Below are positions 1-64,000 of a DNA stretch of 64,000 nucleotides, piece after piece. The stretch's first letter is position 1, and every line of letters starts with the position of its first letter. Source of the stretch: an uncultured delta proteobacterium (GTDB lineage Bacteria; Desulfobacterota; Binatia; UBA9968). The stretch spans positions 1 to 64,000 of the forward strand of contig CAWDPO010000010.1 of NCBI GenBank assembly GCA_963804165.1, given 5' to 3'. The notes under the pieces were generated by a model. That model did not search any database and was not told where the DNA came from. It was given only the letters and a program-made list of their open reading frames with translations. The position numbers and the translations under genes were made by a program.

Positions 1-1357
1 AAGTTCGAAGGGGTGCGCGTTTTCACGAACAAGCCCGCCTGCGGACCCAAGCGCGGCCACGGCACGCCGCAGCCGCGCTTCGCGCATGGAGATTCAGCTC
101 GATGAAATCGCCGAAAAGCTCGGCATCGATCCGATCGAGTTGCGCCTGAAACAACTCGTCGGCCCCAACAGCATCACGGTGAACGGTTTGCGCGTCAGCA
201 GCACGGGCCTGCGCGAATGCACCGAGCGCGTCGCCGAGCGCGCCGAGTGGAAGAAGAAATTCCGCAAGCTGCCCTTCGGCCATGGCGTTGGCTTCGCGGC
301 GAGCTCTTACATCAGCGGCGCGGGCTTGCCGATATATTGGAACAACATGCCCCATTCCGGTGTGCAGATTAAGCTCGACCGCAGCGGCGGCGTCGCGGTT
401 TTTTGCGGTTCTATCGATATCGGCCAGGGATCGGATTCCATTCTGGCTTACGCCGTCGCGGAAGAATTCGGCCTCGATCCCGCCGACATCAGAGTACTGA
501 CCGCCGATACGGACTTGACTCCGGTGGATCTCGGCAGCTACTCCAGCCGAGTGACCGTGATGACCGGCAACGCGGCGATTCAGGCTTGTGGCAAGCTCAA
601 GCCGCTGCTCCTCGAAGCCGCGAGCCAAGCGCTGGAAGTTCCGCCGGATGATCTCGAATTCGCCGATGGCAAAGTTCGCAGCGCGCGCCTGCGGGAGCGC
701 GGCATAAGCTTTGCGGACGCCGTAATTAAGGCGGAGAGCAAGTACGGCACGCTGGGCGCCACCGGAAGTTACTGGCCGCCCAAAAACCCGCGCGACTTCA
801 AGGGCTCGGGCGTCGGCCCGACACCGGCCTATAGTTTCACTACTTCCGTCGTCGAGCTTCACTGCGACAGCGTCACCGGCGAAATCAAAATAGATAAAGT
901 TTGGATCGCCCACGACTGTGGACGTGCGTTTAATCCGTTACTCGTGGAAGGTCAAACCGAAGGCAGCGTCTACATGGCTCTCGGCGAAGCGTTGATGGAG
1001 GAGCAGATTTTCCGCAAAAACGGCCTGCACAAGATTCCGTCGATATTGGAATACAAAAGCCCGACGACCTTGGAGACGCCGGAGATCGAAACCATTCTGG
1101 TTGAAACCAACGATCCCGAAGGACCCTACGGCGCCAAAGAAGCCGGCCAAGGACCGCTCTTGCCGGTCGTTCCCGCGGTGGCCAACGCTGTCCATGACGC
1201 GATCGGTGTCCGTATTCATGAAGTTCCGATCACGCCGGACAAAATTCTGCGCGCACTCGACGGTCGATTGAAGGCGATCTCGATTCCCGATTTTCAATTT
1301 CCGGCGCCGATCAAGTGGCATCCGGGCGAAGGGATCGAAGTGACACAAAAAAGCTAG
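1..1357 (+). CDS. hcrA: 4-hydroxybenzoyl-CoA reductase alpha-like molybdopterin subunit (xanthine dehydrogenase family); 5'-partial, frameshift near 85
   Basis: Motifs GPKRGHGTPQ, DIGQGS, GSYSSRVT, EGQTEG, GAKEAGQG; followed by an HcrB-like gene. Confidence 0.75.
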   Translation, partial: SSKGCAFSRTSPPADPSAATARRSRASRMEIQLDEIAEKLGIDPIELRLKQLVGPNSITVNGLRVSSTGLRECTERVAERAEWKKKFRKLPFGHGVGFAASSYISGAGLPIYWNNMPHSGVQIKLDRSGGVAVFCGSIDIGQGSDSILAYAVAEEFGLDPADIRVLTADTDLTPVDLGSYSSRVTVMTGNAAIQACGKLKPLLLEAASQALEVPPDDLEFADGKVRSARLRERGISFADAVIKAESKYGTLGATGSYWPPKNPRDFKGSGVGPTPAYSFTTSVVELHCDSVTGEIKIDKVWIAHDCGRAFNPLLVEGQTEGSVYMALGEALMEEQIFRKNGLHKIPSILEYKSPTTLETPEIETILVETNDPEGPYGAKEAGQGPLLPVVPAVANAVHDAIGVRIHEVPITPDKILRALDGRLKAISIPDFQFPAPIKWHPGEGIEVTQKS

Positions 1358-1366
1358 AATGAATCG

Positions 1367-1446
1367 ACTGTTCAAGGTCCAAGGTTCAACATTCAATGTT
1401 CGACGTCCCCGCCACACCTTGAACTTTGAACCGGGAACCTTGAACC
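1367..1446. repeat. Intergenic palindrome with 7-bp periodic GTTCAA/TTGAAC arms
   Basis: gttcaaggtccaaggttcaacattcaatgttc ... ccttgaactttgaaccgggaaccttgaacc. Confidence 0.75.
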
Positions 1447-1487
1447 AAAGAGGAACTAAGCTAAGTCACTACCACGTGTAACAAACC

Positions 1488-2501
1488 ATGCTTCGACTAC
1501 CAGAATTTAATTACTATCAACCTCGCTCGTTGAAGCAGGCGACCAAAGCTTTGGCCGATCTTGGGCGCCGACGCGATGCTCGTCGCCGGCGGCACAGATG
1601 TGTATCCAAAAATGAAGCGGGGGCAATTTACGCCGCGCCATTTAATTTCGCTCAGAGCGCTGCGCGAGCTGAAGGGAATTCGCCAGAGCAAGGAAGGCGT
1701 TTGGATCGGCGCGGGCGAAAGCCTGACGACGGTTACGCATCATCGCCTGATTACGAAACATTTCCCCGCTCTCGCTCACGCCGCGGAATCCGTGTCGACG
1801 CCCCAGCTGCGAAATATGGGAACCATCGGCGGTAACGTTCTCGTCGATACTCGTTGCAACTATTATGATCAAACTTTTTTCTGGCGCCAGGCCGTCGGCT
1901 TCTGCATGAAAAAGGACGGCGACATCTGTTTGGTCGCGCCCGGCAGCGCGAAGTGCCTGGCGATCGCGTCATCGGACACTTCGCCGGTGTTGGTGAGCTT
2001 GGGAACAGAAGCAATTTTAGTAAGTCCACAGGGCGAGCGCCGCATGAAGCTCGAAGACCTATACCGCGACGACGGAATTGATTATTCCGCCAAAGCGAAA
2101 GAGGAAGTGCTCAAAGGATTATTGATACCGTCGGAAAGTTTAGGCCGGCGCAATGTCTATCTTAAATTGCGCCGGCGGGGATCATTCGATTTTCCGATCT
2201 TGGGCGTCGCCGCGACGATGGATATTGACGACCAGGGCGAATGCCGGCAAGCAAGCGTTGTGTTAACGGCCGTCGCGTCGGCGCCGAAGGTCCTCACCGA
2301 AGCGCCGCACTACTGCAAGGGAAAAAAGTCACTGTGGAGTTGATCGACGCGGTTGCCGAAGCAGCAGCGAAAGTGGCCCACCCGCTCGACAATGCGGATT
2401 TGGATTACTGGTATCGGAAGAAAATGGCCAAAGTGTACACACAAAGAGCCTTGGCACAGCTGGCAGGCATAGAGGAACAGAGTACTGGAGTAATGGAGTG
2501 A
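1488..2501 (+). CDS. hcrB: 4-hydroxybenzoyl-CoA reductase beta-like FAD/[4Fe-4S] subunit (frameshifts near 1560 and 2310)
   Basis: AGGTD and RNMGTIGGN FAD motifs plus the HcrB-type Cys cluster CNYYDQ..WR....FCMKKDGDIC......AKC; split over ORFs 1488, 1561 and 2241. Confidence 0.8.
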
Positions 2502-2548
2502 TGCTCCTAAAGCCCAGTACTCCAACACTCCAGCACTCCAATATTCCA
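2481..2548. repeat. Palindrome with 8-bp periodic arms (GGAGTRAT / CCARYACT)
   Basis: agtactggagtaatggagtgatg ... ccagtactccaacactccagcactccaatattcca. Confidence 0.7.
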
Positions 2549-2566
2549 TAGCCTAGGGAGTTTTCC

Positions 2567-3994
2567 ATGAGCAAGGATCTGCGAGTCTTTCTCGACGACC
2601 TGCAAGAGCGGCTGCCCTATGACTTTGTCCGCATCGACCGCCCGGTCTCGCCTAAAGACTTCGAAGTGACCGCTCTGCTCCAGCACCTCGAGAATCAAAA
2701 AAAATTTCCTGTCCTGTTTTTTGAGAAACCGCTCGATCTCAACGGTAAACCCTCCGCTTTCCCGCTGCTGAGCAATGTCTTCGCCACCCGCCAGCGTTGC
2801 GCGCTGTCTCTCGGCATGAAAGCCAATGAAGGCGACTTGCCGCTGAGCCTGGAGTATGCGCGCCGCGAGGATATGTTGCTTGCGCCGGCAACGATTCCCC
2901 GCAGCGAGGCGCCGGTCAAACAAGTCATCAAACGCGGTGACGAAGCGAATATTTACGATCTCCCCGTCGTTCGCCACCATGCAATGGACCCGGCGCCGTA
3001 CATCGACATGACGCCGGTAATGAAGGACCCCGATGGAGGTTTTTACAATATCGCCTTCCAACGCAACATGGTGAAGGGACCAAGAAAGCTCGGCCTACAC
3101 ATGTCGCCGCGGCACAACTGGCAAATCCATCGCAAGAACGAAGAGAAAAACCGGCCGACGCCTGTGGCCATCGTCGTCAGCCATCATCCGGCATTTTATT
3201 TGGGCTCGCTGAATGTCTCACCATTCGGTGTGGACGACTATGCCAAGGTCGGCGCCATCATGGGAACGCCTTTGAGGCTCACGCCTTCGGAAACTCTCGG
3301 TGAGGATTTCATGGTGCCGGCCGACGCCGAGATGGTAATCGAAGGGCATGTGCTTCCCAACGTGAAAGAAGTCGAAGGACCGTTCGGAGAATTCACCGGT
3401 TACTACGGCCCGCAACGGCTGCGCAACGTCATCGAAGTAAGCGCCATAACGCACCGCAGGGATGCGATCTTTCAGCATATCTTTACCGGTCACCGCGACA
3501 CTTGGGTGCTTGGTGGCATTCCCAAAGAGGGCAGCCTTTTCAATCTCATCCGCGGCGTCGTACCAACAATTAAAGCCGTGCATTTCCCGATGTCGGGCAG
3601 CTGCCGCTTTAACTGCTACATTTCCATCGACAAGAAAGTCGACGGCGAGACCAAGCAGGCAGCACTGGCCGCGCTCGGCGGCTGCGATTTCGTCAAGCAC
3701 GTCGTGGTCGTCGACGCCGATATCGACATTTATAACGAAGAGGAAGTCATGTGGGCCGTGGCCACGCGGGTGCAAGCGGACCAGGACGTAGACATCATTA
3801 AAAACGTAAAAGGCAACACTCTCGATCCGTCCCAGACCGACAACATCATGACCGCTAAGATGATCATCGACGCCACCAAACCGGTTCAGCGTCCCTACGA
3901 AGCGCGCGTCGCCGTTCCAAAAACGGCGATGGAAAAAACGCGCCTCGAAGATTTCATTCCACGCGCGCTGTTAGATCGAGTGCCGAAAGTCTAG
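2567..3994 (+). CDS. UbiD-family prFMN-dependent (de)carboxylase
   Basis: EGPFGEFTGYY motif, VVVVDADIDI..EEVMWAVATR, LDPS, KMIIDATK. Confidence 0.92.
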   Translation: MSKDLRVFLDDLQERLPYDFVRIDRPVSPKDFEVTALLQHLENQKKFPVLFFEKPLDLNGKPSAFPLLSNVFATRQRCALSLGMKANEGDLPLSLEYARREDMLLAPATIPRSEAPVKQVIKRGDEANIYDLPVVRHHAMDPAPYIDMTPVMKDPDGGFYNIAFQRNMVKGPRKLGLHMSPRHNWQIHRKNEEKNRPTPVAIVVSHHPAFYLGSLNVSPFGVDDYAKVGAIMGTPLRLTPSETLGEDFMVPADAEMVIEGHVLPNVKEVEGPFGEFTGYYGPQRLRNVIEVSAITHRRDAIFQHIFTGHRDTWVLGGIPKEGSLFNLIRGVVPTIKAVHFPMSGSCRFNCYISIDKKVDGETKQAALAALGGCDFVKHVVVVDADIDIYNEEEVMWAVATRVQADQDVDIIKNVKGNTLDPSQTDNIMTAKMIIDATKPVQRPYEARVAVPKTAMEKTRLEDFIPRALLDRVPKV

Positions 3995-4096
3995 CCAAGA
4001 GATAAATGACTCGCGCAATGCATGCCGTGAGCAACGTCGAAGGGACGCAAACGACACCAAGGAAATTCACTCGAAGTAGGAGTTTGATAAACTCCA

Positions 4097-4225
4097 ACCT
4101 TTGCGAGCTTGGCGTGCTTGGCGCGATAGATTCCGAATCCGAAAGAGTTTTCTCGCGCAAAGCGCGCAAAGGACGCCAAGTTAGGAGAGATTGGAAAATT
4201 AATTACTTGGCGTGCTTGGCGCGAT
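4097..4225. repeat. Palindromic element with 9-bp periodic arms (CTTGGCGTG / CGCAAAG)
   Basis: ctttgcgagcttggcgtgcttggcgcga ... tcgcgcaaagcgcgcaaaggacgccaag ... cttggcgtgcttggcgcga; related element at 44845-44990. Confidence 0.65.
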
Positions 4226-4247
4226 AGAAAATCAGAGGGTAACATCC

Positions 4248-4397
4248 GTGACGAAAATTTTTTGGGTGACCTGCCCACAATGCAAGGGCGAATTTTATTG
4301 TCACTGCCAAGAACTTCGCCACAAAAAAATCAAGCTTCTCTGTCCCTATTGCAGCCACCAGTTTTTGGACGAGGAGAGTCCGAAGGTCGTCGAGTGA
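4248..4397 (+). CDS. Small zinc-ribbon protein (49 aa, two CxxC)
   Basis: GTG start after gaggg RBS; MTKIFWVTCPQC...LLCPYC. Confidence 0.7.
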   Translation: MTKIFWVTCPQCKGEFYCHCQELRHKKIKLLCPYCSHQFLDEESPKVVE

Positions 4398-4417
4398 GGA
4401 GCAGAGTCACCTAAAAT

Positions 4418-4542
4418 GATTTTGGATTTTCGATTGCCGATTTTCGATTGAAGGCAAGAAACTCACATGGAGAAAATGCTCTGGGCCCGAGTTCTCAATC
4501 CTGATTTCGATAATCGGAAATCTAAAATCCAAAATCGAAAAT
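4418..4542. repeat. Palindrome with 7-bp periodic arms (GATTTTG / AAAATCY) overlapping the start of the next gene
   Basis: gattttggattttcgattgccgatttttcgattg ... aatcggaaatctaaaatccaaaatcgaaaatt; similar at 8195-8277 and 10075-10215. Confidence 0.7.
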
Positions 4543-5516
4543 TGGTGGGGATTGTTGCTCTCGCTGTCATACTGGCGATTTGCGGGGCGAGGGCAGAGGC
4601 GCAGCAGTCGAAAAACGTCCCTCGTATAGGTTATTTGTCGGTACTCTCACCTTCTTCTGATTCCGCCCGCCTTGAGGCGTTCCGCCGAGGGTTGCGAGAG
4701 CTGGGCTACGCTGACGGACAGAGCATCACCATCGAGTCCCAATACGCGGAGGGGAAGTTGGATCGGCTCCCCTACCTGGCGGGGGAGCTAGTTCGTCTAA
4801 AGGTTGATGTCATGGTTGTCGGCGGATCTACCGCAACTAGAGCGGCTAAAAATGTCACCAAGCTGACCCCAATCGTCATGGCGCACGGTAGTGACCCTGT
4901 TGAGCTCGGGTTCGTGGCGAGCCTTGCGAGACCTGGGGGAAACATCACAGGGTTAACCCACCTCGCACCGGAGCTAGGGGGGAAACGCCTGGAGCTGCTC
5001 AAAGACATTATTGCCCAGCTTTCCCGCGTGGCCGTCCTCACGGATTCAGGCACTCAAGGCCACGGTCCGCAAATAAAAGAGCTTGAGGTCGCTGCACGGG
5101 CATTGAGTCTGCAACTTCGACTTGCAGACGTTCGAGGACCCAACGAGTTGGAGAGCGCTTTTTCGGCAATGACCACGGGGGGTGCCAGCGCTTTTATCAG
5201 CTTGCAACTGCCTACGTTGGATCGTCTTCGAGAACGGATCGTGGACCTTGCGGCCAAGAACCGGCTGCCAGCGATGTATCCAAACAGCGAATATGTCGAG
5301 ACAGGCGGTCTCATGTCTTATGCGGCTGACATTGTCGCCATGTTCCGCCACTCCGCCGTCTATGTCGATAAAATACTCAAGGGCACGAAGCCCGCCGATC
5401 TTCCCGTCGAACAGCCGAAGAAGTTCGAGTTCATCATCAATCTGAAAGCCGCCAAGCAGATCGGCCTGACGATTCCACCAAATGTGCTGGTGAGAGCAGA
5501 CAGGGTGATCAAGTGA
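4467..5516 (+). CDS. ABC transporter substrate-binding protein (ABC_sub_bind family)
   Basis: Signal peptide, RIGYL, DPV..GFVASLARPGGNITG, GKRLELLK, YVDKILKG.KPADLPVEQP. Confidence 0.92.
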   Translation: MEKMLWARVLNPDFDNRKSKIQNRKLVGIVALAVILAICGARAEAQQSKNVPRIGYLSVLSPSSDSARLEAFRRGLRELGYADGQSITIESQYAEGKLDRLPYLAGELVRLKVDVMVVGGSTATRAAKNVTKLTPIVMAHGSDPVELGFVASLARPGGNITGLTHLAPELGGKRLELLKDIIAQLSRVAVLTDSGTQGHGPQIKELEVAARALSLQLRLADVRGPNELESAFSAMTTGGASAFISLQLPTLDRLRERIVDLAAKNRLPAMYPNSEYVETGGLMSYAADIVAMFRHSAVYVDKILKGTKPADLPVEQPKKFEFIINLKAAKQIGLTIPPNVLVRADRVIK

Positions 5517-6076
5517 GAAGAGGGGCGAGTGACGAGTGTCGAGTGGGGAGAGCAGAGAAAAACATGAAGAGAAAAATCACCGTCCTTTACCCTTGGCGCT
5601 ATGCTCTTTACGCTTTGTTCCCCCGCCCAGGCGCAGCAGCCAACGAAAGTCCCCCGGATAGGATATCTAGTGTCGCGCGCCGGGCCGGGGCCCAACGACC
5701 AGGGATTCCAGCAAGGTCTGCGCGAGTTGGGCTATGTCGAGGGACAGAATATCGTCGTTGAGAGGCGCTGGGCGGGCGGAAACCCAGATCGACTCCCTGA
5801 TCTTGCCGCTGATCTGGTCCGTCTCAAGGTTGATGTTATTTTCGCGGGCGGTGCAACGGTTGGTGCGGCTAATAAGGCGACCGGAACGATTCCGATCGTC
5901 TTTATGGCCGAAGGAGATCCAGTGAGGCTCGGTCTCGTTACCAGTCTCGCGCGGCCGGGAGGAAACCTCACTGGGCTAACCGTCCTTGCCGATGAGCTAG
6001 CTGGAAAACGGCTGGAGATCCTCAAGGAAGTCATTCCCAGAATCTCTCGCGTTGCTATCCTATGGCATTCCACTAG

Positions 6077-7733
6077 CCCTAATTATTCATGGTTTTGAAA
6101 TTTGGGTGTAAAAAATTTCGTTGGTTAGCTATGCGCCTTCAATCAGCATTTGAATTCTAAGTTTCAGGATAACAGAGGTTGACGTTTGGCCCAGTAAGCG
6201 AGGGGAAAACGCGTTTGAGAAAATAGCTTTGAGTTGCACTGTTGGGAGTGCTGAAAACTGGCCACACTGAGATGTCGCAAAGCGCAGCTTAACTGGGCGC
6301 AGCTTGGGGCATGCTTTTAAGTGTTTGCCAGACCTCCACGAATAGATCACGCCCGGGCCAGCTCGAAGAGAGATGAAACCACAGGCGGCGAGCACTTTGG
6401 ACAAAGCGGGCCCCGACTTTGAACAGCTTAACCCGTAAGGTCTCCAACCGAACCTGAGCGAGGTGAGTTTTTTTAAGCGCATGCACACGAAAGAGCACCA
6501 GCAACTGGTAAGCGAGCGCGTGGAGTTGAAGGCGAAACGCATTGGCGCGATAGCGGTGGCAGGAAAGCCGATCCGAGTTAAGATCGCGCTTAAACTCTTG
6601 GATCCGATTCTCGCACTGTCCTCGGTCGTCATAGCCGTCAAAGATGTCTTGGGCTCTGCCCGGACGGTTGGTAACGACAAAACGCAGGTTGGTGCCCAGA
6701 GGACCGACTTCGATTTTGACCACAATTTTTCTTTGTTTGGGCCAGCTTCGGGCCCGGTGTCGAAAGCTATAGAAAACTCTGACGGTTTGGCGGCTGCGGG
6801 CATACTTGCGTTTGGCTCGCCTAAGCCAGCGCTCGGTTCTTTGTTGAAACACCGCGTTGGTGGCGATGCCGATGGCGTAGAGGACTTGGAGGGATTCCAA
6901 GGTGGCATAGATTTCTGGAGTGGCCGAGCCGGCATCGGCGCGGTAACTGATCTGACTTTTGGAAAAGCGCCGCTTAACGATGGGAACCAGCCGTTTAAGC
7001 TCAACGGCGATCCCCTCTGAAGCCGAGGCATTGCCGGGGCGAAGCCGGGCCGAGAGTAGACAGCCCGTGTTGGCTTCAAAGAAAAACAGTGGGTGATACA
7101 TGTGCTCGCCGTATTTGCCGTGGAAAAAAGCCAATTGTTGCTGGCCGTGGCAGGGATCGTCGGTAGAGTCGCAGTCCAGTAATATTTCTTTGGGAGTTTC
7201 CCGCTTGTTGTAACCATGCGCGATGAACCACTTAAGACCAAGCTCGCTGAGCCGTCTGATGCTTGGCCAGTCGGCGTGATTCTCCAAGCGCGACAGCGTA
7301 GGCTGAGAGGCCAGTGGATCGGTTTTCCCGACGATGGCCTGAAAGGTCGGATCGTTTCGCAACCTGTCAGCGTCATCGCAATCCTGGTAGCCTGCGGCGA
7401 TCTGGTAGATTCTCTGACAGAGCATTTGATGAGGGTCGTGTTCGATGAACCCTGAATGGCGCCAGTCGTTAAATAGACCCCCCACTTTCTTGGTGAGCGC
7501 CAGTTGCTCGTCGAACTGGCGCAAAAGTAAAAGCCCCGAGTCGCTGGTGATCTGCCCGCCGTTGAAATCCAGAACGATTTTCGATTGAAAACCAAGCGTG
7601 AGTTGACTATGACACTGTGTAGCCATCGCTCCTCCGTCTGCTGTACAAGGCTGATTTGGTCGTCAACCTTATTTTTACCACAGTTCGACGGTGCCGATGG
7701 CTTTCTTATTTGCTTAACCATGAATAATCCGGG
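6077..7733 (-). mobile_element. IS1380-family insertion sequence
   Basis: TIRs ccctaattattcatggtt / aaccatgaataatccggg; CTAG duplicated at 6073-6076 and 7734-7737. Confidence 0.93.
6289..7626 (-). CDS. IS1380-family DDE transposase
   Basis: F.GGQITSDSG, LASQPTLSRLEN, LDCDSTDD..HGQQQ, RADAG, Y..RGQCENRI. Confidence 0.93.
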   Translation of the reverse strand: MATQCHSQLTLGFQSKIVLDFNGGQITSDSGLLLLRQFDEQLALTKKVGGLFNDWRHSGFIEHDPHQMLCQRIYQIAAGYQDCDDADRLRNDPTFQAIVGKTDPLASQPTLSRLENHADWPSIRRLSELGLKWFIAHGYNKRETPKEILLDCDSTDDPCHGQQQLAFFHGKYGEHMYHPLFFFEANTGCLLSARLRPGNASASEGIAVELKRLVPIVKRRFSKSQISYRADAGSATPEIYATLESLQVLYAIGIATNAVFQQRTERWLRRAKRKYARSRQTVRVFYSFRHRARSWPKQRKIVVKIEVGPLGTNLRFVVTNRPGRAQDIFDGYDDRGQCENRIQEFKRDLNSDRLSCHRYRANAFRLQLHALAYQLLVLFRVHALKKTHLAQVRLETLRVKLFKVGARFVQSARRLWFHLSSSWPGRDLFVEVWQTLKSMPQAAPS

Positions 7734-8366
7734 CTAGTGAGGTGAGCCAACTGAAAACTTCAGAGGCGGCGGGACAGTCATTGGGGCTTCGGCTTCAAAT
7801 CCTGGAGGTGGGAGATCCTAAGGATTTCGAAAGCGCGTTTGGGGCTGCGAAAAAGGGGCGTGCCGAGGGGCTCATCCAGTTGGCTTCCACATTCCTGGTT
7901 ACGCATAGAAAGCCCATCTTGGATCTCGCAGCCAAGAGCCGGCTCCCCGCGATGTACGAACACAGGGGCTTTGCAGATGATGGGGGGCTTATGTCCTATG
8001 GGCCAAGCCTGCCTGAATTGTATCGGCGCGCTGCCACCTTCGTGGACAAGATCCTTAAAGGAGCCAAGCCCGCGGACCTTCCAGTCGAGCAGCCGACCAA
8101 ATTTGAGTTCATCATAAATCTGAAGGCGGGCCAAGCAAATCGGCCTGACGATCCCTCCGAATGTCTTGGTCAGAGCAGACAGAGTAATCAAGTAATTTTA
8201 GATTTTCGATTAGGAAGACAAAGACATGAATAAAACATTGCTCCTTCCCCAACAATTGGAAATCCAAAATCTAAAATGGAGTGATTGCCGATTAAGAAAA
8301 CGATAAAAACGGAAGTTGTCTGGAGCTGAGAGTTGATGAGTACACCAATTAGCGGTACCCTAATTA

Positions 8367-8642
8367 ATGATCAAACAGGTCGATATCCGGGCGGTAGAAA
8401 ACGACCTGATAAAGACGCCTAAAGCTTTAGTCATTAAGTTTCAAAAGTGGGTTGATGATATCGAGAAGTACGGTCTGGAAGAGGTTCGAAAAGTGCGGGG
8501 TTGGCATGACCATACGCTCAAGGGCAACCGCGCAGGACAAAGGGCCATTTACCTAAACAAAAGATGGCGTGCGGTCTACGTGATTGAGGGAGACGAAGTA
8601 AAAATCGTGAAAGTCATAGAGGTGCACCCCCATGAGTACTAA
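8367..8642 (+). CDS. HigB/RelE-like mRNA interferase toxin
   Basis: 91 aa, HDHTLKGNRAGQRAIYLNKRWRAVY..EVHPHEY; overlaps the downstream HTH gene. Confidence 0.82.
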   Translation: MIKQVDIRAVENDLIKTPKALVIKFQKWVDDIEKYGLEEVRKVRGWHDHTLKGNRAGQRAIYLNKRWRAVYVIEGDEVKIVKVIEVHPHEY

Positions 8643-8943
8643 GAAAAAAAGTGATGCGATGCAGTTCTTAGAAAGCCTGGTCGGGGAGTTAACGTTTGGC
8701 GGAGTGATCGAAGCGATGCGCCAAGCTGAGGAGATGTCTCAGGTTGATTTTGCCAAGAAGCTCGGAATTTCTAAGCAGCACTTGTGCGACATCGAGAAGA
8801 GTCGCAAGTTTGTGAGTCCTGAGCGCGCCGCGAAGTTCGCCAAGATCCTGGGACATTCGGAACAGAGCTTTGTGGCTCTCGCGCTCCAGGACATCGTCAA
8901 TCAGGGTGGGCTGAAGTTAAAAGTCAGTGTAGAGGCGGCATAA
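8632..8943 (+). CDS. HigA-like XRE HTH antitoxin
   Basis: MSQVDFAKKLGISKQHLCDIEK HTH; toxin-first gene order. Confidence 0.82.
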   Translation: MSTKKKSDAMQFLESLVGELTFGGVIEAMRQAEEMSQVDFAKKLGISKQHLCDIEKSRKFVSPERAAKFAKILGHSEQSFVALALQDIVNQGGLKLKVSVEAA

Positions 8944-9148
8944 AACGTTCCGAGGCGTTCGCCTCCTCAGATTCCAAAGGGAGTTGAGTGACCGATTGGC
9001 GATTTTGAACTTGGAGGACAGTGGGCCGCTCGAAAGAAATTTTTAAAACTCGATGTTTCCGGTTCGCAAGTTCTTGGCGAGAAGTCCGAAATTCATAAAC
9101 CGACCGCTCCTCGCAACGTCGATTCGAAGCTGGTAGCATGGCGATCGC

Positions 9149-9433
9149 ATGGATCTAGTTGATCTCAGTCCGTTTCCAGGTGGTGTGCTTATTCGCCAGG
9201 GTCTCGATCATCTCGCTCAAGGGGTGGAGTCCGAAGCCGCATTGCTCGTGCTGATTGGCGCGCCGCGGCTGCGGCGACTGGGACTCAATGTCCGCGAATG
9301 CGAGGGGAAGCCGCCCGAGCATAGGCTCTATGAACTGCTCTCCGTCTCGGATCCTGATTCCGCTCATTCCCGCTACAACGCCTTGATTCGCCGCCTAGTA
9401 AGCTTCGAGCGAGCCGTCGAATGCGCCGGGTAG
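9149..9433 (+). CDS. Hypothetical protein, coupled to the downstream nucleotidyltransferase
   Basis: 94 aa ORF overlapping the next start; AHSRYNALIRRLVSFERA. Confidence 0.7.
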   Translation: MDLVDLSPFPGGVLIRQGLDHLAQGVESEAALLVLIGAPRLRRLGLNVRECEGKPPEHRLYELLSVSDPDSAHSRYNALIRRLVSFERAVECAG

Positions 9434-9954
9434 CGCAGCGCGAAGACATCGATCATTTCATTACGGCTCTTGCTCGCAGAGCCACAAAGCAGACCCGCCT
9501 TTATTTTACCGGCGGCGCGACCGCAGTCTTGCTGGGATGGCGCGCCAGTACCATCGATGTGGATATCCATATTGTTCCAGACGATGACCTCCTTCTTCGC
9601 GCCCTGCCCGAGCTAAAAGAAAGTCTTGAGCTGAACGTGAAACTGGCTTGCCCCGCGCACTTCATCCCCGAGCTTCCCGGCTGGCAGGAACGCAGCTTGT
9701 TCATCACCCAAGAGGAAAAATTGAGCTTCTTCCACTATGATCTGTATGCGCAGGCCCTCGCCAAGATTGAGCGCGGTCACGCGCTCGACGTCACGGATGT
9801 CGAGCAGATGTTTCATCGCGCTTTCATCGAACCGGCCCAGCTAAAGGATCTTTTCGAAGCGATTGCGCCGCAGCTTTACCGCTACCCAGCGATCGATCCC
9901 CTGGCCTTCCGGCGAGCGCTTGAGAAAATGCTTGCGGATCAGGAAAAATCGTGA
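9421..9954 (+). CDS. DUF6036-like nucleotidyltransferase
   Basis: YFTGGATAVLLGWRASTIDVD polymerase-beta-type motif; LAKIERGH..D..D. Confidence 0.75.
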   Translation: MRRVAQREDIDHFITALARRATKQTRLYFTGGATAVLLGWRASTIDVDIHIVPDDDLLLRALPELKESLELNVKLACPAHFIPELPGWQERSLFITQEEKLSFFHYDLYAQALAKIERGHALDVTDVEQMFHRAFIEPAQLKDLFEAIAPQLYRYPAIDPLAFRRALEKMLADQEKS

Positions 9955-10216
9955 CCGCACATTCCTTGGGATCAAGATTAATCTACCGTCGAAACTTCAT
10001 GGGCGGATCTTCGCGGAACGTCCTCCCTCTTTTTTCTAAACTTACTCGCTTAGGCGACAGAGTAATAAAGATTGGCTATTTGCGATTTTAGTTTGGGGAG
10101 AGAAAAAACGCATGAATGAAAAGTCTTGGCTCCGAATTCTGACTTCTTGCTCCGACAATCGAAAATCTAAAACCTGTCCTGAGCCAAGCCGAAGGATCCA
10201 AAACCTGTACTGAGCT

Positions 10217-11212
10217 ATGTCGAAGTATCGAAAATGGGGTGGCCTTTTCGCCCGCGTTATCGCATTCACGCTGTGTGGGGCTGTGGCCCAGGCTGAGCAA
10301 CCAACGAAAATCCCCCGGATAGGATACCTAATTACTGGCTCTCTTTCCGCCGACTCGGACCGCATCGAGGCATTCCGCCAGGGACTGCGCGAACTTAGCT
10401 ATGTGGAGGGGACAAACATCGTCATTGACTGGCGGGCTGCCGACGGAAAACCCGATCGCCTCCCAGCGCTTGCGCAGGAGCTGGTTCGTCGCAAAGTAGA
10501 CGTCATCGTTTCGGCTGGTGGGGTGGTAACCCGGGCCGCCAAGGAAGCAACTTCTACGATTCCTATTGTCATGACCAATGAAGGCGATCCTGTTGGAACT
10601 GGGTTCGTTGCCAGCCTGGCGCGGCCTGGTGGAAACATCACCGGATTGTCAACGTTTGCCCCGGAGCTAAGCGGAAAACGACTGGGGCTTCTGAAGGAGA
10701 TTATTCCCAAGCTCTCCCGCGTGGCCGTCTTCGGGAGTTCGACTCTCCCGGACAACGCGCAAAGGTTAAGAGAGGTGGAGCTCGCCGCAAAGGCGTTCGC
10801 AATAAAGCTTCAATACCTAGACGTTCTAGGTCCCAAGGATATTGAGACCGCATTCCGAGCCGCAGTTAAGGGGCGGGCTGACGCAGTTCTTTGGCAGGTG
10901 GCGGGCGGCGTCGCCAATCCTCACCGAACACAGATTTTAGAACTCGCAGTAAAGAGCCGGCTCCCGGCGATATATCACAATAGCGCGTATGTGGACGCAG
11001 GTGGGCTTATGACCTACAGCCCGAGCGCTACCGACTTGGACCGGCGCGCCGGTACGTATGTGGACAAGATCCTGAAAGGTGCCAAGCCCGCCGACCTTGC
11101 AGTGGAGCAGCCGAAGAAGTTCGAGTTCATCATCAATCTGAAAGCAGCCAAGCAGATCGGCCTAACGATTCCGCCGAATGTGCTTGTCCGGGCGGATAAG
11201 GTGATCAAATGA
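10217..11212 (+). CDS. ABC transporter substrate-binding protein (ABC_sub_bind family)
   Basis: Same motifs as 4467-5516; C-terminus nearly identical. Confidence 0.92.
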   Translation: MSKYRKWGGLFARVIAFTLCGAVAQAEQPTKIPRIGYLITGSLSADSDRIEAFRQGLRELSYVEGTNIVIDWRAADGKPDRLPALAQELVRRKVDVIVSAGGVVTRAAKEATSTIPIVMTNEGDPVGTGFVASLARPGGNITGLSTFAPELSGKRLGLLKEIIPKLSRVAVFGSSTLPDNAQRLREVELAAKAFAIKLQYLDVLGPKDIETAFRAAVKGRADAVLWQVAGGVANPHRTQILELAVKSRLPAIYHNSAYVDAGGLMTYSPSATDLDRRAGTYVDKILKGAKPADLAVEQPKKFEFIINLKAAKQIGLTIPPNVLVRADKVIK

Positions 11213-11429
11213 TTTTAGATATGCTATTTCGGATTGGTTCTGCTGAAAAACGATATGAATGCTTCGACTGGGCTCAGCATGAACGGAAATTAATTAACGT
11301 TATTAAAGCCCTCTCCGTTCGCCCTGAGCAGCTTCGTCGAAGAGTGATTGGATTTGTTTTTGCAGAATCTAAGTTTTTAGGTTGAGGTCATTATCGAACG
11401 AGCTTTCCGCTTTCCAAAAGGTAAACGTT

Positions 11430-12788
11430 ATGCCTCAAGACTTGCGTAGCTATCTGGATCTGATCAAACAAAATCATCCGGAAGACTTCCTCACTGTCTC
11501 CCGTGAAGTCGACCCCGCCTTTGAAATCACCGCGATTACGGTGAAGCTCGAGCAGGAAGCCAAGCGGCGGCCGATTATACTTTTCGAGAAAGTTAAAGGC
11601 ACCAAGTTTCCCGTGCTGACCAACCTCCACGCCGGCCGCTCACGATTGGCGACGGCGATCCATGCCAAGCCAGAGGAGATGCAACGAGCCTATCTTCGCG
11701 CGATGGAAAAACCGATTGCACCAAAGGTGGTTTCCAAAGCGCCGGTGAAAGAGGTGGTTCTCACCGGCGACCAGATCGATCTTCATAAGCTGCCGCAAAT
11801 TCTCCATCATCAAGAAGACGCCGGCGCGTACATCACGGCGGCCATTTCTTTTGCCAAAGATCCTAGCAGCGATACCTGGAATTGCGCCTACAATCGGCTG
11901 ATGATCAAAAGCCGCGACACAACGTCGATTCATCTCACGTTGGCCAAGCATCTGTGGGAATTTCAACGCGCCGCCGAAGCTCAAGGAAAATCGTTGCCGG
12001 TGGCTTTCGCCATCGGCGTCCATCCGGCCATTGCGCTGGGCTGTCTTGCGATCGGCTCCATCGATGAGGACGAGCGCGCGATCATGGGTGGCTTGCTTGG
12101 TGAACCTTTAGAGCTCATCAAGTGCGAGACTTCCGACCTCCTCGTTCCCGCCCAAGCGGAGATGATCCTCGATGGAGAAATCTTGCCGCACGAGCGCACG
12201 CCGGAAGGTCCTTTCGGTGAGTTCACCGGCTACAGCCTCGGCGAGCGGCAACGCGAAGTGGTGAAAGTGCGCGCGATCACGCACCGCCGCGATGCGATTT
12301 TTCAAGACATCACAGTGGGACATCTCGATCATCTGATGCTTTCGACTACGCCGATCGAAGCGAATCTGTACCGCGCCGTTCGCGCGATGGTGCCAACGGT
12401 GAAAGCCGTGCGCGTGCCGGCGCCGTTCACTTGCTACCTGTCCATCGAGCAACGCATCTCGGGCCAGGCCAAAAATGCGATCCTTGCCGTTCTCGGCGCG
12501 GATCTTTACATGAAACGGGTTGTAGTGGTTGACCACGACGTGGACGTTTTCAACGACCGGCAGGTCAATTGGGCGATCGCGACGCGCTGCCAACCGGATC
12601 GCGACATCGCCATCGTCACGAATGCCCGCGGCTCGGACCTCGATCCGTCAACCAAAGAAGACGGCAACACCGCAAAGTGGGGAGTCGATGCGACAGCCAA
12701 ACCTTCGCTTGCGGCGTTTACGCCGCGCCACCGGATACCGAAAGAAGTGTGGCAGCGCATTAACCTCAAAGATTTCACCGGCAAGTAG
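11430..12788 (+). CDS. UbiD-family prFMN-dependent (de)carboxylase, second paralog
   Basis: EGPFGEFTGYS, VVVVDHDVDV, WAIATRCQPDRD, LDPS. Confidence 0.92.
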   Translation: MPQDLRSYLDLIKQNHPEDFLTVSREVDPAFEITAITVKLEQEAKRRPIILFEKVKGTKFPVLTNLHAGRSRLATAIHAKPEEMQRAYLRAMEKPIAPKVVSKAPVKEVVLTGDQIDLHKLPQILHHQEDAGAYITAAISFAKDPSSDTWNCAYNRLMIKSRDTTSIHLTLAKHLWEFQRAAEAQGKSLPVAFAIGVHPAIALGCLAIGSIDEDERAIMGGLLGEPLELIKCETSDLLVPAQAEMILDGEILPHERTPEGPFGEFTGYSLGERQREVVKVRAITHRRDAIFQDITVGHLDHLMLSTTPIEANLYRAVRAMVPTVKAVRVPAPFTCYLSIEQRISGQAKNAILAVLGADLYMKRVVVVDHDVDVFNDRQVNWAIATRCQPDRDIAIVTNARGSDLDPSTKEDGNTAKWGVDATAKPSLAAFTPRHRIPKEVWQRINLKDFTGK

Positions 12789-12798
12789 GGATGGGAAC

Positions 12799-12875
12799 GG
12801 GTTCAAAGTTCAAGGTTCAATGTTCAAAGTTAAGTCTAGCTCGCCCCTCTGTCCTTGAACCTTGAACTTTGAACT
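12799..12875. repeat. Palindrome with 7-bp periodic GTTCAA/TTGAAC arms
   Basis: ggttcaaagttcaaggttcaatgttcaaagtt ... ccttgaaccttgaactttgaac. Confidence 0.8.
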
Positions 12876-12884
12876 AATTTAGTC

Positions 12885-14282
12885 ATGCAAGAAAACTTTG
12901 TCTGCGCCGTCGAATCCAGCGCGCGCCGCTTCGGTGCCAAGGCGGCGGTGCTGTGCGACGATGCCAAGCTCACCTGGTCGGAGCTCGACGCTTTCGCCGC
13001 GGGTTTCGCTCACCATCTTTCAACCCAAGGCGTCACTGCCGGCGATCGGGTTGCGATCTTGTTACCGAACGGAGTCGAATTTGTCGTCGCATTTCTAGCG
13101 ATTCTCAAATTAGGAGCAACGCCGGCGCCGCTTAATCCGCAAATCAAAGACGAAGAGCTGACCGCATTCAGAGCCGATCTTAGACCGAAATCGACCGTGG
13201 ATCGCATTCGACTGAGTCGTGGTTCCTGGCAAACAATCCATAGCGTCAGCGCGCCTTCGTTAGTTCTCTACACGTCAGGAAGCACCGGCCGGCCCAAAGG
13301 CGCCGTCTTCAGTCACGACGCTCTGAGCTTCGCCAATCATTCCTGGGCAGAACCGGTTATGGGCCTCACCCCCGACGATACAGTGCTCGCGGCTGTTCCA
13401 TTGGCACACTCACTGGGTCTCAACGGCGGTCTCTTGGCGCCGCTTTTGACCGGCGCGACTATTGTCATACTTGAACGATTCACGCCGGAAGCGGTCTTCG
13501 CGGCGATTAAAAAGCATCGTGTGACCGTTTTGCCGGCCGTCGCCACGATTTTTCGCCGCTTGCTAAACTCGGCGGCGTTTTCCGCAAGCGACCTCTCCAG
13601 CCTGCGTTTGGCCGTTGCCGGCGCTGCGCCGTGTCCGTGGGAGTTGGCCGTCGAATGGCAAGAAAAAACATCGACGCGAATCGTCCGCGGTTATGGCATG
13701 ACGGAATTATTTCGCCCGTTGTCTTTTCGCGCCGCCGATCCGATCGACGTCCCAAATGCCGTCGGCAAACCGGTGCCGGATGTAAAAATACAAATCGCCA
13801 CAGATGACGCAGTCAGCCGCGACGGCATCGGCGAGCTCTGGATCAAATCGCCCGCGATGATGGACGGCTATCTAGATGCCCCCGATGAAACGAACGAAGT
13901 CATCGCCGACGGCTGGTTCAAGACCGGTGATCTAGCGACGGTCTCGTCCCAGGGCTATGTCGAGATCGTTGGCCGCAAGCGCGAGCGCATTCTCAGAGGC
14001 GGCTATTCCGTCTTTCCCCAGGAGGTCGAAGCGGTGTTGCTTTCTCACCACGCCGTCGCCGAGGCGGCCGTTGTGGCCATTCCCGACGCCGATCTTGGCG
14101 AGGAGGTTGCGGCCTTCGTCAGCGTGAAGCGCGGCGCGCATATCGGCGCTGAAGAGTTGCTTGATTACTGCAAAGATCACCTGGCCCGATACAAATACCC
14201 GCGAAAAGTCCGCATCGTACCTGAACTGCCCAAAGGCCCCACGGGAAAAATTCTAAAATCGGCGCTCGTCGAGATAAAATAA
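12885..14282 (+). CDS. AMP-binding acyl/aryl-CoA ligase
   Basis: YTSGSTGRPKG, GYGMTE, GWFKTGD, LPKGPTGKI. Confidence 0.9.
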   Translation: MQENFVCAVESSARRFGAKAAVLCDDAKLTWSELDAFAAGFAHHLSTQGVTAGDRVAILLPNGVEFVVAFLAILKLGATPAPLNPQIKDEELTAFRADLRPKSTVDRIRLSRGSWQTIHSVSAPSLVLYTSGSTGRPKGAVFSHDALSFANHSWAEPVMGLTPDDTVLAAVPLAHSLGLNGGLLAPLLTGATIVILERFTPEAVFAAIKKHRVTVLPAVATIFRRLLNSAAFSASDLSSLRLAVAGAAPCPWELAVEWQEKTSTRIVRGYGMTELFRPLSFRAADPIDVPNAVGKPVPDVKIQIATDDAVSRDGIGELWIKSPAMMDGYLDAPDETNEVIADGWFKTGDLATVSSQGYVEIVGRKRERILRGGYSVFPQEVEAVLLSHHAVAEAAVVAIPDADLGEEVAAFVSVKRGAHIGAEELLDYCKDHLARYKYPRKVRIVPELPKGPTGKILKSALVEIK

Positions 14283-14303
14283 AAGCGGGGCGACGGAGGC
14301 ACC

Positions 14304-15344
14304 ATGGGATGCAAACTCATACTTTCGACGGCGGTGCTTCTCGCTCTTGTCTACTCCGGCTCGGACGCGCGAGGGCAAGATTTCTTCAAGGGTAAAACGC
14401 TTCAGATCATCCTCGGCTACCCGACCGGCGGCGGCGTCGATGCCGAGGGACGTCTGCTCGGGAAATATCTGGAGCGACATCTGCCGGGCAATCCGGCTGT
14501 GACCGTGCGCAACATGCCCGGCGCCGCCGGATTGATCGCCGCCAACTGGTTCGAGCAGTTCGCCAAACCCGACGGCCTGCATCTTTATTACGGCAGCTCG
14601 ACGAACATCGTCGAGCAAGCCTTCGGCCGCGAAGAGGTGAAATATAATCTGCTGAATTGGGATCTTGTCGGCGCGATTCTGCGCGGTACACCCATCGCGC
14701 TGATGCGTCCGGACAAGATCGACCGCTTGAAAAGCGGCAAGGCGCTCGCCGTCGGTTCGCGCTCCGGCGAAGACACCTGGAATGCGATGTTTTTGTGGGG
14801 CGCCGAGTATCTCAAGTGGAACGTCCGCTGGGTTCTCGGCTACGGCGGCGGCAGTGAAATGCGCATGGCATTCCAGCGCGGCGAGACCGATATCTACGCG
14901 ACGTCCAACCTGGTGGCTCTCAAGGAGCTTATGGCCGAAGGTTTTCAGCCCTTCGTGCAAAAGGGCAGATTGCTAGCCGACGGCTCCTCGAAAAAGCGAG
15001 TGGAGTTTCCCAAAGTCCCGTTGTTCGACGAGTTATTGGGTGGGCAAAAACCTACGGGCGTTTCCTGGCAGGCCTATATTACGATTGCTGGGGCTGACGA
15101 TTCCGGCCGGCCATTGCAGGTTGCGAAGAAAACTCCGCCGGAAATCGTTAAACTCTATCGTGACACCATGGCGCGCATCGAAAAGGACAAAGAATTCGCT
15201 GCGGAGTTGGCGAAGGTCGCCGGCGACGACGCCGAGATGCTTTCCCACGCAGAAAGCGAACCGGTGCTGCGCCGGCTGCTCACCCTCTCTCCCGGAGCCA
15301 AAGAGTTCGCGCAAAATATGATGAAGAAGTATTTGAATCGGTGA
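14304..15344 (+). CDS. TctC/Bug-like tripartite tricarboxylate transporter receptor (divergent copy 1)
   Basis: FFKGKT.....P.GGGVD, PGNP....NMPGAAG, KPDG. Confidence 0.82.
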   Translation: MGCKLILSTAVLLALVYSGSDARGQDFFKGKTLQIILGYPTGGGVDAEGRLLGKYLERHLPGNPAVTVRNMPGAAGLIAANWFEQFAKPDGLHLYYGSSTNIVEQAFGREEVKYNLLNWDLVGAILRGTPIALMRPDKIDRLKSGKALAVGSRSGEDTWNAMFLWGAEYLKWNVRWVLGYGGGSEMRMAFQRGETDIYATSNLVALKELMAEGFQPFVQKGRLLADGSSKKRVEFPKVPLFDELLGGQKPTGVSWQAYITIAGADDSGRPLQVAKKTPPEIVKLYRDTMARIEKDKEFAAELAKVAGDDAEMLSHAESEPVLRRLLTLSPGAKEFAQNMMKKYLNR

Positions 15345-15410
15345 GTGAACGACACGGCTTGAACTGTTTCAGCGGCTTGAACGATTGGAACAACCCAAAG
15401 GAGCGCTCGC

Positions 15411-15701
15411 ATGATTTATGAAATCCTCAGCCAACACGTCGAACCGGAGAAGCGGGACGAGTACATCAAAGTCTTCGGCGACATTTTAAAGAAAGCCAAC
15501 TACGCCGGCTCGCACGGGATTAAATTTTTCACCAGCGTCGAAGATCCAAGCCGCGTGATGCTCATGATCGAGTGGGACAGCGTCGAAGCCCACACTCAGC
15601 ACCGCGGCACGCCGACCCACAACGCCATGCGAGAAGCGACCGCGCGTTATCAAACCCAGAAAAGCGACGGCGGTCATTTTTTACTGCACGAAGTCAAATA
15701 A
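15411..15701 (+). CDS. Antibiotic biosynthesis monooxygenase (ABM)-domain protein
   Basis: 96 aa, SVEDPSRVMLMIEWDSVEAH. Confidence 0.8.
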   Translation: MIYEILSQHVEPEKRDEYIKVFGDILKKANYAGSHGIKFFTSVEDPSRVMLMIEWDSVEAHTQHRGTPTHNAMREATARYQTQKSDGGHFLLHEVK

Positions 15702-15759
15702 CTCGCGTTCGTGGTACGTGATCGGGGACATCTAAACAAATCATCTAGAGAGACAACAG

Positions 15760-16950
15760 ATGGACGCACAAGAAAACGAAACAATGACCCGCGTTGGGCC
15801 AGGAACGCCTGCTGGGGAAACGTTGCGGCGTTATTGGTTACCCATAAACTTCTCCGACGAAGTCAAAACGGACGAGCCCAAGATTGTCCGCCGCCTCGCG
15901 GAAGACCTTTTGCTGTTCCGCGACGAATTCGGTCGAGTGGGCTTAACCGAACCCGTGTGCCCGCATCGTGGCGCGTCGCTCGAATACGGCTGGATCGAAG
16001 GCGGCGGTATCCGCTGCTGCTATCACGGCTGGGTCTACGACGTGAGTGGCCGCTGCATCGAGCAGCCCGGCGAGCCGGCCGGAAGTAACTTCAAAGATAA
16101 GATCAAGCTCAAAGCCTACCCGACTCGCGAGCATGGCGGCATCGTCTGGGCTTATATGGGTCCCGGGGAACCGCCGCCCTTTCCACGCTACGACTTCCTT
16201 GTCCGCGAAGATGGCGAGCGCACGCTGAATGGTTACCTGCGCGAGTGTAACTTCATGAACCAGCTCGACAACTGTCTCGATCCTGTGCACGCGACGATCC
16301 TGCATGGCCGCGATGTGAATGGCGTGCGGCAGAATCCGGAGCGCGCCGAAAGCCCTGAGTTTGAAGTGCTCGCCGACGATCTATTCGCCAGCTACGTTGC
16401 GCGCCGCCAAGGACCCGAACCAGGGAAAGAATGGCACCGCGAAGTTTCCTACACGCCGCCGATTCTCGTTATCCACGACGGTGGCTCGCCACCCGGCGAT
16501 TCTAACGAGTACTTTGCCGACGTCGCTTGGCGTATGCCGGTGGACGACTACAATACGCTATCTTTCATTCTCAAATTCTACCCGTTCAAAGAAGGCAAAT
16601 CGACGATTCGCCCGCCGCGGAACTCGCCGAAGCCGCCGCCACTCCTGCGCGGCACCCATGTGAAATTCGACATGACGACGGTCAACGGCCAAGACGCCGC
16701 GGCGCAGATCAGTCAGGGTCACATCGCGGATCGAACGGCAGAACATCTTGGCTTCTCGGACCGCGGCGTCATCCAAGTGCGCAAGCTCTGGTTGTCGGCA
16801 ATCCAAGCGGTTCAGCGCGGCGACGATCCACCCGGCATCCTGCGCGATCTCAAAGAGAGTGAAATGCTTCACTTTGACGTCATTGGCTCAGGCCGGCTGG
16901 TGAACAAGGGCGAGCTGGTCGAACATCTGCCGCGTATCGTGAGGATATAG
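15760..16950 (+). CDS. Rieske non-heme iron oxygenase alpha subunit (phthalate 4,5-dioxygenase-like group)
   Basis: CPHRG..CCYHGW Rieske motif, DPVH....H iron site, TRVGPGTP N-terminus, EHLGFSDRG. Confidence 0.88.
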   Translation: MDAQENETMTRVGPGTPAGETLRRYWLPINFSDEVKTDEPKIVRRLAEDLLLFRDEFGRVGLTEPVCPHRGASLEYGWIEGGGIRCCYHGWVYDVSGRCIEQPGEPAGSNFKDKIKLKAYPTREHGGIVWAYMGPGEPPPFPRYDFLVREDGERTLNGYLRECNFMNQLDNCLDPVHATILHGRDVNGVRQNPERAESPEFEVLADDLFASYVARRQGPEPGKEWHREVSYTPPILVIHDGGSPPGDSNEYFADVAWRMPVDDYNTLSFILKFYPFKEGKSTIRPPRNSPKPPPLLRGTHVKFDMTTVNGQDAAAQISQGHIADRTAEHLGFSDRGVIQVRKLWLSAIQAVQRGDDPPGILRDLKESEMLHFDVIGSGRLVNKGELVEHLPRIVRI

Positions 16951-17148
16951 CAGGCTGATGACTGGAGTGATGGAGTGATGGAGTGTTGGAAGATCGAAGA
17001 TTGAGGATCGAGAATGGAGGATGGTAACTCGTCAGACCATGATTTCCGGCTGGGACCACTGTCTATCACCATGGGAATCGTCCAAAACGGTAGAATTCCT
17101 CGGTCCCTTCGCTTCCTCGGAATGGCATAGAATCATAAGGACTAAATC

Positions 17149-18262
17149 GTGGGCCAAACATCTCGCCGCGGTTTTCTAACTCTTTTCGCTCTATTCGCGG
17201 TACTTGCCGGAGGAGAGCTTTTCGCCGCCCAAGCTCCGGCGAATTGGAAAGCCGATTGGGAAGCGGCACAAAAAGCGGCGGAGAAAGAAGGCCGGTTAGT
17301 GATCTACGGACCAACCGGCGTCGATCAGCAAAAACTCTACACCGAAATTTTTCAGCAGGCTTTCCCCAAGATCAAAGTGAATTATACACCGGGACGGATG
17401 AGCGAGGTTATTTCGAGCATCATGGCCGAGCAACGCGCCGGGATGCGCCAGGCCGATCTGGTTCTCGGCGGGACGGATATTTTGCTCGGAACGCTGAAAG
17501 ACAAAGGGTTCCTTCAACCGATTCGTCCGGCTGTAATATTGCCTGAAGTACTCGACACGACCGCTTGGTTCAAAAGCAAGCTTTGGTTTGCCGACAACGA
17601 AGAGAAGTTTATTCCCATGTGGCGCGCCGTGCCCTACACCGCCGCCTGCATCAATACCCATCTCGTCAAACCTAGCGAGCTAAAAAGCTACTGGGACCTT
17701 TTGCAGCCCAAGTGGAAAGGAAAAATTGTTTCGCAAGATTTGCGCATCGGCAGCGCGCGCAATCAGATGTACACAGTCTATTTTCGCAAAGATCTCGGCC
17801 CGGAATATCTAAAGCGCCTTTACGGCGAGATGGATGTTGCGATCTCGCGTAATCTGCCGCAAATCGCCGACTGGGTTGCCGGCGGCAAGTTTGCCATCGC
17901 CATCGGCGGCGTCGATTGCGATGATCTGGCCGCCAAGGGGCTACCGGTCGTTGCGATCCACTTTGAAGGCATTGCCGCTGTCGGCGCCGGCACGGACCCG
18001 GCCTCCTGGCTCGCATCCTCGCCGAACACCAACGCCGCCAAAGTTTTTCTTAAATTGGATCTTAAGCCGAGATGGACAGACCCAATTTCAAAAACTCACT
18101 CGCGAGAACTCGCTCCGCGTCGACATCCCCAAAGAAGGCATCGTCAATCCACTTTACATCCTCGACCCCAAGCGCGAATATCTTTTCACCGGACTGGAAG
18201 AGCACAAAGACAAAATCAACGAATTTCGCCCCTGGCTCGAGGCGCTCGTGATAAAAAAGTAC
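17149..18262 (+). CDS. Extracellular solute-binding protein (Fe3+/polyamine-like ABC family); frameshift near 18050, 3' end approximate
   Basis: AAEKEGRLVIY, SYWDLLQPKWKGKI, NAAKVF/LNWILSRDGQ. Confidence 0.78.
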
Positions 18263-18323
18263 GTGTGCTGCAACACGGAATGTCCTTTCGGGAGGAAGGC
18301 TACACCCCGAAAATCAACCTTTG

Positions 18324-18435
18324 CGAAGCTCATCAAACACCGCGGCACACCGCCCAACGCCATGCGCGAAGCCACCGCGCGCTATCAGACTCAAACTAGC
18401 GACGGCGGACATTTTTACTGCACGAATTCAAAGAA
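18324..18435 (+). pseudogene. Degenerate duplicate of the 3' end of the ABM gene (15584-15701)
   Basis: caccgcggcac..caacgccatgcg.gaagc.accgcgcg.tatca.ac.ca.a..agcgacggcgg.cattttt.actgcacgaa at both sites. Confidence 0.85.
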
Positions 18436-18609
18436 TTGAACTGTGAAGACCGAGGTATTGAATCCTAAGCGCTCATGGTTCGTCCAATAATACGGTCATT
18501 GCATCTTGACGCCCGTTCGTGATTTCGATAAGCGTTGGCGCGAATCGATTCCGAGCCCGTTGCGAGTGAACTTGATCGACAGAAGCTCTTAATTTCCGGG
18601 AGATGCAAG

Positions 18610-19644
18610 ATGAAGAAAGCATGGCTGTTGATTCTGAGTTCGTTGCTGTGGATTCCGAGCGCATTCGCGCAAGCGCCGTTCTACCAGGGAAAAACCATTC
18701 GCGTCATCGTCGGCACGCCGCCGGGCAATCTCTACGATCTCTGGGCGCGACTGATCGTCGACCACTTGGGCAAAAATATTCCGGGAAATCCCAATTTTAT
18801 CGTGCAGAACATGCCGGGCGCCGGCCATGTCGTCGCGGTCAATCACCTGTATTCCAACGTGAAGCCCGACGGGCTAACTATTATCGGTTCGGTCATACCG
18901 TCGCTCTATCTCAATCAGATCATTGGCCGTTCGGAGATCCAATTTGATTGGGCGAAGTTCAGTTGGATCGGCTCACCGGCACGCGGCACCAGCCAGATGT
19001 ACATGCGCGCGGACAGCCCTTACAAGACCATCGAGGACGTGCGCACCGCCAAGGAACCGCCCAAGTGCGGCGCTACCGGAGTCACCGGTCCGGATTCGTA
19101 TTTGCCAAAACTCCTGCAGGAAACCGTCGGCGCAAAATTCAATATCGTGACCGGATATCCAGGCGGCACGGACATCGACCTCGGCGTCGAACGCGGCGAG
19201 ATCCATTGCCGCGCTTTCACCATCGAGGCATTCTTCGGTCGCGAGCCTTATCACACTTGGCGCAAGAATGGGTTCGTGCATCATATTTTTCAGACCGGCA
19301 AAACGCGCGATGCTCGATTGCCGCAAACTCCCACGGTCTTCGAGATCATGGACAAGTATAAGACGAATCAATCAGGCCGCGGCCTGGCCACCGTGCTGCT
19401 CGGCGCCGACGGCATGGGCAGGCCGATGTTCGGCCCTCCCGGCCTCCCGGCGGATCTGCTGAAAACTCTGCGAGACGCCTATGCCAAAACCATGGCCGAT
19501 GAACAATTCCGCGCGGAAGTCAAAAAAAGAAATTACGAGTTCGATCCGGTAGCCGGCGACGAGTTGCAGACACTGGCCAAGGAACTTACCAGCCAACCGC
19601 CGGAAGTGATCGAACGTTTGAAAAAAGTGTTGGGGCCCAAGTAA
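18610..19644 (+). CDS. TctC/Bug-like receptor (copy 2)
   Basis: FYQGKTIRVIVGTPPG..YD, PGNP...QNMPGAG, GYPGG....L.VERGE. Confidence 0.88.
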   Translation: MKKAWLLILSSLLWIPSAFAQAPFYQGKTIRVIVGTPPGNLYDLWARLIVDHLGKNIPGNPNFIVQNMPGAGHVVAVNHLYSNVKPDGLTIIGSVIPSLYLNQIIGRSEIQFDWAKFSWIGSPARGTSQMYMRADSPYKTIEDVRTAKEPPKCGATGVTGPDSYLPKLLQETVGAKFNIVTGYPGGTDIDLGVERGEIHCRAFTIEAFFGREPYHTWRKNGFVHHIFQTGKTRDARLPQTPTVFEIMDKYKTNQSGRGLATVLLGADGMGRPMFGPPGLPADLLKTLRDAYAKTMADEQFRAEVKKRNYEFDPVAGDELQTLAKELTSQPPEVIERLKKVLGPK

Positions 19645-19776
19645 TGCGACATCGCCGACTACTGGAATATCAACGGAATGACAGCGATGTCGGCCATTTT
19701 TGCGCACCCTGCAAGACTATGACGGCCATCCGTTAACCTCGTTGCCTCGTCAGAGATTTGTCCCAGGGGAGACTTT

Positions 19777-20847
19777 ATGAAATCCAAAAACAAAGCCGTG
19801 TTTTCTAGAGCAGTCTTATTGAGTGCGCTCGCCGGACTGGTGTCGTCCGCGCCTGGGGCGGCCCAAACCTCGTTCTTCCAAGGCAAGACCATCACGATCG
19901 TTCAAGGCCGCGATCCCGGCGGCACGGGAGATCTGCGGGTTAGAGCGCTCGTGCCATTCCTGCAGAAATATATTCCGGGAAACCCGACGATCCTGATGGA
20001 ATTCATGCCTGGCGGCGGCAGCCGCAAAGCCGCCAATCACGTGTTCCGGTCGTCCCGTCCCGACGGACTGACGATCGGCAACTTGAGCTCCGGCATGGTT
20101 TCGCTCGCCATACTCGGCGAATCCGGCGTGCTCTACGACATCGACAAATTCCACTACCTGGGCTCGCCTTACAGCACGTATCATTCGGTGTTCGTCACCC
20201 GTAAAGACGCCGGCTTCGACAGCCTCGATAAGCTGCGCGCCGCCACCGGGGTCAAAATCGGCGGCCAGTCGGTCGGCTTCTCCACTTACAATGAAGGCCG
20301 TCTTTTCGTCTACATGCTCGGCCTCAAAGATGCGCTGTTCATCGCCGCCTTCGGCGGCGCCGAGCTCGATCCCGCGATGATGCGCGGCGAGATCGATGGG
20401 CGCGCCACCGGCCCGGACACGATCCTGTCGCGGAACCGCGATTGGCTCGAAAAAGGTCTAGTCAACATTCACGCGATTATGGAAACTCCGAGAGGCGACA
20501 AACATCCCCATCCAGCTCTTCGCCAAACTTCCCGAGATCGAAACTTTTGCTAAGAATGACCGCGAGCGCAAGATGCTTGCCTTCAGCGCGGATTCCGCGT
20601 CACCGGCACGCCATTCGTGCTGCCGCCCGGGACACCCAAGGACCGTGTCGACATCCTGAAGGAGGCTTTCCGCAAGACCTATCTGGATCCGGAATTCGCC
20701 AAAGAATATCGGAAACTCACCGCCGACGATCCGACACCCCTGCTGCCGGAGAATCACGAGAAGGCCATCAGAGAAGTCCCGCGCGACCCGGAGGCAATCG
20801 AACTGTTCAAAATCATCGCGGGCCCAAAGAAACTGCCGCCGCGGTGA
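19777..20847 (+). CDS. TctC/Bug-like receptor (copy 3; frameshifted near 20520-20590)
   Basis: FFQGKT..QGRDPGGTGD, PGNP, ends LPPR. Confidence 0.88.
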
Positions 20848-20854
20848 ATTGTGT

Positions 20855-20986
20855 GTTCAATCGTTCAAGCCGTTCAACCGCTTCGCTCAGTTCAATCCCC
20901 CTCCTTGCATCCTCCCCCGCGACGCGGGGGAGGAACAGGAGAACGATTGGAACGCTTTGAGCGCTTGCGGTTGAACGTATTGAACC
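20855..20986. repeat. GTTCAA/TTGAAC 9-bp-period palindrome with a nested GC hairpin
   Basis: gttcaatcgttcaagccgttcaa ... ctcccccgcgacgcgggggag ... ttgaacgtattgaac. Confidence 0.8.
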
Positions 20987-21028
20987 TTCACCGAGGCCGT
21001 AAGTCCGGCAGCGTCACGGAGATCGATC

Positions 21029-22100
21029 ATGGCAACTCATAAGCATAGACCACCGATTTGGCTTTTTCTAGCAGCAGGCATTGTCGCTGCCACTCAGTTT
21101 TCGAATCGCGCATATTCCCAAGCGCCGTTTTACCAAGGCAAGACCGTCACCGTAATTATCAGCACTTCTCCGGCGGGGACGGGTGATCTGCGAGTCAAGG
21201 CTCTGGTGCCTTTTCTGCGCAAGCATATTCCCGGAAATCCGACGATGGTGCTCGAGTATATGGACGGCGGCGGCGGGCGCAAAGCGGCGAACTACATGTT
21301 CCGCAACGCTCGCCCGGACGGGCTCACGATCGGCGCGATGAGCAGCGGCGTCGATTTCTCTGAATATCATGCGCGAAAGCGGCGTGATGTACGATCTCGA
21401 TAAGTTTAATCTATCTGGGCGCGCCGGAAACCGCCGGCCACCAAACCATCTACACGCGCAAGGAACTCGGTTTAAACAATCTCGAAAAACTTCGGGCCAA
21501 GCCCGGCCTGCGCATCGGCGCCCAGTCGGTGGGACATGTCTCTTATATCGCCGGACGATTCTTCGCTTACTTCCTCGATTTCAAAGAACCGAAGTTTATC
21601 GCCGGCTACACCGCGCCAGAGGTCGACGCGGCGCTCTTGCGCGGCGAGCTCGATGCGCGGGCAAATGCGGCCGTGTCAGTATTGCGGCGCAATCCAGATT
21701 GGCTGGAAAAAGGCGTGATGGACTTTCACGCGATCATGGAAGTTCCCAAGGGCGCCAAGCACCCTCGCTTGGGCCACCTTCCCGAGATCGAGAGCTTTGT
21801 CAAAACGGATCGGGAGAAAAAGCTTCTCGAATGTCTGGCGGGTTTTTAGATCCGTCGGCTCGCCGTACGTACGTGCCGCCGGCAACACCGAAGGACCGCG
21901 TCGATATTCTCCAGGACGCGATGCGCAAGGCGCTCAAAGACACCGAGTTGCATCGTGAGTTTTTGAAGCTCGTCGGCGAAGAAGTCGAGCCGATGATGCC
22001 CGAGGAATTGACCAAGCTCATCAGGGAAACTCCTCGCGACACCGAAATAATCGACTTGATCAAGGTTCTTTCCGGCGCCGGGCCGCTGCCGCCGCGCTAG
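21029..22100 (+). CDS. TctC/Bug-like receptor (copy 4; several frameshifts)
   Basis: FYQGKT..STSPAGTGD; ORF pieces 21029, 21529 and 21369; ends GPLPPR. Confidence 0.86.
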
Positions 22101-22368
22101 GTGAGAGAACGTCTTGACAAGCAGAACAGAGCCATATTCAATGCACGCCCAGCCACGGGGATCAGCGCCGATCCGAATAAGCCCAGACCATGAGCGAACC
22201 TCGCCATAGGTTACCATTGTCGCCTGCATCTTGCCGGCCGATCCGCAACCGTGCTTGGGGCTAATTGCCGATCGATGACCCAAGAATCTCTTCACCGCGG
22301 TCCACTGCTCGTCAAACATGATGGATTGGCCGAACAACGCCGGAGCGGCGTTAGGAGCCAAAAGAAGC

Positions 22369-23443
22369 ATGAAGTTAAAAAGACGCGAGGCTTGGACTTT
22401 TTGCAGGACGGTTTCTTGCCGCCCTTCTGACCAGCCTTTCACTATTGCCCGACGACCTCTCGGCCCAGACTCCGTATTATCAAGGCAAGACCATTACCAT
22501 CATTCAGGGCCGCGAGCCCGGCGGCACGGGCGATATGCGGGTGAGAGCGATGATACCCTTCCTGCAAAAATACATTCCGGGAAACCCGAACATCGTCAGC
22601 GAGTATATGCCCGGCGGCGGCGGTCGAAAGGCCGCAAATCACGTCTACCGGTCTGCTCGCCCTGACGGCTTGATGATCGGCAACCCCGGGCTCGGCATGG
22701 TTGCTGCCGCGGTGCTCGGAGAATCGGGAGTTCTTTACGATCTCGATAAGTTTTTCTATCTGGGGTCACCCTACAGCTCGTATCACCCGCTCTTTTTAAG
22801 CAGGAAACAGGCGGGCTTGAGCAGCATTGAGAAACTCACCGCCGCTTCCGGAGTCAGGATCGGCGGCCAATCCGTGGGTTTCTCTACCTACAATGAAGGT
22901 CGCCTCTTTGCCTACATTCTTGGTCTCAAGGACCCCAAATTCATCGCCGGCTATGCGGGGCCGGAAATCGACCAGGCGCTCATGCGCGGCGAGGTGGACG
23001 CGCGCGCGACCGCGGCTGACTCGATAGCGCAACGGAACCCGGACTGGCTCGAAGGCGGGTTGGTGGACTTTCACACGATCTTGGAAATTCCCAAGGGCGA
23101 CAAACATCCCCAGTTCAAGCAGCTTCCCGAGCTGGAGAGCTTTGCCAGGTCGGATAGAGAGCGTAAGGTGATCATTTTGTCGCGCGCTTTCAGAGTGGCC
23201 GGCGGCCCCTCCGTCCTTCCGCCAGGAACCCCCAAGGATCGGGTCGCTGTTGTCCAAGAGGCGTTTCGCAAAACCTATAAAGACCCGGAATTTCTGCGCG
23301 AATATAAAAAGCTCACCGGCGACGAGGCGTCGCCTCTCCTCCCCGAGGACCATGAAAAGGTGATCAAAGAAATCCCCCGCGAGCCCGAGATCATCGAGCT
23401 ATACAAGAAAATTGCCGGCGCAGGGGCGTTGCCGCCGCGGTAA
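22369..23443 (+). CDS. TctC/Bug-like receptor (copy 5; frameshift in the signal peptide)
   Basis: YYQGKT..QGREPGGTGD; ends GALPPR; ATG after aggag RBS. Confidence 0.88.
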
Positions 23444-23459
23444 GAGAAGGAGACTCGCC

Positions 23460-24515
23460 ATGAAGATCAAAATCATGACGCCGATTCTATGCTCAGCGCT
23501 GTTGACTCAGCTGGTTATGCAACCTGACTTCCTTTATTCACAGTCCGACTTTTATCGGGGCAAAACTATTAGAATGGTGCACGGGCGCGACGCCGGCGGC
23601 TCAGGAGACCTGCGGGTGAAAGCGCTGGTGCCGTTTCTGCAGAAATACATCCCCGGAAATCCCACCATCGTTCATGAGTTCATGCCGGGAGGCGGCGGCC
23701 GGAAGGCCGGCAACTATATTTTTGGATCGGCGGCGCCCGATGGATTGACCATCGGAAACGCGGGTAGCGGCATGGTATCGAGCGCGGTTCTCGGCGAAAC
23801 GGGTGTGCAATACGACATCGATAAACTCATTTTCCTTGGGTCGCCCTATAGTTCCACTCATTATTTTTTCTTGACGCGACGAGAAACAGGTCTGACGACG
23901 CTGGAGAAACTGCGGTCAGCGCCAGGCGTGCGCGTCGGTGCGCAATCCGTCGGCCATACTATTTACAATATCGGCAGGCTCTTCGCTTGGGTTCTGCCTC
24001 TCAAAGATCCCAAGTTTGTCACCGGTTATTCGACTCCTGAGCGCGATGTTGCTTTCATGGCCGGCGAGCTCGACGCTCTCGCTACCACCGACGATCATCT
24101 GGTGCGTAATCCCGAATGGATATCGGCGAACAAAATTGATCTCCATGCCTTGATGGAAGTTCCGAGGGGAAACAAGTATCCCCGCTTTGGTCACCTGCCC
24201 GATATTGAAACCTTCGCTAAGTCGGAAAAAGAGCGAAAAGTGCTGGCGATGTTTCGCAATCTGCGGCTGACCGGTTCGCCGTTCTTTGTTTCGCCACGAA
24301 CCCCCGCGGATCGGGTCGAAATACTCAAGCAGGCGATGACCAAGAGCCTCAATGACCCGGAGTTTTACAAAGAGCACAAAAAACTCGTCAGCGAAGAGCC
24401 CACGCCGCTTTCGCCGGACGAAAATCAAAGAGCTATTCGGGAATTGCCTCGCGACGCCGAGACCATCGCGCTTTTTAACAAGCTCGCCGGTCCGGCGCCG
24501 CTGCCGGCGCGGTAG
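23460..24515 (+). CDS. TctC/Bug-like receptor (copy 6)
   Basis: FYRGKT..HGRDAGGSGD; ends PLPAR. Confidence 0.9.
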   Translation: MKIKIMTPILCSALLTQLVMQPDFLYSQSDFYRGKTIRMVHGRDAGGSGDLRVKALVPFLQKYIPGNPTIVHEFMPGGGGRKAGNYIFGSAAPDGLTIGNAGSGMVSSAVLGETGVQYDIDKLIFLGSPYSSTHYFFLTRRETGLTTLEKLRSAPGVRVGAQSVGHTIYNIGRLFAWVLPLKDPKFVTGYSTPERDVAFMAGELDALATTDDHLVRNPEWISANKIDLHALMEVPRGNKYPRFGHLPDIETFAKSEKERKVLAMFRNLRLTGSPFFVSPRTPADRVEILKQAMTKSLNDPEFYKEHKKLVSEEPTPLSPDENQRAIRELPRDAETIALFNKLAGPAPLPAR

Positions 24516-24590
24516 GCCTTGCGGCAGTTCAATGTTCCAAGTTCAACGTTTAACGTGTTCGATGCCGTCGCGAGTCAAAGGAGAGCAGCT

Positions 24591-25655
24591 ATGAAAAATC
24601 CGAGAAGCAAGTCGAGGATGAAGGCCGCACTCTTGATCGGCGCGTTGAGTGGTCTGATACCCGTGGTCGCTTATTCTCAGGGTAATTTTTACGAAGGCAA
24701 AACCATCACGCTCATCGCGTTCACCGCACCGGGCGGAAGCGGGGATCTTCGGGTAAAAGCGGTGGTTCCTTTTCTGAAAAAACATATTCCCGGAAATCCC
24801 ACGGTCGTGATTGAGTACATGGACGGCGGCGGTGGTCGAAAAGGGGCAAATCACCTCTATCATTCGGCGCGCCCCGATGGGCTCACCATAGGCGGGGGCA
24901 GCGGGGCAATCGTGGGCTTGGGCATCATGCGTGAACAAGGCGTCTCCTATGATGTCGACAAGTTCATCTATCTCGGTACTCCGGAGAGTGAAAACCACGC
25001 CGTCATCTACACGAGAACGGAACTTGGGCTGGATAACTTGGAGAAGCTTAAGGCCAAACCTGGGATTAGGATCGGGGGACAGACCGTCGGTCATACTTCC
25101 TACGTTGCGGGGCGGTTTTTTGCGTATTTCTTGGACATGAAGGAACCGAAGTTTATCGTGGGTTACACGTCCCCCGAGGTGGACGTAGCCCTGCAGAATG
25201 GCGAGCTCGATGCTAGAGCCAATGCGGCCATATCGGTTTTGCGCCGCAATCCGGAGTGGTTAGAAAAAAAACTGATGAACTTTCACGCCATTATGGAGAT
25301 CCCGAAAGGGATTAAGCATCCTCGCCTCAGTCACCTGCCGGAGATAGAAAGCTTCGCCAAGACCGACAGGGAAAAAAAGGTTCTTGCCGTTTGGCGTGCA
25401 TTCCGTGGCGTCGGCTCGCCTTACATCTTGCCTCCGGGAACACCCAAAGACAGGGTTGAGATTCTCGAAGAGGCGATGCGCAGGGCCTTTAAAGATCCAG
25501 AGTTCCCTAAATACTTCAGGAAACTGGTCGACGACGATCCTTCACCGCTGGGAGCAGCAGAATTGGCCCGGCTGATTCGGGAGATGCCGCGGGACCCCGA
25601 GGTTTTAGAACTGATAAAAAAGTTCTCCGGGGCAGGACCGCTGCCGCCGCGCTAA
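24591..25655 (+). CDS. TctC/Bug-like receptor (copy 7)
   Basis: FYEGKT..FTAPGGSGD; ends GPLPPR. Confidence 0.9.
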   Translation: MKNPRSKSRMKAALLIGALSGLIPVVAYSQGNFYEGKTITLIAFTAPGGSGDLRVKAVVPFLKKHIPGNPTVVIEYMDGGGGRKGANHLYHSARPDGLTIGGGSGAIVGLGIMREQGVSYDVDKFIYLGTPESENHAVIYTRTELGLDNLEKLKAKPGIRIGGQTVGHTSYVAGRFFAYFLDMKEPKFIVGYTSPEVDVALQNGELDARANAAISVLRRNPEWLEKKLMNFHAIMEIPKGIKHPRLSHLPEIESFAKTDREKKVLAVWRAFRGVGSPYILPPGTPKDRVEILEEAMRRAFKDPEFPKYFRKLVDDDPSPLGAAELARLIREMPRDPEVLELIKKFSGAGPLPPR

Positions 25656-25662
25656 CTCGAAT

Positions 25663-25777
25663 GGTTCAAGTCGTTCAAAATCGTTCAAGCCCCCACCTCT
25701 TTCCTCCCCCGCGTCGCGGGGGAGGATGAAGGAGGGGGTTGAACGGGGTTGAACGGCTTGAACGATTTGAACCTCTC
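25663..25777. repeat. GTTCAA/TTGAAC palindrome with a nested GC hairpin
   Basis: ggttcaagtcgttcaaaatcgttcaagccccc ... cctcccccgcgtcgcgggggagg ... ggggttgaacggcttgaacgatttgaacc. Confidence 0.82.
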
Positions 25778-25799
25778 ACCAAAAAAATGGAGGCATGAC

Positions 25800-26861
25800 A
25801 TGAAAACAAATGAACTGCGAACGCGGCTGGCCGCATCTGCGGCGCTGTGCGCGTTGGTATTTCTTTTCTCTACCCCCGCCTATTCCCAGACCCCATTCTA
25901 TCAAGGCAAGACGATCACGCTCCTGCACGGCCGAGCTCCCGGCGGATCAGGCGACTATCGTGTGCGCGCCGTGCTGCCTTTCCTGCAAAAATACATTCCC
26001 GGCAATCCAACTTTCATCCACGAGTACATGGACGGCGGCGGCGGGCGCAAAGCTGCCAATCATATTTTCGCTATGACCCGTACGGATGGATTGGTCCTCG
26101 GCAACGTGGGCGGCGGCGTGGTCGCCAACGCAGTACTCGGCGAATCTGGCGTGCAGTACGACCTCGACAAGCTACCCTTCATCGGTTCGCCGTACAGCGC
26201 CACTCACTATGTGCTGGCCACCCGCCGAGAAGCTGGGCTGACGAGTCTAGAGAAACTACGCGCCGCCACGGGGATACGCCTCGGCGCCCAGTCGGTCGGC
26301 CATACCAATTACACCCTCGGCAGAATTTTCGCCGCGCTACTCGGTCTAAAAGACACCAAGTACGTCACCGGTTATTCGATTCCCGAGCGCGACGTCGCTT
26401 TGCTGCGCGGCGAGATCGACGCCATCACCAACTCGGATGACTTCTACGCGCGCAACCCTGAATGGATCGAAAAGAAATTGGTGGATTTCCACGTCGTCAT
26501 GGAGATCCCCAAAGGCGAAAAGCACCCGCTCTTTTCCCGTCTCCCCGAGATCGAAACCTTTGCTAAAACGGACCGGGCCCGCAAGCTGCTGTCGATGTTT
26601 CGTCTCTTCCGGCTTTCCGGATCGCCTTTCATTTTGCCGCCGGTAACCCAGAAGGACCGCGCGGAGATTATCAAAGAGGCGTTGCGAAAATCTTTCAAGG
26701 ATCCTGAGTTCGTCAAGGAATACCGAAAAGTCGTCGGCGAAGATCCCACGCCATTGTTGCCGGAGGAAAACGAGCGCGCCATCCGCGAGCTGCCGCGTGA
26801 TCCGGAGACCATCGAACTGTTCAAGAAATTTGCTGGCGCGGGCGCGTTGCCGGTGCCATAA
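25800..26861 (+). CDS. TctC/Bug-like receptor (copy 8)
   Basis: FYQGKT..HGRAPGGSGD. Confidence 0.9.
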   Translation: MKTNELRTRLAASAALCALVFLFSTPAYSQTPFYQGKTITLLHGRAPGGSGDYRVRAVLPFLQKYIPGNPTFIHEYMDGGGGRKAANHIFAMTRTDGLVLGNVGGGVVANAVLGESGVQYDLDKLPFIGSPYSATHYVLATRREAGLTSLEKLRAATGIRLGAQSVGHTNYTLGRIFAALLGLKDTKYVTGYSIPERDVALLRGEIDAITNSDDFYARNPEWIEKKLVDFHVVMEIPKGEKHPLFSRLPEIETFAKTDRARKLLSMFRLFRLSGSPFILPPVTQKDRAEIIKEALRKSFKDPEFVKEYRKVVGEDPTPLLPEENERAIRELPRDPETIELFKKFAGAGALPVP

Positions 26862-26920
26862 ACCAGGGGGGAATTGAGAGTTCAAGAGGAGCACCTGGGA
26901 AAATGTCAGGAGAATTAACA

Positions 26921-27961
26921 ATGAAACAGGCAGTCAAAGCCGCAATGTGCGCGCTATTATTTTTCGCCACACCGGCGTTCGCCCAGGCGCCGTTCTATCA
27001 AGGCAAAACCGTAACCGTACTCGCCAGTACCGCTCCCGGCGGCACCGGCGACATGCGCGTGAAATCGGTAGTGCCGTTCCTACGCAAATATATTCCGGGC
27101 AGCCCCACGATCATCGTCGAATACATGGACGGCGGCGGCGGACGCAAGGGCGCGAATTATTTGTTTCGCAATGCCAAGCCCGACGGGCTCACCATCGGCG
27201 CCCTGAGCGGCTCGATCGTGGCGTTGCAGCTGATGCGCGAGAGCGGCGTCATGTACGACATCGATAAATTCATTCACTTGGGCTCGCCGGAAAGCACAAC
27301 TCACTATACGATTTACACGAGAAGAGAATTGGGATTGGGGAATATGGACAAGCTGCGCGCCTATCCGGGACTTCGCATCGGCGCCCAGTCGGTCGGACAT
27401 GTGTCCTATATTGCCGGGCGGATGTTTGCCTATTTCTTTGGTTTGAAAGATCCGAAATTTATCGCCGGCTACACCGCTCCGGAAGTAGACGCGGCCTTGA
27501 TGCGCGGCGAGCTGGACGCGAGAGCCAACAACGCGGCGTCAGTGTTAAGGCGTAATCCTGACTGGTTCGACAAAGGCGTGATGAATTTTCATGCCATCTT
27601 GGAAGTTCCCAAGGGAGCGAAACATGGAAAGCTCGGCCACTTGCCTGAGATCGAGAGCTTTGCCAAAACCGACAGAGAGAAAAAGCTGATTACTATGTGG
27701 CGGGTATTTAGAATAGTCGGATCGCCTTACATGTTGCCGCCCGGCACGCCGAAAGACCGCGTCGACATCTTGCAAGACTCCATGCGCAGGGCGCTCAAAG
27801 ACCCGGAGTTCCAGCGGGAATTTCTCAAACTGGTCGGCGATGAGGCGGAACCGCTCATGCCGGAGGAATTGACCAAAGCGATCCGGGAAGCGCCGCGGGA
27901 CCTGGAGGTTGTCGAGTTGCTCAAGACTCTTTCTGGTGCCGACCCATTGCCGGCGCGGTGA
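26921..27961 (+). CDS. TctC/Bug-like receptor (copy 9)
   Basis: FYQGKT..STAPGGTGD; ends PLPAR. Confidence 0.9.
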   Translation: MKQAVKAAMCALLFFATPAFAQAPFYQGKTVTVLASTAPGGTGDMRVKSVVPFLRKYIPGSPTIIVEYMDGGGGRKGANYLFRNAKPDGLTIGALSGSIVALQLMRESGVMYDIDKFIHLGSPESTTHYTIYTRRELGLGNMDKLRAYPGLRIGAQSVGHVSYIAGRMFAYFFGLKDPKFIAGYTAPEVDAALMRGELDARANNAASVLRRNPDWFDKGVMNFHAILEVPKGAKHGKLGHLPEIESFAKTDREKKLITMWRVFRIVGSPYMLPPGTPKDRVDILQDSMRRALKDPEFQREFLKLVGDEAEPLMPEELTKAIREAPRDLEVVELLKTLSGADPLPAR

Positions 27962-28120
27962 ATTCAACGGGTTCAAGTCGTTCAAAAAGTTCGACACGTA
28001 TTTCCGCTCATCCTTGATCCCTCGACAAGCTCGGGACTAAAGGCGCAGTCGAGGGAGCCTGTCCTGAGCGGAGCCGAAGGATCGAAGGATTGAACGTCTT
28101 GAACGGTTTGAACGATTGGA
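27962..28120. repeat. GTTCAA/TTGAAC palindrome with nested CCTGAGC..GCCGAAGG REP-like units
   Basis: gttcaagtcgttcaaaaagttc ... cctgtcctgagcggagccgaagg ... ttgaacgtcttgaacggtttgaac. Confidence 0.72.
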
Positions 28121-28266
28121 GCTGCTCAGTCAGAAACCACTTGCGTCGGGAAATTGAAAGCCATATAAGGGCGCTGCACTGGCAACCTGGTGAGACGGCG
28201 CGAACGATCCTGCGCCGTCGCCGGACGTCGTCAATCTAGGCATTCAAAGAGGCAAAGAGTATCGAA

Positions 28267-29808
28267 ATGGAACCTTCTCTTTTCGGCGCCGCCGTTCAAG
28301 GCTTTCTCAATCTCCTCCAGTTCAAGGTCTTCCTTGCCATGCTCATGGGCGTCAGTATCGGCACCTTTACCGCCGTAGCGCCGCAGGGACTGGGTATGCC
28401 ACTGGTTTACGCGATTGCGCTGCCGATCGTCATAAAGTGGGAGCCCATCACCGGCATCGCTCTTCTCATCGGCGCAAGCTCTGTGAGTGCGATTTGCGCG
28501 GCTTACCTGCCAATCTTGTTTGGCATCCCGGGAGGCTCTGGCTCGCAAGCCACCGTGCTCGACGGTTATCCGATGGGAAAGAAAGGCGAGGGCAGGCGCG
28601 CGCTCGGCGCCTCTTTTATGGCGGGCGGTATGGGGTGTCTGATCGGCACATTTACGCTCGCCGCCGCGATCCCCTTGGCGCGGCCGATCATTTATTTAAT
28701 GGGCTCGCCGGAGCTGTTTGTCGTCATGCTCTGGGGATTGAGCATGGTTGCCGTGCTCGCGGGGCGGCGTCCCATCAAAGGGCTCATCGCTGCCGCATTT
28801 GGATTGCTGCTCGCCACCATCGGCCAGCAAGCACAGAGCGGCGTCATGCGTTTCGTCTTCGATGTACCTTACCTCCTCGATGGCATGTCGATTAGCATCA
28901 TCGCGCTGGCGATGTTCGGCATTCCGTCGGCATTGGACCTAGCGCTCACCAAGCTCGGCGTGGAACAGCAGCCAGTACCGCTCAAGGGTAGTCTATTCGA
29001 CGGTGCCCGAGACGCGTTGCGCGAATGGTGGCTCGTCGTGCGCTGCAGTTTCGTCGGCGTTTGGGTTGGCATCGTCCCTGGACTTGGCTCGCAAGTCGTG
29101 GACTGGCTCGCCTACGGCCACGCGGCGCAAACTTGCAAGGGCGGGAGACAGACCTTTGGTCAGGGGGACGTGCGCGGCGTCATCGCGCCGGAAAGCGCCA
29201 ACGACGCCAAAGACGGCGGCGATCTTGTAACGACATTGATTTTGGGGTTTCCGCAGGGCGTGGTGACGGCACTTTTTATCGTCGCGTTGCTCGCCTGGGG
29301 ATATCTGCCCGGCCCGGAGATGGTGAAGAAAAATCCGGAGATTATTTATAGCGTCGTCTGGCTCCAGGGCATTTCGGGACTCGTCGGGACGCTGATCGGC
29401 TTTACGTTGGCCGCGCAGCTCGCCAAGCTGGCGCAAGTTCGCTACAGCTTCATGGTTCCGGTGATGTTCATCTTCATTCTGATGGGAGCTTTCAGCGTTA
29501 ACCGCGATCCCGCCGACCTGCTCGTTGTCGTCGCCTTTGGCATCTTGGGTTATTTCATGCGGCGCTTCGGTTACCCGCGGCCGGCGATGATCCTCGGCTT
29601 GGTGCTGGGCGATTTGATGGAAAAATATCTTTATCGCTCCGTGGCGAGCTACGGCTTTACCTGGCTCGCCCGGCCGGCGGTAATCGCGCTTTTGATCATG
29701 GCAGGGGCATCCCTGTATTTTACGCTGCGCGGCAGGGTTAAAGCGCGGCGAGAAGCACCTCCCGCAACATTCAGCGGGGCAATCGCGAGGGCCGAAGATG
29801 AAAGCTGA
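28267..29808 (+). CDS. tctA: Tripartite tricarboxylate transporter large subunit TctA
   Basis: Multi-TM; ATVLDGYPM.KKG, GVWVGIVPGLG, GVIAPESANDA, GLVLG..ME. Confidence 0.92.
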   Translation: MEPSLFGAAVQGFLNLLQFKVFLAMLMGVSIGTFTAVAPQGLGMPLVYAIALPIVIKWEPITGIALLIGASSVSAICAAYLPILFGIPGGSGSQATVLDGYPMGKKGEGRRALGASFMAGGMGCLIGTFTLAAAIPLARPIIYLMGSPELFVVMLWGLSMVAVLAGRRPIKGLIAAAFGLLLATIGQQAQSGVMRFVFDVPYLLDGMSISIIALAMFGIPSALDLALTKLGVEQQPVPLKGSLFDGARDALREWWLVVRCSFVGVWVGIVPGLGSQVVDWLAYGHAAQTCKGGRQTFGQGDVRGVIAPESANDAKDGGDLVTTLILGFPQGVVTALFIVALLAWGYLPGPEMVKKNPEIIYSVVWLQGISGLVGTLIGFTLAAQLAKLAQVRYSFMVPVMFIFILMGAFSVNRDPADLLVVVAFGILGYFMRRFGYPRPAMILGLVLGDLMEKYLYRSVASYGFTWLARPAVIALLIMAGASLYFTLRGRVKARREAPPATFSGAIARAEDES

Positions 29809-30268
29809 TTTCACGATTTTCTTTTTGATCATTTTCGCCGTCGCGGCGTTCGTCGGGTGGGACTGGCCCAACATCGCTAAGATCATGCCCGTCTACGTCG
29901 CGGCCATTCCGGGCCTCGTGCTCGTGCTCGTGCAACTGTACCGAGAGGCCACCGGCTGGGAGCAACATCGAAGCAGCGCATCCGGCGGCATCGACATGGA
30001 CGAGAGCGGCGCCGTCCAACTAGATCAGCAAACCGAGCTGCGGCGCACGCTGGGGTACTTCGGCTGGTTCATCGGCGGCGCGGTCGGCATCTGGCTTCTC
30101 GGGTTGGTGATCAGCCTGCCTCTACTGGTATTTCTTTACGGTCTCGTTGAGGGCAAGGAGAAATGGTTCACCGCGCTGATCATGGCGGCGTGCACCTACG
30201 CGCTCGTTTGGGGCCTGTTTGAATACATGTTGGAAACCCGATGGCCGTCGGGTCTGCTGTTCGGCTGA
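29798..30268 (+). CDS. tctB: Tripartite tricarboxylate transporter small subunit TctB
   Basis: About 4 TM, C-terminal LFEYML...WPSGLL; overlaps tctA. Confidence 0.8.
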   Translation: MKADFTIFFLIIFAVAAFVGWDWPNIAKIMPVYVAAIPGLVLVLVQLYREATGWEQHRSSASGGIDMDESGAVQLDQQTELRRTLGYFGWFIGGAVGIWLLGLVISLPLLVFLYGLVEGKEKWFTALIMAACTYALVWGLFEYMLETRWPSGLLFG

Positions 30269-30307
30269 CGCGCACCTCGGCAAATTTTTTTCAAAGTGCG
30301 GGTGAAT

Positions 30308-31363
30308 ATGCAGTTGAGAAAAATGCCCTGGGAAATTTTCTTACTATCGTTGGCTTTCTGTCTGGTCACGAGCCCCGCCCTCGCCCAAGTCCCCTACTTC
30401 CAGAACAAAACAATTAAGATTATCCGCGGCGGCGAGCCCGGCGGCACCGGCGACTTGCAGGCACGGGCGTTGATTCCAGCTCTAAAAAAACATATACCCG
30501 GCCAGCCCACCATCATCGTCGAAAATATGCCCGGCGCCGCCGGCCGCAAGGCGGTCAACTACATTTATTCGACAGCGAAACCCGACGGGCTTGCCATCGG
30601 CGCGGTCGGCGCGGGATTAGTCGCGGGGCCGATTCTCGGCCTCGCTGGATCCCAGTACGATATCGACAAGCTCATTTATCTCGGCTCGACCGAAAGCGGC
30701 GATCCCTACGTCTTCGTCAGCCGCAAGGAATCCGGCCTCGATAGTCTCGATAAACTTCGTGCTGCCACGAGGCTGAGAATCGGCGCACAGGCAGTCGGCC
30801 ATCCGATCTTCATCAGCGGACGCATGTTCGCCTATTTACTAGGGTTGAAAGAACCTCGGATGGTCGTCGGCTACGGCGGCCCGGAAATCGATATCGCCCT
30901 TGCGAAGGGCGAAGTGGATGTCCGCGCCAACGGCGCGGACTCGATCTTCCAACGCAGCCGCGAAGGTCTGGAAATAAACCAACTCCACTTTCACGCCTCG
31001 ATCACGATTCCAAAAGGAAATTTCATTCAAGGGTTGCCCAAAGCCCCGGATCTCGACACTTTCGCCAAAAACGATGGGGAGCGTAAGCTGATCGAGCTGT
31101 TTCGCGCCTTTCTTTATCCGCGCTGGCCTTATATCGTGCCGCCGGCAACGCCCAAAGAAGTTGTGTCAATCTTGCGCAGCGCCATGACGAAGGCTCTCAA
31201 GGATCCCGAATTTCACAAAGATTTCAAAAAGCTCATGACCACAGAGCCGACGCCGCTCACCGGTGAACAGATGGAAACAGCGATACGCGAATTGCCGCGC
31301 GATCCGGAAACCGTCTCGCTCTATAAAAAAATGGCCGAGGACGTGCCGCTGCCGCCGCGATGA
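30308..31363 (+). CDS. TctC/Bug-like receptor (copy 10)
   Basis: YFQNKT..RGGEPGGTGD, NMPGAAG; ends PLPPR. Confidence 0.9.
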   Translation: MQLRKMPWEIFLLSLAFCLVTSPALAQVPYFQNKTIKIIRGGEPGGTGDLQARALIPALKKHIPGQPTIIVENMPGAAGRKAVNYIYSTAKPDGLAIGAVGAGLVAGPILGLAGSQYDIDKLIYLGSTESGDPYVFVSRKESGLDSLDKLRAATRLRIGAQAVGHPIFISGRMFAYLLGLKEPRMVVGYGGPEIDIALAKGEVDVRANGADSIFQRSREGLEINQLHFHASITIPKGNFIQGLPKAPDLDTFAKNDGERKLIELFRAFLYPRWPYIVPPATPKEVVSILRSAMTKALKDPEFHKDFKKLMTTEPTPLTGEQMETAIRELPRDPETVSLYKKMAEDVPLPPR

Positions 31364-31369
31364 ATTGAA

Positions 31370-31575
31370 AGAGTTCCAATCGTTCCAATCGTTCCAAACG
31401 TTCAAGCCGTTCAAATCGTCGGAAAGGCGCGTAGGTCACACACACGAGAGAGCTAAAACATCCGAGCTTCGAACGGTTTGAACGGAGCATGGTTCGATGG
31501 CTCACCATGCACGGCACGTATTTCCGCTCATCCTGAGACTTGTCGAAGGATTGAACGGCTTGAAGGCTTTGAACC
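31370..31575. repeat. Composite GTTCAA/TTGAAC palindrome
   Basis: gttccaatcgttccaatcgttccaaacgttcaagccgttcaaa ... ttgaacggcttgaaggctttgaacc. Confidence 0.72.
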
Positions 31576-31604
31576 TCTGGTTGAAGAAGAAAGGGAGGAT
31601 CGAT

Positions 31605-32666
31605 ATGAAGTTAATCAAATACGCGTTGTTTTGCATCTCGTAGCTACATTTATGCGTCAATATCTGACATTCCCCATTCATTCGCCCAGACTCCTTTCTA
31701 CCAAGGCAAAACCTCACCATCGTCCAGGGCACCGAAGCCGGCGGCAGCTCGGACATGATGACAAACGGCCATGCTTAGCCAACTAAAGAAGCATATTCCC
31801 GGTGAGCCGACGGTCGTATCGGAATACATGCCCGGCAGCGGCGGTATCAAAAGCCGCCAACCATATCTTCAAGAATGCTCAAGCCCGACGGTCTCACCAT
31901 GGGCCGCGTCGGCGGCGGCCTGATCGCCAACGCCGTCCTCGGCGAAAAGGGCGTGCTCTACGATCTGAACAAGTTTATTTATTTGGGCTCGCCGCACAGC
32001 ACTTATCACTGGGTCTTCATCACGCGCAAAGAAGCCGGGCTTAAAAGTATCGAAACCCTACGCTCGGCAAGTGGAATTAGAATCGGCGCGCAAACCGTCG
32101 GCCACTCGAACTATTTCGTCGGCCGCCTGTTTGCCCTGTTGATCGGATTTAAAGATCCTAAAATGGTCGTGGGCTACTCCGGCAACGAGCTCGACCTCGC
32201 CCTCATGCGCGGCGAGATCGACGGCAGGATAAACAATCCGGACACGCTGACGATACGGAACGCGGAATGGCTCGCCAAAGGTATGATCGACATCCACGCG
32301 ATCATGGAAGTGCCGCGCGGCCTCAAACAAGCGGGCTTCGATCGTTTGCCTGAAGTTGAAGAGTTCGCCAAATCGGAGCGTGAAAAAAAGCTATTGGCTA
32401 TGGTTCGCACCTTCCGCCAGATCGGCACGCCGTCTTTCTTTCCGCCTGGCACGCCGGCGGAACCGGTAAAAATCCTCCGCGCCGCCACGGTGAAAATGTA
32501 CAGCGACCCGGACTTTCACAAAGAGTATAAGAAACTGGTCGGCGAGGAGCCGACACCGCTATTGGGTGAAGACATGGAACGCGCCCTCAAAGAATTACCG
32601 CGCGATCCAGAGACGGTCGATCTTTTCAAAAAGCTCAACGCCGCGGGACCGTTGCCGCCGCGGTGA
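31605..32666 (+). CDS. TctC/Bug-like receptor (copy 11; several frameshifts in the 5' part)
   Basis: Very similar to copy 12 (GSPHSTYHWVF, KLNAAGPLPPR). Confidence 0.86.
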
Positions 32667-32845
32667 TCAGGGCGAGTTTCAAGCCGTTCAAGTCGTTTAA
32701 CCGACAGAATATTCGACACACTGCTAATTGAACGTTGAACAGTCCGAAGTTTTCAGACGGTTTGGACGAACCCCGGACTCGATCCGGAGGGTTGAACGGC
32801 TTGAACGATTTGAACCTCTCATCCAGAGAAAAAGGAGGGTTCGAG

Positions 32846-33910
32846 ATGAAATTGAATAGACTGCGACTTCAGCTCACCGCCCAAGCCATCTTGAGCGCGT
32901 CGTTGATTTTTCTCTCCACCAACGCCTTCTCCCAGACGCCTTTCTATCAAGGCAAAACCATCACGATCATTCAGGGCACGGAACCGGGCGGCAGCTCGGA
33001 CATGATGACCAAGGCGATGCTGCCACATTTGAAAAAACATATTCCCGGCGAGCCCACCATCGTTTCGGAATACATGGGCGGCAGCGGCGGCATCAAGGCG
33101 GCCAATCACATTTTTAGAAACGCGCGCCCCGACGGCTTGACCATCGGCCGCATCGGCGGCGGTCTGGTGGCGAATGCGGCGCTCGGCGAAAAAGGCGTGC
33201 TCTACGATTTGAACAAATTCATTTACCTCGGCTCGCCGCACAGTACCTATCATTGGGTCTTCTTCACCAGGCGGGAAGCGAATTTGAGAAATATCGAAGC
33301 GCTGCGCACGACGCCGGGAATACGCATCGGCGCCCAGTCGGTGGGGCATTCCATTTATTTCGTCGGCCGGCTGTTTGCTTATCTGATCGGCTTTAAAGAT
33401 CCCAAGTTCGTCGTCGGTTATTCGGGCACCGAGCTCGACTTGGCGGTCACCCGCGGCGAGGCGGACGGTCGGGTCAATAACGCCGACACGATGCTGTCGC
33501 GCAGCGCCGACCTGCTGGCAAAGAAAGCCCTCGATCTGCACGTCATCATGGAAGTACCGAAAGGTTTGAAACAACCGGGTTTCGATGGCCTGCCGGAGAT
33601 CGAGGAATTTGCCAAGTCGGACAAAGAACGCAAATTGCTCGCAATGGTCCGGACATTCAGACAAGTCGGCACGCCGTCGATGCTGCCGCCGGGAACACCG
33701 CCGGAGCAAGTAAAGATCCTACGTACCGCCATGGCGAAGATGTACAGCGACCCGGAGTTTCACAAGGATTACCGGAAGCTCGTCGGCGAAGAACCGACAC
33801 CTATTCTAGGTGAAGAAATGGAGCGCGGTATTAAGGATCTACCGCGCGATCCCGAGCTCGTAGATCTATTCAAAAAACTCAACGCCGCCGGACCGCTGCC
33901 GGCGAGGTGA
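32846..33910 (+). CDS. TctC/Bug-like receptor (copy 12)
   Basis: FYQGKT..QGTEPGGSSD; ends GPLPAR; ATG after aaggaggg. Confidence 0.9.
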   Translation: MKLNRLRLQLTAQAILSASLIFLSTNAFSQTPFYQGKTITIIQGTEPGGSSDMMTKAMLPHLKKHIPGEPTIVSEYMGGSGGIKAANHIFRNARPDGLTIGRIGGGLVANAALGEKGVLYDLNKFIYLGSPHSTYHWVFFTRREANLRNIEALRTTPGIRIGAQSVGHSIYFVGRLFAYLIGFKDPKFVVGYSGTELDLAVTRGEADGRVNNADTMLSRSADLLAKKALDLHVIMEVPKGLKQPGFDGLPEIEEFAKSDKERKLLAMVRTFRQVGTPSMLPPGTPPEQVKILRTAMAKMYSDPEFHKDYRKLVGEEPTPILGEEMERGIKDLPRDPELVDLFKKLNAAGPLPAR

Positions 33911-33986
33911 TCTAATATTTACCTCGTTCAAAAAGTTCAAGCCGTCTGAACGGGCAGGGCCCCGTGCCTGCCCCTATCCCGCCTAG

Positions 33987-35474
33987 CAGCCCGTGGCAAA
34001 AGAGCTCACGAGCGGGAATTTGATTCGCTCCACTTTGGTAGACATGTGAAAGGCGATCGTCGTGTTATCGGTCGATACCAGCTTCGAAGACGCTCCCAAA
34101 GCGTTTCTGAGGACCTTACGAATGACCATACAACTGCAAAAAGCGCCGCCAGGCGGCCCTGCAGGCTGCGCGGCGTGCCCACACCGAACAGTGTTCGCAT
34201 CAACAATCCAAGATTCAACGCCGCGGCATGTAGCAGTATGCGTTTGAGGATGTTCTGATGACCCCGCAGGTAGACACGTCGCATCGCTCCAGTTTCATAC
34301 AGATGGGCAAACGGCCGCTCGAGGAGTTCCCCCCGCTGACGGAGCAGCCGCTTGCCGCGTACGCCGCTAATCCGTCGGCGGTTGCGATATACGGCGTTGC
34401 GCGCCTCGGGGTTATCCTTCCAGTTTCGCCGCCCGCGATCGGGCTCCGAAATGTAGCTGCGCACGCCCACCGCTTCCAGGGCCACCAGCGCTTGATTGCT
34501 ATGATACCCCTTGTCGGCGACGACCTCTTTTGGCCCATCGCTCTCAGGGATGACCGCCTCGATCTGCTCGGCGGCCTCAATCAGCGTCTTGATACTCGTG
34601 GTGGGATCCCCTTGATCGGCGCCCTGCACGGTCACGCCCACCACCGCCCCCGTCTCCAGATCGACCGCGTGCTCGGCCTTGTGCGCCAAGTGCGTGCGTC
34701 CATCCTTCATCTTGGTGATCTTGGCGTCCGGGTCATGGGGATGGGTCCAGTCATCGTTGGAGCCCTTGTTCTTGCGCTTGCGGTCAAGGCGCGCCAAGTC
34801 CTCGCGTGTGGGCGTCTCAATGCCGGAGGCCTTGGCCAGCTGGGTGAGAAACTCCTGATAGTTTTCACCCGTATCGCGTCGCACGATACTGCGCAGCGCC
34901 GCATTGGCTTCGAGCGTGGTCGCGTCCATGCCGATCGTTTTGCCCTTGACCAAGCCCGCTTCAGCGAGCTGATTGAGAATCCAAGTGAAAACCTCCCGGT
35001 GCGTCTCCAAGTCGATCAACCGACGTGTGCGCGAAATCGTCGAATGGTCGGGCGGTGCCTCCGGCAACTCCAAATCCAAAAATTGGCGCAACGCAAACGA
35101 ATCGGCGGCGCGCCAGGCTATCGCGCGCTCGGAATCGAGCCCTTCAAAGTACCCGACAACGAGCAGGCGAAAATAGCGACCCGGTGCCAGACTCGGCCGG
35201 CCCATCCGCTCGGCGTAAAACGGCGCGCACAACTTCTCCACATGCGCATCGAACCCGGCTTTATCCAAAATCTGATTGATCCGCTCATAGAATGGATGTG
35301 CGGCCGTCGTCGGCAGATCGCTCGTGGCGATCCATATCGTCGATTGCCTCAACCTCTGCTTACGTTTTCCCATCGCCATGCACTCGACTGTACTATGCCT
35401 TAGCTGGTGTGACCAATGATCCAATCAATTTTCTGTTATTTGTTGAAGCCAACACGGACTTTCACCACGGACTG
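33987..35474 (-). mobile_element. IS1182/IS5-like insertion sequence
   Basis: TIRs cagcccgtggcaaaag / ctttcaccacggactg; CTAG duplicated at 33983-33986 and 35475-35478. Confidence 0.88.
34006..35379 (-). CDS. DDE transposase (DUF772-type N-terminus)
   Basis: GRPSLAP, PDHSTISRTR, DATTLEANA, VADKGYHS, R.ELLERPFAH. Confidence 0.9.
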   Translation of the reverse strand: MAMGKRKQRLRQSTIWIATSDLPTTAAHPFYERINQILDKAGFDAHVEKLCAPFYAERMGRPSLAPGRYFRLLVVGYFEGLDSERAIAWRAADSFALRQFLDLELPEAPPDHSTISRTRRLIDLETHREVFTWILNQLAEAGLVKGKTIGMDATTLEANAALRSIVRRDTGENYQEFLTQLAKASGIETPTREDLARLDRKRKNKGSNDDWTHPHDPDAKITKMKDGRTHLAHKAEHAVDLETGAVVGVTVQGADQGDPTTSIKTLIEAAEQIEAVIPESDGPKEVVADKGYHSNQALVALEAVGVRSYISEPDRGRRNWKDNPEARNAVYRNRRRISGVRGKRLLRQRGELLERPFAHLYETGAMRRVYLRGHQNILKRILLHAAALNLGLLMRTLFGVGTPRSLQGRLAALFAVVWSFVRSSETLWERLRSWYRPITRRSPFTCLPKWSESNSRS

Positions 35475-35492
35475 CTAGAGCCCGAATCGGCA

Positions 35493-35561
35493 CTTACCTT
35501 GCCGGCGGCCTTCGTCGATATTAATATCGCGAAAGGCAGATCTGTATATTACTGGTTGAAC
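35493..35561 (+). promoter_or_regulatory. Putative attI/cassette-promoter-like site, copy 1
   Basis: 60 bp matching 40859-40918 at 51/60 (hand count); palindrome cgatattaatatcg, then ctgtatattac, then a GTTGAAC core. Confidence 0.5.
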
Positions 35562-35713
35562 TAAACCGCTGCGCGGTGGCGGATGCCATGCCAGCGGTAG
35601 TGCTTTTGTCCGCTGCTGTTTTGCGCTTCATCTCTCGTAGCTTTGAGTCCCTCCCAGATTTCTGTTTCGCGTGATAGCGTCACTCCCAAATTTGAATCCA
35701 AGGAGGATTTTGT

Positions 35714-36550
35714 ATGGGAGCACTACGCACGAGGATGGTCGAGGAGATGAAGTTGAGAAACTTCTCGCCGCGCACGCAGCAGTCGTATTTGGCGGCGATG
35801 ATAGGATTGGTCAAGCATTATCGCCGGTCGCCGGACCAACTGACGCAAGACGACATTCGCGCTTATCTACTGCATCTGGAAAAACGCGGGTTGTCGCCGA
35901 GTTCGCGCAACGTGGCAATCTCGGGGATGAAGTTCTTTTACCACCAGATGTTGGGCTGGAACGACAAGCAATTGTTTATTCCACCGAGAAAGCGAAGTTG
36001 GCAACTGCCCGAAGTGTTAGGCCAGAAGGAAGTCGAACGGTTGCTGTTGGCCGCGGCAAAACAGCGCGACCGATGTCTGTTAATGACGGCCTACGCCACG
36101 GGGTTGCGGGTCAGTGAATTGGTCCGGCTCAAAGTCAGCGCCATTGACAGCGAACGGATGATGGTGCGGGTGGAGCAAGGCAAGGGGAGAAAGGACCGCT
36201 ACACGATTTTGTCTCTCCATCTGCTCACCGAGCTGCGCTCCTATTGGAAAGAGCATCGCTCGCCGATTTACCTGTTCCCCAACCGCAAGGGCGGTCCGAT
36301 ATCGATCGACTACGCCCAGAGGATCTACAATCTTGCCAAGGTGAAGGCCGGCATCCAAAAAGGCCACGGCATCCATACACTCAGACACTGTTTTGCTACC
36401 CATCTATTGGAAGCCGGGGTGGATCTGAGAACCATTCAGACGCTATTGGGCCATAACTCCATGGCCAGTACCGAGCGTTATTTGCAGATTCGCCAGCACA
36501 GGATCACCACCACGGCCAATCCCTTAGATCTGCTGCGACTGCCAAACTGA
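35714..36550 (+). CDS. Tyrosine recombinase (XerD/integron-integrase-like, no IntI-specific insertion)
   Basis: TGLRVSE, GKGRKDR, HTLRHCFATH, LLGH, TERY catalytic residues; 278 aa. Confidence 0.92.
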   Translation: MGALRTRMVEEMKLRNFSPRTQQSYLAAMIGLVKHYRRSPDQLTQDDIRAYLLHLEKRGLSPSSRNVAISGMKFFYHQMLGWNDKQLFIPPRKRSWQLPEVLGQKEVERLLLAAAKQRDRCLLMTAYATGLRVSELVRLKVSAIDSERMMVRVEQGKGRKDRYTILSLHLLTELRSYWKEHRSPIYLFPNRKGGPISIDYAQRIYNLAKVKAGIQKGHGIHTLRHCFATHLLEAGVDLRTIQTLLGHNSMASTERYLQIRQHRITTTANPLDLLRLPN

Positions 36551-36565
36551 GAAGGCAGATTCTCG

Positions 36566-37742
36566 GTGCTGTCGCGCGCGGATGGGCGGGCAGCAGGAGA
36601 GAAACAGGGGCGCCCCGAGCTGGCCGATGTTTTTCGCCAGTACGGGGAGAACTACCAACGAACGCATCGCTTGTCGGCCTCTCAGCAAAAAGTGATGCAG
36701 GCCGTCTCGGTCTGCCGGACTCAACAGCTAGGCGGGCATCTGGATCGATGCGACTCATGCGGTTTTGAGCGCCCGGCTTATAACTCCTGTCGTAACCGCC
36801 ACTGTCCTAAATGCCAGTCCTTGGCCAAAGCCAAGTGGTTGGAGAAACAAACCGCTGAGCTTTTGCCGGTGGGATACTTCCATCTGGTCTTCACGTTACC
36901 GCACGAGCTCAATGGTCTGATCCTCGCCCACAAAAAGATTGGTTTGAGCTCTGCTCTTTAAAGCCGTCAGCGAAACGCTCCTTGAGTTTGGCCGCTCGCG
37001 TCTTAAGGGAACGGTGGGGGTCATCGCCGTCCTGCATACCTGGGATCAAACGCTCAAAGACCATTTTCATCTGCACTGTCTCATCCCCGCCGGCGCTCTG
37101 TCCTTCGATCACAGCCGCTGGATCTCTGCGCGAAAAAACTTTCTGTTTCCCGTCAAAGCTTTGAGCCGGGTCTTTCGTGGAAAGTTTCTTGATCGGTTAC
37201 AGCAGGCCGGTGATAGAGGAAAAGTCGAAGAAATCAACGCTGTCATCAAAGCCTTACGCCAAAAAGATTGGAACGTCTACGCGAAAAAGCCCTTCGGTTC
37301 TCCACAGAAAGTTCTCGATTACCTCGGCCGCTACACTCACCGCGTCGCTCTCTCCAATGACCGAATCCTCAAAGTCGAAAACGGCCAGGTCTCTTTGAGC
37401 TATAGAGATCGAAAAGATGGGGATAGAAAAAAAACAGTCACCCTTGAAGCCCAGGAATTTATCCGCCGCTTCATGCTTCACGTGCTTCCCGATGGCTTCA
37501 TGCGCATCCGTCACCTCGGGTTTCTGGCCAACCGCTCTAAGAAACAGGCCTTGGCTCAATGCCGCAAACTTCTCGATCTTGATCCGGCTTTGCCCCAGCG
37601 TCCCAACGAATCAGCCAAAGAATTGCTGCTAAAAATTAGCGGTTTCGATCTCGCTCGCTGCCCTTGCTGCTGTGAGGGAATGATGATTATCGTAGGCGAC
37701 CTACCAGCATTGTCGATCTCGCCTCGTGTGGATTCTTCATGA
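36566..37742 (+). CDS. IS91-family rolling-circle (Y2/HUH) transposase; frameshift near 36955
   Basis: Zn motif CDSCG..YNSCRNRHCPKCQ, HLVFTLP, HUH motif HFHLH, YLGRY, FIRRFMLHVLP. Confidence 0.9.
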
Positions 37743-37990
37743 ACAAGGCTCCATCGCATCTCAGCTGGTGTGACTCTCGATCTGCCGACATTGGCGCGGG
37801 TGTGTTTGGCTCTGCCCAAAACCGGCTCTGAAGCCGCATGGCAGTGTCGCAATCGGCGAAAAGCCATCGGCGCTGATCTCAACCAGCATCCGCTGGCCGT
37901 ACTATCGCTACCGCGTGCGCCATGCTCGGCCGGCACTGCGTCCAGGTTACAATCCCCATAGCCGAAGCAGCACAGCGGCTCCGCGGTTTA

Positions 37991-38085
37991 GTCCAACCAC
38001 GTTTTATCCCCTTAGCGATACTCCGGCGCTATCCAAGCAACTTGATTGCCGCCAACCTTTAGGGATAAAACGCTATACGTTAGAC
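37991..38085 (+). other. attC-like site at the right end of the recombinase/HUH element
   Basis: GTCCAAC (RYYYAAC) ... cgttttatccc / gggataaaacg inverted repeat ... GTTAGAC (GTTRRRY). Confidence 0.7.
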
Positions 38086-38104
38086 CGACAGAGATACTTG
38101 GAAG

Positions 38105-38506
38105 ATGCAACATCAACGTACTGAAATCGGAAGAGCATGGTTCGCAATATGTTGGTTCGCCACTTGGGGATTGTTTCAGGGATTTGCAGTCTTCTCGGTG
38201 CTCAATGGAACCTGGGAGCGACCAGCCGCATTTCCGGCCGGCGCATACGAGTCGCTGATCTATCCAGATATGTTCTTCATTCCGCTCTACTTGTTGGCGG
38301 CCACTCTGCTGTTTCGGCGCCACTGGCTCGGGAGCGTTCTGGCCTTTGTGGCGGGCGGTGGAATCGTCTACGCCATGATCTATCTCTTGGCCCTTTCTGG
38401 TTTCTCAGGCGCGGTTAATCTGACCGCTGACGGGATATTCTTGGCCTGCACGTTTGTCTCGCTGTGGCAGGTGGGGTACCGCACCAGTCTGCGGCACGCG
38501 GTCTAA
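38105..38506 (+). CDS. Cassette-borne hypothetical membrane protein (about 4 TM)
   Basis: Starts about 20 bp after GTTAGAC; stop codon lies inside GTCTAAC. Confidence 0.75.
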   Translation: MQHQRTEIGRAWFAICWFATWGLFQGFAVFSVLNGTWERPAAFPAGAYESLIYPDMFFIPLYLLAATLLFRRHWLGSVLAFVAGGGIVYAMIYLLALSGFSGAVNLTADGIFLACTFVSLWQVGYRTSLRHAV

Positions 38507-38602
38507 CACGCCGCTGCAGCCGACGAGCGGCGCGGCTGGTATCGGGCTGACTCAAGGGTCTTGGGTGATCGCCGCTCGCGGCTGAGCGGCATGGCGTTAG
38601 GG
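38501..38602 (+). other. attC recombination site
   Basis: GTCTAACacgccgctgcagccgacgagcggcg ... cgccgctcgcggctgagcggcatggcGTTAGGG; imperfect palindrome with extrahelical bases. Confidence 0.93.
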
Positions 38603-38632
38603 GCCGGATCTGCGCTGCAACTTGGATAGACC

Positions 38633-39109
38633 ATGTCATTTCCTGCCCCGTTCATCATTCGTCAGCTTGCGTCCGACGACGTGGCACTGATGGAAGCCAT
38701 GTTGACGACCTTCGGCAATGCGTTCGACGAGGTGGAGGCTTATGGCGCGGCTCGGCCAAGTAAAGCCTATCTCGAGCGCTTGCTTGGCAGTGATTATTTT
38801 ATCGCGCTTGCAGCATTGAAGAATGACTCGGTTGTCGGCGGCATCGCCGCTTACGAACTCCATAAGTTCGAGCAGGAGCGCAGTGAAATCTACATTTATG
38901 ATTTGGCCGTCGCGGCAGCGCACCGGCGCGAGGGCATCGCGAGGCGGAGCGAACTCAAGAAGATTGCTGTAGTGCGCGGAGCCCATGTCATCTTCGTGCA
39001 AGCGGACATCGGCGATGCACCTGCCATCGAGTTATATACGAAGCTAGGAGCTCGCGAAGAAGTGCTGCACTTCGATATCGCAGTTCCGGGTGGCAATGAC
39101 GGTACATAA
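38633..39109 (+). CDS. aac(3)-I: AAC(3)-I-family aminoglycoside N-acetyltransferase (GNAT)
   Basis: AAYELHKFEQERSEIYIYDLAV...HRREGIA and VIFVQAD.GD.PAI.LYTKLG.REEVLHFDI match AAC(3)-I; about 3 aa missing after GIA. Confidence 0.85.
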   Translation: MSFPAPFIIRQLASDDVALMEAMLTTFGNAFDEVEAYGAARPSKAYLERLLGSDYFIALAALKNDSVVGGIAAYELHKFEQERSEIYIYDLAVAAAHRREGIARRSELKKIAVVRGAHVIFVQADIGDAPAIELYTKLGAREEVLHFDIAVPGGNDGT

Positions 39110-39168
39110 ACGTGGTTGCAGGTGACTTCCAGCCTGCGACCGGCCCGCACCTGAACCACGGGATAAGT
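39104..39168 (+). other. Degenerate attC site
   Basis: cgtggtt(g)caggtg / cacctgaaccacg arms with one extrahelical G; core sites degenerate (ACATAAAC, GATAAGT). Confidence 0.65.
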
Positions 39169-39171
39169 GCC

Positions 39172-39565
39172 ATGACCACCTACCGAGGTTCCTGCCATTG
39201 CGGAAAAGTCCGCTTCGAAGCGGTCGAGGCTGAGATTGACCATGTTCGAGTCGTGCGACTGCTCCATCTGTCGCAGGCGAGGTGCGCTCAATTATCGCGT
39301 GGCCAAAGAAAATTTTCGTTTGCTGACGCCTTGGCAGGATCTCACCCTGTATCAATGGGGCTCTCTAACTGCAAAGGACTATTTCTGTCCGACATGCGGT
39401 ATTTTGTCTTTCAGACGACCGAGCGATCCAACACCGGCGGAACTATCTGAAGGCGTAGAGCCCTTCGAAGGATGGGCTATCAACCTAAGATGCCTAGAAG
39501 GCATCGATCTGGACTCAATCCCTGTCAAGCGAATCGACGGCAGTAGAATCCGGCTTGGTCTCTAG
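39172..39565 (+). CDS. GFA/CENP-V family Zn protein (frameshift near 39250)
   Basis: YRGSCHCGKV, CDCSICRRRG, FCPTCGI, INLRCL. Confidence 0.85.
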
Positions 39566-39726
39566 AGGCCGTCGCCCACGCGCCAAAATAATTAGCCATT
39601 TTTTCCGCGTCGGGCAGACGGTTACGACCTTGTCGTGCTTTCTGAATTGATGGAACCAAAAGATACAGATCGCTGCGTCGCCTGAGCCCACAAAACTTAG
39701 TATAGTTCGTCAGGTAGGTTGATTTC

Positions 39727-40528
39727 ATGAGTATCTCTGGAGGATACGATGAATACGCGTTCATCGCCGATCTCTACGACCACGTCGTGCCTTACCGTGC
39801 TCGGGCGGATATCGCCTTCTTCGTCGAAGCAGCGAGGAAAGCTGGGAGTCCAGTTCTCGAAGTGGGTTGCGGGACCGGACGCATCCTGATTCCGACCGCT
39901 CGCGCCGGCGTTGATATCGTGGGTCTCGATCTTTCTCCGCACATGCTTGCAGTGTGCCGCCGGCGGCTCCGGGACGAACCGGCACGAGTCGAATCCAGGG
40001 CGCGCCTAATACAGGCAGACATGCGATCGTTCGACCTCGGAAACACTTTCAATTTGGTGACAGTTCCGTTTCGTCCCTTCCATCTTGACTACATTGGACG
40101 ATCAGTTCGCCTGTCTCGTGAACATTCGTCGCCACTTGGTCGATGGAGGTCGCTTGATCCTTGACCTGTTCAATCCGTCTCTCGATTTACTGGTGAATGC
40201 GGCGGTTGGAGAAGAATTCGGTGACGAACCGGAGTTCTCCATGCCGGATGATCGTCGTGTGATCCGGCGCCACAAGACCGTCGCCAGCGATCGCTTTAGT
40301 CAAGTCAACCAGGTTGAGCTGATCTATTACGTCACTCATCCCGACGGCCGCGAAGAACGTTTGGTCCACTCTTTCCCTATGAGATATCTGTTCAGATTTG
40401 AAGCAGAACATCTGTTAGCTCGCTGTGGATTTGAGGTTGAGCATGTTTATGCGGATTACGACAAGAATTCGTACGGGTCGAAATATCCAGGCGAACTAAT
40501 ATTTGTCGCAAAACATGCCAGGACCTGA
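39727..40528 (+). CDS. Class I SAM-dependent methyltransferase (frameshift near 40080)
   Basis: VLEVGCGTGR, GLDLSPHML, QADMRSF. Confidence 0.87.
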
Positions 40529-40551
40529 CGGTACAGCCGCAGCCTAACATC

Positions 40552-40670
40552 CGGTATCAAAGACCTGCAGCGCGATCCGGAGATCATCGATCTTTTCAAG
40601 AAACCCAATGCCGCGGGACCGCTGCCGGCGAGGTGATCTAGATTTAACTCGTTCAAAAAGTTCAAGCCGT
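40552..40670 (+). pseudogene. Duplicate of the 3' end of TctC copy 12 plus its downstream repeat (33826-33945)
   Basis: GIKDLQRDPEIIDLFKKPNAAGPLPAR* followed by tcta..ttta.ctcgttcaaaaagttcaagccgt at both sites. Confidence 0.88.
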
Positions 40671-40858
40671 TCAAACCGTTTTTACGGAGCGCAGCACCAG
40701 TTTCATCAAATTTACCGCGTCTGCAATGTGGAGCACATCCGGGTACCTGATCAATTTTCGACTGCTGGAGTTCCTTCCGATGAACCTCTTCCCATGCGCA
40801 TTCGAGCCCGTCTAAACGAGAGCAGAGCAAACGGTTCTCGGCCTTTATGTATCCGACC

Positions 40859-40925
40859 CTTACCTTGCAGCCAGCCTTTGGCGATATTAATATCGCCAAA
40901 AGCTGGTCTGTATATTACGTTATAC
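40859..40925 (+). promoter_or_regulatory. Putative attI/cassette-promoter-like site, copy 2
   Basis: Perfect 24-bp palindrome tttggcgatattaatatcgccaaa (40877-40900), then ctgtatattac, then GTTATAC. Confidence 0.5.
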
Positions 40926-41039
40926 CGTCCCGATCTCTTGAGCTAAAACTCTCGGAGAAGGAAGCGATTAGCCACCGGTAATGTCAGAGTTCTTCAGCCC
41001 GCATAAAGTGCGGATGAGCCGTTCCACCGGCATAATCAC

Positions 41040-42713
41040 ATGGCAGATCGAAGCCTGATCCACGCCGCCATCGCGCTGCGAGACTGCGCCTTCCTGAGTC
41101 TGATCCTACTGATATCGCTCCTCCTCTACATACGCGGTCTCGGCTTCTACAGCGATGACTGGGCATTCCTGAGCGCCTTATCGCACTCCGGTGCCAACTC
41201 GCTGATCGAGTTGTTCAGCGCTCTGTATGCCGACGAGAATATTCGCCAGCGCCCGCTGCAGGCGCTCCACCTAGCGTGGATGTACCGGGTGTCCGGCACT
41301 GACCCGCTCGGATATCACCTCGTCAACTCGGCGGTCTTCGTCGTCGCGGTATTACTCTTTTACCTATCACTCCGCGAGCTAAGACTGCCGCGCCTCGTCG
41401 TTCTCACCGTACCGCTGGTTTATGGGCTGTTGCCGCACTACTCGACCGACCGTTTCTGGGTTGCGGCATCCCAGGCGAACCTGAGCATGGCGCTATACTT
41501 CACCAGCCTGTATGCCGACTTAAGGGCGCTCCGGACGAGGCGCGCGCGCCGATGGAGCTGGAAGTTACTAAGTCTGGCGTGCCTGCTTGGCAGCACCCTC
41601 GCCTACGAGGTGGCGCTGCCGCTGTTTCTGTTCAACGCGGCGATGATCTGGTTGTACGCGCGAGGGTTATACATTCGAGAGCTGTCCGACTGGAGAGAGC
41701 AGGCGAGCGTCGCAGCAATGGTAGGCAGCAACTTGGTGATGCTGGTGTTGGTGCTAGGGTACAAGGCGGCAACGACAGGCCGCGCTGGGGGCTTCGCGAC
41801 AGGTTACGCCTCGCATTTGCTCTACGTTATTAAGCGAGCTGTGCTTATTGACTATGTCAGCCTCGGTATCGCCCTGCCGAATGTCGTGGCAAAGGTCTTG
41901 CGGCACCACGCCGACCCAGTGATGCTCGTCGTCGGCGTGGCACTCGGAGCGGCAGTCTTCGCTTACCTCTACCGCGCCGCCGGTCAGTCGGGAGACGGAA
42001 CACAGGCCGCGGGCGTGTGGCTGACGGTACTCGCCCTAAGCCCGGTCGTCTACTTCCTGGGCTATGCGGTCTTCGTTACGACGTCACAGTTCATGGTTCA
42101 TAAGACGGGCATCGCCAACCGCATAACGATTGCGGCAGCGGTCGGCGTGGCGATGTCTTTCGCGGGAGGGACGGGTTTGGCGAGCGCGCTGCTGCCTTCA
42201 GCGTGGCTGCGCAGAAGTGTCTTTCCTTCGGCTATCGCACTGCTATGCGTGTGCGGGTTCCTAATCATCAACGCCAACGCCAAGTTTTGGATCACCGCTT
42301 ATGCAGAACAGCAGCGGGTGCTCGCCAACATCCGCGCTAACATCACGTCGCTACCCGGAGGGAGCACTCTGATCCTCGACGGGACCTGCCCCTACATCGG
42401 GCCCGGCATCGTATTTGAGGGCGAGTGGGACTTAGCCGGAGCGTTACAGATGATCTACCATGATCCAATACTGCGGGCGGACGTCGTCACGCCGAAGCTG
42501 AGGGTGGGCGAAGACGGCCTCACGACTTCCATGTACGGCATCCCGAGCCACTATCGATATGGCGACAATCTGCTGCTCTACGACTTACGACGCAAGACAG
42601 TGGACAGGCTGGTTGACGCCGAGATAACCCGCCGCTACTTCACGGCCCGCAAGTTGGATCACAGCAGAGGTTGCCTAAAAGGTAGGGAAGGTCAGGGTGT
42701 ACCGCCTTTCTGA
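41040..42713 (+). CDS. Polytopic membrane protein, GT-C glycosyltransferase-like
   Basis: GFYSDDW early loop, RPL, GYHLVN, LAYE, many TM segments. Confidence 0.6.
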   Translation: MADRSLIHAAIALRDCAFLSLILLISLLLYIRGLGFYSDDWAFLSALSHSGANSLIELFSALYADENIRQRPLQALHLAWMYRVSGTDPLGYHLVNSAVFVVAVLLFYLSLRELRLPRLVVLTVPLVYGLLPHYSTDRFWVAASQANLSMALYFTSLYADLRALRTRRARRWSWKLLSLACLLGSTLAYEVALPLFLFNAAMIWLYARGLYIRELSDWREQASVAAMVGSNLVMLVLVLGYKAATTGRAGGFATGYASHLLYVIKRAVLIDYVSLGIALPNVVAKVLRHHADPVMLVVGVALGAAVFAYLYRAAGQSGDGTQAAGVWLTVLALSPVVYFLGYAVFVTTSQFMVHKTGIANRITIAAAVGVAMSFAGGTGLASALLPSAWLRRSVFPSAIALLCVCGFLIINANAKFWITAYAEQQRVLANIRANITSLPGGSTLILDGTCPYIGPGIVFEGEWDLAGALQMIYHDPILRADVVTPKLRVGEDGLTTSMYGIPSHYRYGDNLLLYDLRRKTVDRLVDAEITRRYFTARKLDHSRGCLKGREGQGVPPF

Positions 42714-42728
42714 TGCGTTAGATAGCCA

Positions 42729-43481
42729 ATGACTCACCGTGCTGCGCATAGTGTCCTGCTCGTTTTACTTTTTGCTGGTTGTGTCGGCGGTGCGTCATGC
42801 ACAAGGAGCAACACGCAGTCAATCCAAAGGAATGAAAATATGAGCAAGATCTTTTTCGACGTTGGTGTGTCGCTGGACGGCTATATCGCCGGACCCAATC
42901 GAGGACCGGGTAACCCGTTGGGCGACGGGGGTGCCGGCATTCACAAGTGGATGTTCCAAACGGCGAGCTTTCTTGAGCGCCTCGGTTTGTCAGGCGGAGA
43001 GACCTCGCCCGATGATAAACTTGTCAAGGAGGTGTTCGAGCGCACCGGCGCGTATGTGATGGGTAGACGCATGTTCGACGAGGGCGAGGTCGGCTGGCCC
43101 GAGAACCCACCTTTCCGTGCGCCCGTGTTTGTCCTCACACACTCCGCTCGCGATCCATGGCAGAGGAAGGGCGGAACGACATTCGTCTTCGTCACCGACG
43201 GCATCGCGAGCGCTTTAGAGCAGGCCAAGGCCGCCGCTGGCGCCAAGGATGTGCGAGTTTCCGGTGGCGCTGAAACCATCAGGCAGTTTATCGGATCCGG
43301 CCTCATCGATGAATTCACCCTTCACGTTGCTCCCGTGTTGTTGGGCACCGGCGTCCGGTTGATGGATCGCCTAAGTCCGGCCGACCTCAAACTGGAGCAG
43401 TCAGGCGTGAGTAGCTCACCGCTCGTCACCCACATCAAATACCGGGTACTACGGCCAAACCCGAATCAACATGACGCCTAA
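42729..43481 (+). CDS. RibD C-terminal / dihydrofolate reductase family protein (cassette-like; start may be 42840)
   Basis: VSLDGYIAGP, VMGRRMF, GGAETIRQF...LIDE..LHVAPVLLG.G; bounded by GTTAGAT (42717) and GCCTAAC (43476). Confidence 0.85.
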   Translation: MTHRAAHSVLLVLLFAGCVGGASCTRSNTQSIQRNENMSKIFFDVGVSLDGYIAGPNRGPGNPLGDGGAGIHKWMFQTASFLERLGLSGGETSPDDKLVKEVFERTGAYVMGRRMFDEGEVGWPENPPFRAPVFVLTHSARDPWQRKGGTTFVFVTDGIASALEQAKAAAGAKDVRVSGGAETIRQFIGSGLIDEFTLHVAPVLLGTGVRLMDRLSPADLKLEQSGVSSSPLVTHIKYRVLRPNPNQHDA

Positions 43482-43550
43482 CCCTGAGATCGAGCAGACC
43501 TCCGACGACCGCCCTACCCACACAAGCCGATAAATGATAATGATCGGCCC

Positions 43551-44828
43551 ATGCGATTGGATCTCGGTTGCATTCACATCAAAAATGTCCATTTCGGCGC
43601 TAAGACGGCGATCGAAAATCATAGCCTGTCGATCGATCGCCAAGAGTTAGTTTCGCTGCTCGAACCAGAACCGCTCTTCGATCGCGTCGAAATCGAGCTG
43701 GCCCATCCCGGCGAATCCTGCCGCATCATCCGCGTCCTCGATGTTGTCGAACCGCGTTATCGAATGAACGGGCCGAATTTTCCCGGCGCTCTCGATGCCA
43801 ACGGCCTTGTCGGCGACGGCCAGACGCGCGCGCTTAAAAATGTCGCCGTGGTCGAAACTGACCAGCTCGCGACCCGCTCGCGAAATATCATCGACATGAG
43901 CGGACCGGCGGCTGAATACTCCCCCATCGCCAACACGCACAATGTCGTCTTGCTGCCTTATCCGAAGCCAGGCGCCGACAAAGACGATTATCGCTTGGCC
44001 GTGAAGAAGGCCGGGTTGAAAACCGCGACGTATCTTGCAGCGGCGGCGAAGAGACGTCGCTCCTCATGAAACGCAAACCTTCGAGCTGCCGCCCGTCGCA
44101 TTCAATCAAGGGCCGAAAGATTTGCCGCGCATCGCCTATATTTTTCCGATGCATTCGCACCAGCATCCGACCCAGCAAAAAGAAACCGTCTTTTACGGCA
44201 GCAACATCCAGGGCTTCATGCCGACGATCGTTCATCCCAACGAGATCCTCGACGGCGCGCTGATGTTTTCTTACTCGGCATTTACCTGGTTCGCGCAGAA
44301 TCATCCGGTGATACTAGAGTTATATCGCCGCCACGGCGTCGACCTCTGGTTCGCCGGCGTCGTCCTCACCATCGCGCCGGTCACGATTGCTGAAAAGGAA
44401 CGCAACACCGCCCTCGCCGCGCGTCTGGCGAAAGAAGTCTTAAACGCCGATGGCATCATCGCGACCAAAATCGGCGGCGGAGCCGTCGATACCGACTTGA
44501 TGATGATCTACACGCGCGCTGAAGAGATGGGCATGAAAGCGACGCTGATCATCATGGAGCGCTATCCCGACACCGGCATCACTTTCGTGCCGGCGAACGT
44601 GAACGCGCTCGTCACGCCCGGACTAACGCGCGATGCGATTACGCTGCCCGCCGTCGAGCGCGTCATCGGCGGCGACACGATCGCATTGGACAACTCCAAT
44701 CCCGGACAACAGCAATCCTGGCATCACGCTGGCTGCCGGCGAATGAAGAATTGAATCTTTGGATCGGCGACATCGTCGGCGCCATCAGCCAGGTCGGCGC
44801 ATCGCGGCTGACGACGTACATGAGTTAA
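43551..44828 (+). CDS. Glycine/sarcosine/betaine reductase component B, GrdE/GrdI-like subunit (frameshifts near 44045 and 44710)
   Basis: LAHPGESCRII.VLDVVEPR, IIDMSGPAAEYSP, PTIVHPNEILDGA, QNHPVILELY.RHG. Confidence 0.8.
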
Positions 44829-45038
44829 GAAACTCAGAATGATTCCCGAAAGGCGCAAAGACGCAAAGTTAGAAACAAATTCATTTCGACACGAAAACTA
44901 GGACAAACTCCAGGAGAAATCGTTTCAGCGTTTTGAGTTTTGAATGACGGACTTGCCCGTCAGTTTGCGCTTTTGCGCCTTTGCGGGAAAATTCGATTTC
45001 GGATAATTCAGCGAACGTTGCGCATCGGAGATAACGGC

Positions 45039-46332
45039 ATGAGCACAAAAGATCCGCGTCGTCCATTACTTGAATCAGTTCTTCGCCCAGATCGGCGGCG
45101 AAGACAAAGCCGACGTCGGCCCGCGGATCAAAGCCGGACTTGTCGGCCCCGGCCGCGCGCTGCAACAAGCGCTCGGCGAGCAACGGCGAAGTCGTCGCGA
45201 CGATATTTTGCGGCGATAATTATTTCGCCGAGCACCAAGACGAAGGCGATCGATGCAATTGATCCAACAAATGGCCGAGTACAAACCGGATTTGCTGATC
45301 GCCGGTCCGGCTTTCGAGAGCGGCCGTTATGGAATCGCTTGCGGCGCGATCTGCCAAGCCGCGCAGCAGCAGCTCGGCATCGCGGCCGTGGCGGGAATGG
45401 ACGAAGACAACGTCGGCGCGAGCCTGTATCGGAAAAATATCTACATCATCAATTCAGGCGCCACCATCGTCCGCATGGTGCCCACGCTTCAGCGCATGGC
45501 CGCGCTGGGAGTGAAACTCGTTCGCCGCGAGACGATCGGCAAACCTGAAAATGAAGGTTATCTGCCGCGCGGCATCAAGCGCAACGAATTTGCCGCCAAA
45601 CCTCCCGCGAGCGCGCCGTCGACATGCTGCTGGCCAAATTGCGCGGCGATGAATTTCATTCAGAGATCGCCCCGCCACAATTTGCCGGCAGCAAACCGGC
45701 CGCGCCGCTGCACGAATCTCAAGTCGGCGGTCATCGCGCTGGTAACCGACGGCGGCTTGGTGCCCGAAGGCAATCCGGACAAAATCGAGCCCGGCCGGCC
45801 GACGCGCTTCACGACCATCCCTATCGCAGGCGTGAATTCTCTCGACGCGGATAAATATGACGCCGTTCATTCCGGTTACGACACGGCGATTCGCCAATCG
45901 CGACCCGAACCGCTTGGTGCCGCTCGACACCATGCGCGATCTCGAACGCGAAGGCGTGATCGGCAAGCTCCATGAGTTCGTCCATTCCACCGGCGGCGCT
46001 CACGCCGCTGTGGAAAACGCCACGACCATCGGTAAAGACATAGCTCAGCGTCTGAAAGCCGCCGGGGTCACCGGCGTGATCCTCACCTCGACCTGAGGCT
46101 CCAGCACTCGCTGCGGCGCAGCGATCAGCAAAGAAATCGAAAAACTGGAGATTCCGGTCACGCAAATCTGCACGATGATCCCGGTGGCGAAAGAAGTCGG
46201 CTCGCTGCGCGCGATCGCCTCCGGGGGGATCGTCAGCCCGACCGGCAACCCGAGTTGACCCCGGAAAAAGAAAAAGAGTTCAGGCGTGAGTTGATTCTTC
46301 GCGCGCTGCAAACGTTGCAAGAAGAAGTCTGA
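45039..46332 (+). CDS. grdB: Glycine/sarcosine/betaine reductase selenoprotein B-like (in-frame TGA at 46094 read as Sec; several frameshifts)
   Basis: IRVVHYLNQFFAQIGGEDKAD, AGPAF..GRYG.ACG, ALVTDGG.VP.GNPDKIE, DPNRLVPLD, VILTST-U-GSSTRCGA. Confidence 0.82.
46108..46124 (+). promoter_or_regulatory. Putative bacterial SECIS hairpin
   Basis: TCGCTGC-GGC-GCAGCGA perfect 7-bp stem starting 11 nt after the UGA. Confidence 0.7.
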
Positions 46333-46549
46333 AAGAAACATTGACCACGAAGACCTGCAATGTTTAACAGGCTCTGAAGATTCGGAATGCTTCGACATGC
46401 TCCGCATGAACGGAAACGCTAGTATCCTCCCTCCGTTCGTCCAGCGCCGTCGAAGGACTCCTAACCATCTGTTAGACTTCTCAGCTTCGTGCTCCTCGTG
46501 ACCTTTGTGGTTAAATCGAATTGTTCGAGTTGAGTCAGCGGAGCCGGCA

Positions 46550-47548
46550 ATGAAACTACAAAAACTATTGCTCGGTTTGGCCATTTGCTGCGCGGTATTC
46601 AGTTTGAACGTTTCCGCCGCGACCGCACAGGACGTTGTCGCCGGCGCGAAAAAAGAAGGGAACCTCGTCCTCTATCTTTCGACGAACCTCACCGACGCCA
46701 ACGGCATGGTCCAACTTTTCAAGCAGAAATATCCCTTTATCAACGTAAACCTCTTTCGCGCCGATAACGAAAAACTATTGAACCGAATCCTCACCGAATC
46801 GGCCACGGGAAAATTCAACGGCGATACCATCATGATCAGCAGCTTCGAAGTCCGCGTGTTGCTGCAGAAAAAGCTCTTGCAGAAATATGTCTCGCCGCAC
46901 AGCCAATATTATCCCGAAGGCTTCACCGACAAAGACGGCTCTTGGACCAGCGTCTACTCGATCCCGAGGGTCATTGCCTACAATACGAATCTGGTCAAAC
47001 CCGACGTCGCGCCAAAAACATTCGACGATGTGCTCAATCCGCGCTGGAAAGGCGGATTCGGCCTGTCGGACAGCGCAACGCTCTGGTACACCGGCTTTTT
47101 GAAATTTGTTGGCGAAGAAAAGGGTCGCGACTTCATGCGCAAGCTCGCCGCCCAAAAGCCAGCGTTTCGCGACAGTGAAACCGTGATCATGCAGCTGCTC
47201 GGGGCAGGTGAGTTTCCCTTGGGTCTGGTCTACTCACACCAAGCGGCAACGATGAAGAAACGCGGCGCGCCAGTAGAATGGGTACGCACGGCGCTACCCA
47301 TCGTTACGGGACTGAAACCGATTGCGCTCAGCGCTAAAGCCCAACACCCAAACGCAGGCAAGCTGTTCATCGATATGGCGCTATCCAAGGAAGGCCAGGA
47401 GCTGATCAAAAGCTTCAACCGCATTCCCGACCGTGGCGACGTGACATCAGAGCTGAAGGAAGGAACCAAGCTCTTTCCCGCCGATCCACGCTGGGGGGAC
47501 AGCTACGGCAAATACGTCGACGAGTTTCGCGAAATCTTTTTCAAGTGA
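46550..47548 (+). CDS. Extracellular solute-binding protein (Fe3+-type ABC family)
   Basis: AKKEGNLVLY, YNTNLV, DVLNPRWKG, HPNAGKLFID..LSKEGQ. Confidence 0.88.
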   Translation: MKLQKLLLGLAICCAVFSLNVSAATAQDVVAGAKKEGNLVLYLSTNLTDANGMVQLFKQKYPFINVNLFRADNEKLLNRILTESATGKFNGDTIMISSFEVRVLLQKKLLQKYVSPHSQYYPEGFTDKDGSWTSVYSIPRVIAYNTNLVKPDVAPKTFDDVLNPRWKGGFGLSDSATLWYTGFLKFVGEEKGRDFMRKLAAQKPAFRDSETVIMQLLGAGEFPLGLVYSHQAATMKKRGAPVEWVRTALPIVTGLKPIALSAKAQHPNAGKLFIDMALSKEGQELIKSFNRIPDRGDVTSELKEGTKLFPADPRWGDSYGKYVDEFREIFFK

Positions 47549-47679
47549 AAGCACGGTCTGCAGTGGGTTTTCGAATACTTCGTCCTTTGTGGTTGAGTCG
47601 CCCATTGATCGATTGACGAAACCATCCGAAACGTCGTAAACACCGATCACAAGCTGCAATACTTTCGAGGTAAACCCCT

Positions 47680-49368
47680 ATGTACGATCTAATTCTCAAA
47701 GGCGGACGCGTTTACGACGGCTCGGGCATGCCGTCCTTTATCGGCGACGTGGCGATTGCCAACGGACGGATCGAAGAGATCGGTCGAATCAACGGTGCAG
47801 CCGATCGCGTGCTCGACGTCGGCGGTCTCGCCGTCGCGCCGGGTATCATCGATTTTCACACCCACTTCGACGCGCAACTGTGGTGGGATCCACTGGCGTC
47901 ATCGTCGACCGAACACGGCGTTACCACCGTTGTGATGGGTAATTGCGGCCTGACACTGGCGCCGTGCAAGCCGGAGAGCCGCGATGCGTTGATCGGCACC
48001 TTTGTGCGAGTAGAGGACATGCCGCGCCAAAGCTTGCAAACCGGCATTCCCTGGGAGTGGACGACCCACGGCGAATATCTCGATGCTCTGGAGCGAAAGC
48101 CGCTTGGACTCAACGTCGCGACGCTCGTCGGCCACTGCGCCGTGCGCCAGTTTGCGATGGGCGAAGCCAGCGTCGAGCGCGAGGCCAACGACGCCGAGAT
48201 TGCCGAGATGGAAGAGTTGGTGCGCCACGGTATGCGGGCCGGCGCCTTCGGCTTCTCGACCAATGCCAACCAGCGCCACTACCGCGAAGATGGCAAGCCG
48301 GTAGCCAGTCGCTCCGCCGGTCTCGACGAAATCGCGCGCCTGTGCCGCGTGGTCGGCGAAGCCCGGAGCGGCCTGGTGCAGTTCACCCACGGCGCCTTCG
48401 CCGCACCCGAACATGTCGCACGCATCGGCCAATGGTACGACACGATCCTCAAGGAGACCCAGCGGCCACTGATCGGCGAAAGTATCCGTCACTTCTGGAG
48501 CGAGCCGGATTTATGGCGCAAGCAATTGAACGACGTCGAAGAGCGCTGCCGGCAAGGCTATGCGGCGTATGCGATGACCAGCACACGACGCACGCTGCGG
48601 CGTTGGACGTTGAAGGATTCGAGCCGGTTCGACGAAATGCCCGCGTGGAAGAATCTGATGACATTGCCTTTGGAACAGCGCAAGGAGAACTTTAGCAACC
48701 CGCAAACCAGGCTCGAGCTGGTCAAAGCAATGGCAGAAAGCAAACCAATTAGCTTCTCCCGCCGCTGGAATTTAATCTCCGTCAAGAAAGCCACTCGTGC
48801 GGAAAACAAACCGCTCGAAGGCAAAAGCATCGACGAGCTAGCCCGACTCCGAGCAAAGGCTCCCATCGACGCCTTCCTAGACTTAGCTCTCGGGGAAGAC
48901 TTGGACACGACCTTCGAAGATACCGCGACACAGGGCGATGAGCAGGCGGTGAAAGAAATTTTCTCTAGCCCGCATGTCTTGCTCGGTCAGTCCGACGCCG
49001 GCGCCCACGTCGCCAACGCCAACCCGGGTTTCGGCTTCGCCACAACCATGCTCGCGTACTGGGTGCGCGAGCGGCAGATCATGAGTTTAGAAGACGCAAT
49101 TAAAAAACTGACGTTCCTGCCGGCCTCGATCTTCGGCATCCACGAACGCGGCCTGCTGCGCCGCGGCCTGGCCGCCGACCTTTTCGTCTTCGACCCAACG
49201 ACGATCGATTTGCTTCCGCCGGAAAAAATCAACGATCTTCCCGAAGGCGCCTCGCGCTACATTCAGCGCGCCAAAGGAATCCAATATACCGTCGTCAACG
49301 GCTCCGTCCTGATGAAAAACGGCACCCACACGGGCGTGTATCCGGGTAGTGTGCTCCGAAGTGCTTAG
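47680..49368 (+). CDS. N-acyl-D-amino-acid deacylase-like amidohydrolase
   Basis: PGIIDFHTHFD, TTVVMGNCG, SDAGAH, RGLLRRG..AD. Confidence 0.88.
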   Translation: MYDLILKGGRVYDGSGMPSFIGDVAIANGRIEEIGRINGAADRVLDVGGLAVAPGIIDFHTHFDAQLWWDPLASSSTEHGVTTVVMGNCGLTLAPCKPESRDALIGTFVRVEDMPRQSLQTGIPWEWTTHGEYLDALERKPLGLNVATLVGHCAVRQFAMGEASVEREANDAEIAEMEELVRHGMRAGAFGFSTNANQRHYREDGKPVASRSAGLDEIARLCRVVGEARSGLVQFTHGAFAAPEHVARIGQWYDTILKETQRPLIGESIRHFWSEPDLWRKQLNDVEERCRQGYAAYAMTSTRRTLRRWTLKDSSRFDEMPAWKNLMTLPLEQRKENFSNPQTRLELVKAMAESKPISFSRRWNLISVKKATRAENKPLEGKSIDELARLRAKAPIDAFLDLALGEDLDTTFEDTATQGDEQAVKEIFSSPHVLLGQSDAGAHVANANPGFGFATTMLAYWVRERQIMSLEDAIKKLTFLPASIFGIHERGLLRRGLAADLFVFDPTTIDLLPPEKINDLPEGASRYIQRAKGIQYTVVNGSVLMKNGTHTGVYPGSVLRSA

Positions 49369-49609
49369 TGAAAATGTCTCGAGTAAGAAGCATCCGTTTG
49401 TCGCTAAAATTTTTCTGACACATGGATACCCACTTGGGCTCGTTTTCGTCACAGCTCGTAATAGGAATTAAAACGAAGGTGATCTAAATATCAGTGTGGA
49501 TGCGGAATTGTCGCACTCGAAAAATCGCTAGGTAGGCGGCTTTTATTCGGTTATAAGGCGCTTCAGGTATCCCAAAATCGAGTCGAAGGAGAAATCGGTT
49601 CAATCGTAG

Positions 49610-49669
49610 GCTTAACGCGAAAGCTCAGCGGCGCGGTTTATCCGCGTCCGCTGCAGCGTCTTGTTCGGC
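49610..49669 (-). other. attC site (60 bp)
   Basis: Minus strand GCCGAACaagacgctgcagcggacgcggataaaccgcgccgctgagctttcgcGTTAAGC. Confidence 0.9.
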
Positions 49670-50899
49670 CCGTGCCTGCGATGTCTTTGACAATTCTAGG
49701 CGTGCAGCTACAAGTTTGGCAATGTCTTTATGTCCATGTTCGTTTGGGTGTCCGTCGTGTGAAACCTGATATGGCTGAATTCCTGTCGCAAGTTGTCCTT
49801 GCAGCACTGGCAACGCATCCAGATATTCAATGCCGTTATATTCAAGAAAGTCCTTTGTAATCGTCCAAACGCGCTTCTCATTTTCTGTAAGGCTGCGATA
49901 ACTCATTGAGGGATTTTGCCAAAGTTGGCGGAACACCGCCTCCTTGGTAGGGATCAGCACAACGAGGAACCAGATATTCCTTGCGGCAGCAAACTCATTC
50001 ATTCTCTGTAATGCTCGCAATGAAATTTCAAGCCCTTCTGCAATTCTGGGATCTCCAAGATTAAGCGCTGAGAGACGATACTCGCTTGTAAAAACGGTTT
50101 TGAACTCTCCATTACTAAACACCTGGCAGTATGCCGGATGCAGTGCCGCAAATGCCTTTGCCATCTCCCATTTCTCTTGAGGAGTGTTGTTTGGTTTATT
50201 AACCAAACGCGTAGTCTCATACCAAGCCCTTTCCAAAAGGCCGTAGATCTTCGAGTGTTGCGAAAGTAATCTCTGCAACCTCTGGGGGGAGAAACGAGTG
50301 ACAGGTATTGTTCCCATCTCAAACATTCGCGATACACGTTTGCCAATGGGCTCGGACTGCTCCGCTTCTCGTACACTCGCTTGCAACTGGGGATCGGAGC
50401 TTTTCAGCTCACGAAGTTGCCCCTTGTTGTATACAAGGTCGAATGAATCAAACAGATCATTGCCTGCATAAAAAGCCTCGATGACAATTTTCGGTGATAA
50501 CGCAACAGCCTCGTCCCACAGAACAAGGCTGTGAGTAGGCCCATAGCCACCGTAGGCCATGCTATATACTGTTTTCCCAGTCATTGATTCCAATTGCCTT
50601 GGCCACGCGTCCTCTGGTTTCACTCCATCGCCATAAGTTTGTGAATCTCCTAGCGCAACGATATACGCCTTGGCCGGTACTTTCGGATTTCGAAAACCTT
50701 TAGCGTCGTGACCTGGGTAGGCGGGATTCGGTCGATGACGGAGGCGTGCATCAGGAACAGCAGAGGTCCAGGGTGATGCAAGCATCTGATCAACCTTTGG
50801 TGACACGAACGCCAATAGCCGCAGAACTACCTCGATCAACCCAATAACCAAAAGGACTGAAACTACGCCAAAGAAAGCCTGCCTTTTATTAACCTTCAT
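49625..50899 (-). CDS. SGNH/GDSL hydrolase-family protein in a gene cassette
   Basis: ALGDSQTYG, AYGGYG, YAGND, DGHPN; lower GC than flanks; reads into attC; cassette begins at GTTCGGC (minus strand 50948-50942). Confidence 0.85.
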   Translation of the reverse strand: MKVNKRQAFFGVVSVLLVIGLIEVVLRLLAFVSPKVDQMLASPWTSAVPDARLRHRPNPAYPGHDAKGFRNPKVPAKAYIVALGDSQTYGDGVKPEDAWPRQLESMTGKTVYSMAYGGYGPTHSLVLWDEAVALSPKIVIEAFYAGNDLFDSFDLVYNKGQLRELKSSDPQLQASVREAEQSEPIGKRVSRMFEMGTIPVTRFSPQRLQRLLSQHSKIYGLLERAWYETTRLVNKPNNTPQEKWEMAKAFAALHPAYCQVFSNGEFKTVFTSEYRLSALNLGDPRIAEGLEISLRALQRMNEFAAARNIWFLVVLIPTKEAVFRQLWQNPSMSYRSLTENEKRVWTITKDFLEYNGIEYLDALPVLQGQLATGIQPYQVSHDGHPNEHGHKDIAKLVAARLELSKTSQARAEQDAAADADKPRR

Positions 50900-51435
50900 G
50901 CGCGACTCGTTGCCATGGATAAAAGTGTTCTGTGCTGTGACGCCGAACTATTAAGTGAGCCGCCGCAGGAGGCGACAAATGCCGATTGCCTATCTCGACC
51001 TCTCAAATTACAGACGAGTCACAATATCGTTTACTTGCGCAAAGCATCAAGAATGATTCTGACCGCCAAAAACAGCGCTGATAGCGACCTATCCCCCTAC
51101 TGCCCGCAGCCCATTTCGCCTGCTAGACCAGGGTCAAGCTCGGTAATCGCCGTAGCATTGAACTGATCGACGCTACAAATCGATATCGGTGCCATCCAGA
51201 GCGCTCTGAGAAATATGGGTGAGGCGGATCTGTGCGCGCCGGATCCGCCGATATATATTTATTGACCGACCATTTTACCGACACACTGACAACTGCCCGT
51301 TTCGAGTTCGCGGTTAGACCGAAAAAATGGGACCGGAAAGGGGCAGGCAACTCATTGCCGAAATACCTGGAAATCAGTGGCCAGTCTCCAACCTTTGCGT
51401 TCTTTGCGGTCAAAAATCCTTTATAGACGTACTTT

Positions 51436-51570
51436 CTATTTCCCCGGATAGCGCTTCGCCATCTCGTTGAAGAAGCCTTCCTTCTCCAGTTCCTGCAGGA
51501 AGCTCATGTCGACGAACTGCTCGGGTTTCGCCGTTTTCGCCTGTGGCATCGTCGGGTAAGTTTCCTCGGC
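51436..51570 (-). pseudogene. Duplicate of the 3' end of the ABC binding protein gene (55302-55480)
   Basis: TMPQAKTAKPEQFVDMSFLQELEKEGFFNEMAKRYPGK identical at protein level. Confidence 0.92.
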
Positions 51571-51639
51571 ATGCCATTGAGTTAGGCTTGGTGGGAGCTC
51601 CCCATCAATTAATGACCTTGTCCGTTCGCGCCAGCACAT

Positions 51640-51800
51640 TCGGGACGACCGTCAGGTCGATCTGCTTGCCTGCTGCAGATTGATGATCAACTCGCACTTC
51701 GTCGGCTGCTCGATCAGCAGCTCAGCAGCCTTGGGGCCCCCTTCAGAATCTTGTCGACATACGTAGCGGGACGCCGCCACAAATCGGCAATGCTCACGCC
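51640..51800 (-). pseudogene. Degenerate C-terminal fragment of an ABC_sub_bind family gene
   Basis: ADLWRRPATYVDKILKG / AELLIEQPTKCELIINL. Confidence 0.75.
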
Positions 51801-51962
51801 GCAGGTCACAAGGCGGTCTCTTCCACAAATCCCTTCCTTCTGTACTGTCGGCAGCCGGCGAGCGACGGAGAGGTGGCGGAAAGGGTATGCTGGAGATGCT
51901 ACGGTCCATGGCCACGAATCGTACTTCGCACTCCGGAGCAAAGCGTCCGGGTTGCTCGGCCG

Positions 51963-53775
51963 TCAACTGAACTCACGCGCGTCATCCGCGATGAACTGCG
52001 CGTGTAGTATCTGGACGCAGCAGAGCTTGAATAGGAAGCGATCGATATTCCGGCTGATCGCCCGCGGTAGTATCGGTATCGCCCTGATGAGCCGCAGTGT
52101 TCGCACGAAATGAACGCGATAGATTCCCGCGCGCCGTAGCGCCGGCGCTGATGCGTAGGTCGCGAGAAGGCGGTCGAGCGCCGCGTGCTTGCCGGGCAGC
52201 ATAGACGGCACCCGTGTCGAGAGTCCCCATTTCCGGCGTTCAACGACCTCCTTGGGAATCAACCCTTCCGCGATCTTCCTGATGATATATTTCTCGACGC
52301 CATCACGGATTTTGTGCTCGACTGGAATGTCGCGCGCGACTTCGAACAAGTGGTGATCCAAGAACGGCACACGGCCTTCTATCGAATGCGCCATTTCCGT
52401 TCGATCCCCATATGCGCACAGGATCACACGAGGCAAATGCGTGACGAGTCGTCGATACTGAAGTTGAACGACGGCAGTCCTGCCTTCGATCTGTTCGGAG
52501 TCGTTCCCGCGCTCCTGTCCCTCAGGTAAGACCCTCGCGTAGATCGACTTTGGCGCAGCAACGAGCAATCTCCCGAGAAGACGGGAGAACCACGCTGAGA
52601 GCAACGCTCGTCGAGACGGCGAAAAAGAGCTGTCTCTACCCGCAAAGTTGCGAAACAAGTGGTAGCCGAGAAACACCTCGTCGGCGCCTTCGCCCGTCAG
52701 AACGACCTTCACGTGCCTCTGCGCCAATTCCGAAAGTAAGTACTTGCCGACCGGTGCAAGGTCAGCCGAGAGGCGTCTCGACGTGCCAGAGACACCGTTC
52801 AAGGTTCCGCAAGAGCGTCTCGGTCGTGACTTCCAGCACATGGTGTTCGACCCCGACATGGCGTGCGATGAGTTTCGCGATCTCGGCCTCGTTGTAAGGC
52901 TCACCCTCGTCGACAAAGGCAATCGTGAACGCATGGGGTGTCCAGCGCACGAGTGTTTTCACCTTCGCGGCGACCAGCGCCGAGTCTATCCCGCCACTCA
53001 GGTAGAGCCCGACAGGCACGTCGGCTCTGAGGCGTAGGCGAATTGCCTCGGTCAAGACCCGATCGGTTTCTTCCTTGTACTCCTCGAAGGTCCGGGACGT
53101 GTCGTACGCCGAAGCGCGCGGAAAATTGGGTCGCCAATAGGACGTCACGCGCGGTGTGCCGTTGACGACATCGAGGACGACCGCCGTCGCAGGCGGCACA
53201 TGCTCGACACCGCGGAATAAGGTTGCTCCGTCATTGCTTGGCGCGTTGAAATCGATCTCTCGTTCGACGAGCCCGGTTCCGAACAGACCCTTTATTTCGG
53301 ACGAGAAGGCCCACCCGCCGGCCTTTGTTCGGGCGACGTACAGCGGCTTGATGCCGAAACGGTCACGTGCCGCTATCAAGCGACCGAGTGCTCTGTCGTA
53401 GAGCAGGAAGGCAAACTCGCCGCGAAGGTGTTCGTAGAAGCGTTCGCCGTACTTGAGATAGAGATGAATGATCAATTCCGAGTCACTGTTACTCGCGAAT
53501 CGAGAGCCCTCTCTTTCAAGCTCGCTGCGCTGCCGCTCGAAATCGTATATCTCCCCGTTACACACCAGAGCGAGACGAGCATCATGGCTGTACAGTGGCT
53601 GGGCGCCAGTCTCCAGGTCGATGATGGACAGGCGAGCGTGACCCAGCCCGAGATGCCGGTCGGGTTCTAGAAACACGCCATGGCCGTCAGGGCCCCGGTG
53701 GCGCAGCAGCCTCAGCGACGCTTCCAGTCGAGAGCTATCCAGCGACGGATCGACGACTCCAACAATCCCGCACAT
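51963..53775 (-). CDS. Asparagine synthase (glutamine-hydrolyzing)-like amidotransferase; frameshift near 52765
   Basis: MCGIVG, HRGPD, RLSIID, NGEIYD, RDRFGIKPLY, LSGGIDS, LTGEGADEVF.GY, E.RVPFLD. Confidence 0.88.
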
Positions 53776-54062
53776 CTCCTCTCCTATCGCGAGCGCTAGC
53801 ACTTGCCTTATCCGTCATAAAAGAAACTGAACTCTTGCCACGTGATTTGGGGCGTCTCGTGGGGCTCATCATTGTCCTTTTCTTGCGACCACTCTTTCTT
53901 CGATAAGCGAGATCAACGGCTCGGTCGGATGAGACGTAGGATCATTCCGTTGGAGAATTCAATTCAATTACAGGATTAACGCCTGAGCCGTGCCGCCGCC
54001 ATAGCGTACGCGCTGCGGGGCGGTAGCAGTTGTCACGACGGCTGCGTAACCTTGTCCCTCCG

Positions 54063-55196
54063 CTATTCCGGCCCGCCGGGCTCCGGCGGGAATTGTGTGC
54101 GGGAAGACTCTGCCGTTCTTTGAGATGAGAGAGTTTCGACCTGATTCAATCTGGGGTGGGCAACCGAGTCAAGCGCCCGCGCGCGGCGGTTGTAGCGAAT
54201 CGAAGCGATGAAAGCGGTCACGATGAATCCCGCTCCGATCAGCCCGGTGATGATTTCGGGAATATGCTTCACCGCGTTCAGAAACATCATCAGCGCGAGA
54301 GCGATGATCGCGTAGAACGCGCCGCACTCCAGATAGCGATACGACGCCAGTGTCTCGCGCTCCACCAGCATGATCGTCAGGCTGCGCACGAACATAGCGC
54401 CCACGCCGAGGCCTATCGCAATGATGAAAAGATTGTTCGACAGCGCGAAGGCGCCGATCACGCCATCGAAACTGAAGCTCGCGTCGAGCACTTCGAGGTA
54501 AAGAAACGACGCCGCGCCGGATTGCGCCAGTTCCCCGGTGAGCGCTGACTCGACATTGAGCAGCGCCGAAACTCCGTCTACCGCGATGTAGGTGACGAGC
54601 CCGAAAATCCCGGCGGCGAGGAATTCAAACTGCTCGTCGCCGAGAAGCCACGTCGAGACAAAATAGAGTAAGAGAAGGACCAGTCCCAGTTCCAACGCCT
54701 CGATGCGGCCGAGGCGGGTAAGTGGCCGCTCGATCACACCGATCCAGTGCACATCCTTTTCCTGGTTGAAAAAATGTTTGAGGCCGACCATGGCGAGAAA
54801 CGCGCCCCCGAAAGCCGAGACCGAGATGTGCGCGCTGGTAAGCACGCGCGAGTAGTGGTCCGGGTCTGTGGCTGCCATGACCAGCGCTGAAACCGGATCG
54901 GTGCGCGCGATGATCGCGACAATGACCAGCGGGAAGATAACCCTCATGCCGAAGACCGCAATGGCGATACCCCAGGTGATGAATCGCCGCCGCCATACTG
55001 GGGGCATTTTCTTCAGCACCACCGCGTTCACGACGGCGTTGTCGAACGAAAGGGAGACCTCGAGGATCGCGAGCACCGCGACAATGAACATCGTCGAAAG
55101 GGCGCCGGTCCAGCTGTGTGTCGCACCCCAGCCGAGAAAAGCCCCGAGTGCGAGCCCGGCAGCGGTTAGCAATAATGAGTTGCGGAAGTAGCCCAT
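54063..55196 (-). CDS. DUF475/TerC-like integral membrane protein
   Basis: LEVSLSFDNAVVNA, FLYLEVLDASFSFDGVIGAFA, GAMFVRSLT. Confidence 0.88.
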   Translation of the reverse strand: MGYFRNSLLLTAAGLALGAFLGWGATHSWTGALSTMFIVAVLAILEVSLSFDNAVVNAVVLKKMPPVWRRRFITWGIAIAVFGMRVIFPLVIVAIIARTDPVSALVMAATDPDHYSRVLTSAHISVSAFGGAFLAMVGLKHFFNQEKDVHWIGVIERPLTRLGRIEALELGLVLLLLYFVSTWLLGDEQFEFLAAGIFGLVTYIAVDGVSALLNVESALTGELAQSGAASFLYLEVLDASFSFDGVIGAFALSNNLFIIAIGLGVGAMFVRSLTIMLVERETLASYRYLECGAFYAIIALALMMFLNAVKHIPEIITGLIGAGFIVTAFIASIRYNRRARALDSVAHPRLNQVETLSSQRTAESSRTQFPPEPGGPE

Positions 55197-55301
55197 ACGT
55201 GTCTTGTCTGAAGTCTTACAGTTTTTACTCCTATTGGGGAATCCGTAGCGAGCCTGAAACTTTGTGGCCTTTGTGTTCTTTGCAGATAAATTTCCGATTC
55301 T

Positions 55302-56309
55302 CTACTTCCCCGGATAGCGCTTCGCCATCTCGTTGAAGAACCCTTCCTTCTCCAGCTCCTGCAAGAAACTCATGTCGACGAACTGCTCGGGTTTCGCCGT
55401 TTTCGCCTGCGGCATCGTCGGCGCGAGCCGGTCCAGGAGAAACTGCAGGCCTTTGAGTGTCGGGTAGGGTTTCCTCGGCGTCGTATTGATGTAGGCTTGG
55501 TAGGATGTCTCCAGCACTTCGGCGTCGCTCGTGCGCATGTATTTGCCGAAAACTTTTTGCGTCGCCTGCTTGTTGCTGAAAATATAATTGATGCCTTCGA
55601 TGTACCCTTTCAACGCCGACTTGACGACATCCCGATTGCTCTTGATATAAGCACGGGTCGTCGCCATGCCGTTGCCCTGCACCTCGACTTTGAGGTCGGG
55701 AATCCGGACCAGCTCGACGAGTCCCATGCGTTTGGCGATCGGCAGCGACGACGAATTGAAGACTCCCGCGTCGATCTTTCCCGCCGACATCGCCGCGAGA
55801 CGTTCGGCGTCGGGACCGCCCGGCACCAATTGAATATCCTTGTCGGGATCGAGCTTGAGATGCTGCGCGAGTATGATCGCCGCGAAGTGGGTCGCCGCGC
55901 CGAAACCGCTGATGCCGATTCTTTTGCCTTTCAGTTGTTCGAGCCGCGTGATTCCGGGCTGGGCGAAGACTGTCGAATCGTAATAAATTTCCACTCCGGC
56001 GATCAGCACGAGGTCGAATCCCGCCAAGCCGGCCTGGACTACCTGACCGATGCTCATCAGAGGGGGATCGCCGCCCGCCAACGCCTGAATCGCCAGTTGC
56101 CCGCCGCGCAGAAATATCGGCTCCACGTCGAGGCCGTATTTTTTGAACAGTCCTTCGTCCTTCGCCACCCAGATATGGCCTTGACGAAAACCCGAGTGAG
56201 GGATAACCGAAGCGGACTTTTTTTAAGCTCCTGGGCGACAGCAAAGTGGCGAGTAGAATCTGAGACTTAGAAGAGATAAAGAGGATGAATTTCCGTGCGC
56301 GTCAGACAT
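55302..56309 (-). CDS. SsuA/NMT1-like ABC substrate-binding protein (5' frameshifts, start approximate)
   Basis: WVAKDEGLFKKYGLDVE, LKGKRIGISGFG, RLAAM..GKIDAG. Confidence 0.85.
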
Positions 56310-56521
56310 AATTGAACTCATGCGCAAAATTGCCTACCTGCGACAACCGAAGCTAACTTCTTTTCCATGTTCTCCGCGATTACAAGGTTTCCTCATGCAT
56401 CGAGCGGGAATCAATGCGTCATTGCAAGGTCTCTCCGCTCGTCCTGAACGCGTCGAAGGATGAGGGAGACGTTGGGAACCCGCCAATCGCTGCCCTGCGC
56501 TCCGGTGAACATCGCGACATT

Positions 56522-57532
56522 TTACAGCCCGAAAATCTCGCGAAACTCCTTGATGGTCTGATTGAATTGCGGCCCCGTCTGGGACGGCTCAACCTGCAAT
56601 TTCAGCTTCGACTGCTCCATTCTCGGCGAGAACGGTTCGATGTCGGGTCGCGCCGGTATCCTGCGTAGCGTGCGCAAACGCTGCTGCGCCGGTTTTGACA
56701 AGAGAAAGTCATAGAACAGCTTGGCCGTGTTCGGATGCGGCGGCTTGGCGCTGATGCCCGCCGCGTTGACGGTGACGACGATGGGATTGACGGTGTTCAC
56801 CCACTCCACCGGCGCACCCCGCTGTCTCATCTCTTCGATGCGGTGCGCGTAAACGACTCCGAGGGGAAATTCTCCCGCCGCCATGAGCTGGGCGATCAGC
56901 GTGTGGCCCTTGCGCCATTGGATTCCGTGCTTGGCCAGCGCGCGCATGTATTTCTGCGCCCGTTCACGACCCCAAGCTTTGTGCAACGTGCCGTACCAGG
57001 GATATTGCTCCTGATCGATGGAAAGCTTGCCCTTCCACTTCGGATCCAACAAATCTTCCCACTGCTTCGGCGCTTCTTTTTCGCTGACCATTTTGGGATT
57101 GTATCCGATGGTGGCGTAGTTGATGTAGACGGCGGTCCAGTGACCGTTTGGGTCTTTGAACTCGGGAATAAAGTTTTTCGCTTCCGGCGAACGATACGGT
57201 TGGAGCAGTTTGGCTTCGATCAGCGCATCGACTTCGCTGATCGTAATGATGTCGACATCGGAGCGGCCCGCCCGGGACTCCGTGACGATTCGATTGAGAG
57301 TTTTCTCGCCGCTGGCGCGGAAGATCTCACCCTTGATAAATGGATACTGTTTTTCAAAGTCGTCGAGCAGCGGTTTCGATTCAGTCACGTTGGTCGACGT
57401 GTACCAAAGCAACTTGCCTTCCTTCTTCGCGGCTTCGACGAGCTTGGTTCGCTCGTCAGCTTGACCCCACGCGAGTTCACTGATGAGCAGCGAAATCGCA
57501 ACGACCCATACAGCAGAAACTTTCACGAACAT
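56522..57532 (-). CDS. Extracellular solute-binding protein (Fe3+-type ABC family)
   Basis: AAKKEGKLLWY, WEDLLDPKWKG, PHPNTAKLF.DFLLS. Confidence 0.88.
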   Translation of the reverse strand: MFVKVSAVWVVAISLLISELAWGQADERTKLVEAAKKEGKLLWYTSTNVTESKPLLDDFEKQYPFIKGEIFRASGEKTLNRIVTESRAGRSDVDIITISEVDALIEAKLLQPYRSPEAKNFIPEFKDPNGHWTAVYINYATIGYNPKMVSEKEAPKQWEDLLDPKWKGKLSIDQEQYPWYGTLHKAWGRERAQKYMRALAKHGIQWRKGHTLIAQLMAAGEFPLGVVYAHRIEEMRQRGAPVEWVNTVNPIVVTVNAAGISAKPPHPNTAKLFYDFLLSKPAQQRLRTLRRIPARPDIEPFSPRMEQSKLKLQVEPSQTGPQFNQTIKEFREIFGL

Positions 57533-57758
57533 GATTTTGCCTCCAAACCTTTAAAAGACTATTTCCAGGACCAATTGGCTGCCCGGAAAGTCGTACGAGT
57601 ATAGGAAATAACTTTGACAGTCAACGTCGCGTGAGTTCACGGGATGCTGCGTTTGTCGCTGGCGGCACGGGAACTAGCTTCCTCTCCTTCGACTGGAGAG
57701 GAATGAGCTGAGGGTATCGATAGACTGATAAACCCCTCATCCTGTTCCTTCCCCGCAA

Positions 57759-57887
57759 GAGACTGTGTCTTTATTCATTCTGCTCCGCAGGCAAAGAATC
57801 TCGTCTTCGCAACTAGCTGAAACAGCGAGATGCTTCGCGTTGTTCCGCATGACATCCCTGGAATCGCACGAATTGCGACACAGTCTC
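57759..57887. repeat. MITE-like element with GAGACTGTGTC TIRs (copy 1)
   Basis: gagactgtgtc ... gcgacacagtctc; related copy at 61082-61236. Confidence 0.7.
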
Positions 57888-57970
57888 CCAAGGGGAGAGA
57901 AAAATTCGTTCGACGCAATTTTTACGGTTTTCCCGGAGCAGAACCAATTTGGCGACACAATGAGTCGGGT

Positions 57971-58954
57971 CTAGCTCAGGTAACCGCGCTCGCGCCAATA
58001 ACGTTCGGCGGCGGTATGGAGTGGTACTTCGAGATGGCCTTCCGGCGTGTCACGCACCATTTGTGCAAGCGGCAGCGGCCCTTCTTGCGCCCAGGGGATG
58101 CACTCCTTGCTCTCTTCCAGCGCCCGGCAAAAGTCGGCGACGAATGCGTCGGTTGTGTCTCGATGGGTGTAAATCGGCCAGCCGCTGAAATCGAGCGTCG
58201 GCACGTCCGCGCTGAGATGCGGGAAAGATTTCTTTTCGATCAGACCGCGGCGCAGTCCCACCGTTTCGAGTCGTTGCAAAATGCTTTCATCCAAGGCGAG
58301 AAAAGTCATGCCCAGCTCCAGCGCCATATTCCCCCAGGCGCTGGCGCCCTCGTCGAAGATCGCGTCGATGTCGCCGCGCTGCATCGCGCCGATGCGATTG
58401 GCGCCGTAGGCCATGCCGGCGTCATAGCGCACTTTGCCGCCCCAGGAAACGATATCGTCCAGGGAGAATCCCGCCGCTTTCAGCACATGATCGACGATCA
58501 GATGAAGCGAGTGATCCGGCTGAGCGCGCAGCGAAACTCGCAACGGAAACTTGCGTGCGCGAATGTCGCTGAACGAAATAAGTCCGGTTTCGCGCTTGAC
58601 CGCGAAAACCATCTGGTCCAAAGCTGGCAACACCGCGATCACGCGCAGCGGAATCGGTTCTTTAAACGGCGCGCTGCCGAGCGCAGCGAGCTTGAGAATC
58701 ATCGACGGATTGATGATCGCGAACTGGACTTTGCCCGCGGCGACTTCGTCGATCGTCGCCGGACTGTCGCTGGCGAACAACGTCAGCGGCCACTCGTCCG
58801 CGCCCTGCTCGCGCAGGCTGGTCCGCGCTTGGAGATACGGAAAGTCTTTTCGACTGACGAGCTGCGACGCTACTTCGAGCATCAGGCGCGAGCGCGTCGT
58901 GTGCGGATGCGTGCGCATCCGCGTCGGCTTGAGCTCGGTTTTTTTCTCGTTCAT
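57971..58954 (-). CDS. TAXI-family TRAP solute-binding protein-like
   Basis: V..GKVQFAIINP, GL.SFSDI, GDIDAIFDE, VPLH.AAERYWRERG. Confidence 0.78.
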   Translation of the reverse strand: MNEKKTELKPTRMRTHPHTTRSRLMLEVASQLVSRKDFPYLQARTSLREQGADEWPLTLFASDSPATIDEVAAGKVQFAIINPSMILKLAALGSAPFKEPIPLRVIAVLPALDQMVFAVKRETGLISFSDIRARKFPLRVSLRAQPDHSLHLIVDHVLKAAGFSLDDIVSWGGKVRYDAGMAYGANRIGAMQRGDIDAIFDEGASAWGNMALELGMTFLALDESILQRLETVGLRRGLIEKKSFPHLSADVPTLDFSGWPIYTHRDTTDAFVADFCRALEESKECIPWAQEGPLPLAQMVRDTPEGHLEVPLHTAAERYWRERGYLS

Positions 58955-59021
58955 ATTTTACTCATAGATTGCGTGTAGGGCAGACCTCTGTGTCTGCCCT
59001 CTCGAACGGGCGACCACCTAG

Positions 59022-59219
59022 GGTCCTGTCTCAGAAGTTCGCGACATAATTCTCGCGTCATTCCGTCGGAAAATCTCCCCCTTCCCCTCTTTGGCAAAGA
59101 GGGGTGAGAATCGCACGGAGAAAATTCCCCCTTTGAAAAAGGGGACAAAGGGGGATTTGAGTTCAACTTCAGTGGCTGCCATCGTTTGGACTTTTTAAAC
59201 GAACTTCTGAGACGCCACA
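59022..59219. mobile_element. MITE with 14-bp inverted-repeat core inserted at CTAG inside a GTAG-type REP
   Basis: gtctcagaagttcg (59028-59041) / cgaacttctgagac (59200-59213); CTAG at 59018 and 59220; splits gggcgaccac|ggtcgcccctac. Confidence 0.7.
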
Positions 59220-59282
59220 CTAGGGTCGCCCCTACAATCGTTGCGAACCTAAATGCAACCCGTACGATATAGACCGCTCATA

Positions 59283-60278
59283 CTACTTCAGCTTCAGCTC
59301 CCGATACGCTTCGCGCGCCAGGGCAAAATCCGCGACGCGGGAAATCGGCACCGGCTGCTTGGTATTGGAAACTTTCAAGCTTTCATCGATTGCCGCCTGC
59401 AGCGCCTGGTCGGAGGCCACACCGCTGTCCGTCCAGGTTCTTATCATCATATCGAAGGCTTTCTCGGCGACTTCCCGTTCAAGTTTCCATTTCGTCATGA
59501 TCAGCGCGATGGAATCCTGGCGTTGCGCGCGTGCATGAGCCATACCTCTATAAGCAACTGCGATTATTTTTTTGATCTGATCCGGCCGCTGTTGCAGCCA
59601 ACGGTCGGATACGCCGAAGCCGCCGTTGATACTTTCCAGCGTGTCGCCCATGAATGCCAGCCGGCGAAGCCCTAGACGCTCGGCATGAATGTCCGCGGGA
59701 AGCGTCAGTGTGGTGGCGTCTACGGCGCCAGCTCGGAGCGCTTGAAGCCGGTCAGGCGTGTTGCCGATAACGCGCAAGGTCATTTCCTTGTCGGCATCGA
59801 TGCCGGCGTCCTTGAGCAAGCGCCTCGACAAAAAGGATTCTCCGGATGTCAGAGTGGCAACTCCCAAGACTCGCCCTTTGAGCTCTTTAATCGAATGAAT
59901 ATCGGCGCGCGACATCAACGAAAACAACGGTCGATCGTTGTAAATCATCACGATCTTTACTGGCAAGCCGCGAACCGCAGCGTTGAGTATCGTCCCGGCG
60001 AAGATCGCATACTGAATGTCCCCGGAAACCAGGGCCGTCACCGCGATGGTCGGCGGAATATTGATGAGCTCGGCGTCGAAACCGGCTTGCTCGAAAAACC
60101 GGTTTTCTTTGGCGACGGTAATCGGAAAAGGAATGAGCCCGCCGACGGAGTAGGCAATGCGAACCTTTTCCAGTTCGCGGGTTGCGGCGAGCGCAAGCTG
60201 CGCGGTGAAGTATAGGACCAATTGGACGAATATGACCAATTGGAAAAAAGATCGTCGGTTTGTCCGGCTATGCTTCAT
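59283..60278 (-). CDS. SsuA/NMT1-like ABC substrate-binding protein
   Basis: VAKENRFFEQAG, ALVSGDIQY, KELKGRVLGV, RLQALRAGAVDA. Confidence 0.85.
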   Translation of the reverse strand: MKHSRTNRRSFFQLVIFVQLVLYFTAQLALAATRELEKVRIAYSVGGLIPFPITVAKENRFFEQAGFDAELINIPPTIAVTALVSGDIQYAIFAGTILNAAVRGLPVKIVMIYNDRPLFSLMSRADIHSIKELKGRVLGVATLTSGESFLSRRLLKDAGIDADKEMTLRVIGNTPDRLQALRAGAVDATTLTLPADIHAERLGLRRLAFMGDTLESINGGFGVSDRWLQQRPDQIKKIIAVAYRGMAHARAQRQDSIALIMTKWKLEREVAEKAFDMMIRTWTDSGVASDQALQAAIDESLKVSNTKQPVPISRVADFALAREAYRELKLK

Positions 60279-60317
60279 TCTAGTTAAACGTTCTGCTGCG
60301 ACGCAGTCGGTGTTCAT

Positions 60318-61035
60318 TTACGGCCAGCGATTGCGATTTTGCGGCCGCTTGGCCCAGTAGTCTTCGAAGGCTTTCGCGTCCTGCCCGCTCATAGACGCGC
60401 CGATGAGTGGCTTGGTCGGCTTCATGAAGCATGACTCGCTCCGAATACTGCAAGTGGATCACCTTTCCTTCCGTGGCCGCGTTTTCCGCGAGCATCAAGT
60501 CATCCAAAAACTGCCGCAGCTCGCGATGATTCGCCATGTTGCTGCGAAACATCAGCCGGCCGTCCTTGTGGATCACAAAGAGCGCGTTGGGCCAGACTCC
60601 GTAGGCGCGGTGAATTCTGCCGTCGAGATGATCGACGAGGATCGGCAACCAGACATTTTCCAGCCGCTGCAAATCACGCGCGTAAGCGAGTTTCTGTTCG
60701 AAGGAAGTATGCGCGCCGTAGTTTTCCGCCGGATGCGATTCACGCGTGTAGAGCAGGAAAAACGACACGCCGCTGCCTTCGAATTCTCGCGCCAATCGAT
60801 TGAACTCCGGCACTTCGAACGCACACATGGGACTCGTCACCGCGCCGGTCATCATGACGACGTGACGTTTGTCGCGAAAGTCGGTCAAGCGAACGACCTT
60901 GCCCTCTAAATCAGAAGCTTCGAAAGCGGGAGCGGCTACGCCGACCTTCGCCGGCATAGTTTCTCCCGGATTCGTCGGCGCGGGAGCCGCGGCGACGAAT
61001 TCCTCCGAATTGTAAGCGCGTTCTTCGTCGGTCAT
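60318..61035 (-). CDS. Peroxiredoxin/AhpC-fold, deiodinase-like protein (frameshift near 60380)
   Basis: APAFEA.DLEG..V.L.DF, GAVTSPMC, YTRESHP, YG.WPN. Confidence 0.72.
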
Positions 61036-61081
61036 TGAGCGATCACCATGTCGTTGGGGCTATAGAACTTCCTCTCCCTAC

Positions 61082-61236
61082 GAGACTGTGTGGCAATGTC
61101 ATCCTGAGGCGATAGCCGAAGGATCTCGTCTTCGGAAGCAGCAGCAAACGCGAGATTCTTCGCGGAGTTTATCCTGAGTCCCACCGAAGGACTCAGAATG
61201 ACGTTTATGTAAGTTTCGCAATTGCGATACAGTCTC
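61082..61236. repeat. MITE-like element with GAGACTGT TIRs (copy 2) carrying an internal hairpin
   Basis: gagactgtgtggcaat ... gtcatcctgag ... ctcagaatgac ... attgcgatacagtctc. Confidence 0.7.
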
Positions 61237-61284
61237 TAAAGAGACAGGGAAATTCTTTTCTGCTCGTATTCTTTATACACGAGG

Positions 61285-62304
61285 TCATCGTGTCTGCTCC
61301 CGATACACGCCGATCGCCTCTTGCAGCGGGCGGTCGGTGGTCGAGAAAAGAACTGCGGGAACGTTTGCCGAAGAATTTTTATGGTGGTGCCAGCTCCAAT
61401 TCGGCACGACAAAGAAGTCTCCCGCGTCCCATTCAAGTTTTTCGCCTTCGACTTCGCTGACACCGCTACCTTCGACGGCGTAGTAAAGCTGATTCGACGT
61501 GTGGCGGTGTTCTTGCGTTTCCTTCCCGCCGTCGAGCATTTGAATCCAGCAGGAAAAAGTTGGAAACGTCGAGCCGCCGGTCACCGGATTGCGATACTCA
61601 AGGCATTTGCCGTCGTACTCGCTTTCGCTCCCCGGCAGCATTTCGGCCAAGGCGCGGCGGGTCTCGTGCCATTTATAGACAAGAGATTTCAACGGCCGGC
61701 CCGGCGGCGCGAGCAGACCGGGATTGCGCACGGCGGTGTCCACCGGGCTATTGTAAAGCCGCACGTCTTCGGCGGGATGCGGCTCCTGAAACATCGTGCG
61801 CAGCATGCGCATCAAACCCGAGTCGAGACAGTCGATCCAGATCGCGTCGCGCTCGGTTTCGTTGATGTGGTTGTGATATCCCCAACTCGGTTGAATCACT
61901 AAATCGCCGCGCTCCATCACGCATCTCTCGCCGTCGGTGATTGTGTAGACGCCGGCGCCGCCTTCGATGACGAAACGCATGGCCGCGTTGGTGTGGCGAT
62001 GGGAATAAACCGCCTCGCCCGCCTTGACCAGTTGCACGGCCATGTTCAACGTGTGGCTGGTGCTGTCGCTCATGTTGGGATGAACCAGGCTGATGGCGCG
62101 GCGCGCGCCTTTATAATTGGTCGTAATGAGCTTGCCCGCCGCTTCCAGCCCCGTGCGAATCTTTGCCCATTTCCATAGGATCGGCTTGCCGAACGGCGCC
62201 GGCTCGCGGCGTATCGTCTCCTCGCGCGCCCAAAGGCCGCGCATGGAATCTTTGGCCAATTCGGCGTCGAGAGATTTGAGATCGGTAATTTGATCAGAAC
62301 TCAT
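61285..62304 (-). CDS. Gentisate 1,2-dioxygenase-like bicupin
   Basis: RRAISL.HP, HRHT.AAMRFVIEG, P.W..HNH, Y.NPVTGG, HRHTS, WHHH. Confidence 0.85.
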   Translation of the reverse strand: MSSDQITDLKSLDAELAKDSMRGLWAREETIRREPAPFGKPILWKWAKIRTGLEAAGKLITTNYKGARRAISLVHPNMSDSTSHTLNMAVQLVKAGEAVYSHRHTNAAMRFVIEGGAGVYTITDGERCVMERGDLVIQPSWGYHNHINETERDAIWIDCLDSGLMRMLRTMFQEPHPAEDVRLYNSPVDTAVRNPGLLAPPGRPLKSLVYKWHETRRALAEMLPGSESEYDGKCLEYRNPVTGGSTFPTFSCWIQMLDGGKETQEHRHTSNQLYYAVEGSGVSEVEGEKLEWDAGDFFVVPNWSWHHHKNSSANVPAVLFSTTDRPLQEAIGVYREQTR

Positions 62305-62356
62305 GATCTTGGTCCTCTTCGCACCAAATGAGGGCGACCGCCGGTCGCCCCTACGT

Positions 62357-63547
62357 CTATTGATCGGCCAGATGAAAATATTTCACCGCGTTGCCCACGG
62401 TCATTTTCCATAGCTCATTTTCGCTAACGCCGGCGAAATTTTCCGCGATCACTTTTCGCGAGTTCGGCCAGTCGGATTCGAGATGAGGAAAATCGCTCGC
62501 CCACATGACATTGTCGACGCCCATCTCCTGGCGCGCGATGCGCACGCCGACCGGATTGCGATTGAATCCCCAGTGGCAGTGCTCGCGCGCGTATTCGCTC
62601 GGCATGCGCTTGAGCCGCGGCAAGCCCAAAACGCGCTCCGCCCAGAATTGCTGCCTGCCGTACTCATTGTCCATCTGATCCATCCAGTTGGGCACCCAAC
62701 CGATCTGCACTTCCGCCACATAGATATATAACTTCGGGAAGCGCTCGAAAGCGCCGCCCCAAATCATCTGCACGACTTGTTTGCTGCCGCGGAAACCGTA
62801 TTTATTGAATCGCTCGATCACGTCCGGCACGTGATGCTCGGGATCGGTCTGGCGCGGATACTTGAACGACCGCCCGGTGGCTGCGGGCTGGCCGCGTCCC
62901 CGCCGTGGAAATCCGAACTCGACATGAATCGTCAGGGCCACGTTGAGATCGACCGCCGCGGCCCAAAAGCGATCGTCGCCCACGGTCGGATGCCCGTTGC
63001 CGGCGGGAAAGTTGTCGATGGCAACGGCTTTAAGACCGCTTTTCGCGCAGTGTTCCAACTCGGCGACGGCATCGTCGATATTGGTAATCGGAATGACGCC
63101 GATACCGATCAGCCGTTCCGGCGCGCAGGAGCAGTATTCTTCAGAAAGCCAATCGTTGTACGCGCGCACGACCGCTTTGTAAGCGTCGTCGTTACGAATG
63201 CCGCGCCAAAACCCCGGCCCGACGTTACCCGGAAACAACACTTCAGCATCGACGCCGTCTCTATCCTGTTCGCGCAAACGTTGCTCCGGCGATCCGGTAC
63301 CAGGTGAGTTCTCGTAGTTGTTGCCGGGAAGAGGATCGAAGGGCCGGCGCTCTTCGTAGGGCATGCCACAGGAAATATTCGAAATTAAGCGCTCCAGCGG
63401 CTGGCCTTCTTGCAGAACCGCCAGCGTCCCATCTTCCAAGGTGATAACTTTGGGCGCGCGGTCACGAAACTTCTCCGCAACCCGCTTGGCATAGCGGTCG
63501 GGCCGGATCTCCAAATGAGAGTCGGCGGATATGCATTTGTACTTCAT
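62357..63547 (-). CDS. Amidohydrolase_2 family protein
   Basis: ISADSH, QDRDGVDAEVLFP, AYNDWL.EEYC, MWASDFPH. Confidence 0.88.
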   Translation of the reverse strand: MKYKCISADSHLEIRPDRYAKRVAEKFRDRAPKVITLEDGTLAVLQEGQPLERLISNISCGMPYEERRPFDPLPGNNYENSPGTGSPEQRLREQDRDGVDAEVLFPGNVGPGFWRGIRNDDAYKAVVRAYNDWLSEEYCSCAPERLIGIGVIPITNIDDAVAELEHCAKSGLKAVAIDNFPAGNGHPTVGDDRFWAAAVDLNVALTIHVEFGFPRRGRGQPAATGRSFKYPRQTDPEHHVPDVIERFNKYGFRGSKQVVQMIWGGAFERFPKLYIYVAEVQIGWVPNWMDQMDNEYGRQQFWAERVLGLPRLKRMPSEYAREHCHWGFNRNPVGVRIARQEMGVDNVMWASDFPHLESDWPNSRKVIAENFAGVSENELWKMTVGNAVKYFHLADQ

Positions 63548-63891
63548 AAATCCTCTTGTAATCGAATCAGCGCCCGAATTACACCCGGCGTCGAAGGTTG
63601 TCAACGTCAGCAAACAAATTCCTTGCTGGACACCGGAAAATCAGCACAAACGACCGGTCACTCATTGCACCTCATTTGACGCGGAATAAATCGCGATGTT
63701 ATGAACCAAGTGTACTAGTGGACTGAATCAGGTGACTGGCGTCTACCGTTCATGGTTCGGAAACCTCACCACGAACGGTTTTTCCTTAGTCCGCTCGCCC
63801 TGAGCGCGTCGAAGGGTCTAAAATAGACAGACGCGAATCAACTGTTACAGTTCATCTGGTCGCAACCAACGCAGAGAGCGAGGACCTTCCC

Positions 63892-64000
63892 ATGCAAACC
63901 ATCGACGCCGACGCGCATGTCCTGGAAACCGAACAGACCTGGGAATCTATGGACGGCGCGGAGCGCAAATACCGGCCGCAGATCGTCGGAGCGACCGGCG
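63892..64000 (+). CDS. Amidohydrolase family protein, 3'-partial
   Basis: MQTIDADAHVLE after an aggac RBS; runs off the window. Confidence 0.72.
   Translation, partial: MQTIDADAHVLETEQTWESMDGAERKYRPQIVGATG

What the first reader, a model, noticed from the sequence alone, without database searches (positions are those of the whole stretch)
35555..38085. Candidate autonomous gene cassette: tyrosine recombinase + rolling-circle HUH protein packaged with attC-like ends
Seen: the two-gene module starts at GTTGAAC and ends in a 95-bp attC-like hairpin (GTCCAAC...GTTAGAC). Its RYYYAAC box is complementary to its own first bases over 14/15 nt, the signature of a cassette that existed as a circle and integrated at G/TT. 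The closing GTTAGAC matches the next cassette's GTCTAAC, so the module sits in register at the head of the array. Established: attC recombines as folded single-stranded DNA, IS91-type HUH enzymes make ssDNA circles, and some IS91 members carry an accessory tyrosine recombinase whose role I do not know to be settled. Inference: HUH supplies ssDNA and the non-IntI recombinase integrates or excises it, giving a self-mobile cassette that could build or move arrays without intI. Alternative: GAAC at 35558 is simply an IS91-type target tetramer.
Basis: partly seen in the sequence, partly recalled or inferred. Interest (0 to 1): 0.86.

Follow-up and report, generated by a model that had tools for sequence, protein, structure and literature searches.

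The report
IS91-type transposon mimicking an integron cassette
This is a damaged copy of a widespread two-gene jumping element (a rolling-circle transposase plus an integron-like recombinase) whose folded end imitates an integron cassette site and which sits exactly at a cassette boundary; the family is already catalogued, but its cassette-like behaviour has hardly been studied.

Summary
Window 35555-38078 is one copy of a multi-copy element. It starts GTTGAACTAAACCGC. It carries a tyrosine recombinase gene and an IS91-type Y2/HUH transposase gene, which is frameshifted in this copy. It ends with the inverted copy of its first 15 nt, a hairpin and CTATAC, followed by GTTAGAC.

It belongs to the ISAzo26-type subgroup of the IS91 family. 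This is a catalogued but mechanistically unstudied group, found across many phyla (552 confirmed relatives). In 78 of 80 fetched loci the two genes are adjacent.

What the comparison adds:
- The end pairing and the hairpin are conserved by covariation, and the bottom strand pairs better.
- The flank after the right end has the integron core consensus (GTT-A-G-V-C).
- The recombinases group with integron integrases against XerC/XerD but lack the IntI insert.
- Four complete elements lie directly beside a true intI.
- Four elements, this one included, are followed by a cassette in register.
- A soil-metagenome contig and a natural tandem array show the head-to-tail junction.

Which enzyme makes the GTT junction is not shown. 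No intI is in this assembly, and the "array" here has one clear attC. The verdict is a new member of a known kind with an under-explored integron-like mechanism.

The parts
35493..35554 (+). Left flank and target. A repeated hairpin unit (..gatattaatatc..tctgtatattactg) that ends directly before the element. It is not part of the element.
   Evidence: Unoccupied copies lie in the same genome at C10:40859-40918, C5:22845-22904 and C30:126711-126775. Each is followed by GTTATAC, GTTAGCT or GTTGGGC and then unrelated sequence. The hairpin at the unoccupied copy folds with z -6.35.
35555..35576 (+). Left end (IRL), GTTGAACTAAACCGCTGCGCGG.
   Evidence: All six copies in the genome begin here with different flanks. 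The motif is conserved in 34 of 81 loci from many phyla. It pairs with 37983-37997.
35714..36550 (+). Tyrosine recombinase gene (278 aa), Xer/IntI-like, apparently intact.
   Evidence: PF00589 scores 135 bits and PF13495 64 bits. It is below the cut-off of every NCBIfam model: XerA 197/220, TIGR02249 161/265. R132, K157, H221, R224, H247 and Y256 are invariant in 5 copies. It groups with IntI against XerC/D.
36566..36961 (+). IS91-type transposase, N-terminal fragment (zinc-binding domain).
   Evidence: PF14319 scores 118 bits. NF033538 scores 148.7 bits over profile positions 1-108.
37014..37742 (+). IS91-type transposase, C-terminal fragment (Y2 HUH catalytic domain), in another frame than the N-terminal fragment.
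   Evidence: PF04986 scores 205.6 bits. NF033538 scores 264.4 bits over positions 135-354. The copies on C5, C41 (second copy) and C23 have one open frame of 395-427 codons.
37950..37963 (+). Conserved block CAATCCCCATAGCC upstream of the right inverted repeat. Role unknown.
   Evidence: Seen by eye in the Aromatoleum, Dinoroseobacter and, diverged, Clostridium copies, and in all copies of this genome.
37983..37997 (+). Right, subterminal inverted repeat (IRR), GCGGTTTAGTCCAAC. Its last 7 nt are the RYYYAAC-type box.
   Evidence: There is covariation with the left end over 28 distinct pairs. A.C mismatches on the top strand become G.T pairs on the bottom strand.
38000..38072 (+). Inner hairpin. 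Arms are CGTTTTATCCC.. and ..GGGATAAAACG, with a variable loop.
   Evidence: A stem of 7-20 bp is present in 35 of 35 distinct right ends, with many different stem sequences. The bottom strand is more stable in 28 of 35.
38073..38078 (+). Right terminus CTATAC, the last conserved bases of the element.
   Evidence: A CTAT core also ends a canonical IS91 copy (..CCTATCGAT|GAAC).
38079..38085 (+). GTTAGAC, the boundary box. It is both the target core and the start of the next cassette.
   Evidence: The right-flank consensus over 31 independent insertions is G26 T26 T31 A18/G7 G16 V C19. A metagenome contig has this box and the cassette behind a different upstream sequence (run X3).
38086..38602 (+). 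Integron-type cassette: ORF 38105-38506 (133 aa, no family) plus a canonical-looking attC at 38501-38602.
   Evidence: Its R'' box GTCTAAC is complementary to 38079-38085 in 7 of 7 positions.
38633..39109 (+). AAC(3)-I family acetyltransferase gene, downstream context. No clear attC follows it.
   Evidence: NF033083 scores 213 bits against a cut-off of 200. The heuristic scans find no site after it.
34006..35424 (-). IS1182-family transposase gene, an unrelated IS inserted in the same intergenic region (context).
   Evidence: PF05598 and PF01609 match. NF033551 scores 179.5 bits, below its cut-off.

Best explanation
Window 35555-38078 is a defective copy of an ISAzo26-type member of the IS91 family. 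Its transposase is frameshifted and its recombinase is intact. The element is a two-gene insertion sequence whose ends imitate an integron cassette site.

Shown here:
1. The unit is mobile and multi-copy, with fixed ends.
2. The first 15-22 nt pair with a subterminal repeat at the right end. A conserved hairpin and CTATAC follow.
3. The pairing is kept by covariation and is better on the bottom strand.
4. A head-to-tail junction exists in nature.
5. The element lies immediately 5' of a GTT-A-G-V-C core. That core is often behind a hairpin, and repeatedly at attI or cassette boundaries beside intI.
6. Its recombinase is a sister of integron integrases without the IntI insert.

Inferred mechanism:
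1. The HUH transposase nicks the bottom strand at CTATAC|GTT and peels off a single-stranded copy.
2. The ends of that strand anneal. After closure, the junction folds into an attC-like two-stem site: an R-box stem GTTCAAC/GTTGGAC, an asymmetric bulge, a second stem and a variable loop.
3. The element's own recombinase, or IntI where one is present, recombines that folded site with a GTTRRRY-type target by a single-strand exchange that replication resolves.
4. The result is insertion in one orientation with no target duplication.

I put about 0.45 on the recombinase, rather than the HUH enzyme, making the integration junction. I put about 0.9 on the identity and the site preference. The confidence given for this explanation (0.6) is for the whole statement, mechanism included.

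In this window the element landed at the 5' boundary of a cassette (ORF 38105-38506 plus its attC) in a decayed cassette cluster without intI.
For: Identity
- Pfam and NCBIfam assign the three ORFs.
- The same gene pair and the same ends occur in the Aromatoleum plasmid copy annotated 'IS91-like element ISAzo26 family transposase'.
- In 78 of 80 fetched loci the transposase follows the recombinase directly.
- 552 confirmed relatives were found in one genome per species.

Mobility
- The genome holds six copies with three unrelated flank contexts.
- Different flanks appear in metagenome contigs.
- Unoccupied target copies exist.

Folded ends
- 14 of 15 positions pair here.
- Over 28 distinct IR pairs there are compensatory changes at positions 1, 2, 8 and 11. 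A.C mismatches on the top strand at positions 5, 9 and 11 become G.T on the bottom strand.
- 35 of 35 right ends have the inner stem. Top-strand A.C pairs number 43 against 14 G.T (my tally from the per-row columns). The bottom strand is more stable in 28 of 35.
- The natural junction in L068 folds at -28.2 kcal/mol, z -5.7, with both stems.

Junction
- A contig in run X1 has the element's last 14 nt directly before 35555.
- L068 holds three tandem copies.

Target
- The flank consensus is GTT-A-G-V-C.
- Strong hairpins lie in the left flank of 7 of 31 insertions against 21 of 856 controls.
- Lineages whose IRR ends in T have ATT at both the left end and the right flank.

Integron link
- intI genes above the TIGR02249 cut-off lie 198-474 nt from the left end in L054, L040, L019 and G045/L137.
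- In-register cassettes follow the element in the window, L054, L040 and L035.
- The reconstructed empty site is attC-like in L021 and L065.
- One target unit in this genome heads an attC array (C15).

Recombinase
- It forms a clade with IntI against XerC/XerD (support 100).
- A preprint passage says the same (10.1101/542381).
Against: - No experiment or read-level evidence assigns any step to either enzyme.
- The CTAT-ended right terminus, the missing target duplication and the tandem copies are what IS91-type rolling-circle transposition alone would give.
- The geometry differs from canonical attC: 0-4 nt on one side of the bulge and 4-8 nt on the other, against 5 and 5 in the attC next door.
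- The recombinase lacks the IntI insert that reads extrahelical bases (the role of the insert is recalled).
- About 23 of 31 independent insertions show no integron context by my tests.
- The trinucleotides at the two junctions differ in 12 of 36 insertions (read by eye). This fits no simple single-cut model, and none with an identical core.
- The head-to-tail junction comes from one contig with a 14-nt overhang. It cannot tell a circle from a tandem pair.
- My attC test is a home-made heuristic, not IntegronFinder's model.
- The tree used only XerC/XerD as outsiders, a quick search, and carried a long-branch warning.
Confidence: 0.6

Rival explanations
1. It is an ordinary IS91-type rolling-circle IS. 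The HUH transposase does all the cutting and joining: oriIS at the CTATAC end, terIS at the GTTGAAC end, and a GTTR-type target tetramer. The recombinase has a side job, for example resolving the tandem copies or cointegrates that rolling-circle read-through makes. The integron neighbourhood arises only because the enzyme likes GTT behind single-stranded hairpins.
For: - The CTAT core sits at the right terminus, as in a canonical IS91 copy whose right end is followed by GAAC.
- There is no target duplication.
- Tandem copies occur in L068.
- Bottom-strand bias is what a displaced strand starting downstream of the transposase gene would show. The position of oriIS downstream of the gene is stated in a passage of PMC5737581.
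- Most insertions lie outside integrons.
Against: - The special end architecture (ACTAAACCGC repeats plus the extra hairpin) and the recombinase occur together. Both are missing from the canonical IS91 copy examined.
- The gene pair is kept together down to about 41% identity.
- The flank bias covers 7 positions, not 4.
- Four elements sit at the first-cassette position beside intI. That is more specific than 'GTT after a hairpin'.
- The recombinase is a sister of IntI.
Confidence: 0.3
2. It is a passive integron cassette. The two genes are cargo, the right end is a true attC, and only IntI moves it.
For: - R''/R' boxes are present and the unit is in register with the next cassette.
- Relatives sit at the first-cassette position next to intI.
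- Passages in two papers report IS91-like elements with attC sites at their end, read there as possible cassettes: PMC9229058 and PMC12772301.
Against: - This genome holds six or more copies with no intI found in it, at 81% completeness.
- Relatives occur in 7 of 12 positive genomes of the phylum sample that lack an intI hit.
- Most insertions are outside arrays.
- The ends, the recombinase and the transposase are co-inherited across phyla.
- The spacing of the boxes is not that of attC.
Confidence: 0.05
3. The attC likeness is a chance resemblance in the untranslated tail of a dead IS and has no function.
For: The single-sequence fold is weak (z -1.7 and -2.0). This copy's transposase is broken.
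Against: The structure is conserved with covariation in 35 of 35 right ends and 28 IR pairs from many phyla.
Confidence: 0.01

Closest known systems
ISAzo26-type subgroup of the IS91 family (IS91-like transposase preceded by a tyrosine recombinase). I recall ISShvi3, ISSod25 and ISWz1 as further ISfinder names in this group.
   Same: - Same gene pair and order.
- Same left end, GTTGRACTAAACCGC.
- Same subterminal inverted copy followed by a hairpin.
- The transposase fragments pass the NCBIfam IS91 model.
   Different: - This copy is about 46% identical in the recombinase to the Aromatoleum one.
- Its transposase is frameshifted.
- The Aromatoleum copy has ATT, not GTT, after its right end.
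Canonical IS91 / IS801 / IS1294 / ISCR elements (rolling-circle, single HUH Y2 transposase).
   Same: - Same transposase family.
- A CTAT-type right terminus downstream of the gene.
- A short fixed sequence at the right flank and no target duplication.
   Different: - The transposase is only about 25% identical.
- There is no recombinase gene, no ACTAAACCGC repeats and no extra hairpin.
- The flank is GAAC instead of GTT.
Integron gene cassettes, attC sites and IntI.
   Same: - RYYYAAC and GTTRRRY boxes that pair, a second stem and a variable loop.
- Bottom-strand bias, and the same orientation relative to the genes.
- Insertion at the GTT core of attI/attC-type sites, at the first position beside intI.
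- The recombinase is a sister of IntI.
   Different: - The unit is 2.5 kb with two genes of its own.
- The spacers are asymmetric.
- The recombinase is below the IntI cut-off and lacks profile positions 182-240.
- It is multi-copy and mostly outside arrays.
attC-targeting elements: IS1111-attC insertion sequences and group IIC-attC introns (mentioned in a passage of PMC9229058; otherwise recalled).
   Same: Mobile elements that home to integron recombination sites.
   Different: - Those use a DEDD transposase or a reverse transcriptase and insert inside attC.
- This element inserts at the crossover point itself, in cassette orientation, and brings its own attC-like end.
Single-strand integration by Xer recombinases (CTX phage into dif; abstract of PMC3442271 in the listing) and IS200/IS605 HUH elements (recalled).
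   Same: - A folded single strand serves as the recombination substrate.
- A single-strand exchange is resolved by replication.
- There are hairpin ends, and a short target that matches a sequence of the element.
   Different: - No host Xer dependence is implied here.
- IS200/IS605 have a Y1 enzyme and no recombinase partner.

Membership tests
IS91 family, ISAzo26-type subgroup | Y2 HUH transposase with an N-terminal zinc-binding domain. | tested here: met
   PF14319 and PF04986 match. NF033538 scores 148.7 and 264.4 bits against a cut-off of 125. In this copy the gene is split over two frames.
IS91 family, ISAzo26-type subgroup | Tyrosine recombinase gene directly upstream, on the same strand. 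| tested here: met
   The same arrangement is seen in 78 of 80 related loci and in the annotated Aromatoleum, Clostridium and Dinoroseobacter copies.
IS91 family, ISAzo26-type subgroup | Ends shared with named members. | tested here: met
   The left end, the subterminal repeat and the hairpin are shared with the copy annotated ISAzo26. ISfinder's own end definitions could not be consulted.
IS91 family, ISAzo26-type subgroup | Several copies with unrelated flanks and no target duplication. | tested here: met
IS91 family, ISAzo26-type subgroup | Intact transposase (an autonomous copy). | tested here: not met
   This copy carries a frameshift between the two domains. Copies on C5, C41 and C23 are intact.
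Integron gene cassette / attC | R'' (RYYYAAC) and R' (GTTRRRY) boxes that pair. | tested here: met
   GTCCAAC pairs with GTTAGAC (6 of 7) and with the element's own GTTGAAC (6 of 7).
Integron gene cassette / attC | L boxes with 5-nt spacers and extrahelical bases (recalled definition). | tested here: not met
   A second stem is present, but the spacers are 0-4 nt and 4-8 nt. The neighbouring attC has 5 and 5. Extrahelical bases were not assessed.
Integron gene cassette / attC | Sits in register in an array at a G/TT boundary. | tested here: met
   The right side is in register with the cassette at 38086-38602. The left side is a hairpin unit, not an attC.
Integron gene cassette / attC | Recognised by curated attC models, and recombined by IntI. 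| not testable with these tools
   IntegronFinder and HattCI models are not on hand, and no experiment is possible.
Integron integrase (IntI) | Passes the TIGR02249 cut-off. | tested here: not met
   161 bits against a cut-off of 265. True IntI proteins of neighbouring loci score 293-480.
Integron integrase (IntI) | IntI-specific insert in the catalytic domain. | tested here: not met
   The match breaks into profile positions 5-181 and 241-314.
Integron integrase (IntI) | Groups with IntI rather than with XerC/XerD. | tested here: met
   Support is 100 for IntI plus IS91-linked recombinases against XerD and XerC. The tree was a quick search with limited outsiders. A passage of preprint 10.1101/542381 agrees.
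Tyrosine recombinase (active) | Catalytic R-K-H-R-H-Y residues. | tested here: met
   R132, K157, H221, R224, H247 and Y256 are invariant in 5 copies. The assignment of these columns to the catalytic roles is mine.

The most novel reading that the evidence does not exclude
ISAzo26-type IS91 elements are self-mobilising integron cassettes. The HUH enzyme makes a single-stranded circle. An IntI-sister recombinase then recombines its folded, attC-like bottom-strand junction with attI, attC and look-alike GTTRRRY sites. If so, this two-enzyme transposon and the integron share one recombination system by descent. The attC/IntI pair may derive from such an element, or the reverse. The long-unexplained 'accessory integrase' of this IS91 subgroup would then be its integrase.
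Probability: 0.3. Interest if true: 0.85.

Novelty: new member of a known kind. Interest (0 to 1): 0.62.

Why it matters
The role of the tyrosine recombinase carried by one IS91 subgroup is unexplained. My full-text searches found no mechanistic study of it. They found only these passages:
- A preprint remark that IS91-borne recombinases are IntI's closest homologues.
- A remark that attC sites were called at the end of ISCR28, with the data not shown.

The comparison made here joins these hints into a testable picture. The picture has a conserved attC-like bottom-strand fold, an integron-core target and repeated residence at attI beside intI.

If the recombinase does act on that fold:
- Cassette-like mobility does not need an integron.
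- Elements of this kind could seed or shuffle cassette clusters in genomes without intI.
- The origin of attC/IntI becomes an approachable question.

If it does not, this is one more decayed IS copy next to a small cassette remnant that includes an AAC(3)-I-family gene.

Tried and rejected
- The left-flank hairpin unit (35493-35554) as a canonical attC: rejected. Its GTT box is not paired with any upstream RYYYAAC box.
- A test for movement after the frameshift: I hoped that L021, whose best segment is 100% identical, was a near-identical copy at another site. It is 88.8% identical in DNA. Its transposase is intact and its recombinase is frameshifted, so nothing follows.
- Origin of the junction trinucleotides: the left and right trinucleotides differ in 12 of 36 insertions. 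In five betaproteobacterial copies the middle base varies on both sides while the IRR stays constant. I could not fit this to one cleavage position and draw no conclusion from it.
- Left-flank hairpins: strong hairpins are enriched, but overall the shift is modest (mean -6.5 against -5.0 kcal/mol, one-sided Mann-Whitney p 0.03). 24 of 31 flanks have no strong hairpin.
- The attC heuristic: it finds 300 hits in 7.5 Mb on both strands. Its first, stricter version missed the clear site at 38501. Counts made with it are rough.
- IntI presence against element presence in the phylum sample: 5 of the 12 genomes with a recombinase relative also have intI, against 57 of 151 overall. This is no association. 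Four of the 12 hits are weak and were not checked for a transposase.
- Papers: PMC3414803 holds no mention of IS91. PMC7190074 is not held. PMC5737581 and PMC9345347 gave only general IS91 background.
Figure S2 of PMC9229058, and the 'data not shown' and supplements of PMC12772301, may show the ISShvi3 and ISCR28 attC contexts. I could not see them.
- Sequencing runs: all runs were contigs. Parts of the stretch without contig cover are not interpreted.
- No structure prediction or complex prediction was run.
This call adds it.


Full report
**What is at the site**

The window holds, on the + strand, an ORF of 278 aa (35714-36550). It has the phage-integrase catalytic domain and the SAM-like N-terminal domain. 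Two ORFs follow that together make an IS91-type transposase:
- 36566-36961, the zinc-binding domain.
- 37014-37742, the Y2 catalytic domain, in another frame.

NCBIfam puts both fragments above the cut-off of the IS91 transposase model. It places the recombinase below the cut-off of every model: XerA 197/220, XerD 173/330, XerC 172/335, integron integrase 161/265. The gene upstream on the minus strand (34006-35424) is an IS1182/IS5-type transposase, not intI.

All of them are there.
- The first 15 nt (35555-35569) and 37983-37997 are complementary in 14 of 15 positions, or 22 nt at 86% by the repeat finder.
- The 15-mer with up to 2 mismatches occurs only at these two places. Shuffles expect 0.11 matches.
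- After the right copy come 2 nt, a 12-bp stem with a roughly 50-nt loop, CTATAC, and GTTAGAC.
- Folded alone, this stretch is unremarkable (z -1.7 and -2.0). The attC-like site 420 nt further on (38501-38602, GTCTAAC...GTTAGGG) is strong (z -3.5 and -4.4).

The window's own assembly is 7.5 Mb in 46 contigs and 81% complete. It holds three further full-length copies (77-84% identical), two partial copies (on C37, cut by the contig end, and on C9) and more distant relatives.

All copies start at GTTGAACTAAACCGCTGCGCGG and end at ...GGGATAAAACGCTATAC followed by GTTAG or GTTGG. The flanks fall into three unrelated contexts.

Copies on C5, C41 and C23 have an uninterrupted transposase frame of 395-427 codons. 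The window's copy and two others are broken. The recombinase's R-K-H-R-H-Y positions are invariant in five copies.

**It belongs to a catalogued group**

A plasmid of Aromatoleum aromaticum EbN1 carries the same pair. RefSeq annotates it as a tyrosine recombinase followed by an 'IS91-like element ISAzo26 family transposase'. It has the same architecture:
- left end GTTGGACTAAACCGC;
- the inverted copy GCGGTTCAGTCCAAC downstream of the transposase;
- a hairpin after that.

Clostridium and Dinoroseobacter plasmids also carry the pair.

A scan of one genome per species found 597 candidate stretches. Of these, 552 were confirmed, and the 80 kept come from Binatia-labelled MAGs, Desulfobacterota, Nitrospirota, Acidobacteriota, Proteobacteria, Chloroflexota, Bacteroidota and Planctomycetota. 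In 78 of the 80 the IS91 transposase follows the recombinase directly. One locus has no room and one has none.

A canonical IS91 copy is about 25% identical in the transposase. It has no recombinase, no ACTAAACCGC repeats and no extra hairpin, and its right end reads ...CCTATCGAT followed by GAAC. The recombinase and the special ends therefore go together.

**The ends are conserved as a structure, on the bottom strand**

In 34 of 81 loci both repeats are found at up to 3 mismatches, 2.0-2.9 kb apart.

Over 28 distinct pairs, the pairing is kept by changes on both sides:
- position 1: G-C to A-T in 3 pairs and T-A in 1;
- position 8: T-A to C-G in 3 and G-C in 1;
- position 11: A-T to G-C in 3.

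The frequent mismatches are A.C on the top strand (14, 13 and 6 cases at positions 5, 9 and 11). On the bottom strand these are G.T pairs, so the bottom strand pairs in 27-28 of 28 cases at these positions.

The inner hairpin is present in 35 of 35 distinct right ends, with stems of 7-20 bp and many different sequences. Top-strand A.C pairs number 43 against 14 G.T pairs (my tally from the per-row columns). The bottom strand is more stable in 28 of 35, by 2.2 kcal/mol on average.

A natural head-to-tail junction (L068) folds on the bottom strand into an outer 7-8-bp stem of the two boxes, a 4-nt bulge and the inner stem (-28.2 kcal/mol, z -5.7).

This is the layout of an attC site (R boxes, spacer, second stem, variable loop, bottom-strand preference). 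The spacers are unequal, however, at 0-4 and 4-8 nt, where the attC next door has 5 and 5.

**The junction exists**

L068, from a Saprospiraceae MAG, has three tandem copies joined right end to left end.

I laid the contigs of four soil-metagenome runs from four studies on the stretch. One contig (run X1) has the element's last 14 nt directly before base 35555. Other contigs join the ends to other flanks. One (X3) has the cassette start at 38079 behind a different sequence.

Contigs cannot tell a circle from a tandem pair.

**Where it inserts**

Over 31 independent insertions, the bases after the right end are G 26, T 26, T 31, A 18/G 7, G 16, mixed, C 19/T 7. This is the integron core GTTRRRY in outline, and 11 of 31 match it exactly.

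The left flank has a strong hairpin (at most -11 kcal/mol in 45 nt) in 7 of 31 cases, against 21 of 856 control windows that also precede a GTT. The overall shift is modest (p 0.03).

Lineages whose right repeat ends in T instead of C have ATT at the left end and ATT in the right flank (L032, L045, L094; the two C23 copies). The trinucleotide, the left end and the right repeat therefore change together.

In this genome two repeated units serve as targets, and both also exist unoccupied:
- '...tctgtatattactg|GTT' is occupied in the window and on C37 and empty at three places.
- '...ggctcacttaata|GTT' is occupied on C41 and C9 and empty at four places.

The left part of each unit is constant and the sequence after GTT varies, as at a recombination site. 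One empty unit (C15:25997, followed by GTTAGGC) heads an array of four attC-like sites whose first R'' box is GCCTAAC. In L019 the same unit lies 150 nt after an intI gene.

**The integron link**

Integron integrases above the TIGR02249 cut-off lie next to the element's left end in four genomes:

| Locus | TIGR02249 bits | Orientation to the element | Gap |
|---|---|---|---|
| L054 | 479.9 | divergent | 474 nt |
| L040 | 292.8 (truncated) | divergent | 224 nt |
| L019 | 462.4 | same | 198 nt |
| G045/L137 | 461 | same | 221 nt |

In L070 an intI lies beside a recombinase relative without a transposase.

Cassette-like units follow the element's right end in register. In each case the R'' box of the next attC-like site complements the boundary box:
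- the window, 7 of 7;
- L054, 7 of 7;
- L040, 7 of 7;
- L035, 6 of 7 and 7 of 7.

In L021 and L065 the reconstructed empty site is itself attC-like, and L021 lies inside an array. About 8 of 31 insertions are thus in an integron context. By my rough estimate, an inference from one or two intI genes per 3-5 Mb genome, fewer than 0.1 of 80 loci would lie within 1 kb of intI by chance.

IntI is common in the phylum (57 of 151 sampled genomes) but was not found in the window's assembly. Recombinase relatives occur in 12 of the 151 genomes, and 7 of those have no intI hit. The element therefore does not depend on an integron for its presence.

**The recombinase**

I built a tree of 77 proteins:
- 42 IS91-linked recombinases (every second full-length one of 82);
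- 20 IntI;
- 11 XerD and 4 XerC from relatives of the window's genome.

The IS91-linked proteins form one group (SH-aLRT 91). They join IntI against XerD and XerC with support 100, and one IntI (from G045) branches beside them without support. The search was quick, only Xer proteins served as outsiders, and the program warned of long branches.

The match to the IntI model breaks into positions 5-181 and 241-314, so the IntI insert is missing. Solved structures rank archaeal XerA first, then IntI4 and XerD.

A preprint passage states that IS91-borne recombinases are the closest homologues of IntI and lack its insert (10.1101/542381). The printed version (PMC8138268) does not mention IS91 in the passages I searched.

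**How it most likely works**

Shown: fixed ends, a bottom-strand fold, a head-to-tail junction, a GTT-core target, residence at attI and cassette boundaries, and an IntI-sister recombinase tightly linked to an HUH transposase.

Inferred:
1. The HUH enzyme nicks the bottom strand at the CTATAC end, as the IS91 family's oriIS lies downstream of the gene (passage of PMC5737581), and displaces a single strand.
2. The ends of that strand anneal and the strand is closed.
3. The folded junction is recombined with a GTTRRRY-type site by the element's recombinase, or by IntI where one is present.

The main rival is that the HUH enzyme does everything and the recombinase only tidies up tandem products. 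The sequence data do not decide between them. The differing trinucleotides at the two junctions (12 of 36, by eye) fit neither model simply.

**This window's history, as far as it can be read**

The element lies between a hairpin unit downstream of the last complete member of a tandem family of TctC-like genes and a short, decayed cassette cluster. The cluster contains:
- an ORF with its attC;
- an AAC(3)-I-family gene;
- two frameshifted ORFs;
- a lone GCCTAAC box at 40544.

Directly after that comes the last 89 nt of another TctC-like paralog and a second, unoccupied copy of the hairpin unit. An IS1182-type element has entered the same intergenic region.

**Novelty**

The element is a new member of a known IS group. 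Seven full-text searches found no description of the following:
- the conserved attC-like bottom-strand fold of its ends;
- its GTTRRRY-type target;
- its repeated position beside intI.

They found only the three passing remarks cited above. Subscription journals, ISfinder/TnPedia and supplementary files were not searchable, so the point may be in print there.

Noticed in passing
window 14475-33914: A tandem array of at least 12 diverged paralogs with a period of about 1.1-1.3 kb. One member gives a weak TctC (tripartite tricarboxylate receptor) hit. A 3' fragment of a further member lies at 40552-40640 and is 84% identical to 33826-33914.
   Followed up: partly
window 38633-39109: An AAC(3)-I-family aminoglycoside N-acetyltransferase gene, just above its NCBIfam cut-off (213 against 200 bits). 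It lies in the cassette remnant of a soil-type genome. My scan found no clear attC behind it.
   Followed up: partly
window about 33975-35478: An IS1182-type element (transposase 34006-35424, minus strand) with inverted ends seen by eye (..CTAGCAGCCCGTGG / CCACGGACTGCTAG..). It is inserted in the same intergenic region. 29-30-nt stretches of its end recur at 100% identity on C34 and C23.
   Followed up: no
window 39112-40551: Two apparently frameshifted genes: an ORF without a family hit, and a SAM-methyltransferase split into 39727-40164 and 40085-40528. A lone RYYYAAC box, GCCTAAC at 40544, abuts the paralog fragment. This looks like a truncated attC.
   Followed up: no
window 46362-46477 and about 50949-50970, minus strand: A second attC-like site (GTCTAAC...GTTAAAC) and, 4.5 kb upstream of it on the minus strand, an unoccupied '..ggctcacttaata|GTTCGGC' unit. 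This may be another small cassette cluster.
   Followed up: no
G000 C15:25997-32020 and C34:25378-30507: Clusters of four and six attC-like sites in an assembly in which no integron integrase was found. The C15 cluster is headed by the '..cacttaata|GTTAGGC' unit.
   Followed up: partly
L068:4416-9300: Three head-to-tail copies of a related element (period 2406 nt) in a Saprospiraceae MAG.
   Followed up: partly
L018:2620-2670: A direct duplication of the last 23 nt or so of the right end (..TTAGGGATAAAACGCTATACGTT twice) in a Binatia-labelled MAG copy.
   Followed up: no
G000 C23:251600-254300 and 259500-262200; also C24 and C30: A second family in the same genome, with ATTGGAC-type ends and ATT at the right flank. 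Its copies sit between sequences that look like the left and right repeats of yet another related element (GGATTGAACTGAA ... TTCAGTTCAATCC). This suggests insertion into a relic or miniature element.
   Followed up: no
G000 C17:199338-199471, C23:264222-264271, C6:76846: Solo right ends (repeat, hairpin, CTATAC, then GTTAG) without genes. A metagenome contig (run X2) joins about 16 nt of a left end to the last 130 nt. This hints at miniature derivatives.
   Followed up: no
L070:3236-5310: A true intI (448 bits) lies divergent from a recombinase relative that has no IS91 transposase behind it, in a Chloroflexia-labelled MAG.
   Followed up: no
L040:4360-4395: The left flank of the element beside intI reads ..AGAAAACAAA|GTT. 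As I recall it, this resembles the end of attI1 of class 1 integrons (..AAAACAAAG|TT). The resemblance rests on memory only.
   Followed up: no
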